Source: Spirochaetia bacterium | GTDB taxonomy: Bacteria; Spirochaetota; Spirochaetia; CADAEX01 | Length of the DNA: 64,000 nucleotides | Direction of reading: 5' to 3' | NCBI GenBank assembly: GCA_031548835.1 | Contig: JAVBQS010000110.1 | Location: forward strand, 110-64,109 | Shown: positions 1 through 64,000 of the stretch, in pieces | How positions within the stretch are numbered: the first letter of the stretch is position 1 | How the letters are laid out: each line of letters starts with the position of its first letter | Program-made: the position numbers and the translations under genes | Notes under the pieces: model-generated | Databases searched by the model: none | What the model was told of the DNA's origin: nothing | The model's input: the letters and a program-made list of their open reading frames with translations, nothing else

Positions 1-89
1 ATAACATATTTCTACTTTAGGGACACGCCCTAGTTATATTATAGATTGTTGGTGATGAATATGCGAAATGGTTGATAACAAATTAATAA

Positions 90-1064
90 GTGGGTTATGC
101 TATGAAAAATAATGAACAAACATCTTTTATACCTGATAATTTTGATACTCCTGTTCTCTTTCTTATTTTTAACCGGTTGGAAACAACAAAACAGGTTTTC
201 GAGATAATTCGCAATGCTTCACCCAGGAAATTGTATCTTGCATCTGATGGTCCTCGTGATAATCGTATTGGCGAAAAAGAAAAAGTTGAAGAAGTTAGAA
301 AATATGTTCTTGAATCTATTGATTGGGACTGCGAACTTAAAACATTATTTCGAGATAAAAACTTAGGGTGCGGTAAGGCAATTGGAGAAGCTATTGCCTG
401 GTTTTTTGAAAATGAAGAAAGGGGTATTATATTAGAAGACGATTGTTTGCCTAGCCAAAGTTTTTTTTCTTATTGTCAAGAACTATTGGAAAAATATAAA
501 GATGATACGCGGATTTATCATATCGCGGGATATAATCCATTAATATATACAAAAATACCATATAGTTATTATTTTGCACGTATTCAGCATTGTTGGGGTT
601 GGGCAACCTGGAAACGCGCATGGAAACATTATAATTTTGATATTGCTAATCTAAAAGATTTTATACAAACAAAAAAAATCAATACAATATTTAACAGAAG
701 TGTTGATAGACATTATTGGTTGGATATATTCAATCGAATGGAAAGGCATGAGATTGACACGTGGGATTACCAGTGGACATACACTATCTTTAATAATAAT
801 GGAATATGTATCAATCCTGCGACAAGTTTAATTTCAAATATTGGTTTTGGCCCGGATGCAACACATACAATTACAAATACCCCTGTTTCAAACAATCAAC
901 AAAGATTTGAAATAGTAAAGATAATACATCCTGATAAAATAATACTTGATACTTCTATCGTAAAAAAAATAAATGAAACTGTTTTTTGTATAAATTGGTT
1001 GTGGAATTGTAAAACTAGAATAAAACGAATTTTTAAAAATTTTTTATTGAGGGTTAAATTATGA
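90..1064 (+). CDS. Putative GT-A-fold glycosyltransferase (nucleotide-diphospho-sugar transferase-like)
   Basis: 324-aa ORF. The N-terminal 'PVLFLIFNRLETT..ASDGPRD' and an acidic 'ILEDDCLP' (DxD-like) motif are typical of GT-A enzymes found in LPS clusters. The start may be GTG at 90 or ATG at 102. Family assignment is from memory only. Confidence 0.5.
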   Translation: MGYAMKNNEQTSFIPDNFDTPVLFLIFNRLETTKQVFEIIRNASPRKLYLASDGPRDNRIGEKEKVEEVRKYVLESIDWDCELKTLFRDKNLGCGKAIGEAIAWFFENEERGIILEDDCLPSQSFFSYCQELLEKYKDDTRIYHIAGYNPLIYTKIPYSYYFARIQHCWGWATWKRAWKHYNFDIANLKDFIQTKKINTIFNRSVDRHYWLDIFNRMERHEIDTWDYQWTYTIFNNNGICINPATSLISNIGFGPDATHTITNTPVSNNQQRFEIVKIIHPDKIILDTSIVKKINETVFCINWLWNCKTRIKRIFKNFLLRVKL

Positions 1065-1882
1065 CCAGGCCATGTAAAATTTGCTCTGAAATTATGTCTA
1101 TTCACGATAAAGCGCGGATCCTCAATAAGTATATGATAACATATTATCGTTGTCCGAGTTGTGGTTTTATTCAGACTGAAGAGCCTTATTGGTTAAACGA
1201 ATCTTATTCAAGGGTTATTACTAAAATTGATACAGGAGTAGTGGCAAGAAATCTGGCAAATGCAACAAATTTACTTTTTTTTCTAAGAAATATTCAACAA
1301 AATGAATCTTGTCTTGACTTTGGCGGGGGGCATGGAATTTTGACTAGAATAATGAGGGATTATGGTTTTGATTTTTATCATTATGATAAATATGCAGAGA
1401 ATTTATTTGCAGCAGGGTTTGAAGGAAGTATTATTGGTAATAAATTTTATAAAGTAGTTACAGCATTTGAAAACTTTGAGCATTTTGTAAAACCATTAGA
1501 AGAGATAGAAAAAATACTTTCAATTTCAGAAATACTGTATTTTACAACATTATTACTGCCCGATCCCCCTTTATCGATAGATAATTGGTGGTATTATGCG
1601 CCGGAAGGAGGGCAGCACATTTCATTTTATTCTAAAAAAACCCTGCAATATTTTGCTCAAAAATATAACATTTTTTTACTGTCAAATAATAGAGATATTC
1701 ATATTTTGTCAAAAAGTAAAATAAATAAGCATTTTTTTAAATTTCTTACACTTTATAATAGAATAAATAACATGAGTCTTTCAACTTTTTTGAAAAAAAA
1801 ATCAAAAACACAGGAAGATATGAACACTATTTTATCTATAATCAACAGTGGTAAAAGAGACAGTAATGAAAATACTTTATGA
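1061..1882 (+). CDS. Class I SAM-dependent methyltransferase with N-terminal zinc ribbon
   Basis: Cys pairs CKIC...CPSC at the N-terminus. The glycine-rich SAM motif I 'LDFGGGHGIL' is present. The ATG overlaps the upstream stop (ATGA). Confidence 0.65.
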   Translation: MTRPCKICSEIMSIHDKARILNKYMITYYRCPSCGFIQTEEPYWLNESYSRVITKIDTGVVARNLANATNLLFFLRNIQQNESCLDFGGGHGILTRIMRDYGFDFYHYDKYAENLFAAGFEGSIIGNKFYKVVTAFENFEHFVKPLEEIEKILSISEILYFTTLLLPDPPLSIDNWWYYAPEGGQHISFYSKKTLQYFAQKYNIFLLSNNRDIHILSKSKINKHFFKFLTLYNRINNMSLSTFLKKKSKTQEDMNTILSIINSGKRDSNENTL

Positions 1883-3149
1883 TCACCAAGTTTTTTCATG
1901 GCAGAAATTTGGAGGAATTTCACGTTATTTCTATGAATTAATGAAAAATAGCAAAGGTTTATTTGAATATGATGTTTCAGGACTCTATTTCAAAAGTGAG
2001 TATATAAAACTGTTATCTTTATATAAAGAATTTCCATTAAAAATTCATTTTAGAGGAAAATGGAGAATTATTAAATTATTTAATAAATTAAATTCAATTA
2101 AAAAAATAAAAAAGAAAAATTATGATATTTTTCATCCAACATATTATGATTTATACATATTAAGATATATAAAAAATAATTCGCTTGTTGCTGATTCATA
2201 TAATATGATTCATGATAAAAATATTCAATATTATCATAAAGACTATAATAGAATCATAAATAAGATGATTTTCACAAATGTGCAAAAAGCAAAAAATAAT
2301 TTACTATATATTCATCCTGAAATTCATGAAGAAAAAAAAGAGCAGGACCCTAAATTCTTGCCTGTACATAAACAGAACACAACGAAACAAGAGTATATAT
2401 TGTTTACAGGAAACCGTGGTGGATATAAAAATTTTGAGCGGTTCATAATAGCAATAGCGCCTTTATTAATCCATTATAATTTACGCCTTATATGTACTGG
2501 AGATGCTTTTTCAAAAAAAGAAACTGATTTTATAAAACAATATAAAATTGATGATAGAATAGTTGCTGTCTTTGCATCTGAATGCGAACTCCGGGAGTAT
2601 TACGCAAAAGCACTTGCGTTTGTTTTTCCTTCTTTATATGAAGGTTTTGGTTTTCCTATTCTTGAAGCTTTTACAACAGGATGTCCTGCAATTTTGAGCA
2701 ATACAAGTTGCTTTCCAGAAATTGCAGAAGATGCGGCAGCTTATTTCAATCCATATTCTATTGATGACATACGACAGACTATAGAAAAGGTATTATTGGA
2801 TAGTTTTTTTCGGGCAACATTGATTAACAAGGGCTTTGAACGGGTGAAATATTTTTCATGGGAAAAAACAGTAAAGGAAACATATAAACTTTACCGTGAA
2901 GCGCTGTCTGTAGCACCTTTGGGTAAAGTACGATTAGTGTTAACTGTACATGATATGATTCATGAGTTTTTTCCTGAATATTTTCCAAGTAAAGATCAAA
3001 CAGTTTTGAATAAATATATTATGATGAGGAATGCTGATAAAATAATCGCAATATCTAATAATACAAAAATGGATATTCTAAAATTATACCCGGAAATAGA
3101 CGAGAAAAAAATTAAAGTCATTTATCATGGAGCACCATTCAATGAATAA
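1866..3149 (+). CDS. Glycosyltransferase family 4 (GT-B)
   Basis: C-terminal 'EGFGFPILEAFTTGCPAILSN' matches the GT4 EX7E region. The probable start is MKILYDHQ at 1866; the ORF is open from 1848. Confidence 0.8.
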   Translation: MKILYDHQVFSWQKFGGISRYFYELMKNSKGLFEYDVSGLYFKSEYIKLLSLYKEFPLKIHFRGKWRIIKLFNKLNSIKKIKKKNYDIFHPTYYDLYILRYIKNNSLVADSYNMIHDKNIQYYHKDYNRIINKMIFTNVQKAKNNLLYIHPEIHEEKKEQDPKFLPVHKQNTTKQEYILFTGNRGGYKNFERFIIAIAPLLIHYNLRLICTGDAFSKKETDFIKQYKIDDRIVAVFASECELREYYAKALAFVFPSLYEGFGFPILEAFTTGCPAILSNTSCFPEIAEDAAAYFNPYSIDDIRQTIEKVLLDSFFRATLINKGFERVKYFSWEKTVKETYKLYREALSVAPLGKVRLVLTVHDMIHEFFPEYFPSKDQTVLNKYIMMRNADKIIAISNNTKMDILKLYPEIDEKKIKVIYHGAPFNE

Positions 3150-3197
3150 CTTTGCTAGATTTTGTATAGATGCATATAACTTGCGGAGGGAATTATT

Positions 3198-3956
3198 TTG
3201 AAAATCTATGTTATAACGCTTCCTGACTCTTTAGATAGGCAGCAATTTATAAAGTCGCAGTTTGATAGCCATAATACACCATTTGAATTTGTGTCTGCAG
3301 TATATGGAAAAGGCTTAACAGAGACAGAAAAAGAAAACTTGTATGATTATAAAAAAGCTAAATTTTTTTCCAGGGAACTAACACCAGGCGAGATTGGATG
3401 CTCTTTGAGCCATCGGTCTATCTATGAAAAAATGGTAAAAGAAGGTACTGAACGAGCTGTAATACTTGAAGATGATATTACTTTAAGGCCTGACTTTTTT
3501 GATTTACTCCACGCGCTTGGCGAATTGCCTATAAAAAAATATATTATAAAACTTGAAAGATTTAATTGGAGTATAAAAAATGAAAACAATGTAAAACGTG
3601 GCCATTTTACGCCATGGCACAGAATAAAACTTACTGGAGAATATTTTATCGGCCAACCGCTGGCTAACCCTAGTTTAACTTGGGGCTATTATATTGATCT
3701 TGCTGCAGCCAAAAAATTATATTCTGTTATGCCCAAAGTATTTCTTGTTTCTGATTCATGGTGGTATTATAGAAAATTTATATCATTAAGAATGATTAAC
3801 AAACCTGTAATCAGCAATAATGATGAGATATTTGACTCTATTATAGGAGAACGTGATTCTTTTCAAGTTACACCTGAAACAAAAACTACTTTTTTTGAAA
3901 AAATCTGCAAATTTCCAAAGAAACTAATAAAATTGTTAAAGTGGATTTTTTATTAA
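3198..3956 (+). CDS. Glycosyltransferase family 25 (LOS beta-1,4-galactosyltransferase-like)
   Basis: 'MKIYVITLPDSLDRQ...' and 'ILEDDITL' resemble the Lic2B/LgtB-type GT25 family. TTG start preceded by a GGAGG SD. Confidence 0.6.
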   Translation: MKIYVITLPDSLDRQQFIKSQFDSHNTPFEFVSAVYGKGLTETEKENLYDYKKAKFFSRELTPGEIGCSLSHRSIYEKMVKEGTERAVILEDDITLRPDFFDLLHALGELPIKKYIIKLERFNWSIKNENNVKRGHFTPWHRIKLTGEYFIGQPLANPSLTWGYYIDLAAAKKLYSVMPKVFLVSDSWWYYRKFISLRMINKPVISNNDEIFDSIIGERDSFQVTPETKTTFFEKICKFPKKLIKLLKWIFY

Positions 3957-4171
3957 TCTTGAAAATATCCAAATATTTTCTATAAACTAACGGATTATTC
4001 TAAACAACAAGATAAAATTTATATTACTACTACACAAAATTATTGAAAATAAAGTTAATAGAAACAACAGAAATATAAAAACCAATATTCCGGAACTCAA
4101 AACAAGAGGATTGATAGTGCAAGCAGGTTCTGACAAGGGTGTTTATTGGAAAATTAAAAAAGGAATTTTAT

Positions 4172-5842
4172 ATGTTTAAATTTTTATATACTTTGATAAT
4201 TTCTCCCGCAAATAGTGAACCCAAGGAATTTAAAAATATTTTATTCTGCATTATTTCTGTATTGCCTCCTAATATATTTATGTTTCATTTATATTCAAAA
4301 AATGCCGAGCACATTGAGTATTGGCATATTTTTATTCTGACAACACTGTTTTCATGTATAGGCGTTTTTATGTATTGGGTCATATCCTGTGCAGGAAAAT
4401 CAATGCAGGGAAGCGCTCTGGTATCTGTTTTTCTATGGGCAATGTTTTTTACCATACATCCTTTATATCAAAGTTTAGATGTTTTTTATTATTCAGTATT
4501 AAGCAGAAAATTCAAACTTATTTTGCTTCTAACAATAGTATTGTTTTTGACAATTATAATTTTTATAATTGGCCGCCGGCTAAAAAATATAAAAATTTTT
4601 CAAATACTGGCAATATTTGAAATAGTCGTTTTTTTGATTAATTTTTTTCAAGCAACAGGAACATATATTTCAAAAATAGCTTTCACCGATTCAGAGACGA
4701 ATTATAAGACAAGTTTTAATGTTGATATTAACAGCCCAAGCCCCAATATATACTGGATCCATATGGATGGTATGCTCGGTTTTGAAGCTATGGAATATTT
4801 TTTTAATGATCAACAAGAAGAATTTGAAAATCAGCTAAAAGAAAGAAATTTTATTGTCAACAGAGAAGCAGAATTTGAAGCAAATCATTATACAACATAT
4901 GCAATTCCCATGCTGATGAGTCCGTTCTATTATGATAAAAATGTACTATCTTTGTTAAAATCAGTAAATCTTCAAAATCTTTCCAAAAAACAACGGGTTT
5001 TTCAGAAGATGGCAAATAGTTTTAATAGTGCAAGATTACATAATGAATTAATTGCTGCTTTTAATGCAAAAGGATATCAAACCAATATAATTACAGAAAA
5101 TCTCGGTTATTATTGGTATCCTGTAACACAACTTTCTTATATTCCATACGGAAAAATAGAATATGATATTTCCAATATTGAAAACACTGTAGCATTAGAC
5201 AAATTAAATCAACTTAATGATTTGATGGCCCAGGCTACAATTAGCCATATAATTTTGGTTCCTGTCCAGAGAATTTTTGAAAAATTATATCAAAAACGTT
5301 TGAATATTAAACCTGTAAAAAATTATGGAAATGATACAAAAGGAATTACTAAAATTTTATTATATGAAAATACTACATGGTATATTAATGCTTTATCGGA
5401 AATATTTAAAAATCCGCAGCCGCGACTGACAATTATTGATGATAGCAAAGCACATTTTCCTTTTGCATTTAATGAAGATGGTTCCAGTATTGCCAGATCA
5501 GAAAAAGAAAGTACAGATATCTATAATTACCCTCCCCAACACAGATTTGCAAGGAAATACCTTGTTGCTCTTATTGATTTTATTCTTGCCAATGATCCGG
5601 AAGCAATAATTGTTGTACAATCTGATCATGGGTTGCATCATAACAATTCACAAAGGCAAATTCTTTCTTCTGGTGGTACAGTGGATGAGGTTTGCCTTAT
5701 ATATAATCAAACTATGAGCGCAATACGGATACCGGCAAAGTGGGACAGTCTGGGTGATCCAGTTGATCCGCTTAATATAACGAGGGTGCTTGTAAATCGT
5801 TATGTTGGGCAAAACTATGAGTTACTGGAAGATCATCCATAG
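4172..5842 (+). CDS. Polytopic membrane protein with alkaline-phosphatase-superfamily (EptA/LtaS/MdoB-like) phosphotransferase domain; divergent paralog
   Basis: N-terminal multi-TM region. The C-terminal domain has 'IYWIHMDGMLG' (metal site), 'TTYAIPMLMS' (a Thr-nucleophile context like MCR-1/EptA 'GTSTAYSVPCMF') and 'VVQSDHGLHH' (Asp-His metal ligands). Confidence 0.55.
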   Translation: MFKFLYTLIISPANSEPKEFKNILFCIISVLPPNIFMFHLYSKNAEHIEYWHIFILTTLFSCIGVFMYWVISCAGKSMQGSALVSVFLWAMFFTIHPLYQSLDVFYYSVLSRKFKLILLLTIVLFLTIIIFIIGRRLKNIKIFQILAIFEIVVFLINFFQATGTYISKIAFTDSETNYKTSFNVDINSPSPNIYWIHMDGMLGFEAMEYFFNDQQEEFENQLKERNFIVNREAEFEANHYTTYAIPMLMSPFYYDKNVLSLLKSVNLQNLSKKQRVFQKMANSFNSARLHNELIAAFNAKGYQTNIITENLGYYWYPVTQLSYIPYGKIEYDISNIENTVALDKLNQLNDLMAQATISHIILVPVQRIFEKLYQKRLNIKPVKNYGNDTKGITKILLYENTTWYINALSEIFKNPQPRLTIIDDSKAHFPFAFNEDGSSIARSEKESTDIYNYPPQHRFARKYLVALIDFILANDPEAIIVVQSDHGLHHNNSQRQILSSGGTVDEVCLIYNQTMSAIRIPAKWDSLGDPVDPLNITRVLVNRYVGQNYELLEDHP

Positions 5843-5890
5843 CTTTAATATTATTATAAAATTGTATTTAGGTTAGAGAAAAAGTAAATC

Positions 5891-6637
5891 ATGAAAACAA
5901 AACCGCTATTTTCGATAATTACAGCAACATATAATTCTGAAAAAACATTAACTACAGCTATTGAATCTGTAGTTATGCAGCCATATTCAAACGTCGAACA
6001 CATAATTATAGACGGAAACTCAACTGATAATACAGTTTTCATTATAAAACAATATGCAGAAAAATTTCCTGATAAAATTAAATGGGTGTCTGAACCAGAT
6101 GATGGAATATATTATGCAATAAACAAAGGAATTGATTTAGCTAACGGAGATATAGTCGGGGTCCTTGGCAGTGATGATTCATATTTGCCAGAGACATTTC
6201 AGAGAGTAGCTGAGGAATTTTCTAAAGATGATAAATTAAAAGTTGTTTATGGGTTAGTTAATGTTTATTTAAAGAATATCCATGTTGAAACAGCTGGAAA
6301 ACATCATAATAATTTAAAGAAAGCACCCTTGCCACATCAGGCATGTTTTTTTTCAAAAGGAATTCATGATAAATATGGCAAGTATAATACAAATTATAAA
6401 ATTGGTGCAGACTATGATTTTTTATTAAGAGTATTGGAAAAAGAAGATGTTATTTTTATAAACTTAAATATACCGCTTGCAAATTATTCTTCTGAAGGAA
6501 TATCGTCCAACAATTATATGACTTATTGTGAACAACAAAAAGTAAAATACGAAAGAAAACTTATTAATAAAAAAAGATATAAAAAAAATATCATTAAAGC
6601 TAAAATTAAAAATATTTTTAAAAATATTTTTAAATAA
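5891..6637 (+). CDS. Glycosyltransferase family 2
   Basis: 'FSIITATYNSEKTL...IIIDGNSTDNT' is a canonical GT2 N-terminus. Confidence 0.8.
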   Translation: MKTKPLFSIITATYNSEKTLTTAIESVVMQPYSNVEHIIIDGNSTDNTVFIIKQYAEKFPDKIKWVSEPDDGIYYAINKGIDLANGDIVGVLGSDDSYLPETFQRVAEEFSKDDKLKVVYGLVNVYLKNIHVETAGKHHNNLKKAPLPHQACFFSKGIHDKYGKYNTNYKIGADYDFLLRVLEKEDVIFINLNIPLANYSSEGISSNNYMTYCEQQKVKYERKLINKKRYKKNIIKAKIKNIFKNIFK

Positions 6638-6657
6638 GCATAAAAGAGAAAAAAATA

Positions 6658-7626
6658 ATGCCTAAAATTAGCGTAATAGTTCCTGTCTACAATTGTGAAA
6701 AATTTTTGCATGAATGTGTAAACAGTATCTTAACCCAAACATTTTCAGATATAGAGATTATTCTGATTAATGATGGCAGTACAGACAGGAGTCCTGCAAT
6801 TTGCGATGAGTATGCAAAATTAGACAAGCGCGTGATTGTGATACATAAAGAAAACAGAGGGGTTTCTTCTGCACGTAATGCAGGAATTAGACAATCTGCC
6901 GGAAAATATATAGGATTTGTTGATGCAGATGATTATTGTTATCCGGAGTGTTTTAAAATCTTTATTGAAAATATTGAAAAATATAATGCAGATTTAATAA
7001 TTGCCCAGTATTGTACTGAACGCAAAACATATTCTCTTAAAAAAGCCGATGGGAAAATTGAAATATTAAAAAAAGCCGATTCTTTTAGTCGCTTGTTTGA
7101 ATTCAATAATTCTCTTTGGAATAAATTTTTTTGTCGCAATATTATAATAAAAAATAATATATGTTTTGACGAAACCCTGCATCATACCGAAGACTTATCA
7201 TTTGTTTGCAATTATTTGCAGTATATTGATAAAGCAGTATATGTGCATGAATATGTATATTATTATCGAATAAATATAAATTCAATTACATCTTCTCCAA
7301 ACCTGAAAAAAAATTTAAGTATTTTAAAACTGGTTGAATTTCTTGATAATATATATTCTCATAATGCTCCTGAATATTTCTATATTTGTAATGAATTTTG
7401 CAGAGGCATATACATGGATATTGCCAATAGTTATAGAGCAATAAATGAAAAAAATCATATGAAATCTTATTTAAAAAAATCAAAAGGCAGGTTGAAAAAA
7501 ATTCTTTTTGATAAAAATGCGCCATTAAAATTTAAAATCAGATCGCTTCTTCTCTCAAGCCGGTTCATTACTAAAATTAAAAAATATCCTAATTTGATAA
7601 AAATAAAACGAAAGACAAAACGCTAA
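6658..7626 (+). CDS. Glycosyltransferase family 2
   Basis: 'ISVIVPVYNCEKFL...ILINDGSTDRS...VDADD' are canonical GT2 motifs. Confidence 0.85.
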   Translation: MPKISVIVPVYNCEKFLHECVNSILTQTFSDIEIILINDGSTDRSPAICDEYAKLDKRVIVIHKENRGVSSARNAGIRQSAGKYIGFVDADDYCYPECFKIFIENIEKYNADLIIAQYCTERKTYSLKKADGKIEILKKADSFSRLFEFNNSLWNKFFCRNIIIKNNICFDETLHHTEDLSFVCNYLQYIDKAVYVHEYVYYYRININSITSSPNLKKNLSILKLVEFLDNIYSHNAPEYFYICNEFCRGIYMDIANSYRAINEKNHMKSYLKKSKGRLKKILFDKNAPLKFKIRSLLLSSRFITKIKKYPNLIKIKRKTKR

Positions 7627-7725
7627 TATATACAACATAACAAAAAAATATAATATTGCAGAAAAATAAAAATTCTGGATATCCTAAAGTAACAATCAAA
7701 TCCATCAAAAGATCGACAGGTTTAA

Positions 7726-8808
7726 ATGAAAAAAAAATTAATCTTACAGGTTATTTCTTCTCCAATTTGTGGAGGAGCAGAAGTTTTAGTCAGAGAGTTG
7801 GGACAAAGAATAAAATCTGAAGAATTTGATTCAGAAGTTCTATACTTTAATAAAATTTCCAAAGCAAATATAAAATTGTATAACAATGAAAGCTCTCTTT
7901 TAACCGGAGACAAAAATCCTTTAACTATTTTAAAACTACGTAAATTCATAAAAAACAAATTAAAAATGTATCAAAAAATAATTATTCATGTACATTTGAC
8001 ATATCCTTTTTTTTATGTTCCTATAGCAACATTGTTTTTTAATGTTGTATTGATATTTACTGAACATAATACATCTAACAAGCGGAGACAAATACGATGT
8101 TTTAAATATATTGAACGTATTTTTTACAGCAGGTATAGAAAAATATGTTGTATAAGCAAAGGAGTTGAAACTGCTTTAGCTAAATGGCTTGGTAAAAAAT
8201 TTGATGATAGATTGACTGTAATTAATAATGGTGCAAAATTATATACATTTAAAAACCGTTGCAATTTTATAAAACCCAAAATAATTTCCATAGGCACACT
8301 TACAAAAAAGAAAAATTTTAAAACTACAATAAAAGCAATTTCTTTTATTAGAGATGAGATTGAATCATATTCAATTATAGGGGAAGGAATAGAGCGGGAG
8401 TTTTTAAATAGGCTGATAAAAGAAAATGGTTTAGAAGAAAAAGTCAATCTGCAAGGATGGTCTGATCAGATAGAAAAACACCTGCATGAAGCAGATATTC
8501 AGCTTATTCCATCGCTTTGGGAAGGTTTTGGTTTGGTCGCTGTAGAAGGCATGTCTACAGGTATATTTATAATAGCTTCAGAAGTTGATGGCTTAAAAGA
8601 AGTGTTAGGACAAAATAACCCATCTGTAAAATTGATACAGGATATTGAAAACCCTCAAAAATGGGCGATTGAAATTAGGCAAGCTGTTGACCTTCTGCGA
8701 AGCAATCAAAAAGAGATTGCTCTTTCTGCCAGAAAACAGTCTGAAAAATTTTCTATTGAAAATATGGTTGATGCCTATAGCAGGTTATATCACAATATTC
8801 AATGCTGA
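7726..8808 (+). CDS. Glycosyltransferase family 4
   Basis: 'EGFGLVAVEGMSTGIFIIASEVDGLKEV' is a GT4 signature. Confidence 0.8.
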   Translation: MKKKLILQVISSPICGGAEVLVRELGQRIKSEEFDSEVLYFNKISKANIKLYNNESSLLTGDKNPLTILKLRKFIKNKLKMYQKIIIHVHLTYPFFYVPIATLFFNVVLIFTEHNTSNKRRQIRCFKYIERIFYSRYRKICCISKGVETALAKWLGKKFDDRLTVINNGAKLYTFKNRCNFIKPKIISIGTLTKKKNFKTTIKAISFIRDEIESYSIIGEGIEREFLNRLIKENGLEEKVNLQGWSDQIEKHLHEADIQLIPSLWEGFGLVAVEGMSTGIFIIASEVDGLKEVLGQNNPSVKLIQDIENPQKWAIEIRQAVDLLRSNQKEIALSARKQSEKFSIENMVDAYSRLYHNIQC

Positions 8809-8918
8809 AAGGGAATTCTTATCGTATAATAAAGAGAGTAACCACCATACATATTTATATGGGTTGCGATACCTCTATTTTAAAAAAGGTCTGACTAGAG
8901 ATTTTATTTCTTATCAGT

Positions 8919-10085
8919 TTGTGTTGCAAAGCGAGTAATGCAAGGTTAAAAGATTTGAGCAATAAACTTTTATTTATTATAAATGATATAAATTTTTTCT
9001 TTTCACATAGATTTCCAATTGCAATTGCTGCAAAAAAAAATGGATTTGAGATTCATATAGCAGCACCTTCTATTGCAAAAATGGAAAGTAAAATTTTACA
9101 AGAAGGATTTTTTTTTCATCCAGTTAGAATATACCGCAGTAGTTTAAATCCATTTAAAGAATTGTTAACTTTTTTTGATCTTTATAAATTAGAGAAAAAA
9201 ATAAAACCAGATATTTTACATCTTGTAACAATAAAACCTGTTTTATATGGAGGAATTACAGCCAGGTTTGCAAAAATAAAAAATATTGTTGCAGCAGTAC
9301 CAGGGCTAGGAAGTGCATTTAGGAAAAATGGTCTGAAAGGAAAATTATTACGCATAGTTATAAGTTTTTTATATAAAACAGCATTAAAAGGTAAAAATTT
9401 AATAGTAATTTTTCAAAATAACGATGATAAAAAAATCATAACAAAACTTTGCAGGTTACAGGAAAAACAGACAATACTTATCCCAGGATCTGGTGTTAAT
9501 CTCAAAGAGTACCAGTTTCTGCCGGAACCAGAAGGAATTCCTATTATTATAATGGCATCCCGCTTGTTAAAAGATAAGGGAGTTCCTGAATTTGTTAAAG
9601 CTGCAAGAATTTTAAGAGAAAGAGGTATTATTGCTGAATTTTGGCTTGCCGGAGATATTGATCCTGGCAATCCCACCAGTGTAACAACAGATGATTTAAA
9701 TAGTTGGAAAGAGGAAGGAATCGTAAAAATACTTGGATTTCGTACAGATATATCTACTCTTTTTCCTAAATCAAATATTGTTGTTTTTCCTTCTGCATAT
9801 AGAGAAGGGTTACCCAAAGTTTTAGTTGAAGCAGCTGCCTGCGGAAGAGCTGTTATAACAACAAATATTCCCGGCTGCAGAGATGCCATAATACCAGATA
9901 AAACAGGACTTCTTATACCTATAAAAGATGTAAATGCAATTGCTGATGCTGCAGAATATTTGATTAAAAATCCGGAACTTAGAAAAGATTTTGGTAAAGC
10001 CGGACGCAAATTAGCAGAACAACTCTTTAATATTGAAGATATTGTTGAAAAACATTTACAAATTTACAAAAAATTATTGCAGTAA
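8919..10085 (+). CDS. Glycosyltransferase family 4
   Basis: 'REGLPKVLVEAAACGRAVITTNIPGCRDAI' (EX7E). The 5' end of the coding region contains an A9 tract. Confidence 0.8.
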   Translation: MCCKASNARLKDLSNKLLFIINDINFFFSHRFPIAIAAKKNGFEIHIAAPSIAKMESKILQEGFFFHPVRIYRSSLNPFKELLTFFDLYKLEKKIKPDILHLVTIKPVLYGGITARFAKIKNIVAAVPGLGSAFRKNGLKGKLLRIVISFLYKTALKGKNLIVIFQNNDDKKIITKLCRLQEKQTILIPGSGVNLKEYQFLPEPEGIPIIIMASRLLKDKGVPEFVKAARILRERGIIAEFWLAGDIDPGNPTSVTTDDLNSWKEEGIVKILGFRTDISTLFPKSNIVVFPSAYREGLPKVLVEAAACGRAVITTNIPGCRDAIIPDKTGLLIPIKDVNAIADAAEYLIKNPELRKDFGKAGRKLAEQLFNIEDIVEKHLQIYKKLLQ

Positions 10086-10407
10086 AGTTATTAGAACTTA
10101 CTTTATAAATATTTTTCATAATTCTTAAAACTGATAAATAACCTTATTTTACATATTTATCAGTTTTAAATTATGTATTTAATCTAAATTTAGTATTAAA
10201 TTTTTACAATTATTTCTTTTTCATAAAAAATCTGCCAGAAATATATATACTAAAAGTTTTGAAATAAATGTAAATATTTAAAGAATATAGAATTATACTG
10301 GGCAAATTTGTAACAAAAATATAAAAAATATGTTTTTTTAATAAGATATTATTAAAAAAGAATACCGTAATATACAAAAAGATATAAAAATATTATAATA
10401 TTTTTCC

Positions 10408-11859
10408 ATGCTGATTTTTAAACTTGCAATCAGAAATCTATTGAGACATACTCGGAAGACAGTGCTTTTAGCTGCAATAATTATATTAGGGACAGCCATG
10501 CTTTTTTTTGCAAATGCTGTTTTTCAACGTACAAATAAAGGACTTGAAAGCTCTTTTGTAAAAAGTTTAACAGGGAATGCTGTTTTAAGCGCAAATAGTG
10601 AAGTTTCATATAGCTTGTTTGGAAATGAAATACCAATTGTAAGCAGTTATGAGGCTATTCCTGCCATTGCAGATTACTCCTCAATGATAGAAGTTTTTCC
10701 TTCTATTGAATATATTTCAGATTGGACTCCAATAGTTTCTGCCGCCGCATATGTGGAAATAGATGAAAAAAGAACAGGAGCGGTTCTTTTTGGTGTTGAT
10801 TATAACAGTTATTTTTCTGTATGCCCTGATATAATTATAGAAGAAGGCTCTGTTTCTTCTATAAAAAATGGCGGAGTTTTTCTTAACCGGAAAATAGCTG
10901 AAATGATTGAAGATAAAATTGACCGTCCTCTTAAAATTGGCGATCCATTGCAGTTAAGCATGTTTTCAGATGGTTCTTTCCGAATTGTAAAAGGCTTTTT
11001 GGCAGGTATTCACAGTTATGTCGGCACATCACAGGTTCTTGACCGTATTGTTCTGGCAGATCCTGATTCGGTAAGACGTATTGCAAATTACACAATGGGA
11101 TATGTTTTAGATAATGGCAATTCTTCTGATCAGCCGAAAGAAGAGACTTTTGATCTTGATAGCCTTTTTTCAAACGCTGAAGATGTAACTATAGAAGAGA
11201 AAAATGGTTTTTCTATTGACGATGTTGAAAAGCTGTTGGCTCAAACAGAGGAGGGAAATACTGTTGTAATGCCTAATTCTGCTGCGTGGAGTTTTGTGCT
11301 TTTTCGGTCTGATGAAAACCCAAAAGCTCTTGTAAATTTCCTGGAAAAAGAAATAAAAAATAGAAAATGGGATATTCGGGTTTTAGACTGGCGTCAGGCT
11401 GCCGGGTTGAGCGCCCAAACTGTATTTGCTCTTCAATTTTCGTTTTATATTGGGATGGTTTTTATAGCTATAGGAGCTGTTCTTGTTATTATGAATGCTC
11501 TGCTAATATCAGTCTTTGAAAGAAGTTCTGAAATAGGGACAATGCGCGGCATTGGAGCTGGGAAAGATTTTATTAGAAAACTTTTTATTTCAGAATCAAT
11601 GTTATTAACAATATCTGCATCTTTTTTAGGCATTTTATTAGGAATAATAATTTGTCTACTTGTATCAGTAAATGGCATAGCTATTAAAAATGAACTATTT
11701 ATAAATTTATTTGGAGGAGAAACTATTCGTCCGGTTATTACATTATCTGGCATAGCAATCAACATTATTATGGCATTTATAGTCGGCGCTCTTGCATGGA
11801 TTTATCCTGTATCAATCGCAATGCATATTAGTCCAGTATCTGTTATGGGAAAAGAATAG
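10408..11859 (+). CDS. ABC transporter permease, FtsX/MacB/LolC-E family
   Basis: N-terminal 'LAIRNLLRHTRKTVLLAAIIILG'. Large periplasmic loop. C-terminal 'FERSSEIGTMRGIGAGKDFIRKLF' FtsX signature. Confidence 0.8.
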   Translation: MLIFKLAIRNLLRHTRKTVLLAAIIILGTAMLFFANAVFQRTNKGLESSFVKSLTGNAVLSANSEVSYSLFGNEIPIVSSYEAIPAIADYSSMIEVFPSIEYISDWTPIVSAAAYVEIDEKRTGAVLFGVDYNSYFSVCPDIIIEEGSVSSIKNGGVFLNRKIAEMIEDKIDRPLKIGDPLQLSMFSDGSFRIVKGFLAGIHSYVGTSQVLDRIVLADPDSVRRIANYTMGYVLDNGNSSDQPKEETFDLDSLFSNAEDVTIEEKNGFSIDDVEKLLAQTEEGNTVVMPNSAAWSFVLFRSDENPKALVNFLEKEIKNRKWDIRVLDWRQAAGLSAQTVFALQFSFYIGMVFIAIGAVLVIMNALLISVFERSSEIGTMRGIGAGKDFIRKLFISESMLLTISASFLGILLGIIICLLVSVNGIAIKNELFINLFGGETIRPVITLSGIAINIIMAFIVGALAWIYPVSIAMHISPVSVMGKE

Positions 11860-11864
11860 TTGGT

Positions 11865-13154
11865 ATGACAATAATATATCTTGCTTTACGTAATCTTTTT
11901 TTAAGACGCAAAAGATATGCGCTTATGGCTATTGCTGTATTAATTGGTTTTTCTTTAATTACAGTACTTTCCAGTCTTGCCTTTGGCATTCTTGAAACAA
12001 TTGAAATAAAAGCAGCGCGTTATTTTTCAGGGCATATAGCTTTGATTAGTTTCCATGGAACAGATTTTGGAATAAGTAATTCTGATGAGATAATTGAAAA
12101 ATTAAAGGAATCAAAGATTCCGATAAGAACAATAGCGAAAAGAAGTGTTTATTATGGCGAAGAAGCCAAAATATTTTTTAGCGGGAATTCTATTCTTCAG
12201 AGAAAGCCGATTGGAATAGATTTTGAAGCAGAACGAAATGAATTTAAAAATCTATCTTTTATTGAAGGAAGCTATGATTCAATGCTTGGCGATGGCGGTA
12301 AGGGAGGAATTTTAATAAGCAAAACAGCTGCTGAAATTCTTGGAGCAAGAGTTGGCGATGATGTTATATTTTATATGATTTCAGACCAGGGGCAATATAA
12401 TACAGCCACAATGATTGTTCATGGTATTTTTAATGAAACTGGTATCTTCGGATATGCATCATATATGCGTATTGATGACTTAAATATGCTTTATGGAAAG
12501 GAAGAAGATGCAGTCACAGATATAGCCTTATATGTATATTCAGGGACAAATATTAAAAATCTTGCCGAGAAAATCAGGATATATTTGGGAAAAAGTTTTC
12601 CCGTGTTTCCCCAAATCAACAGCAGAAGCGATAGCACAAGGTCGCTGCATGTAAAAGAGGAGACTATCGCAGTTATTCCTCTTGATGCACAGCTTGACCA
12701 GATAATAGATATAATAAATGCTTTTCTTATTGGAACATATTTTATATTGGCAATTTTTATTTTTATAGTTATGATTGGCATTTTAAATACATACAGGGTT
12801 CTTGTATATGAAAGAACCAAAGAAATAGGCACTATGAGAGCTATGGGAATGCAAAAAAAACATATCAAATTTCTTTTTTTAAGCGAAGCAGCATTTCTTG
12901 CTATTATTTCTTCTTTTGGCGGATTTTTACTAGGACTTATTATACTTAATCTTCTTGTTAAATTTACAGATTTAAGCGGATTCTCTGCAGCTGGTTTATT
13001 TACCGAAAGCGGAAAATTGGGTTTTTTTATTGATGCAAAAATAGTATTTTTTAATACTATTTTTATGCTTGCAGCAGTTGTTATTGCTGCATGGGGGCCT
13101 TCTTCAAAAGCTTCGAATTTACCGCCTGTTCAGGCATTGGGAAAAGGGGGATGA
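11865..13154 (+). CDS. ABC transporter permease, FtsX/MacB/LolC-E family (second copy)
   Basis: 'LALRNLFLRRKRYALMA' and 'YERTKEIGTMRAMGMQKKHI'. It is the partner of the upstream permease, as in heterodimeric LolCE. Confidence 0.8.
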   Translation: MTIIYLALRNLFLRRKRYALMAIAVLIGFSLITVLSSLAFGILETIEIKAARYFSGHIALISFHGTDFGISNSDEIIEKLKESKIPIRTIAKRSVYYGEEAKIFFSGNSILQRKPIGIDFEAERNEFKNLSFIEGSYDSMLGDGGKGGILISKTAAEILGARVGDDVIFYMISDQGQYNTATMIVHGIFNETGIFGYASYMRIDDLNMLYGKEEDAVTDIALYVYSGTNIKNLAEKIRIYLGKSFPVFPQINSRSDSTRSLHVKEETIAVIPLDAQLDQIIDIINAFLIGTYFILAIFIFIVMIGILNTYRVLVYERTKEIGTMRAMGMQKKHIKFLFLSEAAFLAIISSFGGFLLGLIILNLLVKFTDLSGFSAAGLFTESGKLGFFIDAKIVFFNTIFMLAAVVIAAWGPSSKASNLPPVQALGKGG

Positions 13155-13951
13155 AATTGTTAAATAAGTCAAAAAAAACAGGATATTTTTTTATTTTTTG
13201 TATAATTTTTTTATTATTAACTATCTCAATTTATGCAGCACCGCAGGATGAATATAAAAATCTTTTAAAAAAAGTAGATGATTTAGTTAATTTTAAAGAG
13301 AATGATCTTTCTGCAGAATATGTAGTAGAAAAAAGAGATCCGGGAGGCGCAATATCAACTACTGTTGCTGCGATGTTCCGGAGAGATAAAACAGATCAGT
13401 TTCTTATTTTAATACTGGAACCTATTGTTGATAAAGGAAAAGGTTATCTTAAAACAGGAGATAATCTTTGGCTTTATGATCCTGTAAGTCATAGCTTTAC
13501 TTTTACAAGCGCAAAAGAGCGGTTTCAAAATTCCGGAGCACGTAATTCTGATTTTAACAGGTCAAATTATTCTGGAGATTATTCTGTTGTTTCTGGGAAA
13601 AAAGAAAAGCTTGGTAAATTTGATTGCACTGTTTTGGATCTCAAAGCTTTAACTAACAAAGTTTCTTTTCCAAAAGTACGCATCTGGGTATCGGAAGATA
13701 ATCTTGTCAGAAAGATAGAAGATTATAGCCTTTCAGATCAGCTTATGAGAACAACAGCAATTCCTACATATCAAAAAGTAGGAGATAGGTGGCTTCCTGC
13801 GACTCTTGTAATACTGGACCATCTTGTTTTTCGTAAAATTGCTGGTAAAATAGAGTATGAAAGAACTACAGTAACAATAAAGAATCCTTCTTTAAAAACA
13901 CTTCCTAATTCTGTTTATACTAAAGAATATCTGGAAAGAGCAAATAGTTAA
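13151..13951 (+). CDS. Secreted LolA-like (outer-membrane lipoprotein-sorting family) protein
   Basis: ATG at 13151 overlaps the upstream stop (ATGA). Signal peptide present. Size and position next to the FtsX permeases resemble LolA-like proteins of MacB-type modules. The fold assignment is from memory only. Confidence 0.45.
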   Translation: MKLLNKSKKTGYFFIFCIIFLLLTISIYAAPQDEYKNLLKKVDDLVNFKENDLSAEYVVEKRDPGGAISTTVAAMFRRDKTDQFLILILEPIVDKGKGYLKTGDNLWLYDPVSHSFTFTSAKERFQNSGARNSDFNRSNYSGDYSVVSGKKEKLGKFDCTVLDLKALTNKVSFPKVRIWVSEDNLVRKIEDYSLSDQLMRTTAIPTYQKVGDRWLPATLVILDHLVFRKIAGKIEYERTTVTIKNPSLKTLPNSVYTKEYLERANS

Positions 13952-13969
13952 ATTATAGTTATAAAATAC

Positions 13970-15301
13970 ATGTATAAAAATATTTTCTTTAATCTTATAA
14001 TATTGATTTTTTTACTTTTTAGCCCTTTCTTAGCTTTTACAGATAATGGAGAAGAAAATACAGATACATCGGAAAAAGATAAACCATTATACAATGATAC
14101 TACTGATGAATCTTCTGAAGAAATTGCTCCTGAAAACCCGAATATTGATAGTATAATCGAGGTAGAAGAAGGTGACGAAGGGCTTCTTTTTGATTTATTT
14201 GATGAACCTACTGAAGATTTTGTTGTTAAAGATACAGATGTTGATCATAGAAAGCAGGTAGAACAAAATGAGCAAATGATTATAAAGCGTTCTTTTTCTG
14301 CACAGGGCGGCGGTTCTATTGGATGGATAGGGTTTCCGCAATTTGATGATTTATCAGATGGTTTTGATGTTGCATTAGGCTCAAGTGCAAAAGCGCTATT
14401 ATCTTTTTCTGCAAAACCAGATCCAATTTTTGGGGTTTCCGGAACTTTTTATACTGAAATTGACTATGATAATGGCAAAACAGATTGGTCTCAACTTGTT
14501 ATTGACCAACTTTATGGCGACTATATACTTCTTGATAAAGCTTTTTTCAGAGTTGGCAAATTTCCTATGAAGTGGGGGCAAGGCCGTATTTTTACGCCTG
14601 GAGATCTAATGGATGAAAGTGAGGATGGCGTTTCTGTTAGAGCTGCTTTTCCAACAGTTATGGATGGCCTTACTCTAGTTACTCTTGCAAATAAATATTA
14701 TCAAAATAACAGGAAAAAACAATTTGGAGAACATGATTTGGTAGCAGGAGGACTTATTGATAAAGTCTTTGGCAATCTTTATCTGTCTTTAGGGACAAGA
14801 TACCAATATTATGCAGGGTGGAATTTTCTAGGTTCATTAAAAATAGTTCTTTTTAAAATTGATTTTTTTACTGATATGGTTTTACTGGAAAATAAAACAG
14901 AAGATGATTATGATTTCGAAACTGTAGCAGGTTTTTTTAGAGAATGGGATAAATTTAAAATTTATGGCGAATATAGCTATGAAAAAGTACATGAAATAAG
15001 TACAAATGAATATGAATATGGCCATAATGTTGGCCTTGCTGCCGGGTATAAAAAAATATTTTCAACTTCTATAGATTTTGCTGTTGAATGGCGGCATACT
15101 TTTTATGATAATTCCGGCAGGGTTATTCCTGCAATATCATTTTATCCCTGGAAATTTGTTAGAATGAATTTTGGAGTCCCTATTCTTTATGGAGATGACA
15201 CATCAAGAAAGATTCTCGATGATGATGATGAATATGATTATATTCAGGAAAATAGAGGAATTTATTTTGTTTTTTCTATTAAACTTTCCTCTTCTTTTTA
15301 A
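13970..15301 (+). CDS. Putative outer-membrane beta-barrel protein with polyacidic N-terminal region
   Basis: Signal peptide. D/E-rich stretch (DESSEEIAPENP...EEGDEGLLFDLFDEPTEDF). Alternating amphipathic pattern. C-terminal '...LSSSF' (terminal Phe, an OMP sorting signal). Confidence 0.4.
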   Translation: MYKNIFFNLIILIFLLFSPFLAFTDNGEENTDTSEKDKPLYNDTTDESSEEIAPENPNIDSIIEVEEGDEGLLFDLFDEPTEDFVVKDTDVDHRKQVEQNEQMIIKRSFSAQGGGSIGWIGFPQFDDLSDGFDVALGSSAKALLSFSAKPDPIFGVSGTFYTEIDYDNGKTDWSQLVIDQLYGDYILLDKAFFRVGKFPMKWGQGRIFTPGDLMDESEDGVSVRAAFPTVMDGLTLVTLANKYYQNNRKKQFGEHDLVAGGLIDKVFGNLYLSLGTRYQYYAGWNFLGSLKIVLFKIDFFTDMVLLENKTEDDYDFETVAGFFREWDKFKIYGEYSYEKVHEISTNEYEYGHNVGLAAGYKKIFSTSIDFAVEWRHTFYDNSGRVIPAISFYPWKFVRMNFGVPILYGDDTSRKILDDDDEYDYIQENRGIYFVFSIKLSSSF

Positions 15302-15306
15302 AAGAA

Positions 15307-16011
15307 TTATTCCGACTGTTTATAATTTTCTGTTACAGAACCATCTTTAAGCCTGATAATGTGATCAGCAATAGAAAAAATATTCTGGTCATGTGTTGAA
15401 AATATAAAAGTAGTATTAAGCTCACTGTTTATCTGTTTCATAAGTTCTATTATTTCTTCGCCTGTTTTGCTGTCAAGATTTGCAGTAGGCTCATCCGCAA
15501 GAACTATTTGTGGTTTTGTTACAAGCGCTCTGGCAATTGCAACACGCTGCCTTTGTCCGCCTGATAACTCATTTGGCTTATGATTTTTCCATTTTGCAAG
15601 GCCAACTGCTGATATTAAGTGATTTATATATTCTGTTCTGCTTGATTTTTCTTCTTTTGTTATCTGCTTTTTTCCTATTAATAATGGAAATTCAATATTT
15701 TCATATACATTAAGAACAGGAAGAAGATTAAATGACTGGAAAATAAAACCTATTGTTGAATGCCTTAGTTCTGTTATTTTTTTATCAGATAATTTTCCTG
15801 TATCAATTCCATCTATTTTTACAATACCTTCTGTAGGCACATCTATGCAGCCAATCAGGTTTAATATGGTGGATTTTCCTGAGCCAGAGGGGCCGATTAT
15901 TGAAATAAAATCACCTTTTTCAATTTCAAAAGTGACTCCTTTGATCGCTACTACCTCTGTTTTTCCTAATGGATAGATTTTTTTAACATTTTCCAGAGTA
16001 ACGATTGCCAT
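15307..16011 (-). CDS. ABC transporter ATP-binding protein (LolD/MacB-type)
   Basis: Walker A 'GPSGSGKST'. Signature 'LSGGQRQRVAIARAL'. Walker B 'VLADEPT'. Convergent with the permease genes. Confidence 0.9.
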   Translation of the reverse strand: MAIVTLENVKKIYPLGKTEVVAIKGVTFEIEKGDFISIIGPSGSGKSTILNLIGCIDVPTEGIVKIDGIDTGKLSDKKITELRHSTIGFIFQSFNLLPVLNVYENIEFPLLIGKKQITKEEKSSRTEYINHLISAVGLAKWKNHKPNELSGGQRQRVAIARALVTKPQIVLADEPTANLDSKTGEEIIELMKQINSELNTTFIFSTHDQNIFSIADHIIRLKDGSVTENYKQSE

Positions 16012-16120
16012 TCTACCTCCGATTTATATAAATAAAGTATAACAAAAATATTTCTAATTAAGCAATATAAAGAAAGTCTGCAAATATTTCTGATATTATA
16101 TAAAGTCAGGAATAAATTTT

Positions 16121-16271
16121 TTAAATAAGAATAAATTTGACAATGGAGCTTCTGGATATATTATCCCGTTCCCGCTTTTGGCGGGATACTACGTTGACTT
16201 GCTACGGGGCGCTTCGCTGCCCAGAATAAATCTTTAAATGAGAATAAATTTGCCAATAAAACTTCTGGATA
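16121..16271. repeat. Imperfect 38-bp direct repeats (16121-16158 and 16234-16271) flanking a 75-bp GC-rich core with two GC hairpins
   Basis: ttaaataagaataaatttgacaatggagcttctggatat versus ttaaatgagaataaatttgccaataaaacttctggatac (about 33/38 identical). The core (16159-16233) is roughly 55-60% GC in an approximately 30% GC context and contains the hairpins cccgc-tttt-ggcggg and gggcg-cttcg-ctgccc. Confidence 0.6.
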
Positions 16272-16447
16272 CGCTTCGCTATATTGGAAAAACACAATAA
16301 TTACTATACGCTTTATTAGTGATTTTTACACAATAAAGACAGGCGAAAATTTTAATTTAACATAACAGGACATTAATTTATATATGATAATATTAATACA
16401 ATTGATCAGTTATATATCTTTAAATAAAGATAAAAGGATAGTTAATA

Positions 16448-17689
16448 ATGAAAAACAAAATTAATCGATCTTTGCTTTTCCTGCTTGCATGGATTATTTT
16501 TGGGGTTATTATTATTACATCTCTAACCAGTTTTTTTGTTTATAATACTTTTTTATTCTGGAATGATATGAAAACCAGAACATTTATAAGTATTTCAATA
16601 ATTATATATTTGCTTTTTTCAATTCTTTCATTAAGAATTAACCGTTTTTCATATAGAGAACAGCTTGGTTTGGTTTTATTTATTCTCTGTGTGTGCATGT
16701 CTGTTTTTCTGACAATAATAGCAATTGGAAGACTTTATTACTCCAGGAGTTATCTTGTTTATTATTATATTTTTTCATTTGTATGGATTGGAATAGGATT
16801 CTATTTTTTCAAAAACCCTAAAAACTCTTTTTTCCTTTTGTGTCCCTGGGGATTATGTCTTGAGCTGGCTAAAAATAGCGGCAGAAATTGGGAAATGCTT
16901 AAAACACCGCAGTTAAAAAAATGCGATGGAATAATTGTAGATTTGCATGAAAAGATAGAACCTGAATGGATGAGAATGATTGCTAATGCAACATTGATAA
17001 ATCTTCCTGTATATCATGCTGCAACTATTTATGAAAAAACAGCAGGAAAAGTTTCTGCACAACATTTAAATGAAGGAATTCTATCAACATACAAGGTAAA
17101 TGCAATCTATTTTAGAATAAAATCTATTCTTGAAAAAATTTTAATTATACTTTTTTCTCCGCTTTTAATAACAGTTGTTATTATGGTTGCAATTATTATT
17201 AAAATAGATTCAAAAGGACCTGTCTTTTTTGTTCAGGAGAGAGTGGGAAGAAAAGGAAAACCATTTAAAATGTATAAATTCAGGTCAATGATAACAGAAT
17301 CAGAAAAAGATGGTGCAAAATTTACATCCACGGATGATAAAAGAATAACAAAAACAGGCAGCATTTTAAGAAAATATAGAATAGATGAAATTCCGCAATT
17401 TCTTAATATATTGAAAGGTGAAATGAGTTTAATAGGGCCCAGGCCTGAACAGGTTGTCTTTTCAAACAGATTTGAAAAAGAGATCCCATTTTATGCTTAC
17501 CGGCATTTGGTTAACCCTGGAATAACTGGCTGGGCACAGGTAAATCATGGTTATGCTGCAGGAACAGAAGAGACAGAAACAAAACTTGAATATGATCTTT
17601 ATTATGTTAAATATATGGGTTTTTGGCTTGATCTTATTATTATATTGAAAACATTAAAAACAATTATGACAGGTTTTGGATCAAAATAA
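16448..17689 (+). CDS. Undecaprenyl-phosphate sugar phosphotransferase (WbaP/WcaJ-type initiating transferase)
   Basis: N-terminal TM block. C-terminal bacterial sugar-transferase domain 'PVFFVQERVGRKGKPFKMYKFRSM...SLIGPRPE...GITGWAQVN'. Confidence 0.85.
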   Translation: MKNKINRSLLFLLAWIIFGVIIITSLTSFFVYNTFLFWNDMKTRTFISISIIIYLLFSILSLRINRFSYREQLGLVLFILCVCMSVFLTIIAIGRLYYSRSYLVYYYIFSFVWIGIGFYFFKNPKNSFFLLCPWGLCLELAKNSGRNWEMLKTPQLKKCDGIIVDLHEKIEPEWMRMIANATLINLPVYHAATIYEKTAGKVSAQHLNEGILSTYKVNAIYFRIKSILEKILIILFSPLLITVVIMVAIIIKIDSKGPVFFVQERVGRKGKPFKMYKFRSMITESEKDGAKFTSTDDKRITKTGSILRKYRIDEIPQFLNILKGEMSLIGPRPEQVVFSNRFEKEIPFYAYRHLVNPGITGWAQVNHGYAAGTEETETKLEYDLYYVKYMGFWLDLIIILKTLKTIMTGFGSK

Positions 17690-17780
17690 ATCTTAAAAAA
17701 AATAAAAATAACTATTTATCTATAAAATTGATTTATATTTATATATAAATCAATTTTATTATTATCTGGTTGGAGAAATT

Positions 17781-20405
17781 ATGTTTGCTTTTTTACATTC
17801 ATTGTTTATATGGCCGTTTCAGGTGTTTATAGAAATTTTTTTTATGATTTTTATAAAAATTTTACGAAATAATATAGGACTAATAATAATATTGTTAAGT
17901 GTTGTTCTGAATCTTTTTTTTATTTATTTTTATAAACCTTATAATTTTTTTTGTGTTAGTGAAATAAAAAATCCATTGTTAAAAAATATAGCCAATGGCA
18001 GAAAAATTGGTGAAAAAATTTCAGTAATTTTTTCAATTATAAAACCATATATATTTTTAATTCTTTATTCTTTTCTTTTTATTGCTGCCTATGATTATTT
18101 TATCAATACAACATATCTTGAAAAATCTTCTTTTTTTATTATAAAAGATTTAAATCAGCCGGATCAATTAATAAAAATTGGAACAGTTACTTTAAATCTT
18201 TTTCCTGTTTTAATGCTTATCTTTGCTATTGTTTCTGTATTTATTCCATTTATTTTATATAAAAGAAAAATTATTATTTGCCGTGCAGCAGCTTTTATAA
18301 TTTTGTTTTTACTATTCTTTTTTATTTTATATAACAGTCCTTCCGGGTTAGCTCTGTTTTGGATTGTGACAGGATTATTTTTATTATTTATAAATATTTT
18401 AAGCTCTTTAAAAAGTTCTGGAAAAATATTTAAAGCTCTGATTGTTTTTTCATGCATTCTGTTTTTATTGTTTTTTATAAAACGGTTTAATAATTTTAAA
18501 ATTAAATATATGATTGCGTTAATTGTTATAGATATAACAGTAATGCTGATAGCTTTAAAAAAAGAAGCAATAAAAAAGTTTTTTGAAAACAGCTGTTTTT
18601 TATCCAGGGATAAAGATCTCTGTAGTTTATACAAATATTCATCAATAATTCTTTTTATTCTTACAGGTCTTGCTGTTCCGTTTCTTCTATTAGCATCATC
18701 TCCAACAGAATTTGATAATCCAACAGATATGATTATAAGAACAATTCTTCAGGCAGGATCAATTTTTATTGTATTTTCATTTCTTGTATGGACTTTTTCA
18801 ACATTGCCTATGCGTAGGTTTTTATCTCTTTTTTTATCATTTATAGCAGTTCTTGCTTTTTTCTGTTGTTTTATTTTTATGGGAAAATATGGCGCTATGG
18901 CTCCTGGTTTTGTTTTTGATAGCTGGGAACAGTTTGATAGATCTAAAGATTTAATAAAAAGCATATTGGCAGTTGTATTATCTTTTTTGACAATATTTAT
19001 CATTTTCCGTATTAATAAGTTGCGCTGGCTAAAAGACGGATTTATAATATTGTGCTTGTCTTTAGTTGTAATGTCAGGAGTTAATTTATTTACAATTATT
19101 AAAGAATATACTCTTTTGAATTCCCGCTCAGACAGGCTTGCAGATAAAGATTCTTCGAATGAAAAAAGATATAATATTTTTAATTTTTCAAAAACAGGAA
19201 AAAACATTTTTATTTTATTTCTTGATAAAGCTCCTGGCCATACTTTCTCTTATGCTTTGGATTTAAAACCTTCTTTAAAAAAAGATTTTGATGGTTTTGT
19301 CTGGTATCCTAATACAATATCTTTTGGCCCTAATACATTGTTTGGACTTCCCGCAATGATTGGTGGATATGAGTACACGCCTCTCCAGATAAATGAACGT
19401 AAAAATATATCTCTTAAAGATAAAGTAAATGAATCACTCAAAGTGCTGCCTGCTATTTTTGGAGAAGCAGGATATAATGTTGTTGTTACAGACCCTTCAT
19501 ATTCTAATTTGTCGTGGATACCTGACACAAGTATTTATGATAGCATGGAAAATGTAAAAGCGTATAACATTACAGGAATTTTCAGAAACAGGTTTAACAA
19601 AGAAAATACAGAAAGAAACAAAGGATTTTCCAAAATCTTTGATCATGATATTATGATGAGATTTTCAATATTCAGAATTCTGCCGCCCTTTTTAAGGCCA
19701 TTATTATATTACGATGGAAACTGGTTAAAACTGGTTGGATCTTCAAGCTATAACCAATCTATAAAACATTATCCAAACCTTCTTTACCTTGAGGATTTGT
19801 GTAGTATTAATGATGCCGGAAATAATTTTAATATTATGATGAATGAAGCAACGCACAACCCTGGCCCGTATGATAAAAATTTTGAGCTCACTGCGAAGCC
19901 TGTTGAATATTCTGATGATGATATAAAAAAATTCGGCTCCAGCGGTAATGTAAAATATATTTATGCATATACAGCAGCTCTTTCTGCTATTTCCGGATGG
20001 TTTGAATGGCTGAAAAAAGAAGAAATATATGATAATACAAAAATTATTATAGTAAGCGATCACGGATGGTCTTTTAATGAAAAAATTCTTGATTCCTGGG
20101 TTCAGGAAAATTATAACCCGCTATTATTAGTAAAAGATTTTAATTCCAGGGGCTCTATAGTAAGGTCTGATCAATTTATGACAAACGCAGATGTTCCGGC
20201 AATAGCAGTTAAATCTTTGGATAATCCAATTAATCCATATACAGGGGAAACTATTGACAGTTCTCCTAAAGATGAAGAAATTTTTGTTGCTAGCGGACAT
20301 TGGGCTGTTAAAAGCCAAAAAGAAGATTCTCTTGTTATCGGAACAATTTTTGAAGTAAAAAATAAAAATATATTTGATTCTGAAAATTGGGTAAGTATAA
20401 AGTAA
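17781..20405 (+). CDS. Large polytopic membrane protein with C-terminal alkaline-phosphatase-superfamily phosphotransferase domain (paralog 1)
   Basis: About 470 aa with more than 10 TM segments, then 'NFSKTGKNIFILFLDKAPGHT', 'YPNTISFGPNTLFGLPAM', 'MNEATHNP', 'IIIVSDHGW' and 'FMTNADVPAIA'. Homologous to 28637..30898 and 32521..34758. Confidence 0.6.
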   Translation: MFAFLHSLFIWPFQVFIEIFFMIFIKILRNNIGLIIILLSVVLNLFFIYFYKPYNFFCVSEIKNPLLKNIANGRKIGEKISVIFSIIKPYIFLILYSFLFIAAYDYFINTTYLEKSSFFIIKDLNQPDQLIKIGTVTLNLFPVLMLIFAIVSVFIPFILYKRKIIICRAAAFIILFLLFFFILYNSPSGLALFWIVTGLFLLFINILSSLKSSGKIFKALIVFSCILFLLFFIKRFNNFKIKYMIALIVIDITVMLIALKKEAIKKFFENSCFLSRDKDLCSLYKYSSIILFILTGLAVPFLLLASSPTEFDNPTDMIIRTILQAGSIFIVFSFLVWTFSTLPMRRFLSLFLSFIAVLAFFCCFIFMGKYGAMAPGFVFDSWEQFDRSKDLIKSILAVVLSFLTIFIIFRINKLRWLKDGFIILCLSLVVMSGVNLFTIIKEYTLLNSRSDRLADKDSSNEKRYNIFNFSKTGKNIFILFLDKAPGHTFSYALDLKPSLKKDFDGFVWYPNTISFGPNTLFGLPAMIGGYEYTPLQINERKNISLKDKVNESLKVLPAIFGEAGYNVVVTDPSYSNLSWIPDTSIYDSMENVKAYNITGIFRNRFNKENTERNKGFSKIFDHDIMMRFSIFRILPPFLRPLLYYDGNWLKLVGSSSYNQSIKHYPNLLYLEDLCSINDAGNNFNIMMNEATHNPGPYDKNFELTAKPVEYSDDDIKKFGSSGNVKYIYAYTAALSAISGWFEWLKKEEIYDNTKIIIVSDHGWSFNEKILDSWVQENYNPLLLVKDFNSRGSIVRSDQFMTNADVPAIAVKSLDNPINPYTGETIDSSPKDEEIFVASGHWAVKSQKEDSLVIGTIFEVKNKNIFDSENWVSIK

Positions 20406-20412
20406 TAATTAT

Positions 20413-21564
20413 ATGCATAGTAATAAAAAAATAGATAAAATAAAAAAAATATTTTCTGATAAAAATCTTATTCAGATACTTTTCTGGTACAGAATTGTTA
20501 TGGTCTTTGTAATGGATTATTTTGTGAAAGATCTTACAAGAAGAGGAGATACACCCAAATATCTTTTTGCAAATCCTTTTGATCTTTTTAATACTTATGG
20601 ATTTACTCTTTTTTTAGATGATACCAGGCTTGTCCAGTTTTTTGTAAGTTCCATACAGATGCTTTTAAGATATGAAATTTTAACACATATTGTTTTTTCA
20701 CTGCTTGCTTTTTATGGAATAAAACATTTTTTAAATGCTGTTCCTGAAAAAAATAATAAATATTATAAAATATTGATTTTAATGATGTTTCTTCCATCGT
20801 TTACTTTATGGTCTTCTGTTGCAGGAAAAGAGCCTGTTGTTGTTTTTGCAATAGGAATAATATCTGCAGAAGTTGTAAGGTTTTTTTCAGGCGAAAAATT
20901 CAGAATATCTTTCTTAATGATTATTTCTTTTTATTTGATTTTAATAGTTAAACAGCAATATATTCCTGCTGTTTTTCAATTGGCTCTGTATATGATATTA
21001 AGGAGAAAAACAAAACTCTCATGGAAAGCAGATCTAGCTGTTTTGTCAGCAGTACTTACGGTAAATTGTTTATTAATTTATTTTTTTAGAGATAAAATTG
21101 ATTCATTTATTTTGGACCGGCTTTTTGATATGTTTGATGGAGATAGTGCGCGCTCAACAAGGGAAAGAGTTTTTATAGAACAGTATGATTTTTTCAAAAA
21201 AATGCCTTATTTATTGCCGCTTGCTGTTTGGGGGCCTACCTGGAGCGAAACAAAAATCTCAATACTCCATCTTTATGTTTTTGTAGAAAATTTAATTTTG
21301 CTTGGCGTTTATATATATCTTATAAAAGATTTTTTTCTTAAAATTTTTAAGAAATTTAATATATATTATCAATGGCTTTTTATTTCTGTAATTGCAGTAG
21401 GTTGGCTTTTTTTTGCTCAATATATGCAGGGAGTAATGAATCCCGGAGCTGCAATAAGGTATAGAACAAATATATATCTTCTGGTAACAGCATTATGGTA
21501 TTCTGTTACATGTGTAAGAGAACAGATTTCTCCTGAAAATAACTGCTCCAAAGATATTGTTTAA
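20413..21564 (+). CDS. Polytopic membrane protein, possible Wzy/EpsG-like repeat-unit polymerase
   Basis: About 10 predicted TM helices. Its size and its position after the paralog 1 gene fit a polymerase/ligase role. No diagnostic motif was recognised. Confidence 0.3.
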   Translation: MHSNKKIDKIKKIFSDKNLIQILFWYRIVMVFVMDYFVKDLTRRGDTPKYLFANPFDLFNTYGFTLFLDDTRLVQFFVSSIQMLLRYEILTHIVFSLLAFYGIKHFLNAVPEKNNKYYKILILMMFLPSFTLWSSVAGKEPVVVFAIGIISAEVVRFFSGEKFRISFLMIISFYLILIVKQQYIPAVFQLALYMILRRKTKLSWKADLAVLSAVLTVNCLLIYFFRDKIDSFILDRLFDMFDGDSARSTRERVFIEQYDFFKKMPYLLPLAVWGPTWSETKISILHLYVFVENLILLGVYIYLIKDFFLKIFKKFNIYYQWLFISVIAVGWLFFAQYMQGVMNPGAAIRYRTNIYLLVTALWYSVTCVREQISPENNCSKDIV

Positions 21565-21760
21565 CTAGATATAAAAAATAATATTTTTTATATAAAAAAC
21601 ATTATAAGATATTTTTATTTTATAGTTGAAAACTACATATAAAGTTGAAAATTCTGACAATAAAACAGTATAATGGAATTAAAATTATTACAAATGTAAT
21701 AATTTTTTATAAAATATTTGAAAAAGATAGGATTGTTAATTATTTCTTATGGAGTTATAG

Positions 21761-23068
21761 ATGAAAATAGCAATTATTGGCACAGGTTATGTTGGACTGG
21801 TTTCCGGCGCTTGTTTTGCAGAATTCGGATGGGATGTAACCTGTATTGATAAAAATAGTGAAAGAATCAATTCTCTTGAAAAAGGCATAATACCTATATA
21901 TGAACCAGGGCTTGAAGATCTTGTTAAAAAAAATGTAAAAGAAAGCCGTCTCAATTTTTCTCTTGAATATTCCCCATATGTTGAAGATGCAGATATTGTT
22001 TTTATTGCAGTAGGGACTCCTTCAAGGCGCGGAGATGGTTATGCAGATCTTACCTATGTTTATGAAGCAGCCAAAGAAATAGCTTCACATTTAAAAGGCT
22101 ATACTGTAATTGTTGATAAAAGCACTGTCCCTGTGGGTACAGCCAGGAATGTTGCAAAAATAATAAGAGCTGAAAATCCAGCAGCAGAATTTGATGTTAC
22201 ATCAAACCCTGAATTTTTGCGGGAAGGATCAGCTATCGGCGATTTTATGCGCCCGGACAGGGTTGTTCTTGGCGTTGAAAGTGAGAAAGCAGAGGAGATG
22301 CTTAGAGAGCTTTACAGGCCTCTTTATTTAATTGAAACACCAATGGTAATAACAGGGCTTGAAACAGCAGAGCTTATTAAATATGCTTCCAATGCTTTTC
22401 TCGCTGCTAAAATTTCTTTTATAAATGAGATAGCAAACCTTTGTGAAAAAGTAGGCGCTGATGTTAAAGATGTTTCAAAAGGAATGGGGCTTGATAAAAG
22501 AATAGGCCCTAAATTTCTTCATGCCGGGCCCGGTTATGGAGGTTCATGTTTTCCAAAAGATGTCAGCGCGCTTGTCAAAATTTTCCATGATAATGGAATG
22601 ACTGCCAGAATTCTTGAATCAGTTATTAATGTAAATAATTCCCAGAAATCTCTTATGGTTAACAAAATTCGCGAAGCGCTTGGCGGCAGCGAATATAAAA
22701 AGACAATTGCTTTTCTTGGACTTACCTTTAAACCTGAAACTGATGATATGAGAGAAGCTCCTTCTCTTACAATTATTCCTGCTCTTCTGAACGGCAATGC
22801 TGTTATTAAGGCGACAGATCCTGAAGGAATAGAGGAAGCAAAAAAACTGCTTCCTTCTGAAATCAATTATTATAATGATCTTTATGAAACATGCAAAAAT
22901 GCTGATGCAGTTGTTATTCTTACTGAGTGGAATCAATACAGGGCAGTTGATTTTGAAAAGTTAAAGAAAATAATGAAAGACAATATATTTATTGATCTTA
23001 GAAATATATATAATAAGGATATAGTTGAGAAAGCAGGGTTTAAATATATTTCTGTCGGCCGAAAGTGA
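21761..23068 (+). CDS. ugd: UDP-glucose 6-dehydrogenase
   Basis: 'MKIAIIGTGYVGLVSGACFAEFG' Rossmann N-terminus. Catalytic Cys context 'GGSCFPKD'. Length 435 aa. Confidence 0.9.
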   Translation: MKIAIIGTGYVGLVSGACFAEFGWDVTCIDKNSERINSLEKGIIPIYEPGLEDLVKKNVKESRLNFSLEYSPYVEDADIVFIAVGTPSRRGDGYADLTYVYEAAKEIASHLKGYTVIVDKSTVPVGTARNVAKIIRAENPAAEFDVTSNPEFLREGSAIGDFMRPDRVVLGVESEKAEEMLRELYRPLYLIETPMVITGLETAELIKYASNAFLAAKISFINEIANLCEKVGADVKDVSKGMGLDKRIGPKFLHAGPGYGGSCFPKDVSALVKIFHDNGMTARILESVINVNNSQKSLMVNKIREALGGSEYKKTIAFLGLTFKPETDDMREAPSLTIIPALLNGNAVIKATDPEGIEEAKKLLPSEINYYNDLYETCKNADAVVILTEWNQYRAVDFEKLKKIMKDNIFIDLRNIYNKDIVEKAGFKYISVGRK

Positions 23069-23077
23069 GGAATTAGT

Positions 23078-23542
23078 TTGAATTATAACAGATGTGCTGT
23101 AAATGGCGTTTTTGATCTTTTTCATGTCGGGCATGTGAGGCTTTTAAAAAGAGCAAAAGAGATGTTTAAAGAAGTAGTTGTTACTGTAGATTCTGATGAA
23201 CTTACAACAAAAGAGAAAAGAAAACCTATTTTTAACCAGGATGAACGGATTGAAATATTAAAAGCGTGCCGCTATGTTGCTGATGCAGTTATTGTTGACA
23301 GATCCTGGGGCCCGCATGCATTTGATCCTGAAAAAGTAGATGAATTTATGAATCAATATAATATAGATGCAGTTTTTGTTGCTGCTGATGATGATGAATA
23401 TGTAAAATACTGGTTTGGCTATCTTTACAGCCAGGGAAAAGTTATCATTGTTCCAAGAACAAAAGATGTATCAACTACACATGTTATTAAGGTTGTTAAC
23501 GGAGAAATTGTTAAAGAACTTGAGGGAAATTGTAAGGAGTGA
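23078..23542 (+). CDS. Glycerol-3-phosphate cytidylyltransferase-like (TagD family) cytidylyltransferase
   Basis: 'GVFDLFHVGHVRLLKRAKE' (HxGH). 'RYVADAVIV'. C-terminal 'PRTKDVSTTHVIK' parallels TagD 'RTEGISTT'. TTG start after a GAGGAA SD. The substrate (glycerol-3-P versus another alcohol phosphate) is not resolved. Confidence 0.75.
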   Translation: MNYNRCAVNGVFDLFHVGHVRLLKRAKEMFKEVVVTVDSDELTTKEKRKPIFNQDERIEILKACRYVADAVIVDRSWGPHAFDPEKVDEFMNQYNIDAVFVAADDDEYVKYWFGYLYSQGKVIIVPRTKDVSTTHVIKVVNGEIVKELEGNCKE

Positions 23543-23545
23543 TAA

Positions 23546-24487
23546 TTGAAAAAAATAGTTGTTACAGGCGGGGCAGGATTTATTGGTTCTCATTTATGTG
23601 AAAGGCTTTTAAAAGAAGGTAACGATGTTATATGTCTGGATAATTTTTTTACAGGCACTAAAAAAAACATAAGCCATCTTATTGGAAATCCTTTTTTTGA
23701 ATTAATGCGGCATGATGTAACTTTTCCTCTATATGTGGAAGTTGACCAGATATATAACCTGGCTTGCCCTGCAAGTCCTGTCCATTATCAATTTGATCCT
23801 GTGCAGACAACAAAAACATCGGTTCATGGAGCAATCAATATGCTTGGTCTTGCAAAAAGAACAAAAGCAAGAATATTGCAGGCTTCAACTTCTGAGGTAT
23901 ATGGAGATCCTGAAGTTCATCCTCAGAGGGAAGATTACTGGGGGCGGGTTAATCCAATTGGAATTAGAAGCTGTTATGATGAAGGAAAAAGATGTGCAGA
24001 AACTCTTTTTTTTGATTATTACAGGCAGCATAATGTTGATATAAAAGTTATCAGAATATTTAATACTTATGGGCCAAATATGCATCCTAATGATGGGCGG
24101 GTTGTAAGTAATTTTATTGTACAAGCTCTTAAAGGTAACGATATTACAATTTACGGAGATGGTAATCAGACAAGGTCTTTTTGTTATGTTGATGATCTTG
24201 TTGAAGGTTTAATTAAAATGATGAAAACAGAAAAAGATTTTACCGGACCTGTAAATCTTGGCAATCCAGGAGAGTTTACAATGAATCAGCTTGCAGAAAT
24301 TGTTATAAAATTGACAGGATCAAAATCAAAAATAAAATATTTTCCATTGCCGCAAGATGATCCGAGGCAGAGAAAACCAGATATTGCAAAAGCTCAGCAG
24401 TATTTGAACTGGAAACCGCTTGTTGAGCTAGAGGAAGGACTTGAAAAAACAATTCAATATTTTAAGAAAACTATTAATACAAAATGA
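23546..24487 (+). CDS. UDP-glucuronate decarboxylase (UDP-xylose synthase)
   Basis: Near-textbook UXS sequence: '[17 protein letters not shown]', '[27 protein letters not shown]', '[11 protein letters not shown]', '[11 protein letters not shown]'. TTG start after a GGAG SD. Confidence 0.9.
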
Positions 24488-25953
24488 GTAATTTTAGCAG
24501 TCAAAGTTTTTTTAATCTTGTTTTTGTTTATGCTGGTGTTTTTTTAGGGTTTATTAATACTATTTTAAAAACAAAAGTTTTTTCTACAGAAGAAATAGGA
24601 GTTGTTACTATAACAACAACACTTTCCATTTTTTTGGTATTTTTAATTTCTTATGGTTTTTTGTCAGGGACAAGACGGTTTTACAGCAGGTTTAAAGATA
24701 ATGTTGCTGAGAAAACAGGTTTTATTATAATAAATTTATTGGTTTCTCTTATCTTATACTGTTTTGCAAGTGTAATATTTTTTCTTTTAAAATCTTTTAT
24801 TCTGGAAAAATATAACAATCTATTGTTTGAAAGATATTTTAACGCTGTTTTTTTGTTTTTTATTGGCAATCTTTTAACAAGTTTTTTTCAATATATTTTT
24901 GAGAGTGAATACAGATCACTCCTGGGAAATATATACTATGATATAATTCATCGTATTCTTCATTTTTTAGTATTAATTTATATGCTTAATACTAATAGCA
25001 GTTTTTATTGGTATATATTCTTTCTTGTAATTTCTCTTTTTCTTAATATTTTATTTTATCTTGCAATGGGATTTAAGCTTATAAAGCTTGGGAAACCATC
25101 TTTCGCTATAATAACACGCAGTTTTATCATAGAATATTTAAAATACTGTTCTCTAACTTTTTCTTCTGGAATGACAGGTCTGGTAACTGAAAATATAGAC
25201 AAAGTTATGATTGGGGCATATCTTTCAATGTCAGATCTTGGAATATATTCTATTGTTGTTCAAATTGCTATGCTTATAAAAATAATGAAAAATGGATTTA
25301 TAAGAATAGCTTATCCTTCTATTGCTGAAGCATGGGAGAAAAAGGATAGTAAGAAAATTCAAAATATCTATAAGGAAAATTCTGCTATACAAATATTTTT
25401 GGGATCTTTCATTTTTGTTTTTATTTTTCCAAAACAAATAATGTCTGTACTTAGCCCTGAATATATTAAGGGCAGTAATATTCTTATTGTAATATCATTT
25501 GCTTATCTTTTAGATCTTTCAACAGGAATGAGTGAGGGTATAATATCATTGTCCAGATATTATTATTTTGATCTCTTTTTAAGAATACTTCTTGTGCTGC
25601 TTACAATAATTACAAATATAATAATGATTCCTTTTTGGGGTTTACTTGGAGCTGCTGCCGCAACTACTTTGACAATATTGATTTATAATATATTAAAATT
25701 AATGTTTATAAAAATAAAATTTTCAATGAACCCTTTTTCTTTTGATACAATAAAAATAATATTTTTAATTTTATTTATAGGATTTTGTTTCTTTTTTCTT
25801 TTAAAAAAAATCAATATAGAGTTAAATATTTTTAATATAATATTTTTATTTATAATTGTTTTTATTTTATATGTTATAATTGGAAAAAATATTATAAAGA
25901 TAAGTTTTTTGAACAAAATTAAAATATGTAATAAAATTAAGAGAAAAAAATAA
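24484..25953 (+). CDS. wzx: Wzx-like polysaccharide flippase (MOP superfamily)
   Basis: 489 aa with about 12-14 TM helices. Position in the cluster fits a flippase. ATGA overlap with the upstream gene. Confidence 0.65.
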
Positions 25954-25962
25954 AAATTATAT

Positions 25963-26512
25963 AGTAACCTTCCCCATGGTCTGCATGGAATTGCCCAAGA
26001 TGGTAATCCAATAAAAGATACAAATAATATTAGCTCCTCTGCAACAGCATATTATTCAGCAAAGAAATTCACAGATGTAATGGGGAACTGGATAAAATGG
26101 ATGAAAAATAATAATGTTTATGACAATACTATGATAATTATTGTATCTGATCATGGAAATACTTTAAACGATAATGATATTAAGCTACCAGAACAACTAG
26201 ATGATGTAAAAAATCTTAGAAATATATCCAGTGTACAATCTCTTTTGCTTGTAAAAAGGTTTGGGAGCAGCGGGGGAGTAAAAATTGGTCATGCAAGAGT
26301 AAGTCCTACTGATGCACCTGTAATATTATAAGCAGAAACAGGAATTGATTTCCCGTTTGAATACGATTTATATTCTAGTAATAAACGTATTTATAGTGAT
26401 AATAAGGGTCATTTTCTAAAAGTAGATACCATAAAGTACAATTCATACAAAGTAAATGGTACAATATTTGATCCTGATTCATGGGGTATTTATGATAATA
26501 AAAAACAATAGG
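25963..26512 (+). pseudogene. 5'-truncated, disrupted remnant of an alkaline-phosphatase-superfamily membrane transferase paralog (C-terminal ~180 codons)
   Basis: The translation 'HGLHGIAQDG...AYYSAKKFTDVMGNWIKWMKNNNVYDNTMIIIVSDHGNT...LLVKRFGSSGG...' aligns with the C-termini of 28637..30898 and 32521..34758. It begins 10 bp after the wzx stop with no N-terminal part. There is a stop at 26331 and then a frame change to '...DPDSWGIYDNKKQ*'. Confidence 0.75.
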
Positions 26513-26557
26513 GTGTTGAATTTTAAGTATAAAAAATTATAAATTATATTGATACTT

Positions 26558-26596
26558 TATTTGCCATGTGTAAGCTACGCTTACACATGGCAAATA
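26558..26596. repeat. Perfect 39-bp palindrome (18-bp arms, 3-nt centre)
   Basis: TTATTTGCCATGTGTAAGC-TAC-GCTTACACATGGCAAATA lies about 80 bp upstream of the TagB/F-like gene start. No T-run follows on either strand. Confidence 0.7.
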
Positions 26597-26674
26597 GGGG
26601 AGGCAAGCAAAAAGTAAAGACCTGGTTGCGAAGCATATCAGGGTAATATCTTTTATAAACCCCGTGGAGGAATA

Positions 26675-27943
26675 ATGAAACTGTATTTAACTTTAATATT
26701 TTTTGCTGTAACTGTATCACCTGCTTTTTGTTATATAGATCCAGGAACAGGCAGCATGCTTCTTTATGCTATTATTGGCATAGGCGCTGCATTGCTCTAT
26801 GCGTTTAAAGGATATTTTTACAAGCTTAGAGGCAAAATTACAGGCAAGGGATATAATCTTGATTCAGATTTATCTGAATTTGATTTTGTATTTTATTCTG
26901 AAAGTAAAATATATTGGAATGTATTTAGCCCTGTGCTTGAAAACCTTGATAAATCAGGTAAAAAATGTATCTATTTGACCTCAAGCGAGGATGATCCGGG
27001 GTTGGCCTATAAATCAGACAATATTAAATCAAAATATATTGGAGAAGGAGTAAGGGCTGCATCATATCTTAACAATATAAAAGCAGATATTGTAACAATG
27101 ACAACACCGCAGCTTGACGTGCTTACTCTTAAAAAATCAAAAAAAGTTAATCATTATTCCTATATTTTTCATGCTCCAACAGATATTGGAATCTATGGTA
27201 AATATGCATTTGATAATTTTGATTCAATGTTCTGCGTAGGAAAACATCAGATAACTCATATCAAAGAATTTGAAGAAAAAAGAAAAACAAATAAGAAAAA
27301 GCTGTTTGAAACAGGCTGCACATACTATGATGTTTTATTAAAGAAAGAACAGCGGGCAGAAAAGAATGAAAAACCTGTAATTCTGGTTGCTCCTACATGG
27401 AATAAAAACAGCCTTCTTGCAAGATTTGGCTTTAATATTTTAAAACCTCTTTTAACAGGAAAATATAAAGTTATATTAAGGCCACATCCCCAAATGTATA
27501 TTTCCCAGAAAAAACTTATTGAAGAGATAAAAAAAGAAAGCAGCAGTTATCCAGATCTTGTCTGGGATGAAAAGCCATCAGGCGAGGATTCAATGAATGA
27601 ATCAGATATATTGATATCAGATTTGTCCGGAATAATTTTTGACTATTCATTTGTTTTTAAAAAACCTGTAATTTCAATTGATGCTCCTGTTATTGAAACA
27701 GGCCTCGAGCTTGAAGATATGAAAAAAGATGAATTATGGGAACTTAATATTAGAAGCAAACTTGGAAAACTTGTTAAAGAGCAGGATATTTCTAATCTTC
27801 CTGTATATGTTGATGAAATGCTTTTATCATTCAGCAAGGAAAATATTGAAAATATAATAAAAGAAAATATTTACAACTTCGGCAATGCAGGGCCTGTTGC
27901 TGCTAGGCAGTTGGCTGAACTAAAGGAAAATTTGAAAAAATAA
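26675..27943 (+). CDS. TagB/TagF-like CDP-glycerol glycerophosphotransferase family protein
   Basis: N-terminal membrane anchor. 'ILVAPTWNKNS' (TagF 'PTWR'-like) and 'VILRPHPQMY' (catalytic His region). C-terminal 'DILISDLSGIIFDYSFVFKKPVI'. Confidence 0.6.
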   Translation: MKLYLTLIFFAVTVSPAFCYIDPGTGSMLLYAIIGIGAALLYAFKGYFYKLRGKITGKGYNLDSDLSEFDFVFYSESKIYWNVFSPVLENLDKSGKKCIYLTSSEDDPGLAYKSDNIKSKYIGEGVRAASYLNNIKADIVTMTTPQLDVLTLKKSKKVNHYSYIFHAPTDIGIYGKYAFDNFDSMFCVGKHQITHIKEFEEKRKTNKKKLFETGCTYYDVLLKKEQRAEKNEKPVILVAPTWNKNSLLARFGFNILKPLLTGKYKVILRPHPQMYISQKKLIEEIKKESSSYPDLVWDEKPSGEDSMNESDILISDLSGIIFDYSFVFKKPVISIDAPVIETGLELEDMKKDELWELNIRSKLGKLVKEQDISNLPVYVDEMLLSFSKENIENIIKENIYNFGNAGPVAARQLAELKENLKK

Positions 27944-28632
27944 TGTCAAAAATTCTTTACTATATTTTTATATTTCCGCTTGAAAGCGGAATGAAATTTA
28001 TCTTTCTTGGCGCTTATAATCTTTTTAATAATTACGGCATATCAATAATAATGATGAGTCTTGCTGTCAATATTGTATTGCTCCCGCTATATTATCTTGC
28101 AGAACAGTGGCAGGGTAAAGAACGGGAGATAAAAAAGAAAATGCAGCCTGAACTTGATAAAATAAAAAATGCTTTTAAGGGAGAAGAACGTTACTACTAT
28201 ACAAAAGCTGTATATAAGAGATTTCATTATCATCCAATAAATTCAATACGTGTAAGTTTTGGTTTTTTGATTCAGGTTCCTTTTTTTATTGCAGCATACC
28301 ATTTTATGTCACATTATGAAGGTATAAGCGGTATAAGTTTTTTATTTATAAAAGATTTATCTCTGCCAGACAAAATGCTACAGTTCAAACAGCTTAGTAT
28401 AAATATTCTTCCTTTTATTATGACATTTATAAATATTTTGTCTGCATATATTTATACAAAAAACTTAAACAGAAGCGATAAAATTCAGTTATGGCTTTTA
28501 GCTTTTCTATTTTTAGTTCTTTTATATAATGCTCCTTCTGCTCTTGTTTTATACTGGACGCTAAATAATATTTTTTCTCTAATTAAAAATAGTTTAAGTG
28601 TATATGTTTTTAAATTTAAATATCTTACATAA
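27943..28632 (+). CDS. YidC/Oxa1-family membrane insertase-like protein (short form)
   Basis: Aligns with the YidC core: 'ISIIMMSLAVNIVLLPLYYLAEQ' (TM), 'MQPELDKIKNAFKGE' (the LQPK...K helix), 'FGFLIQVPFFIAAYHFM' (like 'LLIQMPIFLALYYML') and 'APSALVLYWTLNNIFSLI' (like 'PSGLVLYYIVSNLVTI'). The conserved Arg of the first core TM helix is Asn here. Confidence 0.7.
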   Translation: MSKILYYIFIFPLESGMKFIFLGAYNLFNNYGISIIMMSLAVNIVLLPLYYLAEQWQGKEREIKKKMQPELDKIKNAFKGEERYYYTKAVYKRFHYHPINSIRVSFGFLIQVPFFIAAYHFMSHYEGISGISFLFIKDLSLPDKMLQFKQLSINILPFIMTFINILSAYIYTKNLNRSDKIQLWLLAFLFLVLLYNAPSALVLYWTLNNIFSLIKNSLSVYVFKFKYLT

Positions 28633-28636
28633 AATT

Positions 28637-30898
28637 ATGAATAATAAAAAAATATACATACGATTTAACCAAATTTTTTCTAAGAAGATAGAGAAAAATG
28701 CAGTCTATATGTTGACCGCATTTGTTATTTATTTTCTTATCTATTTTATTTATTATAAATATTCAGATACCAGAAATCTTTCTTTTGTATTAATAATTAT
28801 TGGATTTTCAAGTCTTAATATTTTGCTGTATAATTATCTAAATAAGAAAATAAAAAAATCTATTATAGAAAAGATTATAATAGTTATTAGTTTTTTAGCA
28901 TTAGCCGGATTGATTATCTTATTTTTCGACTGGTTATTTAAAATTAATATATTTGCTGATAAAATATATTTTAGACGTTATATTCTTGCCTTATTTTTTT
29001 TACAGACAATGGTTCTCTATCTTCCTTTTTTAAAAGATTTTGTAAAAAGTACAAATGAGAACGATAATATAAATATTAACTCTTCTTTATTTTATTTTGC
29101 ATTGTTATATATACTTTTTGTTATTTTTTTATATACTCCAACAGCTGTTTTTTCAACAGCTCCGGATGATTTTGATATTTCTTATATTAATATTATTCTT
29201 CCTGCAGCAGCAATTATTGCTATTTTATTTTTCTTGTTTGCAATTATATATAAGCTGATTGGCTGTAAATATAAAAATTTTTTTACTGTTTTAATTACAA
29301 TTTTTTCTGTATTATGCTTTGTTTATTCATATCTGTATCCTGGACAATATGGTTCGCTTAACTCTTTTCTTCTTTCTAATTCAGAAAATTTATATGGCAA
29401 TGTTTACAATTATCTTCTGGAATATTTTATATTATTAATAATTATCTGTTTTGTTGTTGTTTCAGTAAAAAAATATAATCATATAGCAAGAAATGTTTTA
29501 ATACTGCTTAATATTGTTGCTTTTTTACAATTTTCTTACTCAACTTTCTCAATTTATTCATCTAAACGTAATAATTTATTGAACACCCAAAAAACGGAAA
29601 ATTCTATTATTCTGCCTTCGTATAACGAAGAATTAATGAGTTTTTCCAAAACAGGAAAAAATATAATTGTTCTAATGCTTGATATGTTTTCAGGCGGGTA
29701 TATGGAAGAAATATTACAAGAAGATTCTGAGATAGAAAAAATTTATGAAGGATTTATATGGTATCCTAATACTTTGTCTATTTCTTATGTTACAAGCAGC
29801 AGTATTCCTTCAATGCAGGCTGGCTGGAAATATACGCCTGATGAGATTAATCGTACAAATAAAAAAAATACACTAGTTAAAATTATTGGCGATTCCTACA
29901 AAATATTACCAGAAATTCTATCTAAATATAATTACAAATCTGCTTATATTGACCCGGATTATTGCTATACATATCGCGGAGATATTTCAGAATTAAATAA
30001 GGCAGGAATTCTTGGCGGATTTAATAAAGATTATGTTGAATACTGGAAGAATAAAAATATGAAAGAATATAATAATATTTTTCCTGAAAAAAATAGAAAT
30101 AATGAATTAAAACTTCTTTTAATGGTAAGTATTTTTAAAGCTTCTCCAATTCTTGTAAAGCCTATAATATATGATAATGGTAATTGGATAGTAATTAAAA
30201 GCAGCGACCGTGAAAATTCTGCTTTTATGTCAAAGATAGAATATTGGTCTTTTATTGATTCAATGCCGCAGATATCAAATATAAATGAACAGAAGAATAC
30301 TTATAAATTTATAAAAAACAGTATTGCACATGATCCTTTCTCTTTAAGTAAGGATGGTAAATTAATTCTTGGTTTTCCTGATCCTGATGCAAAAGATAAT
30401 TTCCATGGAAAAAATGCTTACTATAGTGCAAGAGGAAGTCTTATCGCTATAGGAAGATGGCTTTCCTGGCTTAAAGAATCAGGAATATATGATAATACAA
30501 AAATAATAATAGTTTCTGATCACGGAAATGATCTTACTCAAGATCCCATGATGAAAAAAGATTTTAATGTAGATGGTATTTCTGGAGAAGAGTTTAATAG
30601 AATTCATGCTCTTTTGATGGTTAAAGATTTTAATAAAAAAGGTTTTCTAACAATTGATAATAGATTTATGAGCAATGCAGATGTTCCTGCAATTGTGTGT
30701 TCAGATTTTGATAAGAAAGGCGATATTATCTCAGACCCAACAAAACAGTTAATTGAGAATCGCGTGCTTAAAACCATGCGGGCTGAAAGCTGGAAATGGC
30801 ATTATATTTCTAAACATACAAAATTTAAATTTAAATGGAATTATGAAGTAAAAAATGATATGTTTGAATCACAAAATTGGGAAAAAGTTAATTACTGA
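28637..30898 (+). CDS. Large polytopic membrane protein with C-terminal alkaline-phosphatase-superfamily phosphotransferase domain (paralog 2)
   Basis: Start MNNKKIYIRF at 28637; the ORF is open from 28598. Motifs: 'FSKTGKNIIVLMLDMFSGGYM', 'YPNTLSISYVTSSSIPSMQAG', 'IAHDP', 'KIIIVSDHGND', 'FMSNADVPAIVC'. Confidence 0.6.
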   Translation: MNNKKIYIRFNQIFSKKIEKNAVYMLTAFVIYFLIYFIYYKYSDTRNLSFVLIIIGFSSLNILLYNYLNKKIKKSIIEKIIIVISFLALAGLIILFFDWLFKINIFADKIYFRRYILALFFLQTMVLYLPFLKDFVKSTNENDNININSSLFYFALLYILFVIFLYTPTAVFSTAPDDFDISYINIILPAAAIIAILFFLFAIIYKLIGCKYKNFFTVLITIFSVLCFVYSYLYPGQYGSLNSFLLSNSENLYGNVYNYLLEYFILLIIICFVVVSVKKYNHIARNVLILLNIVAFLQFSYSTFSIYSSKRNNLLNTQKTENSIILPSYNEELMSFSKTGKNIIVLMLDMFSGGYMEEILQEDSEIEKIYEGFIWYPNTLSISYVTSSSIPSMQAGWKYTPDEINRTNKKNTLVKIIGDSYKILPEILSKYNYKSAYIDPDYCYTYRGDISELNKAGILGGFNKDYVEYWKNKNMKEYNNIFPEKNRNNELKLLLMVSIFKASPILVKPIIYDNGNWIVIKSSDRENSAFMSKIEYWSFIDSMPQISNINEQKNTYKFIKNSIAHDPFSLSKDGKLILGFPDPDAKDNFHGKNAYYSARGSLIAIGRWLSWLKESGIYDNTKIIIVSDHGNDLTQDPMMKKDFNVDGISGEEFNRIHALLMVKDFNKKGFLTIDNRFMSNADVPAIVCSDFDKKGDIISDPTKQLIENRVLKTMRAESWKWHYISKHTKFKFKWNYEVKNDMFESQNWEKVNY

Positions 30899-30921
30899 TA
30901 TATAAAAAGTATAAAAGATTA

Positions 30922-31929
30922 TTGAAAATGAAAATAAATATTAAAAAATTTAAAAAACATTTATCAATTGCTCTTGCAAATATAAGAGTGCTATTTATTA
31001 TTTTTTTCCTGCAAAAAAAAGCATGGAAAAAAAGTGATGTTGATTTTGTATGGAATAGAAAATTTGCAGAGATTTGCAGTTGTTATCCTTTCTTTTTCCC
31101 ATATAAGATTGTCAGCAAAAATATATTTAAAATAGAACGGCGAATTATTGATTATTTTTCATATAGACAAATCAACAAAAAAATAAAAGAAAATAATCTG
31201 GTATATGTTTCTCTTGATAGTATGGATTATTTTAAAAGAAGCATATTAAAAAAAATCAATAGCAGCTTTATTTTAATAACAGGAGATTCTGATTTAACAC
31301 CATCTGAACACAAAGAGTTGCTGGATAATAAAAATATTCTCCATTGGTTTGCCCAGAATTGTGACATAAAGCATCCAAAGATTTCCAGTTTACCAATAGG
31401 CCTTGATTACCACACAATTGCCACATATTCCCATTGGGGAAGCAAGCGCATTTCTCCAAAAGAACAGGAACAGGAATTACTTGATATTAGAAAGACTGAT
31501 ATAAAAAAAGAACTTAAAATATTTACAAATTTTCATTTAAATATCAATTCTCCTGCAAGGGAAAGACTTTATAAAGAACTTAAAGGAAGCAGTTTATTTT
31601 TTTTCCAGGAAAAACCTTTATCCCGAACTGAAACATGGAAGATTCAAAGAAAATATAACTTTGTTTTTTCTCCTGCCGGGGTTGGAATGGATTGTCACAG
31701 GACATGGGAAGCTTTAATTCTTGGGTGTATACCTATTGTAGAAACAAGTTTTCTTGATAATCTTTACTCGGAATTTCCAATCGTAGTTATAAAAAATCCT
31801 AATGATATAACTGAAGAAAATTTATTAAAATGGTCTATTCTATATAAAAATAGTTTTGATAATAATCTTGAATTAAAGTTAAAAAATAGATATTGGATTG
31901 AGAAAATCAAAAGCACACAGAAAAAATAA
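30922..31929 (+). CDS. Hypothetical protein, possible glycosyltransferase (unassigned family)
   Basis: One N-terminal TM. Acidic 'LITGDSDL' motif and C-terminal 'SPAGVGMDCHRTWEALILGCIPIV' resemble a sugar-transferase C-terminus. A xylosyltransferase would be expected given the UDP-Xyl branch. This is speculative. Confidence 0.3.
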   Translation: MKMKINIKKFKKHLSIALANIRVLFIIFFLQKKAWKKSDVDFVWNRKFAEICSCYPFFFPYKIVSKNIFKIERRIIDYFSYRQINKKIKENNLVYVSLDSMDYFKRSILKKINSSFILITGDSDLTPSEHKELLDNKNILHWFAQNCDIKHPKISSLPIGLDYHTIATYSHWGSKRISPKEQEQELLDIRKTDIKKELKIFTNFHLNINSPARERLYKELKGSSLFFFQEKPLSRTETWKIQRKYNFVFSPAGVGMDCHRTWEALILGCIPIVETSFLDNLYSEFPIVVIKNPNDITEENLLKWSILYKNSFDNNLELKLKNRYWIEKIKSTQKK

Positions 31930-32129
31930 TGTAGCTGTAAAAATTTTGAATTTATTAAAAAACCAAGTTTTGTATAATTCATTATATTTGCAAGCTGGAG
32001 AAGATTATAATTATTGTTTTTTTTATTCGTTCTTTTGTATGGCTGTTTCAGGCTTTTATAGATTTTTTTATGATTTTTACAAAACTTTTGAAAAATCATA
32101 TTTGTATATAAATATAGTATATTTTTCTT

Positions 32130-32458
32130 TTTTGGCCTCTTAATAATAATACCAAAATTATTATTTTTAGTTACCATGGTGGGTATTCTGATATGAAAGC
32201 GCTTCCCGTGCAGGCAACGCTTAATAAAAACCATTTTGCTGGTAAAGGATTTTAATTCCAGTGGGTTTATGTTAAAATCAGATAAATTTATGACAAATAT
32301 AGATGTTTCAGCAATAGCCGTAAAATCTTTAAAACAGACAATTAATCTGTATACAGGAAGCGAAAAAACAGAAAGAAGATTTTCTTGTTATTAAAAGGAC
32401 AACAGAAATAAAAAGCAAAAATATCTTTGCCGCGAAAAATTGGGTACAAGTAGAATAA
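32130..32458 (+). pseudogene. Decayed C-terminal remnant of a paralog-1-type alkaline-phosphatase-superfamily transferase
   Basis: 'WPLNNNTKIIIFSYHGGYS' versus paralog 1 'YDNTKIIIVSDHGWS' (the catalytic Asp is Tyr here). 'TILLVKDFNSSGFMLKSDKFMTNIDVSAIAVKSL' versus 'PLLLVKDFNSRGSIVRSDQFMTNADVPAIAVKSL'. The terminal 'KNIFAAKNWVQVE*' versus 'KNIFDSENWVSIK*'. Several frameshifts and an internal deletion are present. Confidence 0.75.
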
Positions 32459-32520
32459 AAATAGTTGTTAGAAGTAAAAAATATGATTTTTAGTAATTTT
32501 TTACAGGAGAGGGGTATAGA

Positions 32521-34758
32521 GTGTTAAAATTTTTAAAAAAATATCAATCATCTTTTGTTTTATCTATTTTATTTTTTGCATTTTATATGCTCATTTTTTA
32601 TAAAATAGATCAATATTCCGGCAGCCGATTTAGTTATTATATTTTTGCATGCGGCAGTTTATTAATTTTGGATATTTGTTTGTTTATAAATATATTTTTT
32701 AGATATCGTGACAAAAAGATTAATAATTTTTTCTTTTATGTCACAACTTTAATTTTTTTTATAATTATTTTATTAACAACAGATTGGATATTTAAGTTAA
32801 ATATTTTTACATCAAATTATAAATTTAAAATAATAATATTGTTTTTTCAGCTATTATATATTTTTATTATTTTGGGATATTTTATTGGAAAAAGTATTTT
32901 TAACGCTGAACTTTTTCCAAAGAGTGAAAAAATAAAAATTACTCAAATAATAAGTGTTGTTTTATATATCAGTTTGATTCTTTTTCTTATGACACCTTTG
33001 AGATTATATGCAACATCGCCCGGAGAAGTTGAAATAGCTTTTATTAGTCTTTTAAAAGCATGTGTTATTAATTTTGTTATATCTTTAATTATCCTTTTTT
33101 TTGTATTTTTTATATTTCCAGGATTTTTAAAAAAGTATTTAACAGTGTTTTTATATTTTACAGCAGGGTTCATCTTTTTTTACATATTTATTTTTCCTGC
33201 AAATTATGGAGCTCTTGATAATTTTGTGTTGAAAAATGCGGATAATCTTTATGGCGTATTTTATAAAAATGTAATAGAAGCATTTTTTATAATTTTGTTA
33301 TGGCATGTAGTTTTATATTTTATTAATCATAAAAAAATAAAAATTCTGGCAATTGCTTTTTTTATACTTTCTGCAGTTGCTTCAATAGAATCTGTTGTTG
33401 TTTTTGCTAAAGGAAAAAGTTTGCTTTCTGTAAATAATACAAATAATACAAATAATACAACTGGAGACCTTCTACCTGCTTACAATTATAAAATGATGGG
33501 ATATTCCAGAACAGGAAAAAATATTGTTGTTATTCTTTTTGATATGATGACAGGCGGTGATATTCCGAGAATTTTTAAAGAACATCCTGAATTGGCAGAG
33601 ACATATAATGGATTTATATGGTATCCAAACACGCTTACTGTTGGCGACAATACAGCAACAAGTATGGCGTCAATGTATGGTGGGAAAATATATTCGCCGG
33701 CAGAAATCAATAAGAATAATTTTAACAAATCACTTCTTGAGATTATTACAGAAAGTTATGAAGTATTGCCTAATTTACTAAAAGAAAAAAATTATGTAAC
33801 AGCTTATACAAATCCGGAATATTATTTTTCTCCGCGTGGAGATGTTGATGTTTTAAATAAAAAAGGAATTATAGCAGGTTTTAATAAAGATTATGTTCCA
33901 TATTGGAAAAATATAAATCGAGAAAAGGAAGAATATGTTGCCAAATTTGATACGACATCAATCCGTCTTCTTACAATGGTTTCGTTATTTAAAGCTTCTC
34001 CTGTTTTATTAAAATCAATTATTTATGATAATGGAGATTGGCTGATTATCGAAAAAGATGAGATAAAAAATAAAGCATATAATTTTGCTCTTGAATCCTG
34101 GGCTTTTCTCGATCTTATGAAAGATATATCAAATACAAATGAAACTCAAAATACTTTTAAATATTTTCATAATTATATTACACATGAACCATATGCAATG
34201 AGCAAAGAAGGTGTTTTACAAAAAGAAGAATATCCTGACCCATCTGCGGGCGATAATATTCATGGGGATAATGCATATTACAGTGCAAAAGCTGCTATTT
34301 TAGCAACTGCAAGGTGGATTGATTGGCTGAAAAAAGAAAAAATTTATGATAATACAATGATAATTCTTGTTTCTGATCACGGGCACCCATTTACTGAAAG
34401 TCCTATGATAACTCCTGATTTTAAAAATCAGGATATTACAAGCAATATTTTTACAAGATCTCAGGCATTTTTAATGGTTAAAAAATTTAATAATGATAAA
34501 GATTTTAAAACAGATTGGAGGTTCATGAGTAATGGAGATATTCCCTCAATTATTTGTGAAGCTGCAGGTATTTATAATGAAAAAATTGGCAAAGATCCGA
34601 CAACAGGAGAACCATTGCAAAATAGAGTTCTTGATACTTTTCGTACAAAAAGTTGGCGGTGGGAACATCTTGTCCGGAGTTCTAAATTTGATGTGGTATG
34701 GCACTATCAGGTAAAAGACTCTATATTTAATGATAAGAATTGGACTAAAATTAAATAA
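32521..34758 (+). CDS. Large polytopic membrane protein with C-terminal alkaline-phosphatase-superfamily phosphotransferase domain (paralog 3)
   Basis: GTG start. Motifs: 'YSRTGKNIVVILFDMMTGGDIP', 'YPNTLTVGDNTATSMASMYGG' (EptA-like Thr nucleophile context), 'ITHEP', 'MIILVSDHGHP', 'FMSNGDIPSII'. Contains an in-frame 9-bp x3 tandem repeat. Confidence 0.6.
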   Translation: MLKFLKKYQSSFVLSILFFAFYMLIFYKIDQYSGSRFSYYIFACGSLLILDICLFINIFFRYRDKKINNFFFYVTTLIFFIIILLTTDWIFKLNIFTSNYKFKIIILFFQLLYIFIILGYFIGKSIFNAELFPKSEKIKITQIISVVLYISLILFLMTPLRLYATSPGEVEIAFISLLKACVINFVISLIILFFVFFIFPGFLKKYLTVFLYFTAGFIFFYIFIFPANYGALDNFVLKNADNLYGVFYKNVIEAFFIILLWHVVLYFINHKKIKILAIAFFILSAVASIESVVVFAKGKSLLSVNNTNNTNNTTGDLLPAYNYKMMGYSRTGKNIVVILFDMMTGGDIPRIFKEHPELAETYNGFIWYPNTLTVGDNTATSMASMYGGKIYSPAEINKNNFNKSLLEIITESYEVLPNLLKEKNYVTAYTNPEYYFSPRGDVDVLNKKGIIAGFNKDYVPYWKNINREKEEYVAKFDTTSIRLLTMVSLFKASPVLLKSIIYDNGDWLIIEKDEIKNKAYNFALESWAFLDLMKDISNTNETQNTFKYFHNYITHEPYAMSKEGVLQKEEYPDPSAGDNIHGDNAYYSAKAAILATARWIDWLKKEKIYDNTMIILVSDHGHPFTESPMITPDFKNQDITSNIFTRSQAFLMVKKFNNDKDFKTDWRFMSNGDIPSIICEAAGIYNEKIGKDPTTGEPLQNRVLDTFRTKSWRWEHLVRSSKFDVVWHYQVKDSIFNDKNWTKIK
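33434..33460 (+). repeat. In-frame tandem repeat (aataataca)x3 encoding NNT-NNT-NNT
   Basis: Exact 9-bp triplication inside paralog 3, in the linker between the membrane and catalytic domains. Confidence 0.8.
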
Positions 34759-34809
34759 TATATTAATTAAAGTAATATTAATAAATGTTTAACTGATAGG
34801 TAATTATTT

Positions 34810-36228
34810 ATGGAAAATTTAAATTTTAACAATATTCATGTGATTGTTATAGGCGATATAATGCTTGATATTTATTACTATGGAAAAGTAAGCAGGCTCT
34901 CTCCCGAAGCTCCTGTTCCTATTGTAAAAGTTGATCATACTACTTATACCCCAGGCGGCGCTGCAAATGTTGCTGTAAATATTTCAGATGCCGGGGCATC
35001 TCCATTCTTGTTGGGATATGCAGGTAACGATGATAACAGGAAAAAACTTGAAAAACTGGCAAATGATAAAAAAATAAATTTTAATTTTATATCAGTAAAA
35101 AATCCTACAATAACAAAAGCAAGAATTATAGGCGAACGCCAACAGATTGTAAGAATGGATTTTGAAGATGCAATGGAAAATAACAGAGAAGCTGAAAATC
35201 TGTTAAAAAAAGCATTCCAGGAACAGGTGGAAAAAAAATGTGATGCAGTTATCTTATCTGACTATGGAAAAGGAATTTGTTCTGAAGAGTTTTGCCAATT
35301 TGTAATAAAAATATGCAATGAAAAAGACATTCCTACAGTAGTTGATCCTAAAGGAACAAGCTGGGAAAAATATTCAGGCAGCTATATTGTCACTCCAAAT
35401 TTTTCCGAGTTCAAGGCAATGGTTGGTAAAGAAATATCCAACAGTGATGAAGATATGGAAAAGCATGTGGCTGGTATTGCAAAAAAATATAATCTGCAAA
35501 AACTGCTTGTGACAAGATCAGAAAAAGGAATGAGCTGTTTTGACGGAAAATCAATAATCCACATGCCTACAAAGGCAAAAGAAGTATTTGATGTATCAGG
35601 CGCAGGCGATACTGTTGTAGCTATTTTATCTGTATGCCTTGGCGCAAAATTTAATCTTGAAGAATCGCTCCTGGTTGCAAATAAAGCAGCAGGCATTGTT
35701 GTGGGAAAACTGGGAACAGCATCTGCTACTGTTGAAGAAATTGAAAAATCTTTTGATGATGATGAAAGGAAAAAAGTTATAAATATAAATGATCTTGAAA
35801 ATGTTGTTAGCAGCTTGCGAAGAAGAGGGAAAAAAATAGTTTTTACCAACGGGTGTTTTGATATTGTACATGCAGGCCATGTAAAAGTTTTAAAAGAAGC
35901 AAAATCCTTCGGCGATATTCTTATTCTTGGGCTTAACAGCGATTCATCAATTAAAAAGCTTAAGGGAGAATCCAGGCCTATAAACAATCTTGCAGACAGG
36001 CTTATAGTTTTAACAAATTTTTCTTTCATAGATTATGTTGTTGTTTTTGATACAGACACACCTCTTGAAATAATTAAAAAAATAAAACCAGATGTTCTTG
36101 TAAAAGGCGGGGATTATTCTGTTGAAACAGTTGTGGGCCATGAATATGCAAAAGAGGTAAAGCTTGTAAAATTTCTCGAAGGATATTCAAGCACAAATAT
36201 AATAAAGAAAATACAGGGGAGACAATAA
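34810..36228 (+). CDS. hldE: Bifunctional D-beta-D-heptose 7-phosphate kinase / D-beta-D-heptose 1-phosphate adenylyltransferase
   Basis: Domain I 'IHVIVIGDIMLDIYYYGKVSRLSPEAPVPIV' (ribokinase-like). Domain II 'IVFTNGCFDIVHAGHVKVLKEAK' (cytidylyltransferase fold). Confidence 0.9.
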   Translation: MENLNFNNIHVIVIGDIMLDIYYYGKVSRLSPEAPVPIVKVDHTTYTPGGAANVAVNISDAGASPFLLGYAGNDDNRKKLEKLANDKKINFNFISVKNPTITKARIIGERQQIVRMDFEDAMENNREAENLLKKAFQEQVEKKCDAVILSDYGKGICSEEFCQFVIKICNEKDIPTVVDPKGTSWEKYSGSYIVTPNFSEFKAMVGKEISNSDEDMEKHVAGIAKKYNLQKLLVTRSEKGMSCFDGKSIIHMPTKAKEVFDVSGAGDTVVAILSVCLGAKFNLEESLLVANKAAGIVVGKLGTASATVEEIEKSFDDDERKKVININDLENVVSSLRRRGKKIVFTNGCFDIVHAGHVKVLKEAKSFGDILILGLNSDSSIKKLKGESRPINNLADRLIVLTNFSFIDYVVVFDTDTPLEIIKKIKPDVLVKGGDYSVETVVGHEYAKEVKLVKFLEGYSSTNIIKKIQGRQ

Positions 36229-37172
36229 TGATAATAGTAACAGGCGGGGCTGGCTTTATAGGCAGCAATATTGTTAAAGGATTAAACAATAAAGGCATTG
36301 AAGATATAATTGTTGTAGATGATTTAAAAAATAGCGAAAAACATCTTAATCTTAACAGTTTGAAATTTAAAGATTTTCTGCCTAAAGATGAGTTTCTGGC
36401 CAAGCTGGACTCTATCGATAATATCTCTCTTATTTCACATCAGGGAGCATGCTCAGACACAATGGAAACTGACGGCGCTTTTATGATGGATAACAATTAT
36501 GATTTTAGCAAACAGCTTTATAATTTTTGCAGCAGAAAAAAAATTAAATTTATTTATGCTTCTTCTGCTTCTGTATATGGCAATGGCGACAAAGGATTTA
36601 AAGAAGATGTAAGCAATGAATATCCGCTAAATATATATGCCTATTCCAAATTTTTGTTTGATCAGTATGTAAGAAACAATGCTAAATTATCCAAAAACCA
36701 AGTGGTAGGCCTTAGGTATTTTAATGTTTATGGGCCGCAGGAAAATCATAAAGGAAAAATGGCATCTGTGTTTTTCCATTTCTATAACCAGGCTAAGGAA
36801 ACAGGTGTTATAAAAGTATTTGAGGGAAGTAAAAATTTTCTGAGAGATTTTGTTTTTGTTGATGATATAGTAAATATCAATCTTCATTTTCATGAAAATA
36901 ATATTTCAGGAATATTTAACTGCGGTACAGGCGACTGCAAAAGTTTTTATGATGTTGCAACAGCCGTAAAAGAACAGTTTTCGGGAAAAGAGGTAAAAAT
37001 AGAAGAAATACCTTTCCCTGAAAAATTAAAAGGAAAATATCAGGCTTATACAAAAGCAGATCTTGAAAATTTAAGAAAGAATGGAAAATATGATAAAGAG
37101 ATGACCGATATTTCTAAAGGCGCATCTAATTATCTCAAAATACTTGATAAAAATTCAGGATATTATAAATAA
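36228..37172 (+). CDS. hldD: ADP-L-glycero-D-manno-heptose 6-epimerase
   Basis: '[42 protein letters not shown]' closely parallels the E. coli RfaD N-terminus. ATG overlaps the hldE stop. Confidence 0.9.
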   Translation: MIIVTGGAGFIGSNIVKGLNNKGIEDIIVVDDLKNSEKHLNLNSLKFKDFLPKDEFLAKLDSIDNISLISHQGACSDTMETDGAFMMDNNYDFSKQLYNFCSRKKIKFIYASSASVYGNGDKGFKEDVSNEYPLNIYAYSKFLFDQYVRNNAKLSKNQVVGLRYFNVYGPQENHKGKMASVFFHFYNQAKETGVIKVFEGSKNFLRDFVFVDDIVNINLHFHENNISGIFNCGTGDCKSFYDVATAVKEQFSGKEVKIEEIPFPEKLKGKYQAYTKADLENLRKNGKYDKEMTDISKGASNYLKILDKNSGYYK

Positions 37173-37176
37173 TATT

Positions 37177-37719
37177 ATGAATAAAAAAAATGGATGGTCG
37201 CTGTTTCTTGACAGAGATGGTGTTATAAATGAAAGAATGCCAGATGCATATATAAAAGATTTTAAAGATTTTAAATTCAAAAAAGACTTTCTTGATATCT
37301 TTCCTAAAATTGCTCCTTTCTTTGATTATATTTTTATTGTTACAAATCAGCAGGGCATAGGCAAAGGGCTCATGACAACTAGCGATCTTGAAGCAATACA
37401 TAAAAAAATGGTTAAAAAGCTGAATAAACTTGCTGGAAAAATTGATAAGATTTATTTTTGCCCCCATCTTAAAGATGATAACTGCCAATGCAGAAAACCG
37501 AATCCTGAAATGGCATATATGGCAAAAAAAGATTATCCTGATGTTGATTTTAAAAAATCTCTATTAATAGGGGATAGTGAGAGCGACATAGAATTTGGAA
37601 AAAATACAGGAATGAAAACAATTCTTATAAATAATGGTAATAGCAAAACAACTTCTGCAGATTATTCTGCTGCTGATTTTTATAAAATAGAAAAAATAAT
37701 AGAAAGGCTGTTAAAATGA
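37177..37719 (+). CDS. gmhB: D-glycero-D-manno-heptose 1,7-bisphosphate phosphatase (HAD superfamily)
   Basis: 'LFLDRDGVIN' (HAD motif I), 'VTNQQGIGKG', and the Zn-binding 'CPHLKDDNCQCRKPNP'. Start taken at MNKKNGW (37177) rather than the in-ORF 37144, which would overlap hldD. Confidence 0.8.
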   Translation: MNKKNGWSLFLDRDGVINERMPDAYIKDFKDFKFKKDFLDIFPKIAPFFDYIFIVTNQQGIGKGLMTTSDLEAIHKKMVKKLNKLAGKIDKIYFCPHLKDDNCQCRKPNPEMAYMAKKDYPDVDFKKSLLIGDSESDIEFGKNTGMKTILINNGNSKTTSADYSAADFYKIEKIIERLLK

Positions 37720-38684
37720 AAAATATACTTGTAACAGGTGCCGCAGGGTTTATAGGAAGCAGAGTTTTTGAAAAACTTGCTGATTATGGGTATAAAATTA
37801 CAGGTATTGATAATATCAATAATTATTATGATATAAGACTTAAACAGCACAGGCTGGAAAAGCTGGCTGGAAAAGCTGCAGAATTTTATAAAATAGATAT
37901 AGAAAATTATCCTGAATTAAAAAAGCTTTTTGAAAATAAAAAATTTGATGCTGTTATAAATCTTGCGGCGCGCCCTGGAGTAAGGGCAAGCATAGAAAAT
38001 CCTGATATCTATTTTTCAACTAATTTGCAGGGAACACTTAATCTTTTAAAACTTTGTGTGGATCATAAAATAGATAAATTGATACTTGCATCAACATCTT
38101 CATTATACTCAGGCGAGGCCACTCCTTTTTCAGAAAAATATCCAGTAAATGAACCTATTTCCCCATATGCTGCATCTAAAAAAGCAGCAGAAGCAATATG
38201 CTATACATATCATTATCTTTATAACATTGATATTACTATTTTAAGATATTTTACAGTCTATGGGCCTGCAGGCCGCCCAGATATGAGTCCGCTCCGCTTC
38301 ATACATTCAATTGTTGAGGGAAAACCGCTTGAACTGTACGGCGACGGAAATCAGTCAAGGGATTTCACTTATATAGATGATATTGCAGAAGGAACAATAA
38401 AAGCTCTTTCGCCGGTTGGATATGAAATAATAAATCTTGGCGGGGGCAACAATCCTATAACAATAAATAGTTTTATAAAAGCGATTGAGGAAAAAACAGG
38501 CAGAAAAGCTGTAATAGAATATCTTCCTTTTAATAAAGCTGATATGAAAGAGACAATGGCAGATATAAGCAAAGCTTTTAATCTTCTTGGCTGGCAGCCT
38601 AAAATAGGGGTTAATGAAGGAATAGAAAAAACTGTTGATTGGTATCTCAAAAACAGAGAGTTGATGAGAAAGATAGAATATTAG
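37716..38684 (+). CDS. NAD-dependent epimerase/dehydratase (UDP-glucuronate 4-epimerase-like)
   Basis: 'ILVTGAAGFIGSRVFEKLADYGYKITGIDNINNYYDIRLKQHRLEKL' matches the Cap1J/LpsL-type N-terminus. Catalytic 'YAASKKAAE'. Confidence 0.65.
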   Translation: MKNILVTGAAGFIGSRVFEKLADYGYKITGIDNINNYYDIRLKQHRLEKLAGKAAEFYKIDIENYPELKKLFENKKFDAVINLAARPGVRASIENPDIYFSTNLQGTLNLLKLCVDHKIDKLILASTSSLYSGEATPFSEKYPVNEPISPYAASKKAAEAICYTYHYLYNIDITILRYFTVYGPAGRPDMSPLRFIHSIVEGKPLELYGDGNQSRDFTYIDDIAEGTIKALSPVGYEIINLGGGNNPITINSFIKAIEEKTGRKAVIEYLPFNKADMKETMADISKAFNLLGWQPKIGVNEGIEKTVDWYLKNRELMRKIEY

Positions 38685-38741
38685 TAATACTATTTGCTTT
38701 TTAGTTTTAAGCAATCTTCTGAAAATAATAATTAAAAATTT

Positions 38742-39839
38742 ATGAAAAAAATTATGAAATATTTCAATCTTTTGAAAATATATATAGAGCGGATACTTTA
38801 TTTTGCAGTGCAGAGCCTTTTTTTTAATAACAGAAACAGCAATCCTGAAAATATTAAGAATATTGTTATAGTGCGGCTTAATCACATAGGCGATCTTTTT
38901 ATTTCATTATCTTCGATATACAGCCTGAAGGAGAAATTTCCTGAAGCTAAAATAACACTTGTAACAGGAATCTGGAACAAAGGGCTTGTTGAATTTCAAA
39001 ACCAGCTTTTTGATAATGTATATTATTATAATCTAAAAAAAAATTGCAGAAGCAAAAATCAGAGAATGTCTTTAGCTCAGCGTTTTGGAATATTAAAAAA
39101 AATTAAGAAAGAAAATTATGATCTTTGCGCTGATTTTGACGGGTCACTGGGCTTTCTGTTTTTATATATCTTTTCAAAAATAAAATACCTTTCCACAGCC
39201 AGATACCTGAGATTTAACCAAAATCTTGAGCAGCTTAAAATAAGAAAAAACAAGTTTAATTATGATGTCAATAACAGCTATGAAGGAGATAATATTTTTG
39301 AAGTTGTTAGACAATTTTCAGTAGAAGATAAAAGAAATCAGTTTAAGCTTGAAATAAACAGCAAAATTAAAAATAAAATTGAAGCTTTTTTTAACACAAT
39401 TAACCAGGGGAAAAAAGTTGTAGGAATCCATCCTGTTGCATCTATAAAAGAAAAAATGTGGACAGCAGAAGGATTTGCCAGGCTTTGTGATTTTTTGATA
39501 AGTAAAAAAGATTTTTCTGTTATAATTTTTGGAGCAAAAGATGATACTCCATATATAGAAGAGATAGCTGAAAAAACAGCATATAAGGAAAACATTAATA
39601 TTCAAACCTCTTTTAATATTGGCGAATTTATAACAGCTGTTTCTTATTGTAATTATTTTATTTGTCTTGATAGCCTTGCGCAGCATATAGTTCAATATTT
39701 TAATATGCCTTCCCTAATAATATATATGAGTGAAAATTCAGTACGCTGGAGCAAATCCGGCAATAATATAAAGACAGTTTTACTTAAAGATAAAACAGAC
39801 TATAATAATATATTTGAAAAACTTTCAGATTTTAACTAA
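38742..39839 (+). CDS. Glycosyltransferase family 9 (LOS heptosyltransferase-like)
   Basis: 'NIVIVRLNHIGDLFISLSSIYSLKEKFPEAKITLVTG' is a GT9 N-terminal signature. Confidence 0.7.
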   Translation: MKKIMKYFNLLKIYIERILYFAVQSLFFNNRNSNPENIKNIVIVRLNHIGDLFISLSSIYSLKEKFPEAKITLVTGIWNKGLVEFQNQLFDNVYYYNLKKNCRSKNQRMSLAQRFGILKKIKKENYDLCADFDGSLGFLFLYIFSKIKYLSTARYLRFNQNLEQLKIRKNKFNYDVNNSYEGDNIFEVVRQFSVEDKRNQFKLEINSKIKNKIEAFFNTINQGKKVVGIHPVASIKEKMWTAEGFARLCDFLISKKDFSVIIFGAKDDTPYIEEIAEKTAYKENINIQTSFNIGEFITAVSYCNYFICLDSLAQHIVQYFNMPSLIIYMSENSVRWSKSGNNIKTVLLKDKTDYNNIFEKLSDFN

Positions 39840-39866
39840 AACCTTGTAAAAGGAATATAATAATAC

Positions 39867-40955
39867 ATGAAAAAAATTATTCTTTGGCTTGTGCGGCAAA
39901 TTTTAAGCAAATGCTTAAAATTTAAAATAATACTATGTACAAAAAATATCTCTTTAGAAAATAGAAAAAAAATATTATTGATCAATCTTCATGGAATAGG
40001 CGATCTTGTAATGGCAACTCCTGCAATTGAGCTCTTAAAAATAAACTATCCTTATTCGGAAATTGACTTGCTGGTATCTGCGCCTGCTGCTATTCTTTTT
40101 AAAGATGATCCAAGAATAACGCATATATGTGAATTTATAAACAAAAAACCGCTTACCAGTATCAGAAATATAACAGAAAAATATGATACTGTTATTCTTT
40201 TTATAGGCGGCATATGGGGAACAATTGCTGCTTTATCTATAAAATCAAAAGAAATAATGGGAATGGCATTAAATACTACGTTAGCTGCTGTGTGGAAAGA
40301 TGAAAACAACAAGATAGTTGTTAGGAGATTTAATGAAAAAACACATTTAAGCAATTTAATGATAAATGCAATAAAGCCAATTATAAAAACAGAAAACAAA
40401 GATATAAATGAATATAAATTATATATAAATTATAATAATATCAATATAGAAAAATTTAATTTAAAAAAACCGTATATAGTTATAGCGCCTGAAACAAACT
40501 GGGATATAAAAGAAATTAAAGAGCATTTAATTATAGAACTTATTGCCTATTACAAAGAAAGAAATATTTCTGCTGTTATTATAGGGCAGCGAAAAAAAAA
40601 TATATCAGAAATAAATGATTTGAGAGGAAAAACAACACTGCTTGAAGCAGCAAAAATTATAAAAAATTCAGAATATGTTATATCTGCAGATAGCGCTTTT
40701 ATGCATATATCTTCTGCTTTGGGAAAACCTGTTTTTTCTATATTTGGGCCAACAGATCCTGAAAGATTGGCGCCTTTTGGAAAAAGTATTATTTTTAGAA
40801 AAAATATTTACTGTTCTCCATGCTATAAAGAAATTTATATACCTAAATGTCTTAATCTTGAATATAATCTCTGTATGAAATGGTCTTTGAATGATCTAAA
40901 AAAAGAGCTAGAGTTATTTGAAGAAAAACAGGTTCAGCAAAATGGACAAAATTAA
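39867..40955 (+). CDS. Glycosyltransferase family 9 (LOS heptosyltransferase-like), second copy
   Basis: 'ILLINLHGIGDLVMATPAIELLKINYPYSEIDLLVS' is a GT9 signature. Contains an A10 tract. Confidence 0.7.
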   Translation: MKKIILWLVRQILSKCLKFKIILCTKNISLENRKKILLINLHGIGDLVMATPAIELLKINYPYSEIDLLVSAPAAILFKDDPRITHICEFINKKPLTSIRNITEKYDTVILFIGGIWGTIAALSIKSKEIMGMALNTTLAAVWKDENNKIVVRRFNEKTHLSNLMINAIKPIIKTENKDINEYKLYINYNNINIEKFNLKKPYIVIAPETNWDIKEIKEHLIIELIAYYKERNISAVIIGQRKKNISEINDLRGKTTLLEAAKIIKNSEYVISADSAFMHISSALGKPVFSIFGPTDPERLAPFGKSIIFRKNIYCSPCYKEIYIPKCLNLEYNLCMKWSLNDLKKELELFEEKQVQQNGQN

Positions 40956-42084
40956 AATAATTGACTTTATAACTACAGCAAGAGGCGCGGAAAGGCTCTT
41001 GAGAAGCCGTGTAAGAAAAATAAACAGCACAGGTTATTTTTATAATATTATACTGTGCCCTGAAGGTGAAGAGTTAGCAGAAATTAAAAAAGAAAATATT
41101 CCGTTAGATACTATTGATATTACACGAACAATTAGCGCTTTAGGCTTAATTAAAGAAATAATTTTGCTGTTTTCTATTATTAAAAAAGAAAAAATAGATA
41201 TTATTCATACCCATAATTCCAAAGCAGGGGCACTGGGAAGAATTGTTTGCTTTTTATTAAATTTCACAAAAAAGAAAAAAATAAAAATTATTCATCAGGT
41301 CCATGGATTTCATTTTACAAGATATAATGGCGTAAAAAAAAGGTTTTTTTTTATTATTGAAAAAATTCTGGCAAAAATTACAGATGTTTTATTATTTCAG
41401 AATAAGGCAGAGTATGAAATTGCACAAAAAAAGTTTCAGTCTAAAAAAACTAAACTGGCATTGATTGGTAATGGTATAAATTTCGATGAATTATCACAAA
41501 AAAGGCAGAATGTTGAAGTAAAAGATATAGATAAAACTAACAAGATAATTATCTGTATAGCTAGAATTGAGCCTGTAAAAAACCATATAATGCTTGTTGA
41601 AAGTTTGGGGATATTAAAAAAATATTTTTCCAATTTTATTGCCTATTTTATAGGTGAAGGCAGCGATAAGCAGCTAATTCATTCTATTAAAAATCTTGAC
41701 CTGGAAGATAATATTATTTTTACAGGAGCATTAAACCGCACAGAGATTGTATATTATCTTTCAATAGCAGATATATCTGTGCTGACTTCATTAAAAGAGG
41801 GTATGCCCAGAAGTTTAATGGAATCAATGTTTTTTGGTATTCCATGCATTGGAACAAATGTTATTGGCACAACTGAAGTTATAGTAGATAACGAAACAGG
41901 TTTCCTTGTTGGCCTTAATGATAATTCTGCTTTTTCAGGAAAAATATATGAACTTCTCACAGATGAAGAAAAAAGAAAAGCAATGGGGAAAAAAGCTGAA
42001 ATTTTTTGTAAAGAAAATTTTGATGAAAACCGTGTTACAGAAAAAATAATAGATGTTTATAAAAAGATTATGGAAAATCCATGA
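40942..42084 (+). CDS. Glycosyltransferase family 4
   Basis: 'KEGMPRSLMESMFFGIPCIGTNVIGTTEVIVDNETGFLV'. Likely start MDKIKIID at 40942 overlapping the upstream gene. Contains A8/T9 tracts. Confidence 0.8.
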   Translation: MDKIKIIDFITTARGAERLLRSRVRKINSTGYFYNIILCPEGEELAEIKKENIPLDTIDITRTISALGLIKEIILLFSIIKKEKIDIIHTHNSKAGALGRIVCFLLNFTKKKKIKIIHQVHGFHFTRYNGVKKRFFFIIEKILAKITDVLLFQNKAEYEIAQKKFQSKKTKLALIGNGINFDELSQKRQNVEVKDIDKTNKIIICIARIEPVKNHIMLVESLGILKKYFSNFIAYFIGEGSDKQLIHSIKNLDLEDNIIFTGALNRTEIVYYLSIADISVLTSLKEGMPRSLMESMFFGIPCIGTNVIGTTEVIVDNETGFLVGLNDNSAFSGKIYELLTDEEKRKAMGKKAEIFCKENFDENRVTEKIIDVYKKIMENP

Positions 42085-42140
42085 AGATATTTATGGAAAT
42101 AATTTATATTGTAATAAACAAAATTATTTAATAATAAAAT

Positions 42141-43169
42141 TTAAAACCAGCATCTGAAACCAACTGTCCACATTGGATCAAGCGATGTTTCAAGATTCTT
42201 ATCATAGTCATACTGCGTTACTATTCTGGCCCCGCCTGTAAGATCAATCCTTATATCTTTTGTAAAACCAATTTTACTATTAAGACTTAACTCAATCAAA
42301 TTACATTTCATATTATCTGTATCTGGAAAAAGCGCTGTTGCCCGCAGCACTGGAATAATTTCAGTTTGCTGCATATATAGCCGTATTCCTGCATATAGAT
42401 CTGTCCCTAAAAAATAATTCCTGCTTGAATATAATCCGGAATATAATAATCCTATAGGGTCATGTATATTTTTGCCAAAAGCTGTCTCGCTGCCGAAAAT
42501 AAAAGTTCCTTTATGTTTATATAAAATCAAGCTTGCTGAAAAATTATTTTCAACATCGCCTTCCAGATTTTCCGAAGATATTGCATTATTGCCGAGATAT
42601 TCATCTTTTATGAAAAAAGGAAAGTAACAGCCAGCAAGCCCTATCCAGAATTCATTGGGAAGCATATACATATATACCAGATTAAACTGAGGTTCAAAAA
42701 ACTGGGCTTCAAGTGATGAAATCTTAAAGAAAAAATAATCATTTTCCCTTTTTTTGCTTGATTCTACCCCTGCTCCTATTGATCTGTTTATATAACTTTG
42801 GTCTATTAATAGCTTTTCAACAGCGCTTTTTGTAAAAAGAGGATCGCTTCTGCTGCTGACAATATCTGACTTTGCAAGCTTATTTTTATATTTGCCAAAC
42901 ATTATCTCATAATCAGTTTTTAAATATTTAAACAAAACCTCTTCTACATCAACTTCAAATTTATCTGCTTCAAGTCCCAATTCACATTTAAATTTCTCAG
43001 TTATAGTAAATCCAAGGTCAAGTTTTCCTTTTAGTTCATACTGATCCGGATATGTAATTTCATCATTTACAGCTATTGTAAATTTTGCCTCAACAGAAAA
43101 TTTTTTTTGGGCAAAAATATGTGGGGTAAAAATTATAAAAAATAATAGACTGTAGATACAAATTTTCAT
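42141..43169 (-). CDS. Putative outer-membrane beta-barrel protein
   Basis: Signal peptide 'MKICIYSLLFFIIFTPHIFAQ'. Alternating hydrophobic pattern. C-terminal '...GFRCWF' (terminal Phe). Confidence 0.45.
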   Translation of the reverse strand: MKICIYSLLFFIIFTPHIFAQKKFSVEAKFTIAVNDEITYPDQYELKGKLDLGFTITEKFKCELGLEADKFEVDVEEVLFKYLKTDYEIMFGKYKNKLAKSDIVSSRSDPLFTKSAVEKLLIDQSYINRSIGAGVESSKKRENDYFFFKISSLEAQFFEPQFNLVYMYMLPNEFWIGLAGCYFPFFIKDEYLGNNAISSENLEGDVENNFSASLILYKHKGTFIFGSETAFGKNIHDPIGLLYSGLYSSRNYFLGTDLYAGIRLYMQQTEIIPVLRATALFPDTDNMKCNLIELSLNSKIGFTKDIRIDLTGGARIVTQYDYDKNLETSLDPMWTVGFRCWF

Positions 43170-43247
43170 ATATTTAACAATAATAACTGGTATTGTTTCA
43201 TAATACTTTTTATAATTAGAACTGTAAACAGGTATGATAGCTTTTGA

Positions 43248-43817
43248 ATGGAGGCAGCAGTGGAATTAATTGATAATATTGTTGAAGACCATAAAAAGAC
43301 AGTTGAATTTGTAAAAAAAGAGGCTGTTGTTTTAGAAAAAATAGCTTCTGTTATTATAAATGCATTTAAAAATGGGAATAAAATACTTTTTGCCGGAAAT
43401 GGTGGAAGCGCTGCAGATAGCCAGCATTTTGCTGCAGAGATAACAGGCAGGTTTAAAAAAGAGAGAAGAGGGCTTCCGGGAATATCGCTTACTGTTGATA
43501 CTTCTGCATTAACTGCAATAGCAAATGATTATGGATATGATAATGTCTTTTCAAGGCAGGTTGAAGCGCTTGCAAAGCCTGGAGATGTTTTTGTCTGCTT
43601 TTCCACATCAGGAAACAGCCCCAATATACTTAAAGCTGCTGAAAAAGCGCTTGAAATCGGCTGTGAAACAATAGGCTTTTTGGGAAAAGATGGAGGCACT
43701 ATAAAAAATAAATGCAATATTTCATTTATTGTGCCAGCATCGGTGACTGCCAGAATACAGGAAACTCATTTACTTGCCTATCATATAGTATGTGAGCTTA
43801 TTGATAATTCTTTTTAA
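43248..43817 (+). CDS. gmhA: Phosphoheptose isomerase (SIS domain)
   Basis: 'KILFAGNGGSAADSQHFAAEITGRF' and 'VFVCFSTSGNSPNILKA' are GmhA hallmarks. Confidence 0.85.
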   Translation: MEAAVELIDNIVEDHKKTVEFVKKEAVVLEKIASVIINAFKNGNKILFAGNGGSAADSQHFAAEITGRFKKERRGLPGISLTVDTSALTAIANDYGYDNVFSRQVEALAKPGDVFVCFSTSGNSPNILKAAEKALEIGCETIGFLGKDGGTIKNKCNISFIVPASVTARIQETHLLAYHIVCELIDNSF

Positions 43818-43840
43818 AGTATGGATCGCAAGATATTTAA

Positions 43841-44974
43841 ATGGCTTTTTTTCTTAAATTAATAATTATTATAATAACTTTTCTTTTTATACCTTTTTCA
43901 TGCGGTAACTTTACAGGATTTGAGAGTATAGGCGAACCAGATACAGGCAATATAAGAAAAATAAAATTATATTTAAGCCAGGATGATATGGAAAAGCTTT
44001 ACAATTCATTATCTGAAGATGACTATGCGCATTGTGTTTATAAAAAAGGATCAGGAGTTATTGATGCTTGGATAAAAATAAGAGGAGATGTTTCACGCAG
44101 TTATCCAAAAAAGTCATTTACATTAAGATTTGAAAATTCTGAAAAAGAGCGTTATGCGCTAACAGCTTCTTTCAAAGACCCGTCATATGTCAGAAATATG
44201 ATTGCTTTTGATATTTATAGGGAGTTTATACCTGGAATACCTGAGACAGAATGTATTGCTCTTTTCATCAATGATAATTATATAGGATATTATACTAAAA
44301 TAAAATTATATAATGAAAATGATTTAAAAAAATATTATGGAAATTTCCAGCTTTTTAAATGTAAATTTGACAATATGGGAAGTGATTTTCCGCTCCATTA
44401 TCTTTCAGAAAAAGAATTTCCTGATGATGATAATTTTTCATTCCTTGATCAGCTTATCTCATGTGCAAAATATATGAATGATGATGATTGGAATGATTTT
44501 GTAAATAGAAAATTTGATATTGAAAAAACAGCATTATATATTGCAGTACATAATTATCTTGCAGTCACAGATACTACAACAAAAAATTTTAATGTAATAT
44601 ATAACGGCAAGTATTCTTTTTTGCCATGGGATCATGAGGCAAATATGGGAAGAAGTTACAGTGGAACAGAAACAGAAACAACAAGCTATCCTTTTGAAGG
44701 AGATAACATGCTTATGAGGCGGCTTCTGCAAAAAGGTTCTCCTGTAAGGGAAAAATATAAAGAATTTATTAATGATCCTGTATTTATTGCTAAAATGAAA
44801 AACAGAGCAGAAAATAAACTTTCTCAATATGGCAAAGATATTGACAGGGCTGTTTATTATGATTCAAATAAATATTATAAATACAATGATTTTATAAATG
44901 AAATTTCTTCTCCTGATGGATATATCTATAAATTTTTACAGCAGAGAGAAAGCGAAATTCCAATCTTGGAGTAA
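43841..44974 (+). CDS. CotH-family (atypical kinase) protein, secreted/lipid-anchored
   Basis: 'AWIKIRGDVSRSYPKKSFTLRF' and 'LPWDHEANMG' resemble CotH signatures. N-terminal signal ending in Cys-Gly. Confidence 0.6.
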   Translation: MAFFLKLIIIIITFLFIPFSCGNFTGFESIGEPDTGNIRKIKLYLSQDDMEKLYNSLSEDDYAHCVYKKGSGVIDAWIKIRGDVSRSYPKKSFTLRFENSEKERYALTASFKDPSYVRNMIAFDIYREFIPGIPETECIALFINDNYIGYYTKIKLYNENDLKKYYGNFQLFKCKFDNMGSDFPLHYLSEKEFPDDDNFSFLDQLISCAKYMNDDDWNDFVNRKFDIEKTALYIAVHNYLAVTDTTTKNFNVIYNGKYSFLPWDHEANMGRSYSGTETETTSYPFEGDNMLMRRLLQKGSPVREKYKEFINDPVFIAKMKNRAENKLSQYGKDIDRAVYYDSNKYYKYNDFINEISSPDGYIYKFLQQRESEIPILE

Positions 44975-45047
44975 GAAAAAATAATAATGGAGTTTTTAAA
45001 ACAGGTAATTTACAAAAATAGATATTTGTTTTTTAATTAAAAAAGTT

Positions 45048-45758
45048 ATGGATGATATTTTTATGTCTTTTTTTTCCGTAAATATTGCCGATTTTTCAGT
45101 GGCAGGCGATCTTACAATAATACAATGTCTCCTTAGGCTGGGTACTGCTTTTATTCTTACTTTTTTTCTTTCATATATTTATAAAATGATTAATAGTAAG
45201 AAACAGGACAGATATGTAATAATGCAATCCATAATTTTTATATCTGTTATTCTTGCCGGAGCAATGATGGTTATAGGCAATAATCTTGCAATAGCATTCG
45301 GCCTTGTAGGTGCTGTATCAATAATAAGATTCCGGGCAACTGTTGGAAATTTTTTTGATATGTCTTTTCTATTTGTAGCAATTGTTGTTGGAATGGCGAG
45401 CGGCCTTGGGTTTCATTTTCTTGCATTTATTATAGCATTTATAGTAGGAATATTAATGCTTATTTTGAACTATTTCAAATTTGGGAAAATGCCTCCTTCT
45501 CTTAGAGAATACGAAGTCACAATAATAATTGAAGGGGCAGATATACCACAGAAAATATTTTATGAATTTTTAACTTCTACAGCAGGTCCGGCAGGAGCTA
45601 TTGTAAATTTTATCGAATTTAAAAGCCAGGAAAAAAAGAAAAAATTCAAATTCTCTATTTTTATAGATACAAATCAGGATTTGACAGAGACTGAAAAATT
45701 GCTTGAAGAAAAACTTAAAGATTTAAAATATGAGATAAATATTGAAACAAAAAAGTAA
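45048..45758 (+). CDS. Membrane protein (N-terminal TM bundle plus charged C-terminal domain)
   Basis: Three to four TM helices, then a soluble K/E-rich tail. No motif recognised. Confidence 0.35.
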   Translation: MDDIFMSFFSVNIADFSVAGDLTIIQCLLRLGTAFILTFFLSYIYKMINSKKQDRYVIMQSIIFISVILAGAMMVIGNNLAIAFGLVGAVSIIRFRATVGNFFDMSFLFVAIVVGMASGLGFHFLAFIIAFIVGILMLILNYFKFGKMPPSLREYEVTIIIEGADIPQKIFYEFLTSTAGPAGAIVNFIEFKSQEKKKKFKFSIFIDTNQDLTETEKLLEEKLKDLKYEINIETKK

Positions 45759-45775
45759 TGGTTGGTAGTATGCAG

Positions 45776-45816
45776 TATGGCGATTAATAAAAATATTTAA
45801 TCGCCATATTTTTTGT
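45776..45816 (+). terminator. Rho-independent terminator
   Basis: tatggcgattaa-(9 nt loop)-ttaatcgccata followed by ttttttg, immediately after the 45048..45758 stop. Confidence 0.65.
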
Positions 45817-45821
45817 TATGT

Positions 45822-47162
45822 TTATTTAAATTTTTTTATTAAGAAATCTTTAAGATCATCTGATGTATTATTAATTATTACAGATTCTTTTTTAAGCTTT
45901 AGTATTTTTTCAAGCTGGGGCGGAAGAGTCTGTTTTACACCGGTAGCCTGTTCTACAACTTCAAGAAATTTTCCAGGATGTGCTGTTGATAAAGTTATTA
46001 AAGCAGTATTATCCGAATCACAGCAGCATGAACAGCTTCCGGAAGATAATTTTATTTTTTTAATATATCTCTGCGAAGCAATATAGCCGACTGCTGTATG
46101 CGGATCTATGAATTTCCCCTTTTGTTCATAATAGCTTTTTACTGCATTAAGTGTTTCATTATCGCTAACCCATTCTCCTTTAATCAGTTTTCCCATCTCT
46201 TTATAATCATTATTAAAAATATCTTTAAGCCTTTCAAAGTTGCTTGGGTTGCCTACATCCATGGCATTGGAATAGGTCTGCACAGACGGCCTTGGCGAAA
46301 AAATACCTGACTCAAGATATTCAGGAACTTCCTTGTTTTCGTTAGTTGCTGCAATAAATTTTTTTACAGGCAGCCCCCATTTTGCAGCAAGCACTCCTGC
46401 TGTAAGGTTTCCGAAATTTCCGCTTGGCACAGAAAAAATTATATTATCATATTTTTTCTTAAGCTGGTTTACTGCATAAACATAATAAAATGACTGGGGA
46501 ATAAGCCTGCCCAGATTGATGGAATTGGCAGAAGTAAGAGGAAGGCCAGAAAGCGCCTTATTTAAAAATGCTTCTTTTACCATTTTCTGGCAGTCGTCAA
46601 AAGATCCTTTTACTTCAAGCGCTGTAACGTTTCCGCCAAGTGTTGTAAGCTGCTTTTCCTGGAGAGGGCTTACTCTTCCGGAAGGATATAATATTACAAC
46701 TTCAATATTTTTTTTATTATGAAAAGCCTGCGCTACAGCGCTTCCTGTATCTCCTGATGTTGCTGTAAGTATAATTGCTTTTCTGTCCTCTCCTTTAAGC
46801 AGTTCTTCCATGGAAGCTGCAAGAAAAAATGCGCCAAAATCCTTAAAAGCACATGAAGGGCCGTGATAAAGTTCAAGTATAAAAATATTTTCGCCTGCAT
46901 TTGTAATTTCCGGCTTAAATGCAAAAGCTTTTTGACAGATATTTTTTACCCTGTCGGCAGAAAGATCATCTTTTAAAATTTCAGAAGCCAGCATTGCTGA
47001 TGAATCAATAAAAGAGGTTTTTTCATCCATTGCTGCAAAAAGTTTTGAAAGGTCAGGCATCTCTGCAGGATTATATAACCCGCCTTCAGGAGAAAGCCCC
47101 TGAAATATTGCATCCTTAAAACTAACTAGATGGTTTTTATTTCTTGTACTATAAAATTTCAT
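45822..47162 (-). CDS. thrC: Threonine synthase
   Basis: PLP-lysine motif 'SCAFKDFG'. Length and overall pattern of long-form ThrC. Lies next to aspartokinase. Confidence 0.85.
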   Translation of the reverse strand: MKFYSTRNKNHLVSFKDAIFQGLSPEGGLYNPAEMPDLSKLFAAMDEKTSFIDSSAMLASEILKDDLSADRVKNICQKAFAFKPEITNAGENIFILELYHGPSCAFKDFGAFFLAASMEELLKGEDRKAIILTATSGDTGSAVAQAFHNKKNIEVVILYPSGRVSPLQEKQLTTLGGNVTALEVKGSFDDCQKMVKEAFLNKALSGLPLTSANSINLGRLIPQSFYYVYAVNQLKKKYDNIIFSVPSGNFGNLTAGVLAAKWGLPVKKFIAATNENKEVPEYLESGIFSPRPSVQTYSNAMDVGNPSNFERLKDIFNNDYKEMGKLIKGEWVSDNETLNAVKSYYEQKGKFIDPHTAVGYIASQRYIKKIKLSSGSCSCCCDSDNTALITLSTAHPGKFLEVVEQATGVKQTLPPQLEKILKLKKESVIINNTSDDLKDFLIKKFK

Positions 47163-47174
47163 GACTGCTCCTAG

Positions 47175-48560
47175 TTAAACACCAAGAAAAGAGTTGTGAA
47201 TAACATTAATTGCTTTTTCTGCTTCTTCTTTTTTTACCACAAAAGATATATTGCGTTCTGATGATCCCTGGGCAATTGCAAGAATATTTATTGTGTTCTC
47301 ACCTAAAGTGCTGAATAATTTTCCGGCAATTCCCGGAGTTCCCTGCATATTGTCTCCAATAATTGCAATTATTTCAAGATTTTCTGTAAGTTCAAATTTC
47401 TCAACTATTTTTGAATCAAGTTCAAAGCTAAAATTATCTTCCATAGCTGAAACAGCTTTTTTTGCATCATCAGTAAGGCATACAATACATATTGTATGTT
47501 CAGATGATGCCTGGGAAATCATTATCATATTTATATCATTTTTTGCAAAAATTTCAAAAACCTTGGATGCAAATCCAGGCTGGCCAATCATTCCCCCGCC
47601 TACAATATTTATAATTGAAACATTACTAATACTTGCAATGCCTGTTATAGCCCTGTTATTAGGCTTGGGATTTTTTATAATCAATGTTCCCGGAGCAGCA
47701 AGGTTAAGGGTATTTTTAATACATATTGGTATCCCTTTTTCAACAGCAGGAATCATTGTGCTTGGATGTATTACTTTTGCTCCGAAATAGGAAAGTTCCA
47801 TTGCTTCTTCTACGCTTATCTCAGGCATTACAAAAGCATTTTTTACAATTCTTGGATCAGCGCTTAAAACTCCGTCAACATCTGTCCATATTTCAATTAT
47901 ATCTGCATTTATTCCTGCTGCTATTATTGATGCAGAAAAATCTGAACCATTCCTTCCCAAAGTAGTTGTTGAGCCATCTTCTGCTGACGCGATAAAGCCT
48001 GTAATTACAGGAATTCCATCTATTTTGGAAAATTTTTCTTTTATATTTTTATATGTTTCATCATAGTAGACAACAGCTTTTGTATACTGCCTGTTTGTTT
48101 TTATAATCTCCCGTGAATCAACATATTCAGCTTTATTTTCTGTTGATCTTATATATGAAGCAATAAGAAAATTATTTAACCTTTCTCCAAAGCTTGCAAT
48201 AAGGTCAAGGCTTCTTGGTGAACATTCTTTTACAAGTTCGATTCCTTTAAGAAGATTTTCAAGCTCTTCAACCATCTCTTTAATCTGTTTCATAGCTTCA
48301 TTTGCAAAATTACCGCTCATAAGTCCGCTTACAGCTTTTTCCTGCCTTGAAAGCAGTTTTGTAATATTTTCTTTATAGCTGTTTTTTCCTTCTGCCGCAA
48401 TTTTGGCAGAATTAAGCAGGAGATCTGTAATTCCTTTCATTGCAGAAAAAACAACTGCAACTTTTGCTTTTTTACTTTCTCCAATAACAATTGAACAAAC
48501 ATGTTTTATTCTTTCAGCATCCTGCACAGAGCTGCCGCCGAATTTCATTACCTTGATCAT
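47175..48560 (-). CDS. Aspartate kinase (monofunctional, with C-terminal ACT domains)
   Basis: 'MIKVMKFGGSSVQDAERI' (KFGG-S/T). 'VVFSAMKGITDLL'. C-terminal ACT-like repeats. Confidence 0.9.
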   Translation of the reverse strand: MIKVMKFGGSSVQDAERIKHVCSIVIGESKKAKVAVVFSAMKGITDLLLNSAKIAAEGKNSYKENITKLLSRQEKAVSGLMSGNFANEAMKQIKEMVEELENLLKGIELVKECSPRSLDLIASFGERLNNFLIASYIRSTENKAEYVDSREIIKTNRQYTKAVVYYDETYKNIKEKFSKIDGIPVITGFIASAEDGSTTTLGRNGSDFSASIIAAGINADIIEIWTDVDGVLSADPRIVKNAFVMPEISVEEAMELSYFGAKVIHPSTMIPAVEKGIPICIKNTLNLAAPGTLIIKNPKPNNRAITGIASISNVSIINIVGGGMIGQPGFASKVFEIFAKNDINMIMISQASSEHTICIVCLTDDAKKAVSAMEDNFSFELDSKIVEKFELTENLEIIAIIGDNMQGTPGIAGKLFSTLGENTINILAIAQGSSERNISFVVKKEEAEKAINVIHNSFLGV

Positions 48561-48815
48561 TTTTTTCCCTTATTATTTTTAGAATCGATTATATATACCA
48601 TTTTTTACCTTTTTAAATAAGTATTTTTTGGTATATTATTTATATAAAAAGTTCTGGAAAAAAATCCAAATTTTGCTGTATATTTAATCAATATGATTCC
48701 ATAAATATAAAAGCTGTTAGAGATTAATGAATGGAATATATGATGATAAATAATTAATGGATGGATTGATATTTTATAAGCTTGGTGAAAAGCAGTCTAA
48801 AAAAGTTGAGGATGT

Positions 48816-50165
48816 GTGATAAAAAAAAGGAATTTTTTGAAAGATAGGAATTTATATTATTATTTTTCAAAATTATTTAATATTACTTCTTTTCAAAAAT
48901 TAATAGTCAGCCTATCTATTTTTCTTTTTATCTCATGTGTGACAACAAATAAGCAGGATTCTGTCCAGGAAAAAAAAGCAGCGCAATCAGCAGAAACTGT
49001 ATCTGCAAATAGTTCAAAAGAGAACAATGTGTTAAAGGGAGAAAGTGCAGCGCAGCCAACTCCGAAAAATCATTTTACACAAAAAGAGATGGAACTCTTT
49101 TATAATAATGTATTGGGGAAAAAAATTATAATAAAAAATAAGAAATTCCTGCCTGTAACAGATAATAAAAAACCTGTTTTTATTAATTGTGATTGTGATA
49201 ATGACGGCTATACAGAATTCTATGTTTTATTCACAGAAAGTATTTCTGAAAATGATGTTTCAATAGATAATGTGAGCGATTTGCGTAATATTTACAGGGA
49301 AGATATTTATCTTAGAGAATTTCTTATATCAGTATATAAATATTATGAAACTAATGAAGAGAAAAAATTTATTAATGAGCAAAATATAATTTTGGAAGGA
49401 AAAGGGGCATTTTCTTCTTTAAAAGAGATAGAGATAGATAAAAATAGTAAATTTTATGGAATATCTGTAAATTTTATAACAAGTGTGGGCACGCATGAAG
49501 ATCTAGTTATTAATAGAAGGGGAAGATGTTCAATAACAAGTATAAAAAATACTATTTCAGATTCAACAAGAAAAGATGATATAGATTACAATGGAGTCCT
49601 TGACCTTATACGTTATGAAAGGGTTTTTGTAGACGGGTTTGGCGTTGAAACTTTTATAACCTGGTATAAGTTTAGTGGTGAAAAATTTTTGCCAGTTAAA
49701 ACAGTAAATACAGTAAAAGATCTCCGTTCTTTTATTAAAGATTCGCAGCTATATCTTGAAACAAAAAAGATCGACCTTTTTATTAAAAATACAATTTCTC
49801 CCCCTGTTTTAAAAAAGCTTAGTTTGGCAAAAATAAGTTCAGATAAAATATTGCAGAGAATTTTTTATCCAGTAAAAAGAGAATCTTCATTTTTAATTGA
49901 TATAAATACAATGCTTTCATCAAACGAAAATATTGATTTTATTTTCCCTGAAATATTTGAAAATCCTTTTAGGATGGATAGCGATGGAGTATATAGCTTT
50001 ACTACTTATGTAAGAGTCTTGCTTAAAGATGGTAATATGCCTCTGCCGCAGGAAAATAAAGATTCTGCTGGCGAAAATGCGGCAAATGAAGAGATTTACC
50101 TTGTAAAAATATATATGGCGCATAATCCTTTTGAAGACAGAAGGTTTTTCTTTTTTGTTAACTGA
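48816..50165 (+). CDS. Hypothetical lipoprotein
   Basis: Hydrophobic segment ending in 'LFISC' (relaxed, spirochaete-like lipobox). No recognised domains. Confidence 0.35.
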   Translation: MIKKRNFLKDRNLYYYFSKLFNITSFQKLIVSLSIFLFISCVTTNKQDSVQEKKAAQSAETVSANSSKENNVLKGESAAQPTPKNHFTQKEMELFYNNVLGKKIIIKNKKFLPVTDNKKPVFINCDCDNDGYTEFYVLFTESISENDVSIDNVSDLRNIYREDIYLREFLISVYKYYETNEEKKFINEQNIILEGKGAFSSLKEIEIDKNSKFYGISVNFITSVGTHEDLVINRRGRCSITSIKNTISDSTRKDDIDYNGVLDLIRYERVFVDGFGVETFITWYKFSGEKFLPVKTVNTVKDLRSFIKDSQLYLETKKIDLFIKNTISPPVLKKLSLAKISSDKILQRIFYPVKRESSFLIDINTMLSSNENIDFIFPEIFENPFRMDSDGVYSFTTYVRVLLKDGNMPLPQENKDSAGENAANEEIYLVKIYMAHNPFEDRRFFFFVN

Positions 50166-50247
50166 GATTATTCAGGGCCAGTGCTATTTTGCCATTAATT
50201 TTTAAAAAAAGTATTGAGAGCTAATTTAAAAATAGTATCTTACTGCA

Positions 50248-52995
50248 TCAGGATTTAGTTTTTACCAGTTGTAATGGATAGATCATTGTAAATGATAAAC
50301 CTTTGCCTGGATTATTTTTAATTCTTATTTTGCCATTATGCTTTGAAAGCAGCGCAGCTACAGCAGAAAGCCCAACCCCGCGGCCGCTTATTATCGATAC
50401 CTCTTCTTTGGAGCTGTATCCTGGTTTAAATATATTTTTTAGCAGAATTGCATTGTCTAACTGCTGTGCCTGGTCTTTTATAATTCCTTCTTTCTCCATC
50501 TTTTTTCTGATTTTATTTATATCCAAACCTTTTCCATCATCTGCTACAATAACAAAAAAATTTCCTGCTTCTATTTTTAAAGAGACAGATATAGTTCCTG
50601 TTTCATCTTTTCCCTGAAGCATCCGTTCCATCGGCGGTTCAATTCCATGATCAAGACTGTTATTTACCATGTGTACAAGAGATTCTTTAATATCTTTTAA
50701 TATAGTAATTTTTTCAGGCGAATTAATTTCATGAAAAAAGATAAGCTCTGCTTTTTTCCCTAAAGCTTCAGCATTTTTGTGTATTGTTTTTTCAAGCAGC
50801 TTTTCTATTCTTTCTATTGGCCCGTCTTTTTTTACACTTTTTTCTTTATAGTTTTTATTTACATAATCTAGTAATTTTTCCCTAAGATCTTTTATCCTTT
50901 TAAATTCTGCAATTATTGTATCCAGTTTTTGTATAAAGATTTTTCCAGTTTCATTAGCATTACCTTTTTCTGCAGGCATGTAATAAGCAATAACAATATT
51001 TTCATTATGCTGTTTAAGAGAAGACTCTGCTTCGTGAATTATCCATGAAAGAGTTGTTAATTCCAGCAAGCCGCTAAGTCCTTTTAAAGAATGCAGTTTA
51101 TTAAATATTTTATTATATTCTTCGCTATCTTTTAGAAAATCTTTATTATTGGCAGAGTTATAAATTTCATAGATAGAGCTTTCTGCATCTTCAATAAATT
51201 CATCCATATCTGCCGAATTTGTTTCCAGAAGGCGTGCAATAATTTCAATTTCTCCCTGGTCTCTGGTATTTTTTTCATCTATTTGTGCCTGCAGCTGAAT
51301 TGTTTCTGTCTGGTCAGAAACAAAAACAATAATATTGGTAGAACCTTCAGGAGTTTTGATCTGTTTAAATCTTGCAGAAATATATTTTTCTTCATATCCT
51401 GTGCCAGAGCTTTTACTTGGCACAACAATTTTTGCTAATCTCAATGGATTAATATCTTCAAACATTGAGATATCGCTGTTAATATTTTTTAATAATAATT
51501 TAAGAAATTTTTCAAGATCTTTGCTGTCCTGGCTTTCAGTATCAGGATAGAATAAAGAAGCAAGAGAGCGCCCTTTGATTATTGAAGTTCCAAATATTTT
51601 TTTAACTGCTTCAGAATAAAGATCTCCCATATTAAGATCTTCATTTACAATAAGCATTCCTTCATCCATATTATCAAGATATTTACGGTTTTCATGGTTA
51701 ATCCATGTCATAAAATCTTTTTCAGTTTTAAGATAGTGATGACAGTTTTCAGGAAGGTTAAGCCTGTTATAGATAGCTTCTGCCATTCCCTGGCAGGTAA
51801 AATATCCGCAAGCAGAGCAATTAAGCATATCTGTCTGTGAAAATTTATTCATTTGCTCATATATGGATTTAAGCTCTTTTTCACCCGGTATTTTATACGT
51901 TACCAGACTGCTTGAATTTTTATAACTGCGTTTGTAAAGCTCCGGCTTCCAGTATTTGTCTATTGAATCATTTAGATTATTGCCTTTGGAAAAATTTTTA
52001 TATTTTTCTATTTTCTCTTCTTTTCTTTTTTCAACCCTGGCTTCAAGCCTGTCTATAGGCTGGTTGTAGTTTCCTGTGCCGGGGCCGCCGTTACATCCTG
52101 CAGCACAGTTAAGGCAGTCTATAATAAATGGAACAGTGTTTTCTTTTACCATCTGCGGAATTTCGTTTAGATACTTAAAAACAATTTCAGGGCCTTCGAT
52201 ACGGCGTATTTTATTATTGATCTCAGGAGCATCCCGCGTAACTGTTTCTTTTAATCCTCCAGGACTTGAAAAAATAACTGCGCGTTCTGCCCCTGGGCCG
52301 TCATGGGGTAAATCTTCAAATAGGCCGAAATCTATTTTTTGCTCCTCTATAGCCTCTTTGAGGCGGATCATTGTAACATTGTAATAGATTAACCCTGTCT
52401 CTTCAAATTCGCGTGTTTTTGCTGTGCAGGGAGAAATAGCAGCTATTCGGGCATCTTTATATTCAGGAAAAAACTGCTTTATCATAATTGCAGTGTGAAG
52501 CATAGGGCTATGTGCAGGAGGCAGATATTCGAGAAGTTCAGGTTTATATATTTCGCAGTAACGCACAAGAGCAGCGCAGGGCTGAGCAATTATTGTTTTT
52601 GGTTTTTTTGCTTTTGCATATTCCAGATATGATTTTACTGTTAATTCAGCTCCGAAAGAGACATCAAATACAGCCTTTACTCCAATTGATTTTAAATAGC
52701 TGTTCAGTTTTAATAAATTTTCATTAAAAACAGCAGCAGCAGAAGGAGCTACTATAGCAACAATTGGAATATTTGCAGCAAGATCAGAAAAAAACTGATC
52801 TGTATCATCTGCTATTGAACGGGCATCCTGCCTGCAGGCAGGAATACAGCGGCCGCATCCTATACACCTTTCAGCAATAATAGAAACTTTATCTTTTGAA
52901 CCATCAATACAGGTTTTTACAGGGCATACAGAAATACAGGAATGGCAGTTATTGCATTTTTCATCATCTACCTGAATAAGTTTTTTCAATTCCAA
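50248..52995 (-). CDS. Sensory [FeFe]-hydrogenase (HydS-like) fused to PAS-like region and CheA-type HPt plus HATPase_c kinase core
   Basis: N-terminus has 2x[4Fe-4S] motifs (CNNCHSCISVCP; CIGCGRCIPAC). H-cluster domain: 'VAIVAPSAAAVF', 'FDVSFGAELTV', L1 'AQPCAAL' (TSCCP with the proton-relay Cys replaced by Pro), L2 'ISPCTAKTREFE', L3 'DCLNCAAGCNGG'. Extra exact 'Cx2Cx4Cx16C' motif (CSACGYFTC-16 aa-C). HPt 'HSLKGLSGLLEL'. CheA-P4-like 'VNNSLDHGIE...IVADDGKGLD...ISGRGVGLSAV...GKGLSF'. No CheW-like domain. TTG start with an AAGGTGGTG SD. Confidence 0.75.
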   Translation of the reverse strand: MELKKLIQVDDEKCNNCHSCISVCPVKTCIDGSKDKVSIIAERCIGCGRCIPACRQDARSIADDTDQFFSDLAANIPIVAIVAPSAAAVFNENLLKLNSYLKSIGVKAVFDVSFGAELTVKSYLEYAKAKKPKTIIAQPCAALVRYCEIYKPELLEYLPPAHSPMLHTAIMIKQFFPEYKDARIAAISPCTAKTREFEETGLIYYNVTMIRLKEAIEEQKIDFGLFEDLPHDGPGAERAVIFSSPGGLKETVTRDAPEINNKIRRIEGPEIVFKYLNEIPQMVKENTVPFIIDCLNCAAGCNGGPGTGNYNQPIDRLEARVEKRKEEKIEKYKNFSKGNNLNDSIDKYWKPELYKRSYKNSSSLVTYKIPGEKELKSIYEQMNKFSQTDMLNCSACGYFTCQGMAEAIYNRLNLPENCHHYLKTEKDFMTWINHENRKYLDNMDEGMLIVNEDLNMGDLYSEAVKKIFGTSIIKGRSLASLFYPDTESQDSKDLEKFLKLLLKNINSDISMFEDINPLRLAKIVVPSKSSGTGYEEKYISARFKQIKTPEGSTNIIVFVSDQTETIQLQAQIDEKNTRDQGEIEIIARLLETNSADMDEFIEDAESSIYEIYNSANNKDFLKDSEEYNKIFNKLHSLKGLSGLLELTTLSWIIHEAESSLKQHNENIVIAYYMPAEKGNANETGKIFIQKLDTIIAEFKRIKDLREKLLDYVNKNYKEKSVKKDGPIERIEKLLEKTIHKNAEALGKKAELIFFHEINSPEKITILKDIKESLVHMVNNSLDHGIEPPMERMLQGKDETGTISVSLKIEAGNFFVIVADDGKGLDINKIRKKMEKEGIIKDQAQQLDNAILLKNIFKPGYSSKEEVSIISGRGVGLSAVAALLSKHNGKIRIKNNPGKGLSFTMIYPLQLVKTKS

Positions 52996-53028
52996 GTTAC
53001 ACCACCTTTAGCAAGAGAAATAGGAAGT

Positions 53029-53481
53029 CTATTCTTTTATAGAAACATAGATATTGATACGGCCATACTTGGTTGTAAATGGAATAGCAATAACAGGCAC
53101 GCTGTTGCCCCATGCAAATTTATAGGAATCGCCAAATACAACTCCAGGCAGAGATATCTCTATCCGCTGTTCAAGATATTGCTTTGCTGTTCCTGCAATT
53201 ATATTAACCATTTCGCCTACAACGCCTGCAACTTCTTTGGTAACAGCGCGGTATGTCATTCCGCCGAAAATAGATGCCAAAGCTATTGCTGTATCACGTG
53301 AAAAATTCAAAACAACCTGTCCTCTTATTTCACCGGCAAGTCCTATAATTGCAGATATTCCCTGAATTTCCTCAGGTTTTTTTTCTATATAAGCCCTGTG
53401 GGGCTCAACTTCTATTTCAAGATATTCTTTAAAAAAAGTCATTGATGATTTTATAAATGGATTAATATAGTCAACTTTCAT
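53029..53481 (-). CDS. cheX: CheX-like CheY-P phosphatase (CheC/CheX/FliY family)
   Basis: 150 aa. 'DYINPFI' N-terminus; CheX-like length and pattern. Located between cheY and the kinase. Confidence 0.7.
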   Translation of the reverse strand: MKVDYINPFIKSSMTFFKEYLEIEVEPHRAYIEKKPEEIQGISAIIGLAGEIRGQVVLNFSRDTAIALASIFGGMTYRAVTKEVAGVVGEMVNIIAGTAKQYLEQRIEISLPGVVFGDSYKFAWGNSVPVIAIPFTTKYGRINIYVSIKE

Positions 53482-53533
53482 GTTTATTCTCCATGCAGAA
53501 ACAATATCTGATACTAAAACTCTTTTAAATAGC

Positions 53534-53902
53534 TTATTCCAGATAAGGTTTAATTTTTGTCCATAAAATATTGGCTTTTATTGGTTTAAGGACATAATTT
53601 GTAACGCCGGCTTCAATAGCTTCCATAACATTGTATTTGCCGCCTTCTGCCGTTACCATAACTATTGGCGTTGTTTTGTATTGGGTCATGCTTCTGATTT
53701 TTTGAACCAATTCAAGGCCATTCAAATTCGGCATATTCCAATCTATCAGAAATAGGCTTATTTTATTGCCTGCAATTTTTTCCAATGCTTCATTTCCATT
53801 ACCGGCCTGAATAATATCTTCCGGTTTAATTCCATGCTCGACAAGAATATTGATATGAATTCTTCTCATAACATCAGCATCATCGCAAACTAAAATTTTC
53901 AT
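53534..53902 (-). CDS. cheY: CheY-like single-domain response regulator
   Basis: 'MKILVCDDADVMRR...LFLIDWNMPNLNGLELV...YVLKP'. 122-aa receiver only, with the phospho-Asp context 'LIDWNMP'. Confidence 0.85.
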   Translation of the reverse strand: MKILVCDDADVMRRIHINILVEHGIKPEDIIQAGNGNEALEKIAGNKISLFLIDWNMPNLNGLELVQKIRSMTQYKTTPIVMVTAEGGKYNVMEAIEAGVTNYVLKPIKANILWTKIKPYLE

Positions 53903-54196
53903 TTTATATACCTGTTCTCATATAGCAATAGTATGATTAAGGGAAAACCCTAGTCTCACCTAAATTTAAACATAATATTTAAATTATTAAAAAGTGACAA
54001 TAATAAAGAGAAAGATTTTTTAAAAAATTAACTTTTGATAATTTTTAGAAAAAATTTTGTTATTTGATATAAAATTGATTTCCTGAATTTTGAGAATAAT
54101 TAATTGAGGCTGTTTTTTGTTTTACCTCTGTTGCTTTTGCTAACAGATGATTTTGACAACATTGACAACCAATTCTTTAAAATGTAAATTCCAAAC

Positions 54197-55480
54197 ATGT
54201 GCAGATACTTTGTTGATGGTTCTTTCCCAATAAGCGGTAAAATAAAGGCAAGCGGTAATAAAAATGCAGCTCTTCCATGTATTGCTGCGGCTCTTCTTTC
54301 TGATGGAGAAGTAATTCTTGAAAATATTCCTGAAATTGAAGATGTCTCTGTAATGCTCTCTATTGCTTCCAAACTTGGAGCAACTGTTAAAAAAATCAAA
54401 TCAAATGAATATTCAATAAAAAGCGATAATATAAAATCAGAACTTCCTAATGAAGAAGCAAAAACAATAAGAGCTTCCATTCTTTTTGCAGGCCCTTTGC
54501 TTGCAAGAACAGGAAAGGCTATTTTGCCTCCTCCTGGAGGAGATGTAATCGGCAGGCGCAGGCTTGATACACACTTTATTGCTTTTAGCGATCTTGGTGT
54601 AAGAATAGAAGTTGATGGTTTTTTTAAACTTACAGCCAATAAACTGGTTGGCGCAGATCTTTTTCTTGATGAAGCTTCTGTTACTGCCACTGAAAATGCA
54701 ATAATGGCGTCTGTTCTTGCAGAAGGAAAAACTGTTATACAAAATGCAGCATCAGAGCCCCATGTCCAGGATTTATGCAAAATGCTTGTCTCTATGGGGG
54801 CAAAAATATCAGGAATAGGGTCTAACATACTTTCCATTGAAGGAGTAAAAAAGCTTGCCGGCACAAAATATAAGATTGGAACAGATTTTATAGAAGTGGG
54901 ATCTTTTATAGGCCTTGCTGCTGTCACGCGCGGCGAACTTGAAATTGAAGGAGCATCTCCTTCTGATCTTAGAATGACTAAAATTGCTTTTGCAAAGCTT
55001 GGAATACATTGGGAAACAAATGGATCATCAATTAAAATAAATCCGGGACAGGGGCTTAAAGTTGTTCCTGACTTTGGCGGCCAGATACCTCAAATTGATG
55101 ATGCTCCATGGCCGGGATTTCCGCCAGATCTTACAAGTATTATTACTGTAGTGGCTACCCAGGTTGAAGGAACAGTCCTTATACATGAAAAAATGTTTGA
55201 ATCAAGGATGTTTTTTGTAGACAAACTTATAGGAATGGGAGCAAAAATTATTTTATGCGATCCCCACAGAGCTGTTGTAAGCGGTCCTTCGAGGCTTAAA
55301 GGAAGCCATCTTGTTTCGCCTGATATAAGAGCTGGAATGGCAATGGTTATTGCAGCTCTTTGCGCAGAAGGAAAGAGTGAAATAAGAAATGTGTACCAGA
55401 TTGAACGGGGATATGAAAATCTTGTTGCGCGTCTTAAAAAACTGGGCGCAAAAATAGAAAAAAAAGATTCTGATTGTTAA
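54197..55480 (+). CDS. murA: UDP-N-acetylglucosamine 1-carboxyvinyltransferase
   Basis: '[25 protein letters not shown]' parallels the E. coli MurA N-terminus. Active-site loop '[15 protein letters not shown]' (Cys115 replaced by Asp, as in some lineages). Confidence 0.9.
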
Positions 55481-55506
55481 AATAGACATACTATTTTTTA
55501 TAAATT

Positions 55507-57207
55507 CTATTGCTTAAAATTATTAATAGAAGAAGCTTTAGCTATTGTATAAAAAATAGTTGCAATAAGTTCTACAGATATTATTACTGTGCAGCACACA
55601 GCTGCACCTGTAATACCTGTCTCTTTTATAAAAATTGACAATATTCCGCTTTTAATATAAATAATGCTTCTTTCAAGAAAATAGATTGCAACAACCGCAA
55701 TCGGCAGAATTAAAAGAGATAGGTATGTTTTTACTATTCTTCTTTTAAGAAAAGAGATTCCTGCTGATATAACTAATAAAAGCATAAAAATATAATTAAA
55801 AAACCGTATAAATCTTATAAAAAGAGTTTCTTCAGGAGCATATTTTCCTGCTCCTGATTCTGTAAGAAGCATTAGATTACTCAATAAAAATGATGTTTTT
55901 ATTTTTAAAAATCTGCTTTTTTCCATTCCCATATAAAGAAATGCTTCATGCGGAATTTCAAGATCAACAGATGATATTCTATCGTTTCTATTTCCCACAA
56001 TAATTTCAGGATAAAGAAGCAGCCTTGTATCTTTTCCCATACATTGCATATTAAGTGTATTTCCAATAGCTTTCCCATATAGTGCTTTAATATGCCTATC
56101 TATATTGCCTGATGCTGATAGATTAATTATATCAATATCAAAAAAATAGATGCTGTCACTTGTAAAAACTATTTTTTTGACAAATATAAGCTCTTTTCCT
56201 GGATCTCTGCCATTTATAAAAGCAATTTCTGTTTTTCCCGGAGCAAAATAGAGAGCTCTTGCATCTTCATAAAAAAAAGAGCTTTCTTCCAGAAATGAAA
56301 AAAGGCGTTTTCCTATATTATTTACTAACTCCTGGTCTTCCGGAAATTCTTCTGAAAGCTGGTGATAAAGATAATATGCTCCATAAAAATCACCTGACTC
56401 AATTCTCTTTGATATATTAATTTTGCCATCATATAGTTTTTCTTCTTTGCTGGTATTTGGAGCAAAACCTGAAAGTTTTGACATTGCATTTTTCACAACT
56501 ATTGCTGCTTTGGTTCTGCTGCTTTTAAATCCGCCTGCCATTTGGCCATAATATGCAGCAGAAGAAAAATCTCCCAGCTTATAATATTCTTCTGCAATAT
56601 CAAGAAGTTTTTGGCCTGTCAAAATATCTCCTGAAACAGCTTTTACTTTTTCTCCGCTAATTTCATCGCTATAAACATTATCAGGCCATGCAATTTTTAT
56701 ATCATTTTTAATATCAATAGCTTTTTTATTATTTTGATCAATATATAAATATAAATCCACAAAAGCCAATGCATCTTCCAGGTTGCCCTCTTTCGTATTT
56801 TTTTCTGCTTCTATTAAATAAAATTCGCCTGCTTTAGAAAGTTCTTCAAGCCACTCTTTTTTTTCAATCAAACCAGGTTCTGCAAAAAAAACAAGAAAAA
56901 AATAGATTAGAGCTGTAGGAACAGATATTGGAATAGTAGAGAAAAGTAAAATTATTCCACTTTCGCTGCTGTTTTCCAGGCTTTTGTTTTTATCAGTAAG
57001 CATAATAAGCAAAAACAGGGCGCCTGCAGAAATTGGAAGAAAAAGCCGTGAATAGATTGTAAATATACATATTAAAAGATAAGGCGGGACAAGAACTTGT
57101 ATTGCAAGCCTTTGAATTATAAAAAAAGAATAAAGCGCTATAAAAATAAGGAAAACAAAATGAGTAAGGAAAAGATATTTGATATTTCTGCTTGCTGTCA
57201 GCTTCAT
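55507..57207 (-). CDS. Hypothetical polytopic membrane protein
   Basis: TM helices at both ends flank a central soluble region. No motif recognised. Confidence 0.4.
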   Translation of the reverse strand: MKLTASRNIKYLFLTHFVFLIFIALYSFFIIQRLAIQVLVPPYLLICIFTIYSRLFLPISAGALFLLIMLTDKNKSLENSSESGIILLFSTIPISVPTALIYFFLVFFAEPGLIEKKEWLEELSKAGEFYLIEAEKNTKEGNLEDALAFVDLYLYIDQNNKKAIDIKNDIKIAWPDNVYSDEISGEKVKAVSGDILTGQKLLDIAEEYYKLGDFSSAAYYGQMAGGFKSSRTKAAIVVKNAMSKLSGFAPNTSKEEKLYDGKINISKRIESGDFYGAYYLYHQLSEEFPEDQELVNNIGKRLFSFLEESSFFYEDARALYFAPGKTEIAFINGRDPGKELIFVKKIVFTSDSIYFFDIDIINLSASGNIDRHIKALYGKAIGNTLNMQCMGKDTRLLLYPEIIVGNRNDRISSVDLEIPHEAFLYMGMEKSRFLKIKTSFLLSNLMLLTESGAGKYAPEETLFIRFIRFFNYIFMLLLVISAGISFLKRRIVKTYLSLLILPIAVVAIYFLERSIIYIKSGILSIFIKETGITGAAVCCTVIISVELIATIFYTIAKASSINNFKQ

Positions 57208-57881
57208 TTGTTAACCTTAAGAGATAATATTTTTATTAATAAAATACACAAAGAAAAAACAATATATGTAAAATAGTATATGCCATTATTAAAAGGAATT
57301 AAATTTCCAGCGTCCTGTAAAAATTGGGGCAATTGAATTCTTTGAATATAAAAATTAAAACCAATAAAGCAAATAACAAAAAATTGGGAAAAAAGATAGT
57401 TAATAAGCGGCCATTTTCCTGTAGAAAAAAAGAAAGAAATAGCTGATATAGTAATTATTATTGAAACAGTTTTTATAGCTGTTACTTTTACAGCCTGTTT
57501 TTCTGTTTTTCCCAAACTTTCAGCTATAAAAGAGGAAATTTTTATAAAAAAATTAAAAAATTTACGATATGGATTTGGCTGCGCAACAATATATTTATTA
57601 TCAATACCCTGAAGCTTTAACACCATATCTTCAGAAACAGAATAATTTCCTGTATAGGTTTCTGCACTATTTCTGGAAACACTATTTTTATTAATTATAA
57701 TGCCTGCTAATTTACTGTTTTCACTTTTATCAACAAAAATAATATTGCTATTTGAAGGATAAAACCGGTCCTGCTCTACCTCAAAAGGGACAGCTGTATG
57801 GTTGTATGGGAAAAATATTTCTGTTAAAGAAAGCAGCAATGAAAGTAGTAGAAATATTGCTGAAAACTTTAAAAAACCATA
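57204..57881 (-). CDS. Hypothetical membrane/secreted protein
   Basis: Overlaps the downstream gene by 4 nt. A signal-peptide-like M at 57881. The ORF remains open upstream to 58085 and encodes TM-like sequence, so the true start is uncertain. Confidence 0.3.
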   Translation of the reverse strand, partial: YGFLKFSAIFLLLSLLLSLTEIFFPYNHTAVPFEVEQDRFYPSNSNIIFVDKSENSKLAGIIINKNSVSRNSAETYTGNYSVSEDMVLKLQGIDNKYIVAQPNPYRKFFNFFIKISSFIAESLGKTEKQAVKVTAIKTVSIIITISAISFFFSTGKWPLINYLFSQFFVICFIGFNFYIQRIQLPQFLQDAGNLIPFNNGIYYFTYIVFSLCILLIKILSLKVNK

Positions 57882-58195
57882 ATTTCTTTTTTTATTCCAA
57901 AACGCAGGAATATAGATAATAATTGAAATTAATATAATAAGAGAAAGATTTTTTTTAAAAAAAACAAGTAAATCAATTCCTTTTTCACTATTAATGGGAA
58001 TAAAATTTTGGGAAAAAGTTATAAAAGCGCCTACAATAATGAAAAAAAGAAAAGATAAAAAACTTTTTATAAAAGGTTTGATATTTTACTCCCATGATTA
58101 CCAGATAGGCATTCTCTTTTATCTGTAAAAATTTTTAAAAAGAGCCTGCTTTCTTGTATAAATTCTAATTTATTTTCAAAATTCTTTTAAATTTT

Positions 58196-58213
58196 CGAAA
58201 TCCGGCCTATTAA
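58196..58213. repeat. 18-bp exact intergenic repeat CGAAATCCGGCCTATTAA (copy 1; copy 2 at 63917..63934)
   Basis: Identical 18-mers lie upstream of two minus-strand transcription units (the 57204..57881 gene and ygiQ). Both are GC-containing in AT-rich spacers. Confidence 0.6.
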
Positions 58214-58401
58214 GATATTTGAAAAATCATTTAAATTGAATTTTACCATGCTGTTTTCTGACTTGCAATAACATTATTTATGACAAATCAAACCAATACA
58301 GCAGCAATCATTTTTGCTGCTATATTTTGCAAAGTACTTTTTAGAAATATAATTATTTAATAATATAAACTTATATTATATGAAAAAAGGAGTGTTATTC
58401 C

Positions 58402-58623
58402 ATGCCGCATGTTGATATAGCTATGTTTCCCGGCCGTAATAATGAAATAAAGACAGATTTAGCCAAAAAAATACAGAAATTTTTAGCAAAAGAATTGGCA
58501 ATTGATGAAAATGTTGTATCTGTTTCTATCGAAGATGTTTCCAAAGAAAACTGGAATACTCATATAAAAAAATATTCCGATAAGACAATATTTATTAGCC
58601 CTAAGCCAATTTCAAATATTTAA
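58402..58623 (+). CDS. 4-oxalocrotonate tautomerase family protein
   Basis: 'MPHVDIAMFPGR..' (catalytic Pro1 after Met). 73-aa beta-alpha-beta size. AAGGAG SD. Confidence 0.75.
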   Translation: MPHVDIAMFPGRNNEIKTDLAKKIQKFLAKELAIDENVVSVSIEDVSKENWNTHIKKYSDKTIFISPKPISNI

Positions 58624-58988
58624 TCTACAATGCTGAATTAAATACTATTTTCTTGCTTCATACAATAAAGACGCTGTTGGGTATTTGTTTTTTAATATAT
58701 ATACATATTATGCTTTTTGCACAAGTTATCCACAATTAATTAAGATAATATCAGCACAATATGCTTTAAAAAAACAATGCTATAATTTCTCAGATAGATA
58801 ATATTTCTTAAAAATAAGACAATTTAATCAAATAATTATTTATAATATAAAGATTTATAGAAATAGTACAAGGGCTAATATAAATTGGAATTTATAGATT
58901 TGAATATTTATAACCTGCTATATTACCAGCTAAGAGTTATCAACAGGTTATTAACAATAAATTTCTTAAATAAGAGTGCTAGGAGTCT

Positions 58989-59540
58989 TTACCCGAGAAA
59001 AACCTGTCCATTATTATCAATAGCAAGAATTGTTTTACATTCAGAACATCTGAATCTGCCAGGCTTGGTAGCTTTAAGTTTTCTTGAACATATAGGACAC
59101 TTAAATATTTTGGGAAATAGTTCTGATGATTTTTGGGGATTTCCCTTATTAAAGAATTCTATAGCATCATCGAAAGAATCTTTGATATTAAAAAATTGAG
59201 AAAATCCAAGCAGCTGAAAAACTTCATAAACTTTGGGCTGTATTTCAAGCAGAACAATATCTCCGCCTCTTGGCTTTACTGTTTTAAGAAATGCTGTAAA
59301 TGAACCTATACCAGTACTTGATACATAATTGAGGCCATTGCAATTAAAGATTAACTTTATAAACCCTGTATCAACAGCTTTTGCAATCCTTTTTTGAAAG
59401 GAGTTAGAGTTATATGTATCTATATAGCCTGTAAGATATATTACAAGGCATTTGTTGTCAGTCTCAACTTTTTGTAACCTGATTTTCAGACTATCATCTT
59501 TTTCATCATCAAATCCTGGCACTATTTCATTATTTGACAT
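58989..59540 (-). CDS. STAS-domain (anti-sigma-factor-antagonist-like) protein with C-terminal zinc ribbon
   Basis: 'LVIYLTGYIDTYNSNSFQKRI...LNYVSSTGIGSF' STAS pattern. C-terminal 'CPICSRKL...CSECK'. Confidence 0.6.
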   Translation of the reverse strand: MSNNEIVPGFDDEKDDSLKIRLQKVETDNKCLVIYLTGYIDTYNSNSFQKRIAKAVDTGFIKLIFNCNGLNYVSSTGIGSFTAFLKTVKPRGGDIVLLEIQPKVYEVFQLLGFSQFFNIKDSFDDAIEFFNKGNPQKSSELFPKIFKCPICSRKLKATKPGRFRCSECKTILAIDNNGQVFLG

Positions 59541-59758
59541 AAATTTACCTTTATCAAAAAAAATGATTTACAAAACAGTGATCTATTTTTTATCTTCTAT
59601 AATAAAAGTTAATCTCTGTTTTGTCAAATAACTGATGAGCAATAATGTCTCTATTAACTATTATCGGTACTTTATACTTATATTATTTATGTTTTATTTT
59701 GTAAATATGCTATAATAGCAGTAGGTCTTTTTTCTGTTAAAAGGGGGTATCTGATAGG

Positions 59759-60229
59759 ATGATAAAAAGAATCTTTATTCTTTTAATAGTCTGCGGCGGG
59801 GTGGCTTTCGGCAATCCTGCGCCTGGTTTTGATAATTATGTTGATTTTGATATTTCAATTAAAGAACTTAATTCCCATGTAAAAAGGGGGGATTTAAATT
59901 CTATAAAAAATAGATATTTGGTTCTGGACGGCTCTTTTGCTGCTTATAATGTTATTGATGCAAAAGAATCTGCTTATACTGTCGAAATTGAGCTTATAAA
60001 CGGGGAATGGAAAGGTGTTTCTGATGTTTTTATCTATAGAGCCATAATTGTTTTTAGCGGTAAGGAATATCAGGCTAAATTTCCTGCAAGAAGAAAAAGT
60101 ACTCCGGATCCTGCCGAAATTCCCATAAATTCAGGACTTATTGTTGTTGCAAAGCTAAAAGAGGCAAGAAATTTTGATGGAGTAGTTGTTCCTGTTCTTG
60201 ATGGTTATTATTTAAGAATATATAAATAA
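59759..60229 (+). CDS. Hypothetical secreted/lipoprotein
   Basis: Signal 'MIKRIFILLIVCGGVAFG'. No recognised domain. Confidence 0.35.
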   Translation: MIKRIFILLIVCGGVAFGNPAPGFDNYVDFDISIKELNSHVKRGDLNSIKNRYLVLDGSFAAYNVIDAKESAYTVEIELINGEWKGVSDVFIYRAIIVFSGKEYQAKFPARRKSTPDPAEIPINSGLIVVAKLKEARNFDGVVVPVLDGYYLRIYK

Positions 60230-60269
60230 AATATATACTACTCTTCTACAAGAAGCAGGGTTGTATATA

Positions 60270-60456
60270 TTTTGTTCACTTCCTCGCTCTGTCACGTGCA
60301 CTACGCCTTGGAGGGCGAAGCGTGCATCCTGTGCCGGAGCAGTCTGGGACAGGAAACTACGATTGCCTGCCTTTGGCGTCGGCTTCGACACGACACTCGC
60401 GAAGTTTATCCCTGCGAACGCCGGGATCGGTGAATAACCAAAAGGGAGAGGTTTTA
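60270..60456 (+). promoter_or_regulatory. GC-rich structured 5' leader of thyA-folA (candidate cis-regulatory RNA, class unassigned)
   Basis: About 160 nt at roughly 55-60% GC, immediately upstream of the thyA SD (GGGAGAGG at 60443). Contains local hairpins and repeated 'gcgaag'/'actacg' words. Confidence 0.25.
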
Positions 60457-61320
60457 ATGAAACAATATCTTGATCTTGTAAAATATGTGCTTGATAATGG
60501 AAAAAGAAAGGTTAACCGCACTGGTGTTGCAACAATTAGCTGTTTTTCATGCTTTTATAAGGTTGATATTGCAGAAGGATATCCTCTTCTTACCACAAAA
60601 AAGATTTTTTTTAATTCAATGCTCAGAGAGCTTCTCTGGTATCTTTCAGGCGAAGAACATATAAGAAATTTAAGAAATTATACAAAAATTTGGGATTCCT
60701 GGGCAGATTCAGAAGGCCGTCTTGAAACAGCATATGGGCGGTTCTGGCGGAGGTTTCCTGTTCCTGCAAAAGGCCTTGACGGCGAGGCATGGTCTCTTAA
60801 ATGGGTTAGCATAGACAAGGAAACAGGGGAAAAGGTTTTTGACCAGATAGGATATATTATAGATTCTCTTAAAGAGATAAAGCAGAATCCTGCTTCAAAA
60901 GCAGCACGCCGCCTTGTTGTATCTGCATGGCATCCTGCAAATGCAGCAGCAAGCCTTCTTCCGCCATGCCACTATACATTTTGTTTTAATGTTTCTGATG
61001 ATAAGCTTAACTGCCACCTTACACAGCGTTCTGCTGATATAGCTCTTGGCGTGCCTTTTAATCTTGCCTGCTACTCTCTTCTTACAATAATGCTTGCAAA
61101 AGAGTGCGGTTTTATGCCTGGGGAATTTGCCCATACTCTTATTGATGCGCATATTTATGAAAATCATATAGAAGGATTAAAAACACAGCTTCAGCGGACT
61201 CCGGGAAAACTGCCAGAGATTGTAATAGCTGATAAGCCTTTTGATAAGCTTACATTCGAAGATTTTAATCTTATAGATTATAATCCCCAGCCTGTAATAA
61301 AATTCGAGGTAGCTGTTTAA
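60457..61320 (+). CDS. thyA: Thymidylate synthase
   Basis: 'MKQYLDLVKYVLDNGKRKVNRTGVATIS...LLTTKK...LRELLWYLSG', compared with E. coli '[28 protein letters not shown]'. Catalytic 'LPPCH'. Start chosen at the conserved MKQYL with its SD, not the ORF-track 60322. Confidence 0.95.
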   Translation: MKQYLDLVKYVLDNGKRKVNRTGVATISCFSCFYKVDIAEGYPLLTTKKIFFNSMLRELLWYLSGEEHIRNLRNYTKIWDSWADSEGRLETAYGRFWRRFPVPAKGLDGEAWSLKWVSIDKETGEKVFDQIGYIIDSLKEIKQNPASKAARRLVVSAWHPANAAASLLPPCHYTFCFNVSDDKLNCHLTQRSADIALGVPFNLACYSLLTIMLAKECGFMPGEFAHTLIDAHIYENHIEGLKTQLQRTPGKLPEIVIADKPFDKLTFEDFNLIDYNPQPVIKFEVAV

Positions 61321-61895
61321 TGACTATTATTGAAAAACCAATTGCAATTATTGTTGCAATGACAAAGGATTGCCTGATTGGCGATAAAAATAACCTTCCC
61401 TGGCACCTGCCTGAAGATCTTAAATTGTTTAAACAGACTACAATGGGAAATATTGTTATAATGGGCAGAAAAACATTTGAATCTATTGGGAAACCGCTCC
61501 CGGGAAGAAAAAACTTTGTAATATCTGCCTCTGTTTTTACACAGTCTTCTGATGAAAAAAAATGCTGCACAAATGATCTGCAAAATAAAAATGATGCAAT
61601 GGGTGCTGCACAAAACGCTGAAATGCCGCAATATAGCGCAGGAAAAGTTTATTATTTTAAATCTCTTGAAGATGCTTTTAAAGCTTCTTCTTTTGCAGAA
61701 GGAAATCCTTTTGTCATTGGAGGCGCATCTATCTATAAACAGGCATTGCCTTTTGCAAAAATACTTTATATCTCTTTAGTTAAAAAAAATTATTCAGGAG
61801 ATTCCTATTTTCCTGAATTTGATTTAAAAGATTGGGAACTTGCAGAAGAAAAAGATTTTGCTGATTTTACTCTCAACATTTTAAAAAGAAAATAA
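61320..61895 (+). CDS. folA: Dihydrofolate reductase (with ~35-40 aa internal insertion)
   Basis: 'IAIIVAMTKDCLIGDKNNLPWHLPEDLKLFKQTTMGNIVIMGRKTFESIGKPLPGRKNFVIS'. ATG overlaps the thyA stop (TAATG). Confidence 0.9.
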   Translation: MTIIEKPIAIIVAMTKDCLIGDKNNLPWHLPEDLKLFKQTTMGNIVIMGRKTFESIGKPLPGRKNFVISASVFTQSSDEKKCCTNDLQNKNDAMGAAQNAEMPQYSAGKVYYFKSLEDAFKASSFAEGNPFVIGGASIYKQALPFAKILYISLVKKNYSGDSYFPEFDLKDWELAEEKDFADFTLNILKRK

Positions 61896-61914
61896 AAATA
61901 ATTAACAAACAGGC

Positions 61915-63753
61915 CTATTTTTTCTTTTTTGTTTCTGTGCTGTGCGGTTCTTTTTTGGGAATCAGCGCTTTGGGGTGGTTTCCTATTAAATCTCTGCGGC
62001 CTGCTTTTTCAAGAGCTTTTCTTACAAGATAATAGTTTTCAGGCTTATGAAAATGCAGAAGAGCTTTCTGCATTCTTTTTTCCTCTTCTGCAGCAGGAAT
62101 ATATATTTTTTTAAGTGTAAGAGGATCAAGCCCTGTATAATACATGCAGCTTGAAAGAGTTCCTGGAGTCGGGTAAAAATCCTGAACCTGATCCGGGATA
62201 AATTTATTTTCTTTAAGATATAGGGCAAGTTCTATTGCATCTTCTATTGTTGATCCGGGATGTGATGAAATAAAATATGGAATAACATATTGTTTTTTTC
62301 CCAGCCTAGTATTTTCTTTTTTAAATTTTGATAAAAATTCTTCATAGATTTTTCTTTTTGGTTTTCCCATAAGTGCAAGAACATTATCTGACACATGCTC
62401 CGGCGCTACTTTAAGCTGCCCGCTTATATGGTGTTTGCAAAGCTCTTCGAGAAAATTTCCCTCTTTTCCTGAAATAACATCAGGGTCAAGCAGCAGATAA
62501 TCAAACCGTATGCCTGATCTTATAAATACTTTTTTTACTTTATCCAGCTTTCTTAATTTTCGCAGCAAAGCAATATAGTCTTTATGGCTTGCCTCAAGAT
62601 TCTTACATGGAGAAGGTGTAAGGCATCTTCTTTGACAGCAGCCTTTTTCAATTTGTTTTTTACAGGAAGGATTTCTGAAATTTGCTGTAGGCCCGCCTAC
62701 ATCATGAATATAGCCTTTAAAATCTTCCATGCTTGTAATTTGCCTTGCTTCATCCAGAATAGAATCATGGCTTCTTGCAGATATTCTTTTTCCCTGGTGG
62801 AAAGTAATTGAACAAAAACCGCAGCTTCCAAAACAGCCGCGCGAGCTTGTTATGCTGAATTTTATTTCTGATAGAGCAGGAACTCCGCCCTCTTTATTAT
62901 AGGATGGATGTGCTTCCCTTGTGTATGGAAGAGCATATACAGCATCAAGTTCTTCATTTGCAAGAGGGAATGATGGTTTGTTTTGAATTACATATTGCTC
63001 CCCTGTTTTTTCAGCAATAACAGAAGCAGTTAAAGGATCGCTGTTTTTATAGGCAGCAGCAAAATTTTCAGCAAACATTTTTTTATCTTTTAATACTTCT
63101 TCATAAGAGTTAAGAAGTATAGTTTCTGGTTCTTCCGGCTTTTGGGAAGACCTAAAGACAGTTCCTCTTACATCTGTAATAGACTTAATATTTTCGCTTT
63201 TTTTAAGTCTTGCAGCTATCTCTTTTATGCTGTTTTCTCCCATTCCATAAACAAGAATATCTGCCTTGGAATCAATAAGTATGCTCCGCCTTATGCTATT
63301 GCTCCAGTAATCATAGTGGGCAAGCCGTCTTAGCGATGCTTCAAGCCCGCCAAGTATAACTGGAATATTGCTGTATGCCTGCCTGATTGCTGATGTATAT
63401 GCTATAAGAGCCCTGTCCGGCCGTTTATCAGCTATTCCTCCTGGAGAATAAAGATCTTCTTTTCTCTTTTTTTTAAATGAAGTATATTTTGCAACCATTG
63501 AATCAATGTTGCCTGAAGTTACGAGAAATCCCAATTCCGGGCGGCCGAAAATTTTAAATGCTTCAGAATCTTTCCAGTCAGGCTGTGCAATAACTCCTAT
63601 ATGGTAGCCTTCTTTTTCAAGCACCCTTGATATAATTGCAGCTCCAAATGAAGGATGGTCTACATAGGCATCTCCTGTGACAAGTACAAAATCAACACTG
63701 TCCCAGCCTTTTTTTTTAGCATCAGCCATGCTGACCGGCAGAAAATTTTTCAT
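61915..63753 (-). CDS. ygiQ: YgiQ-family radical SAM protein (UPF0313)
   Basis: 'DFVLVTGDAYVDHPSFGAAIISRVLE' N-terminus. Radical-SAM 'SRGCFGSCGFCSI'. Length 612 aa. Confidence 0.85.
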   Translation of the reverse strand: MKNFLPVSMADAKKKGWDSVDFVLVTGDAYVDHPSFGAAIISRVLEKEGYHIGVIAQPDWKDSEAFKIFGRPELGFLVTSGNIDSMVAKYTSFKKKRKEDLYSPGGIADKRPDRALIAYTSAIRQAYSNIPVILGGLEASLRRLAHYDYWSNSIRRSILIDSKADILVYGMGENSIKEIAARLKKSENIKSITDVRGTVFRSSQKPEEPETILLNSYEEVLKDKKMFAENFAAAYKNSDPLTASVIAEKTGEQYVIQNKPSFPLANEELDAVYALPYTREAHPSYNKEGGVPALSEIKFSITSSRGCFGSCGFCSITFHQGKRISARSHDSILDEARQITSMEDFKGYIHDVGGPTANFRNPSCKKQIEKGCCQRRCLTPSPCKNLEASHKDYIALLRKLRKLDKVKKVFIRSGIRFDYLLLDPDVISGKEGNFLEELCKHHISGQLKVAPEHVSDNVLALMGKPKRKIYEEFLSKFKKENTRLGKKQYVIPYFISSHPGSTIEDAIELALYLKENKFIPDQVQDFYPTPGTLSSCMYYTGLDPLTLKKIYIPAAEEEKRMQKALLHFHKPENYYLVRKALEKAGRRDLIGNHPKALIPKKEPHSTETKKKK

Positions 63754-63916
63754 ATATATTTTGATATAGGCAAAGCCATATTACTCCGTAGATTTAATAA
63801 GCTGGATTTCGAGTTTTTTCATATGAGTCTGCTATTGCATCCTGCTCCTATTCAGCAGTCTGATTATGCTTATATGAATAGCTCTTTGCTTTGCTGAAAT
63901 AATAACCTTATAAAAT

Positions 63917-63934
63917 CCGAAATCCGGCCTATTA
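63917..63934. repeat. 18-bp exact intergenic repeat CGAAATCCGGCCTATTAA (copy 2)
   Basis: Identical to 58196..58213. Here it is preceded by a tandem aaatccg-aaatccg and lies about 165 bp upstream of the ygiQ start. Confidence 0.6.
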
Positions 63935-64000
63935 ACAAATTTTACTCTGTTCTATACAACATACGGGGCATAAAAATAAAAGTCAATTTGCTGAAAACTT

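Follow-up and report, generated by a model that had tools for sequence, protein, structure and literature searches.

A 915-residue protein encoded in a 64,000-nucleotide stretch of spirochaete DNA (the window) joins a sensory [FeFe]-hydrogenase module to a PAS-Hpt-P4 kinase core of the CheA type, and its gene lies in an operon with cheX and cheY. The cheY-cheX-hydS::kinase cluster probably constitutes a self-contained three-protein unit, in which an H2- or redox-gated, receptor-independent kinase would act on CheY, with the flagellar switch as the likeliest target; we put the probability of this reading at roughly 60%. The CheA-type flavour of the kinase and its partnership with CheX and CheY are the only parts that appear undescribed. 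Wired in this way, the protein could put swimming under the control of hydrogen with no need for the usual receptors; it adds to the hydrogenase-based sensors already proposed.

Operon and domain organization

The kinase ORF begins with a TTG codon, with AAAGGTGGTG just before it; the NCBI/Logan model of the same protein (P0001) starts two codons later and comprises 913 residues. Both cheX and cheY lie upstream on the kinase strand, separated by gaps of 33 bp (kinase/cheX) and 52 bp (cheX/cheY), and the gene downstream of the kinase is convergent and unrelated. ORF length, operon and gaps are all as given in the first-pass annotation. The candidate promoter upstream of cheY, in an intergenic region shared with a divergent murA, has 10/12 matches but is weak, as such sites in the region do not exceed shuffled expectation. 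Within the 64-kb window there are no hydE/F/G genes, no catalytic hydrogenase, no flagellar or further che genes, and no cheW or MCP gene; the absence of maturase, flagellar and other che genes is counted against H2 signalling to CheY.

The domains follow the order two [4Fe-4S] motifs, H-domain, Cx2Cx4Cx16C motif, divergent PAS, CheA-P1-type Hpt and CheA-type P4 ATPase (Table 1). When this order was put to the HMM check that had been proposed for it, Pfam recovered Fer4, Fe_hyd_lg_C, the FeS family (PF04060, aa 391-418), Hpt (aa 594-664) and HATPase_c (aa 771-909, E 2e-14), but not the PAS domain. Neither a CheW nor an H-kinase_dim domain is found in the kinase by Pfam.

Table 1. Features of the sensor kinase operon, with window coordinates and kinase residue numbers
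Feature	Coordinates	Strand	Basis
Sensory [FeFe]-hydrogenase module + PAS-Hpt-P4 (CheA-like) kinase	50248..52995	(-)	915-aa ORF
Two ferredoxin-type [4Fe-4S] motifs, aa 7-66	52798..52977	(-)	Pfam Fer4 families
H-cluster domain, aa 78-305	52081..52764	(-)	Fe_hyd_lg_C E 3e-29; residue alignment to solved [FeFe]-hydrogenases
Accessory-cluster motif C393-x2-C396-x4-C401-x16-C418	51742..51819	(-)	Exact regex match; Pfam FeS PF04060
Divergent PAS with N-terminal cap helix, aa 426-561	51313..51720	(-)	Family profile, AlphaFold topology
Hpt (CheA P1-like) four-helix bundle, aa 594-672	50980..51216	(-)	Pfam Hpt E 7e-7; hhalign onto CheA P1
Helical linker at CheA P2/P3 position, aa 673-725	50821..50979	(-)	AlphaFold: one long helix
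CheA-type P4 ATP-binding domain, aa 726-911	50263..50820	(-)	PDB, NCBIfam CheA models, Foldseek, hhalign
cheX, CheY-P phosphatase with E90-x2-N93 motif	53029..53481	(-)	Pfam CheX E 3e-20
cheY, single-domain receiver	53534..53902	(-)	Response_reg E 2e-23
Sigma-70-like promoter candidate TTGTCA-17-TATTAT	53972..54000	(-)	Upstream of cheY

The hydrogenase-type sensor module

The H-domain aligns with solved [FeFe]-hydrogenases through its three loops: AQPCA (L1, with C140) corresponds to TSCCP, AISPC to MPC (L2, SPCTAK, with C190 and K193), and DCLNCAAGC (with C297 and C301) to the L3 motif. C140, C190, C297 and C301 occupy the H-cluster ligand positions (C300, C355, C499 and C503 in CpI), and with all four present the full H-cluster-binding domain claimed at first stands, as do the L1 motif lacking the proton-relay Cys and the exact Cx2Cx4Cx16C spacing. 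The relay Cys (position 299) is replaced by Pro (Pro139-Cys140), M353 by Ser and M497 by Leu, and in the HMMER alignment of the H-domain a deletion removes the helix that bears E279 and E282; the proton pathway of group A is thus not conserved. Loss of C299 and the Cx2Cx4Cx16C motif, the latter for the HydS type, are published marks of sensory [FeFe]-hydrogenases (PMC8163306). The module presents the HydS-type (group C) features, namely two Fer4 motifs, four H-cluster Cys, an unconserved Cys299 and proton pathway, the accessory motif and a PAS domain, while its nearest relatives group it with MCP-fused (C2-like) proteins.

Conservation was assessed in seven fused homologues (37-78% identity). 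All eight Fer4 ligands (Cys 14, 17, 20, 24 and Cys 44, 47, 50, 54), the four H-cluster Cys with K193 (K358 in CpI numbering), the QPC of L1 and the four accessory-cluster Cys are invariant, as are H635, K638, E657 and the N, G1 and G2 boxes of the kinase core.

The PAS domain and kinase core

The PAS domain implied by the first-pass annotation finds no Pfam match in the window kinase itself; its support is limited to family profile A1, which matches the FixL PAS (E 3e-5), weak matches to PAS_9 in 11/30 relatives and to PAS_4 in 6/30, and the AlphaFold model, which has a strand-strand-helices-three-strand topology (pLDDT ~90). In the Hpt domain the phospho-acceptor position is H635 (codon 51091-51093), in HSLKG, accompanied by K638 and E657. 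Across 39 family members H635 and E657 never vary, and conservation of K638 is 90% or higher.

The P4 domain carries N (NSLDHGIE, 779-786), G1 (DDGKG, 819-823), F (FKPGYSS) and G2 (GRGVG, 871-875) boxes. The ten best PDB matches of the kinase are all CheA P4 domains (E 2e-29, aa 726-911), the match starting at the P3/P4 border, and Foldseek gives TM scores of 0.8-0.9 to CheA P4. Aligned with canonical CheA by hhalign (probability 100%, E 1e-60), the kinase family is colinear over P1 and P4 only. The P2/P3 columns fall in a gap, with those of P3 mostly unaligned, and the alignment stops at CheA column 500 of 644. The claims of an HPt domain and a CheA-P4-like ATPase are borne out by these matches.

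No P2 domain is present, and P3 (H-kinase_dim, PF02895) has no match at E up to 0.1. The linker helix, spanning segment residues 250-291 in the AlphaFold model, is not a recognisable P3 hairpin, and the lack of a recognisable P3 dimerisation domain is counted against the H2-to-CheY reading. The CheW-docking P5 domain was rightly reported as missing: Pfam gives no match to the CheW-like family PF01584, and the protein ends at aa 915, four residues past P4.

CheX and CheY

Both partners are what they had been taken for, a CheX phosphatase and a stand-alone CheY, and their linkage to the kinase is conserved across lineages. CheX matches solved structures of its family, Borrelia 3hzh_B among them, and its E90 and N93 line up with the E/N that solved CheX proteins conserve. 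CheY has D7, D8, D54, T84, Y103 (the Tyr106 equivalent) and K106, with the motifs DWNMP, MVTAEG and YVLKP. Its best PDB match is H. pylori CheY1 (5e-30), 49 of the best 50 are CheY or CheY homologues (the other is a de novo designed protein), and the comparison places it closest to motor-binding CheYs. Its score with the NCBIfam CheY model is below the equivalog cut-off (95 against 189 bits). That a single-domain CheY may also soak up phosphate as a sink, or have a target other than the motor, is counted against the motor reading. The Breznakiella counterparts are 83% (CheX) and 89% (CheY) identical.

Relatives and gene neighbourhoods

The statement that HydS proteins stop after the PAS domain is contradicted by the relatives of the sensor module, among which fusion to signalling outputs is the rule. 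These outputs are MCP domains (84 of the 120 nearest relatives), adenylate cyclase (8/120), HisKA kinases and PP2C. The H-sensor::MCP proteins, found in the same lineages, provide a conventional route to H2 taxis, an observation counted against the H2-to-CheY reading. Fusions of the form H-sensor::PAS-HisKA-HATPase_c(-REC) make up about 50 of the best 150 representative clusters (Pfam confirmed 4/4 checked). The CheA-type fusion is rare and accounts for 7 clusters of the best 150 drawn from 1.84 billion representatives. The comparison of homologues that had been suggested shows output fusions to be widespread and the CheA type to be rare within that set.

In ten of the 11 CheA-type members examined, CheX lies next door or is fused, a single-domain receiver lies next door, or both. 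P0002 shares the window's order cheY-cheX-kinase; both Alkalispirochaeta species and P0240 have kinase-cheX-cheY, P0243 has kinase-cheX, and P0258 has kinase-receiver. P0041, P0052 and P0242 carry CheX as a C-terminal fusion of the kinase, and a receiver gene adjoins the first two. P0013 has neither cheX nor cheY nearby and lies instead near a LytTR transcription regulator; the missing cheX and cheY are counted against signalling to CheY. PAS-Hpt-P4 kinases with other input domains keep cheY-cheX (P0005, P0124). In none of the gene contexts read is a catalytic hydrogenase gene adjacent. The wiring of H-sensor to CheA-type kinase is rare yet recurrent in several lineages.

Comparison with known systems

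The putative sensory [FeFe]-hydrogenases of HydS-type group C (M2f) and group D (M2e), such as TmHydS (Thermotoga maritima) and TamHydS (Thermoanaerobacter mathranii), have in common with the window protein two N-terminal [4Fe-4S] motifs, all H-cluster ligands, the loss of Cys299 and the C-terminal Cx2Cx4Cx16C cluster. The PAS domain is shared with group C, and the Ser and Leu replacements of M353 and M497 with TamHydS. TmHydS and TamHydS, however, end after the PAS or cluster domain, whereas the window protein adds its own Hpt and ATPase, has Pro at position 299 and adjoins a candidate substrate gene.

Fusions of H-domains to MCPs in termite-gut treponemes were reportedly described by Ballor, Paulsen and Leadbetter in 2012. 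The sensor modules of such C2 proteins are 50-72% identical to that of the window protein, and ecological setting and proposed link between H2 and motility are the same. C2 proteins are expected to signal via a canonical CheA/CheW array with methylation-based adaptation; the window protein has the kinase in place of the MCP domain, so that neither a receptor array nor CheW is needed. Since 2016 the group C [FeFe]-hydrogenases of HydDB have included putative 'histidine kinase-linked' (C1) and 'chemotactic' (C2) enzymes (PMC5037454), and HATPase_c is on record as a fusion partner of C1 enzymes (PMC11406978). The first-pass impression that the fusion is undescribed accordingly appears to hold for the CheA-type kinase with CheX/CheY and not for kinase fusion as such. 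The sensor module is coupled to a His kinase in C1/HisKA fusions too, but those are class I enzymes with a DHp/HisKA acceptor, whereas the window kinase belongs to class II: its acceptor is an Hpt domain, its ATPase is a CheA-type P4, and its partners are CheX and CheY.

Spirochaetes such as Borrelia and Treponema have an operon cheA-cheW-cheX-cheY. The window operon likewise pairs a CheY substrate with a CheX phosphatase, and its kinase shares with CheA the P1-type Hpt with a His/Lys/Glu triad and the P4 fold and boxes. It differs from CheA in lacking P5, a recognisable P3, P2 and a cheW gene, and in having its own N-terminal sensor. A 2023 survey found P1, P3, P4 and P5 in all CheA homologues (P5 in 100%) and characterised CheA as having no input domain (PMC10782961). 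On the input side, CheA is controlled by chemoreceptors via CheW, whereas the window kinase has a 425-aa sensor module and a PAS domain. The regulatory [NiFe]-hydrogenase HoxBC (HydDB group 2b) acts with the kinase HoxJ and with HoxA. Its logic is the same, a crippled hydrogenase serving as H2 sensor and steering a His kinase via a PAS-like element, but metal site and family are unrelated, sensor and kinase are separate, and the output is transcription of hydrogenase genes.

Proposed mechanism and alternative readings

In the mechanism that we propose, the soluble 915-aa protein would hold two relay [4Fe-4S] clusters, the H-cluster and a C-terminal [4Fe-4S] cluster. Because the proton-relay Cys is missing and Ser and Leu stand in for the pocket Met residues, binding and splitting of H2 would be slow and the reduced state would persist, as it does in the characterised sensory enzymes TmHydS and TamHydS. 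The change of state may travel from C418 through helix 426-441 to the PAS domain, which would set the rate at which the P4 domain phosphorylates H635 in the adjoining Hpt. The phosphoryl group would pass to D54 of the co-transcribed CheY and be removed by CheX, making the output fast and reversible. CheY-P would most likely act on the flagellar switch, so that hydrogen, or a redox poise set by hydrogen, biases swimming without chemoreceptors, CheW or methylation-based adaptation. The sequences themselves show the domain anatomy, the conserved catalytic and ligand residues, the gene linkage and the purifying selection; we infer that the cofactors are loaded, that H2 is the signal, that the neighbouring CheY receives the phosphoryl group and that the motor is its target, along with the sign of the response. 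The H2-to-CheY phosphorelay and the motor output are plausible predictions. More tentatively, and with rather more doubt than confidence, spirochaetes and a few other anaerobes may reach the flagellar motor by a second route that bypasses the array, made of P1+P4-only sensor kinases (soluble or membrane), each with its own input domain and CheY/CheX. In the hydrogenase-fused members H2 would then set CheY-P with no part played by receptors, CheW or methylation. If so, an adaptation-free 'hydrogen kinesis' would position cells along the steep gradients of H2 that occur in guts and mats.

The same sensor kinase might instead serve an output other than motility, as is known for many chemosensory-like pathways, its CheY-like receiver being a phosphate shuttle or sink or controlling metabolism, hydrogenase expression or another process. 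We consider this unlikely, though it is the strongest competitor. Discussions of group C enzymes usually cast them as regulators of hydrogenase genes (PMC8163306, PMC11406978, PMC8924675), and outputs of this kind have been proposed for members that adjoin catalytic hydrogenase genes; no such gene is adjacent in the contexts read here. The lack of flagellar and further che genes in the window and the LytTR neighbour of P0013 fit a non-motility output; the receiver, on the other hand, has no output domain and resembles motor-binding CheYs, and CheX is a chemotaxis-specific phosphatase that is fused to the kinase in three clusters. Less probable still is that the N-terminal module uses its Fe-S clusters to report on O2, CO or the ferredoxin/redox pool rather than on H2, or works without the [2Fe] subcluster. 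External redox partners normally dock by way of the two N-terminal clusters, the window has no maturase genes, and the sensory role of groups C and D is still termed putative (PMC8924675). The C-terminal cluster of TamHydS, moreover, is not reduced by H2 (PMC13104023), a finding also counted against H2 signalling to CheY. Yet a plain redox sensor has no need of a conserved H-domain, whose four Cys and K193 are invariant even in distant fused homologues, and the pocket substitutions match those seen in enzymes for which a functional H-cluster has been demonstrated (PMC8163306).

A chimeric assembly, or a functionless gene in decay, is scarcely credible as an account of the fusion, despite the metagenomic source and mosaic structure of the gene: its two modules are separate genes in Breznakiella, and the N-terminal half is nearest to an H::MCP protein of Breznakiella homolactica (72% over aa 1-427). 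Homology breakpoints place the recombination junction at about aa 425-432, and the gene appears to have arisen when two Breznakiella-type genes lying side by side swapped domains. Against an artefact, L001, an independent Logan contig, encodes the identical protein; L002, from a separate sample, encodes an orthologue of 78% identity whose junction and synteny are the same; and the architecture recurs in cultured Alkalispirochaeta genomes. The frame is intact and the kinase gene is under purifying selection (dN/dS 0.12), with values below 0.2 in every domain save the linker, the least constrained segment (~0.55). The two contigs and the dN/dS values effectively refute the chimera or decay. For cheX and cheY, dN/dS is 0.06 and 0.04.

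Kinase, CheY and CheX

The fusion of a sensory [FeFe]-hydrogenase module to a PAS-Hpt-P4 kinase is a real feature, correctly annotated, and a rare variant; this sensor kinase belongs to the signalling-domain-coupled sensory [FeFe]-hydrogenases, which have already been proposed. It also brings to light a family of CheA-like kinases, little noticed so far, that carry their own input, lack P5 and are linked to CheX/CheY. Pfam HMM search places two Fer4 domains, Fe_hyd_lg_C (E 3e-29), FeS/PF04060, Hpt (E 7e-7) and HATPase_c along the protein, the succession from hydrogenase through HPt to ATPase proposed by the first-pass annotation.

The ten best PDB matches of the kinase are CheA P4 domains (E 2e-29, aa 726-911), the chain ends four residues after the P4 match, and the top-scoring NCBIfam models are those of CheA. 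Aa 425-915 were modelled with AlphaFold from 39 family members (mean pLDDT 84). The model begins with a cap helix and a PAS-like unit of strand-strand-helices-three-strand topology (aa 446-561); a helical bundle with H635 and E657 comes next, then a single long helix spanning aa 674-715, and finally the P4 fold. Foldseek aligns the P4 part with CheA P4 (TM 0.8-0.9), and the whole modelled chain matches LOV-histidine-kinase chimeras loosely. Pfam detects no PAS domain in the window kinase itself; a 30-sequence profile matches FixL PAS domains (E 3e-5), and weak PAS_9 matches occur in 11 of 30 relatives. When the family profile is compared with that of 16 canonical CheA proteins (probability 100%, E 1e-60), the alignment is colinear over P1 and P4, leaves CheA P2 and most of P3 in a gap, and stops at column 500 of the 644 in CheA, short of P5. 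Pfam, PDB and profile-profile comparison thus agree with the earlier reading of an HPt domain and a CheA-P4-like ATPase without P5.

The generic HATPase_c of a classical kinase can be set aside, given these PDB and NCBIfam matches and the CheA P4 fold. A true CheA is excluded by the absence of P5 and of the dimerisation domain P3. A bipartite CheA with P5 encoded downstream is likewise excluded: the next gene runs convergently and matches no Pfam family. In a 2023 survey, P1, P3, P4 and P5 were present in every CheA, and CheA was described as having no input domain (PMC10782961). The window kinase is therefore CheA-derived but, with P3 and P5 absent and an input domain of its own, falls outside the CheA definition.

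For CheY, 49 of the 50 best PDB matches are CheY or CheY homologues (top, H. pylori CheY1, 5e-30), and residues D7, D8, D54, T84, Y103 and K106 lie within the motifs DWNMP, MVTAEG and YVLKP. CheX matches solved CheX proteins, including Borrelia CheX crystallised with CheY3, and retains E90-x2-N93.

Sensor module and its relatives

Alignment to solved [FeFe]-hydrogenases pairs AQPCA with TSCCP, so that Pro stands in for the proton-relay Cys while the ligand Cys of the cluster is retained, as the first-pass annotation had claimed for this L1 motif. AISPCTAK aligns to MPCxxK (ligand Cys and Lys retained, M353 replaced by Ser) and DCLNCAAGC to ExMxCxxGC (both ligand Cys retained, M497 replaced by Leu), and the group A proton-pathway glutamate helix is deleted in this alignment. 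The accessory-cluster motif recognised earlier, Cx2Cx4Cx16C, is present with exact spacing (C393-x2-C-x4-C-x16-C418). Loss of the proton-relay Cys, pocket replacements and Cx2Cx4Cx16C are published marks of HydS-type enzymes, and the Ser and Leu pocket replacements are shared with TamHydS, the Thermoanaerobacter mathranii sensory hydrogenase (PMC8163306). A cluster-less Nar1/NARF-like scaffold, the alternative raised in the first-pass annotation, is excluded, since the protein retains all four H-cluster Cys and K193, none of which varies.

A full-length search returned 3456 proteins at E up to 1e-10. The best 120, mostly from termite-gut spirochaetes (Breznakiella, Termitinemataceae, Treponema), include 84 sensor::MCP fusions, 8 sensor::adenylate cyclase fusions and 7 sensor::CheA-like kinases (the window protein P0001, its 78%-identical orthologue P0002, P0013, P0039, P0041, the Alkalispirochaeta orthologue P0043, and P0052); PP2C and classical-kinase fusions also occur among the relatives. 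Seven clusters with complete sensor-PAS-Hpt-P4 (P0001, P0043, P0052, P0240, P0242, P0243 and P0258) came top when 1.84 billion representatives were searched exhaustively with a profile; about 50 others among the best 150 carry the sensor with a classical kinase. Four of these ~50 were run through Pfam, and all are PAS-HisKA-HATPase_c, two with an added receiver. Eight CheA-type clusters were looked up, and each contains one or two of ~15 billion sequences. Full-length tblastn matches at three loci in Bacteroidota and other MAGs (L021, L044, L070) proved to be separate genes or classical kinases. Coupling of the sensor to an output domain is therefore ordinary, and a CheA-type output is rare. 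The premise that described HydS proteins carry no further output domain therefore does not hold among these relatives, and tabulating homologues, as had been suggested, recovered kinase fusions, rare in the CheA type, with fusion itself not unusual. HydDB already has putative classes named C1 'histidine kinase-linked', C2 'chemotactic' and C3 'phosphatase-linked' (PMC5037454), and the presence of HATPase_c in C1 enzymes has been noted before (PMC11406978).

The cyclase-fused sensors (class III adenylate/guanylate; P0022, P0032, P0036, P0049, P0053-55, P0061) predict H2-dependent cNMP signalling in termite-gut spirochaetes. Proteins of ~700 aa (P0008, P0009, P0011, P0048 and others) combine the sensor with the same divergent PAS, followed by 130-300 residues without a Pfam match.

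Kinase family and gene linkage

Searches with the C-terminal half retrieve a family of proteins, mostly from Treponema and relatives, that combine PAS, Hpt and P4 and have neither P3 nor P5; H635, E657 and the N/G1/G2 box residues are invariant in 39 members and K638 is kept in at least 90%. Their inputs vary: multi-pass membrane, HAMP, PilJ, periplasmic binding, GAF, cNMP-binding and extra PAS domains, and 4HB_MCP-HAMP in Burkholderia. The order is cheY-cheX-kinase in the window and P0002, kinase-cheX-cheY with overlapping stops and starts in both Alkalispirochaeta species and P0240, kinase-cheX in P0243 and kinase-receiver in P0258. CheX forms the C-terminal end of the kinase polypeptide in P0041, P0052 and P0242; behind P0041 and P0052 a receiver gene follows immediately. 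Only P0013 has no cheX or cheY nearby. Among members without the hydrogenase, P0005 (the Breznakiella homolactica membrane-input kinase) and P0124 are RR-cheX-kinase and P0121 is RR-kinase. Since linkage is kept in hydrogenase-fused and non-hydrogenase members alike, the kinase-CheX-CheY triad is a conserved cassette with an exchangeable input domain.

In the CheX-fused clusters (P0041, P0052 and P0242/P0384; L006 6001-9747, L065 631-4335), a single protein chain would both phosphorylate and dephosphorylate CheY; one of the three comes from a Latescibacterota MAG, not from a spirochaete. The Betaproteobacterial P0156/P0161 (Burkholderia gladioli and relatives; 77 member sequences), 4HB_MCP-HAMP-PAS-like-Hpt-P4 without P5, place a chemoreceptor-type periplasmic sensor on the same CheA-like core.

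Origin of the fusion

The Breznakiella homolactica locus carries a sensor::MCP gene and, three kilobases downstream, cheY-cheX-P0005, whose kinase has about five hydrophobic N-terminal segments. The window protein is 72% identical to the sensor::MCP protein up to residue 427, and from about residue 430 it is 62-65% identical to P0005; CheY shares 89% and CheX 83% identity with its Breznakiella counterpart. The join falls immediately behind the final Cys of the accessory cluster. This homology breakpoint and the neighbouring Breznakiella genes point to a domain swap, and the window gene is best explained as a membrane input exchanged for a hydrogenase sensor. The same join is found in the 78%-identical orthologue from another sample, dN/dS is 0.12 for the kinase overall (at most 0.2 in every domain except the linker, 0.55), 0.06 for cheX and 0.04 for cheY; together with an independent contig encoding an identical protein, this orthologue and these ratios exclude an assembly chimera. 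GC is 30.6% in the window vs 52.7% in the Breznakiella locus (CP067089.2). The window organism is a strongly AT-shifted relative, possibly of a host- or protist-associated lineage.

The same sequencing run holds a second Breznakiella-like organism with 46% GC (L087/L088; GCA_031549725.1 JAVBPH010000027.1 and an SRR23967709 contig). Its PLD-RR-P0121(membrane::PAS-Hpt-P4)-SBP is syntenic with B. homolactica PLD-cheY-cheX-P0005-SBP, without cheX. P0121 is not a paralogue in the window genome, as its locus GC (46% vs 31%) assigns it to another organism.

Predicted signalling and significance

With domain anatomy, conserved ligands and catalytic residues, linkage and purifying selection established, homology predicts the following route. 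The Fe-S clusters and H-cluster would be loaded, H2 or redox state would change the sensor, and the change would travel through the C418-helix-PAS connection to P4; H635 would be phosphorylated and pass its phosphate to CheY D54, CheX would remove it, and CheY-P would act on the flagellar switch. With no receptors and no methylation, output would track the absolute signal level, not its change over time. The C-terminal cluster of TamHydS is unresponsive to H2 (PMC13104023). Sensor::MCP paralogues are abundant in these lineages, and a conventional H2-taxis route is already available.

Textbooks present CheA as a kinase with no input of its own, under the sole control of receptor arrays; a CheA-derived kinase without P3 and P5 and with its own sensor contradicts this view. 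H2 is the central intermediate in termite guts, where spirochaetes are the dominant motile bacteria, and the predicted route would tie H2 to their behaviour. The idea of H2-taxis is not new, dating from 2012-2016. The sensory role of group C/D [FeFe]-hydrogenases is still called 'putative', and identifying interaction partners has been called critical (PMC8924675, PMC13104023). A natural sensor and kinase in one chain, with CheY as substrate and CheX as phosphatase encoded beside it, would allow a direct in-vitro read-out of H2 sensing, as 32P autophosphorylation with vs without H2; the abundant HisKA-fused relatives would serve equally well. No published hydrogenase::CheA-type fusion or CheX/CheY cassette was found in the searchable literature, Ballor 2012 and Greening 2016 lying outside the search. 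The novelty claimed earlier thus appears to survive for the CheA-type fusion with its CheX/CheY partnership and lapses for a signalling-coupled sensory [FeFe]-hydrogenase as such.

Gene unit and surroundings

The three ORFs and their gaps lie exactly where first called. The kinase starts with TTG, six bases downstream of AAAGGTGGTG; the database model of P0001 starts two codons further downstream. The unit is isolated, with divergent murA on one side and a convergent hypothetical gene on the other. Upstream of cheY there is a sigma-70-like match, but promoter and terminator sites in the region do not exceed those in shuffled sequence, so the scan does not prove an operon. The window has no Rfam match, and no hydEFG, catalytic hydrogenase or motility genes occur within its 64 kb.

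Coordinates of features in the window
Feature	Position	Strand	Remark
Kinase gene	50248-52995	-	915 aa ORF
cheX	53029-53481	-	33 bp gap to kinase
cheY	53534-53902	-	52 bp gap to cheX
murA	54197-55480	+	divergent flank
Hypothetical gene	48816-50165	+	convergent flank; no Pfam match
Antisense ORF	54100-54927	-	275 aa, inside murA
Polysaccharide cluster	1-43817	+	envelope-polysaccharide/LPS-core-like
Sulfatase-family membrane proteins (three, large)	17781-20405, 28598-30898, 32521-34758		in polysaccharide cluster
HldE-like PfkB+cytidylyltransferase	34810-36228		in polysaccharide cluster
GT9 heptosyltransferases (two)	38742-40955		in polysaccharide cluster
GmhA-like SIS protein	43248-43817		in polysaccharide cluster
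CotH-kinase-family protein	43841-44974	+	N-terminal signal-like sequence
STAS (anti-sigma-antagonist-type) protein	58989-59540	-	CxxC...CxxC tail
YgiQ-type radical SAM protein	61915-63753	-	Radical_SAM_N + DUF3362

The antisense ORF is of low complexity and is almost certainly no real gene but a shadow ORF. Neither the CotH-kinase-family protein nor the radical SAM protein is related to hydrogenase maturation, and the C-terminal tail of the STAS protein is zinc-ribbon-like (KCPICSRK...RCSECKT). The long, single-strand polysaccharide cluster contains many GT1/GT2/GT4 glycosyltransferases, UDP-glucose dehydrogenase and epimerases; a heptose pathway would not be expected in a spirochaete resembling Treponema.
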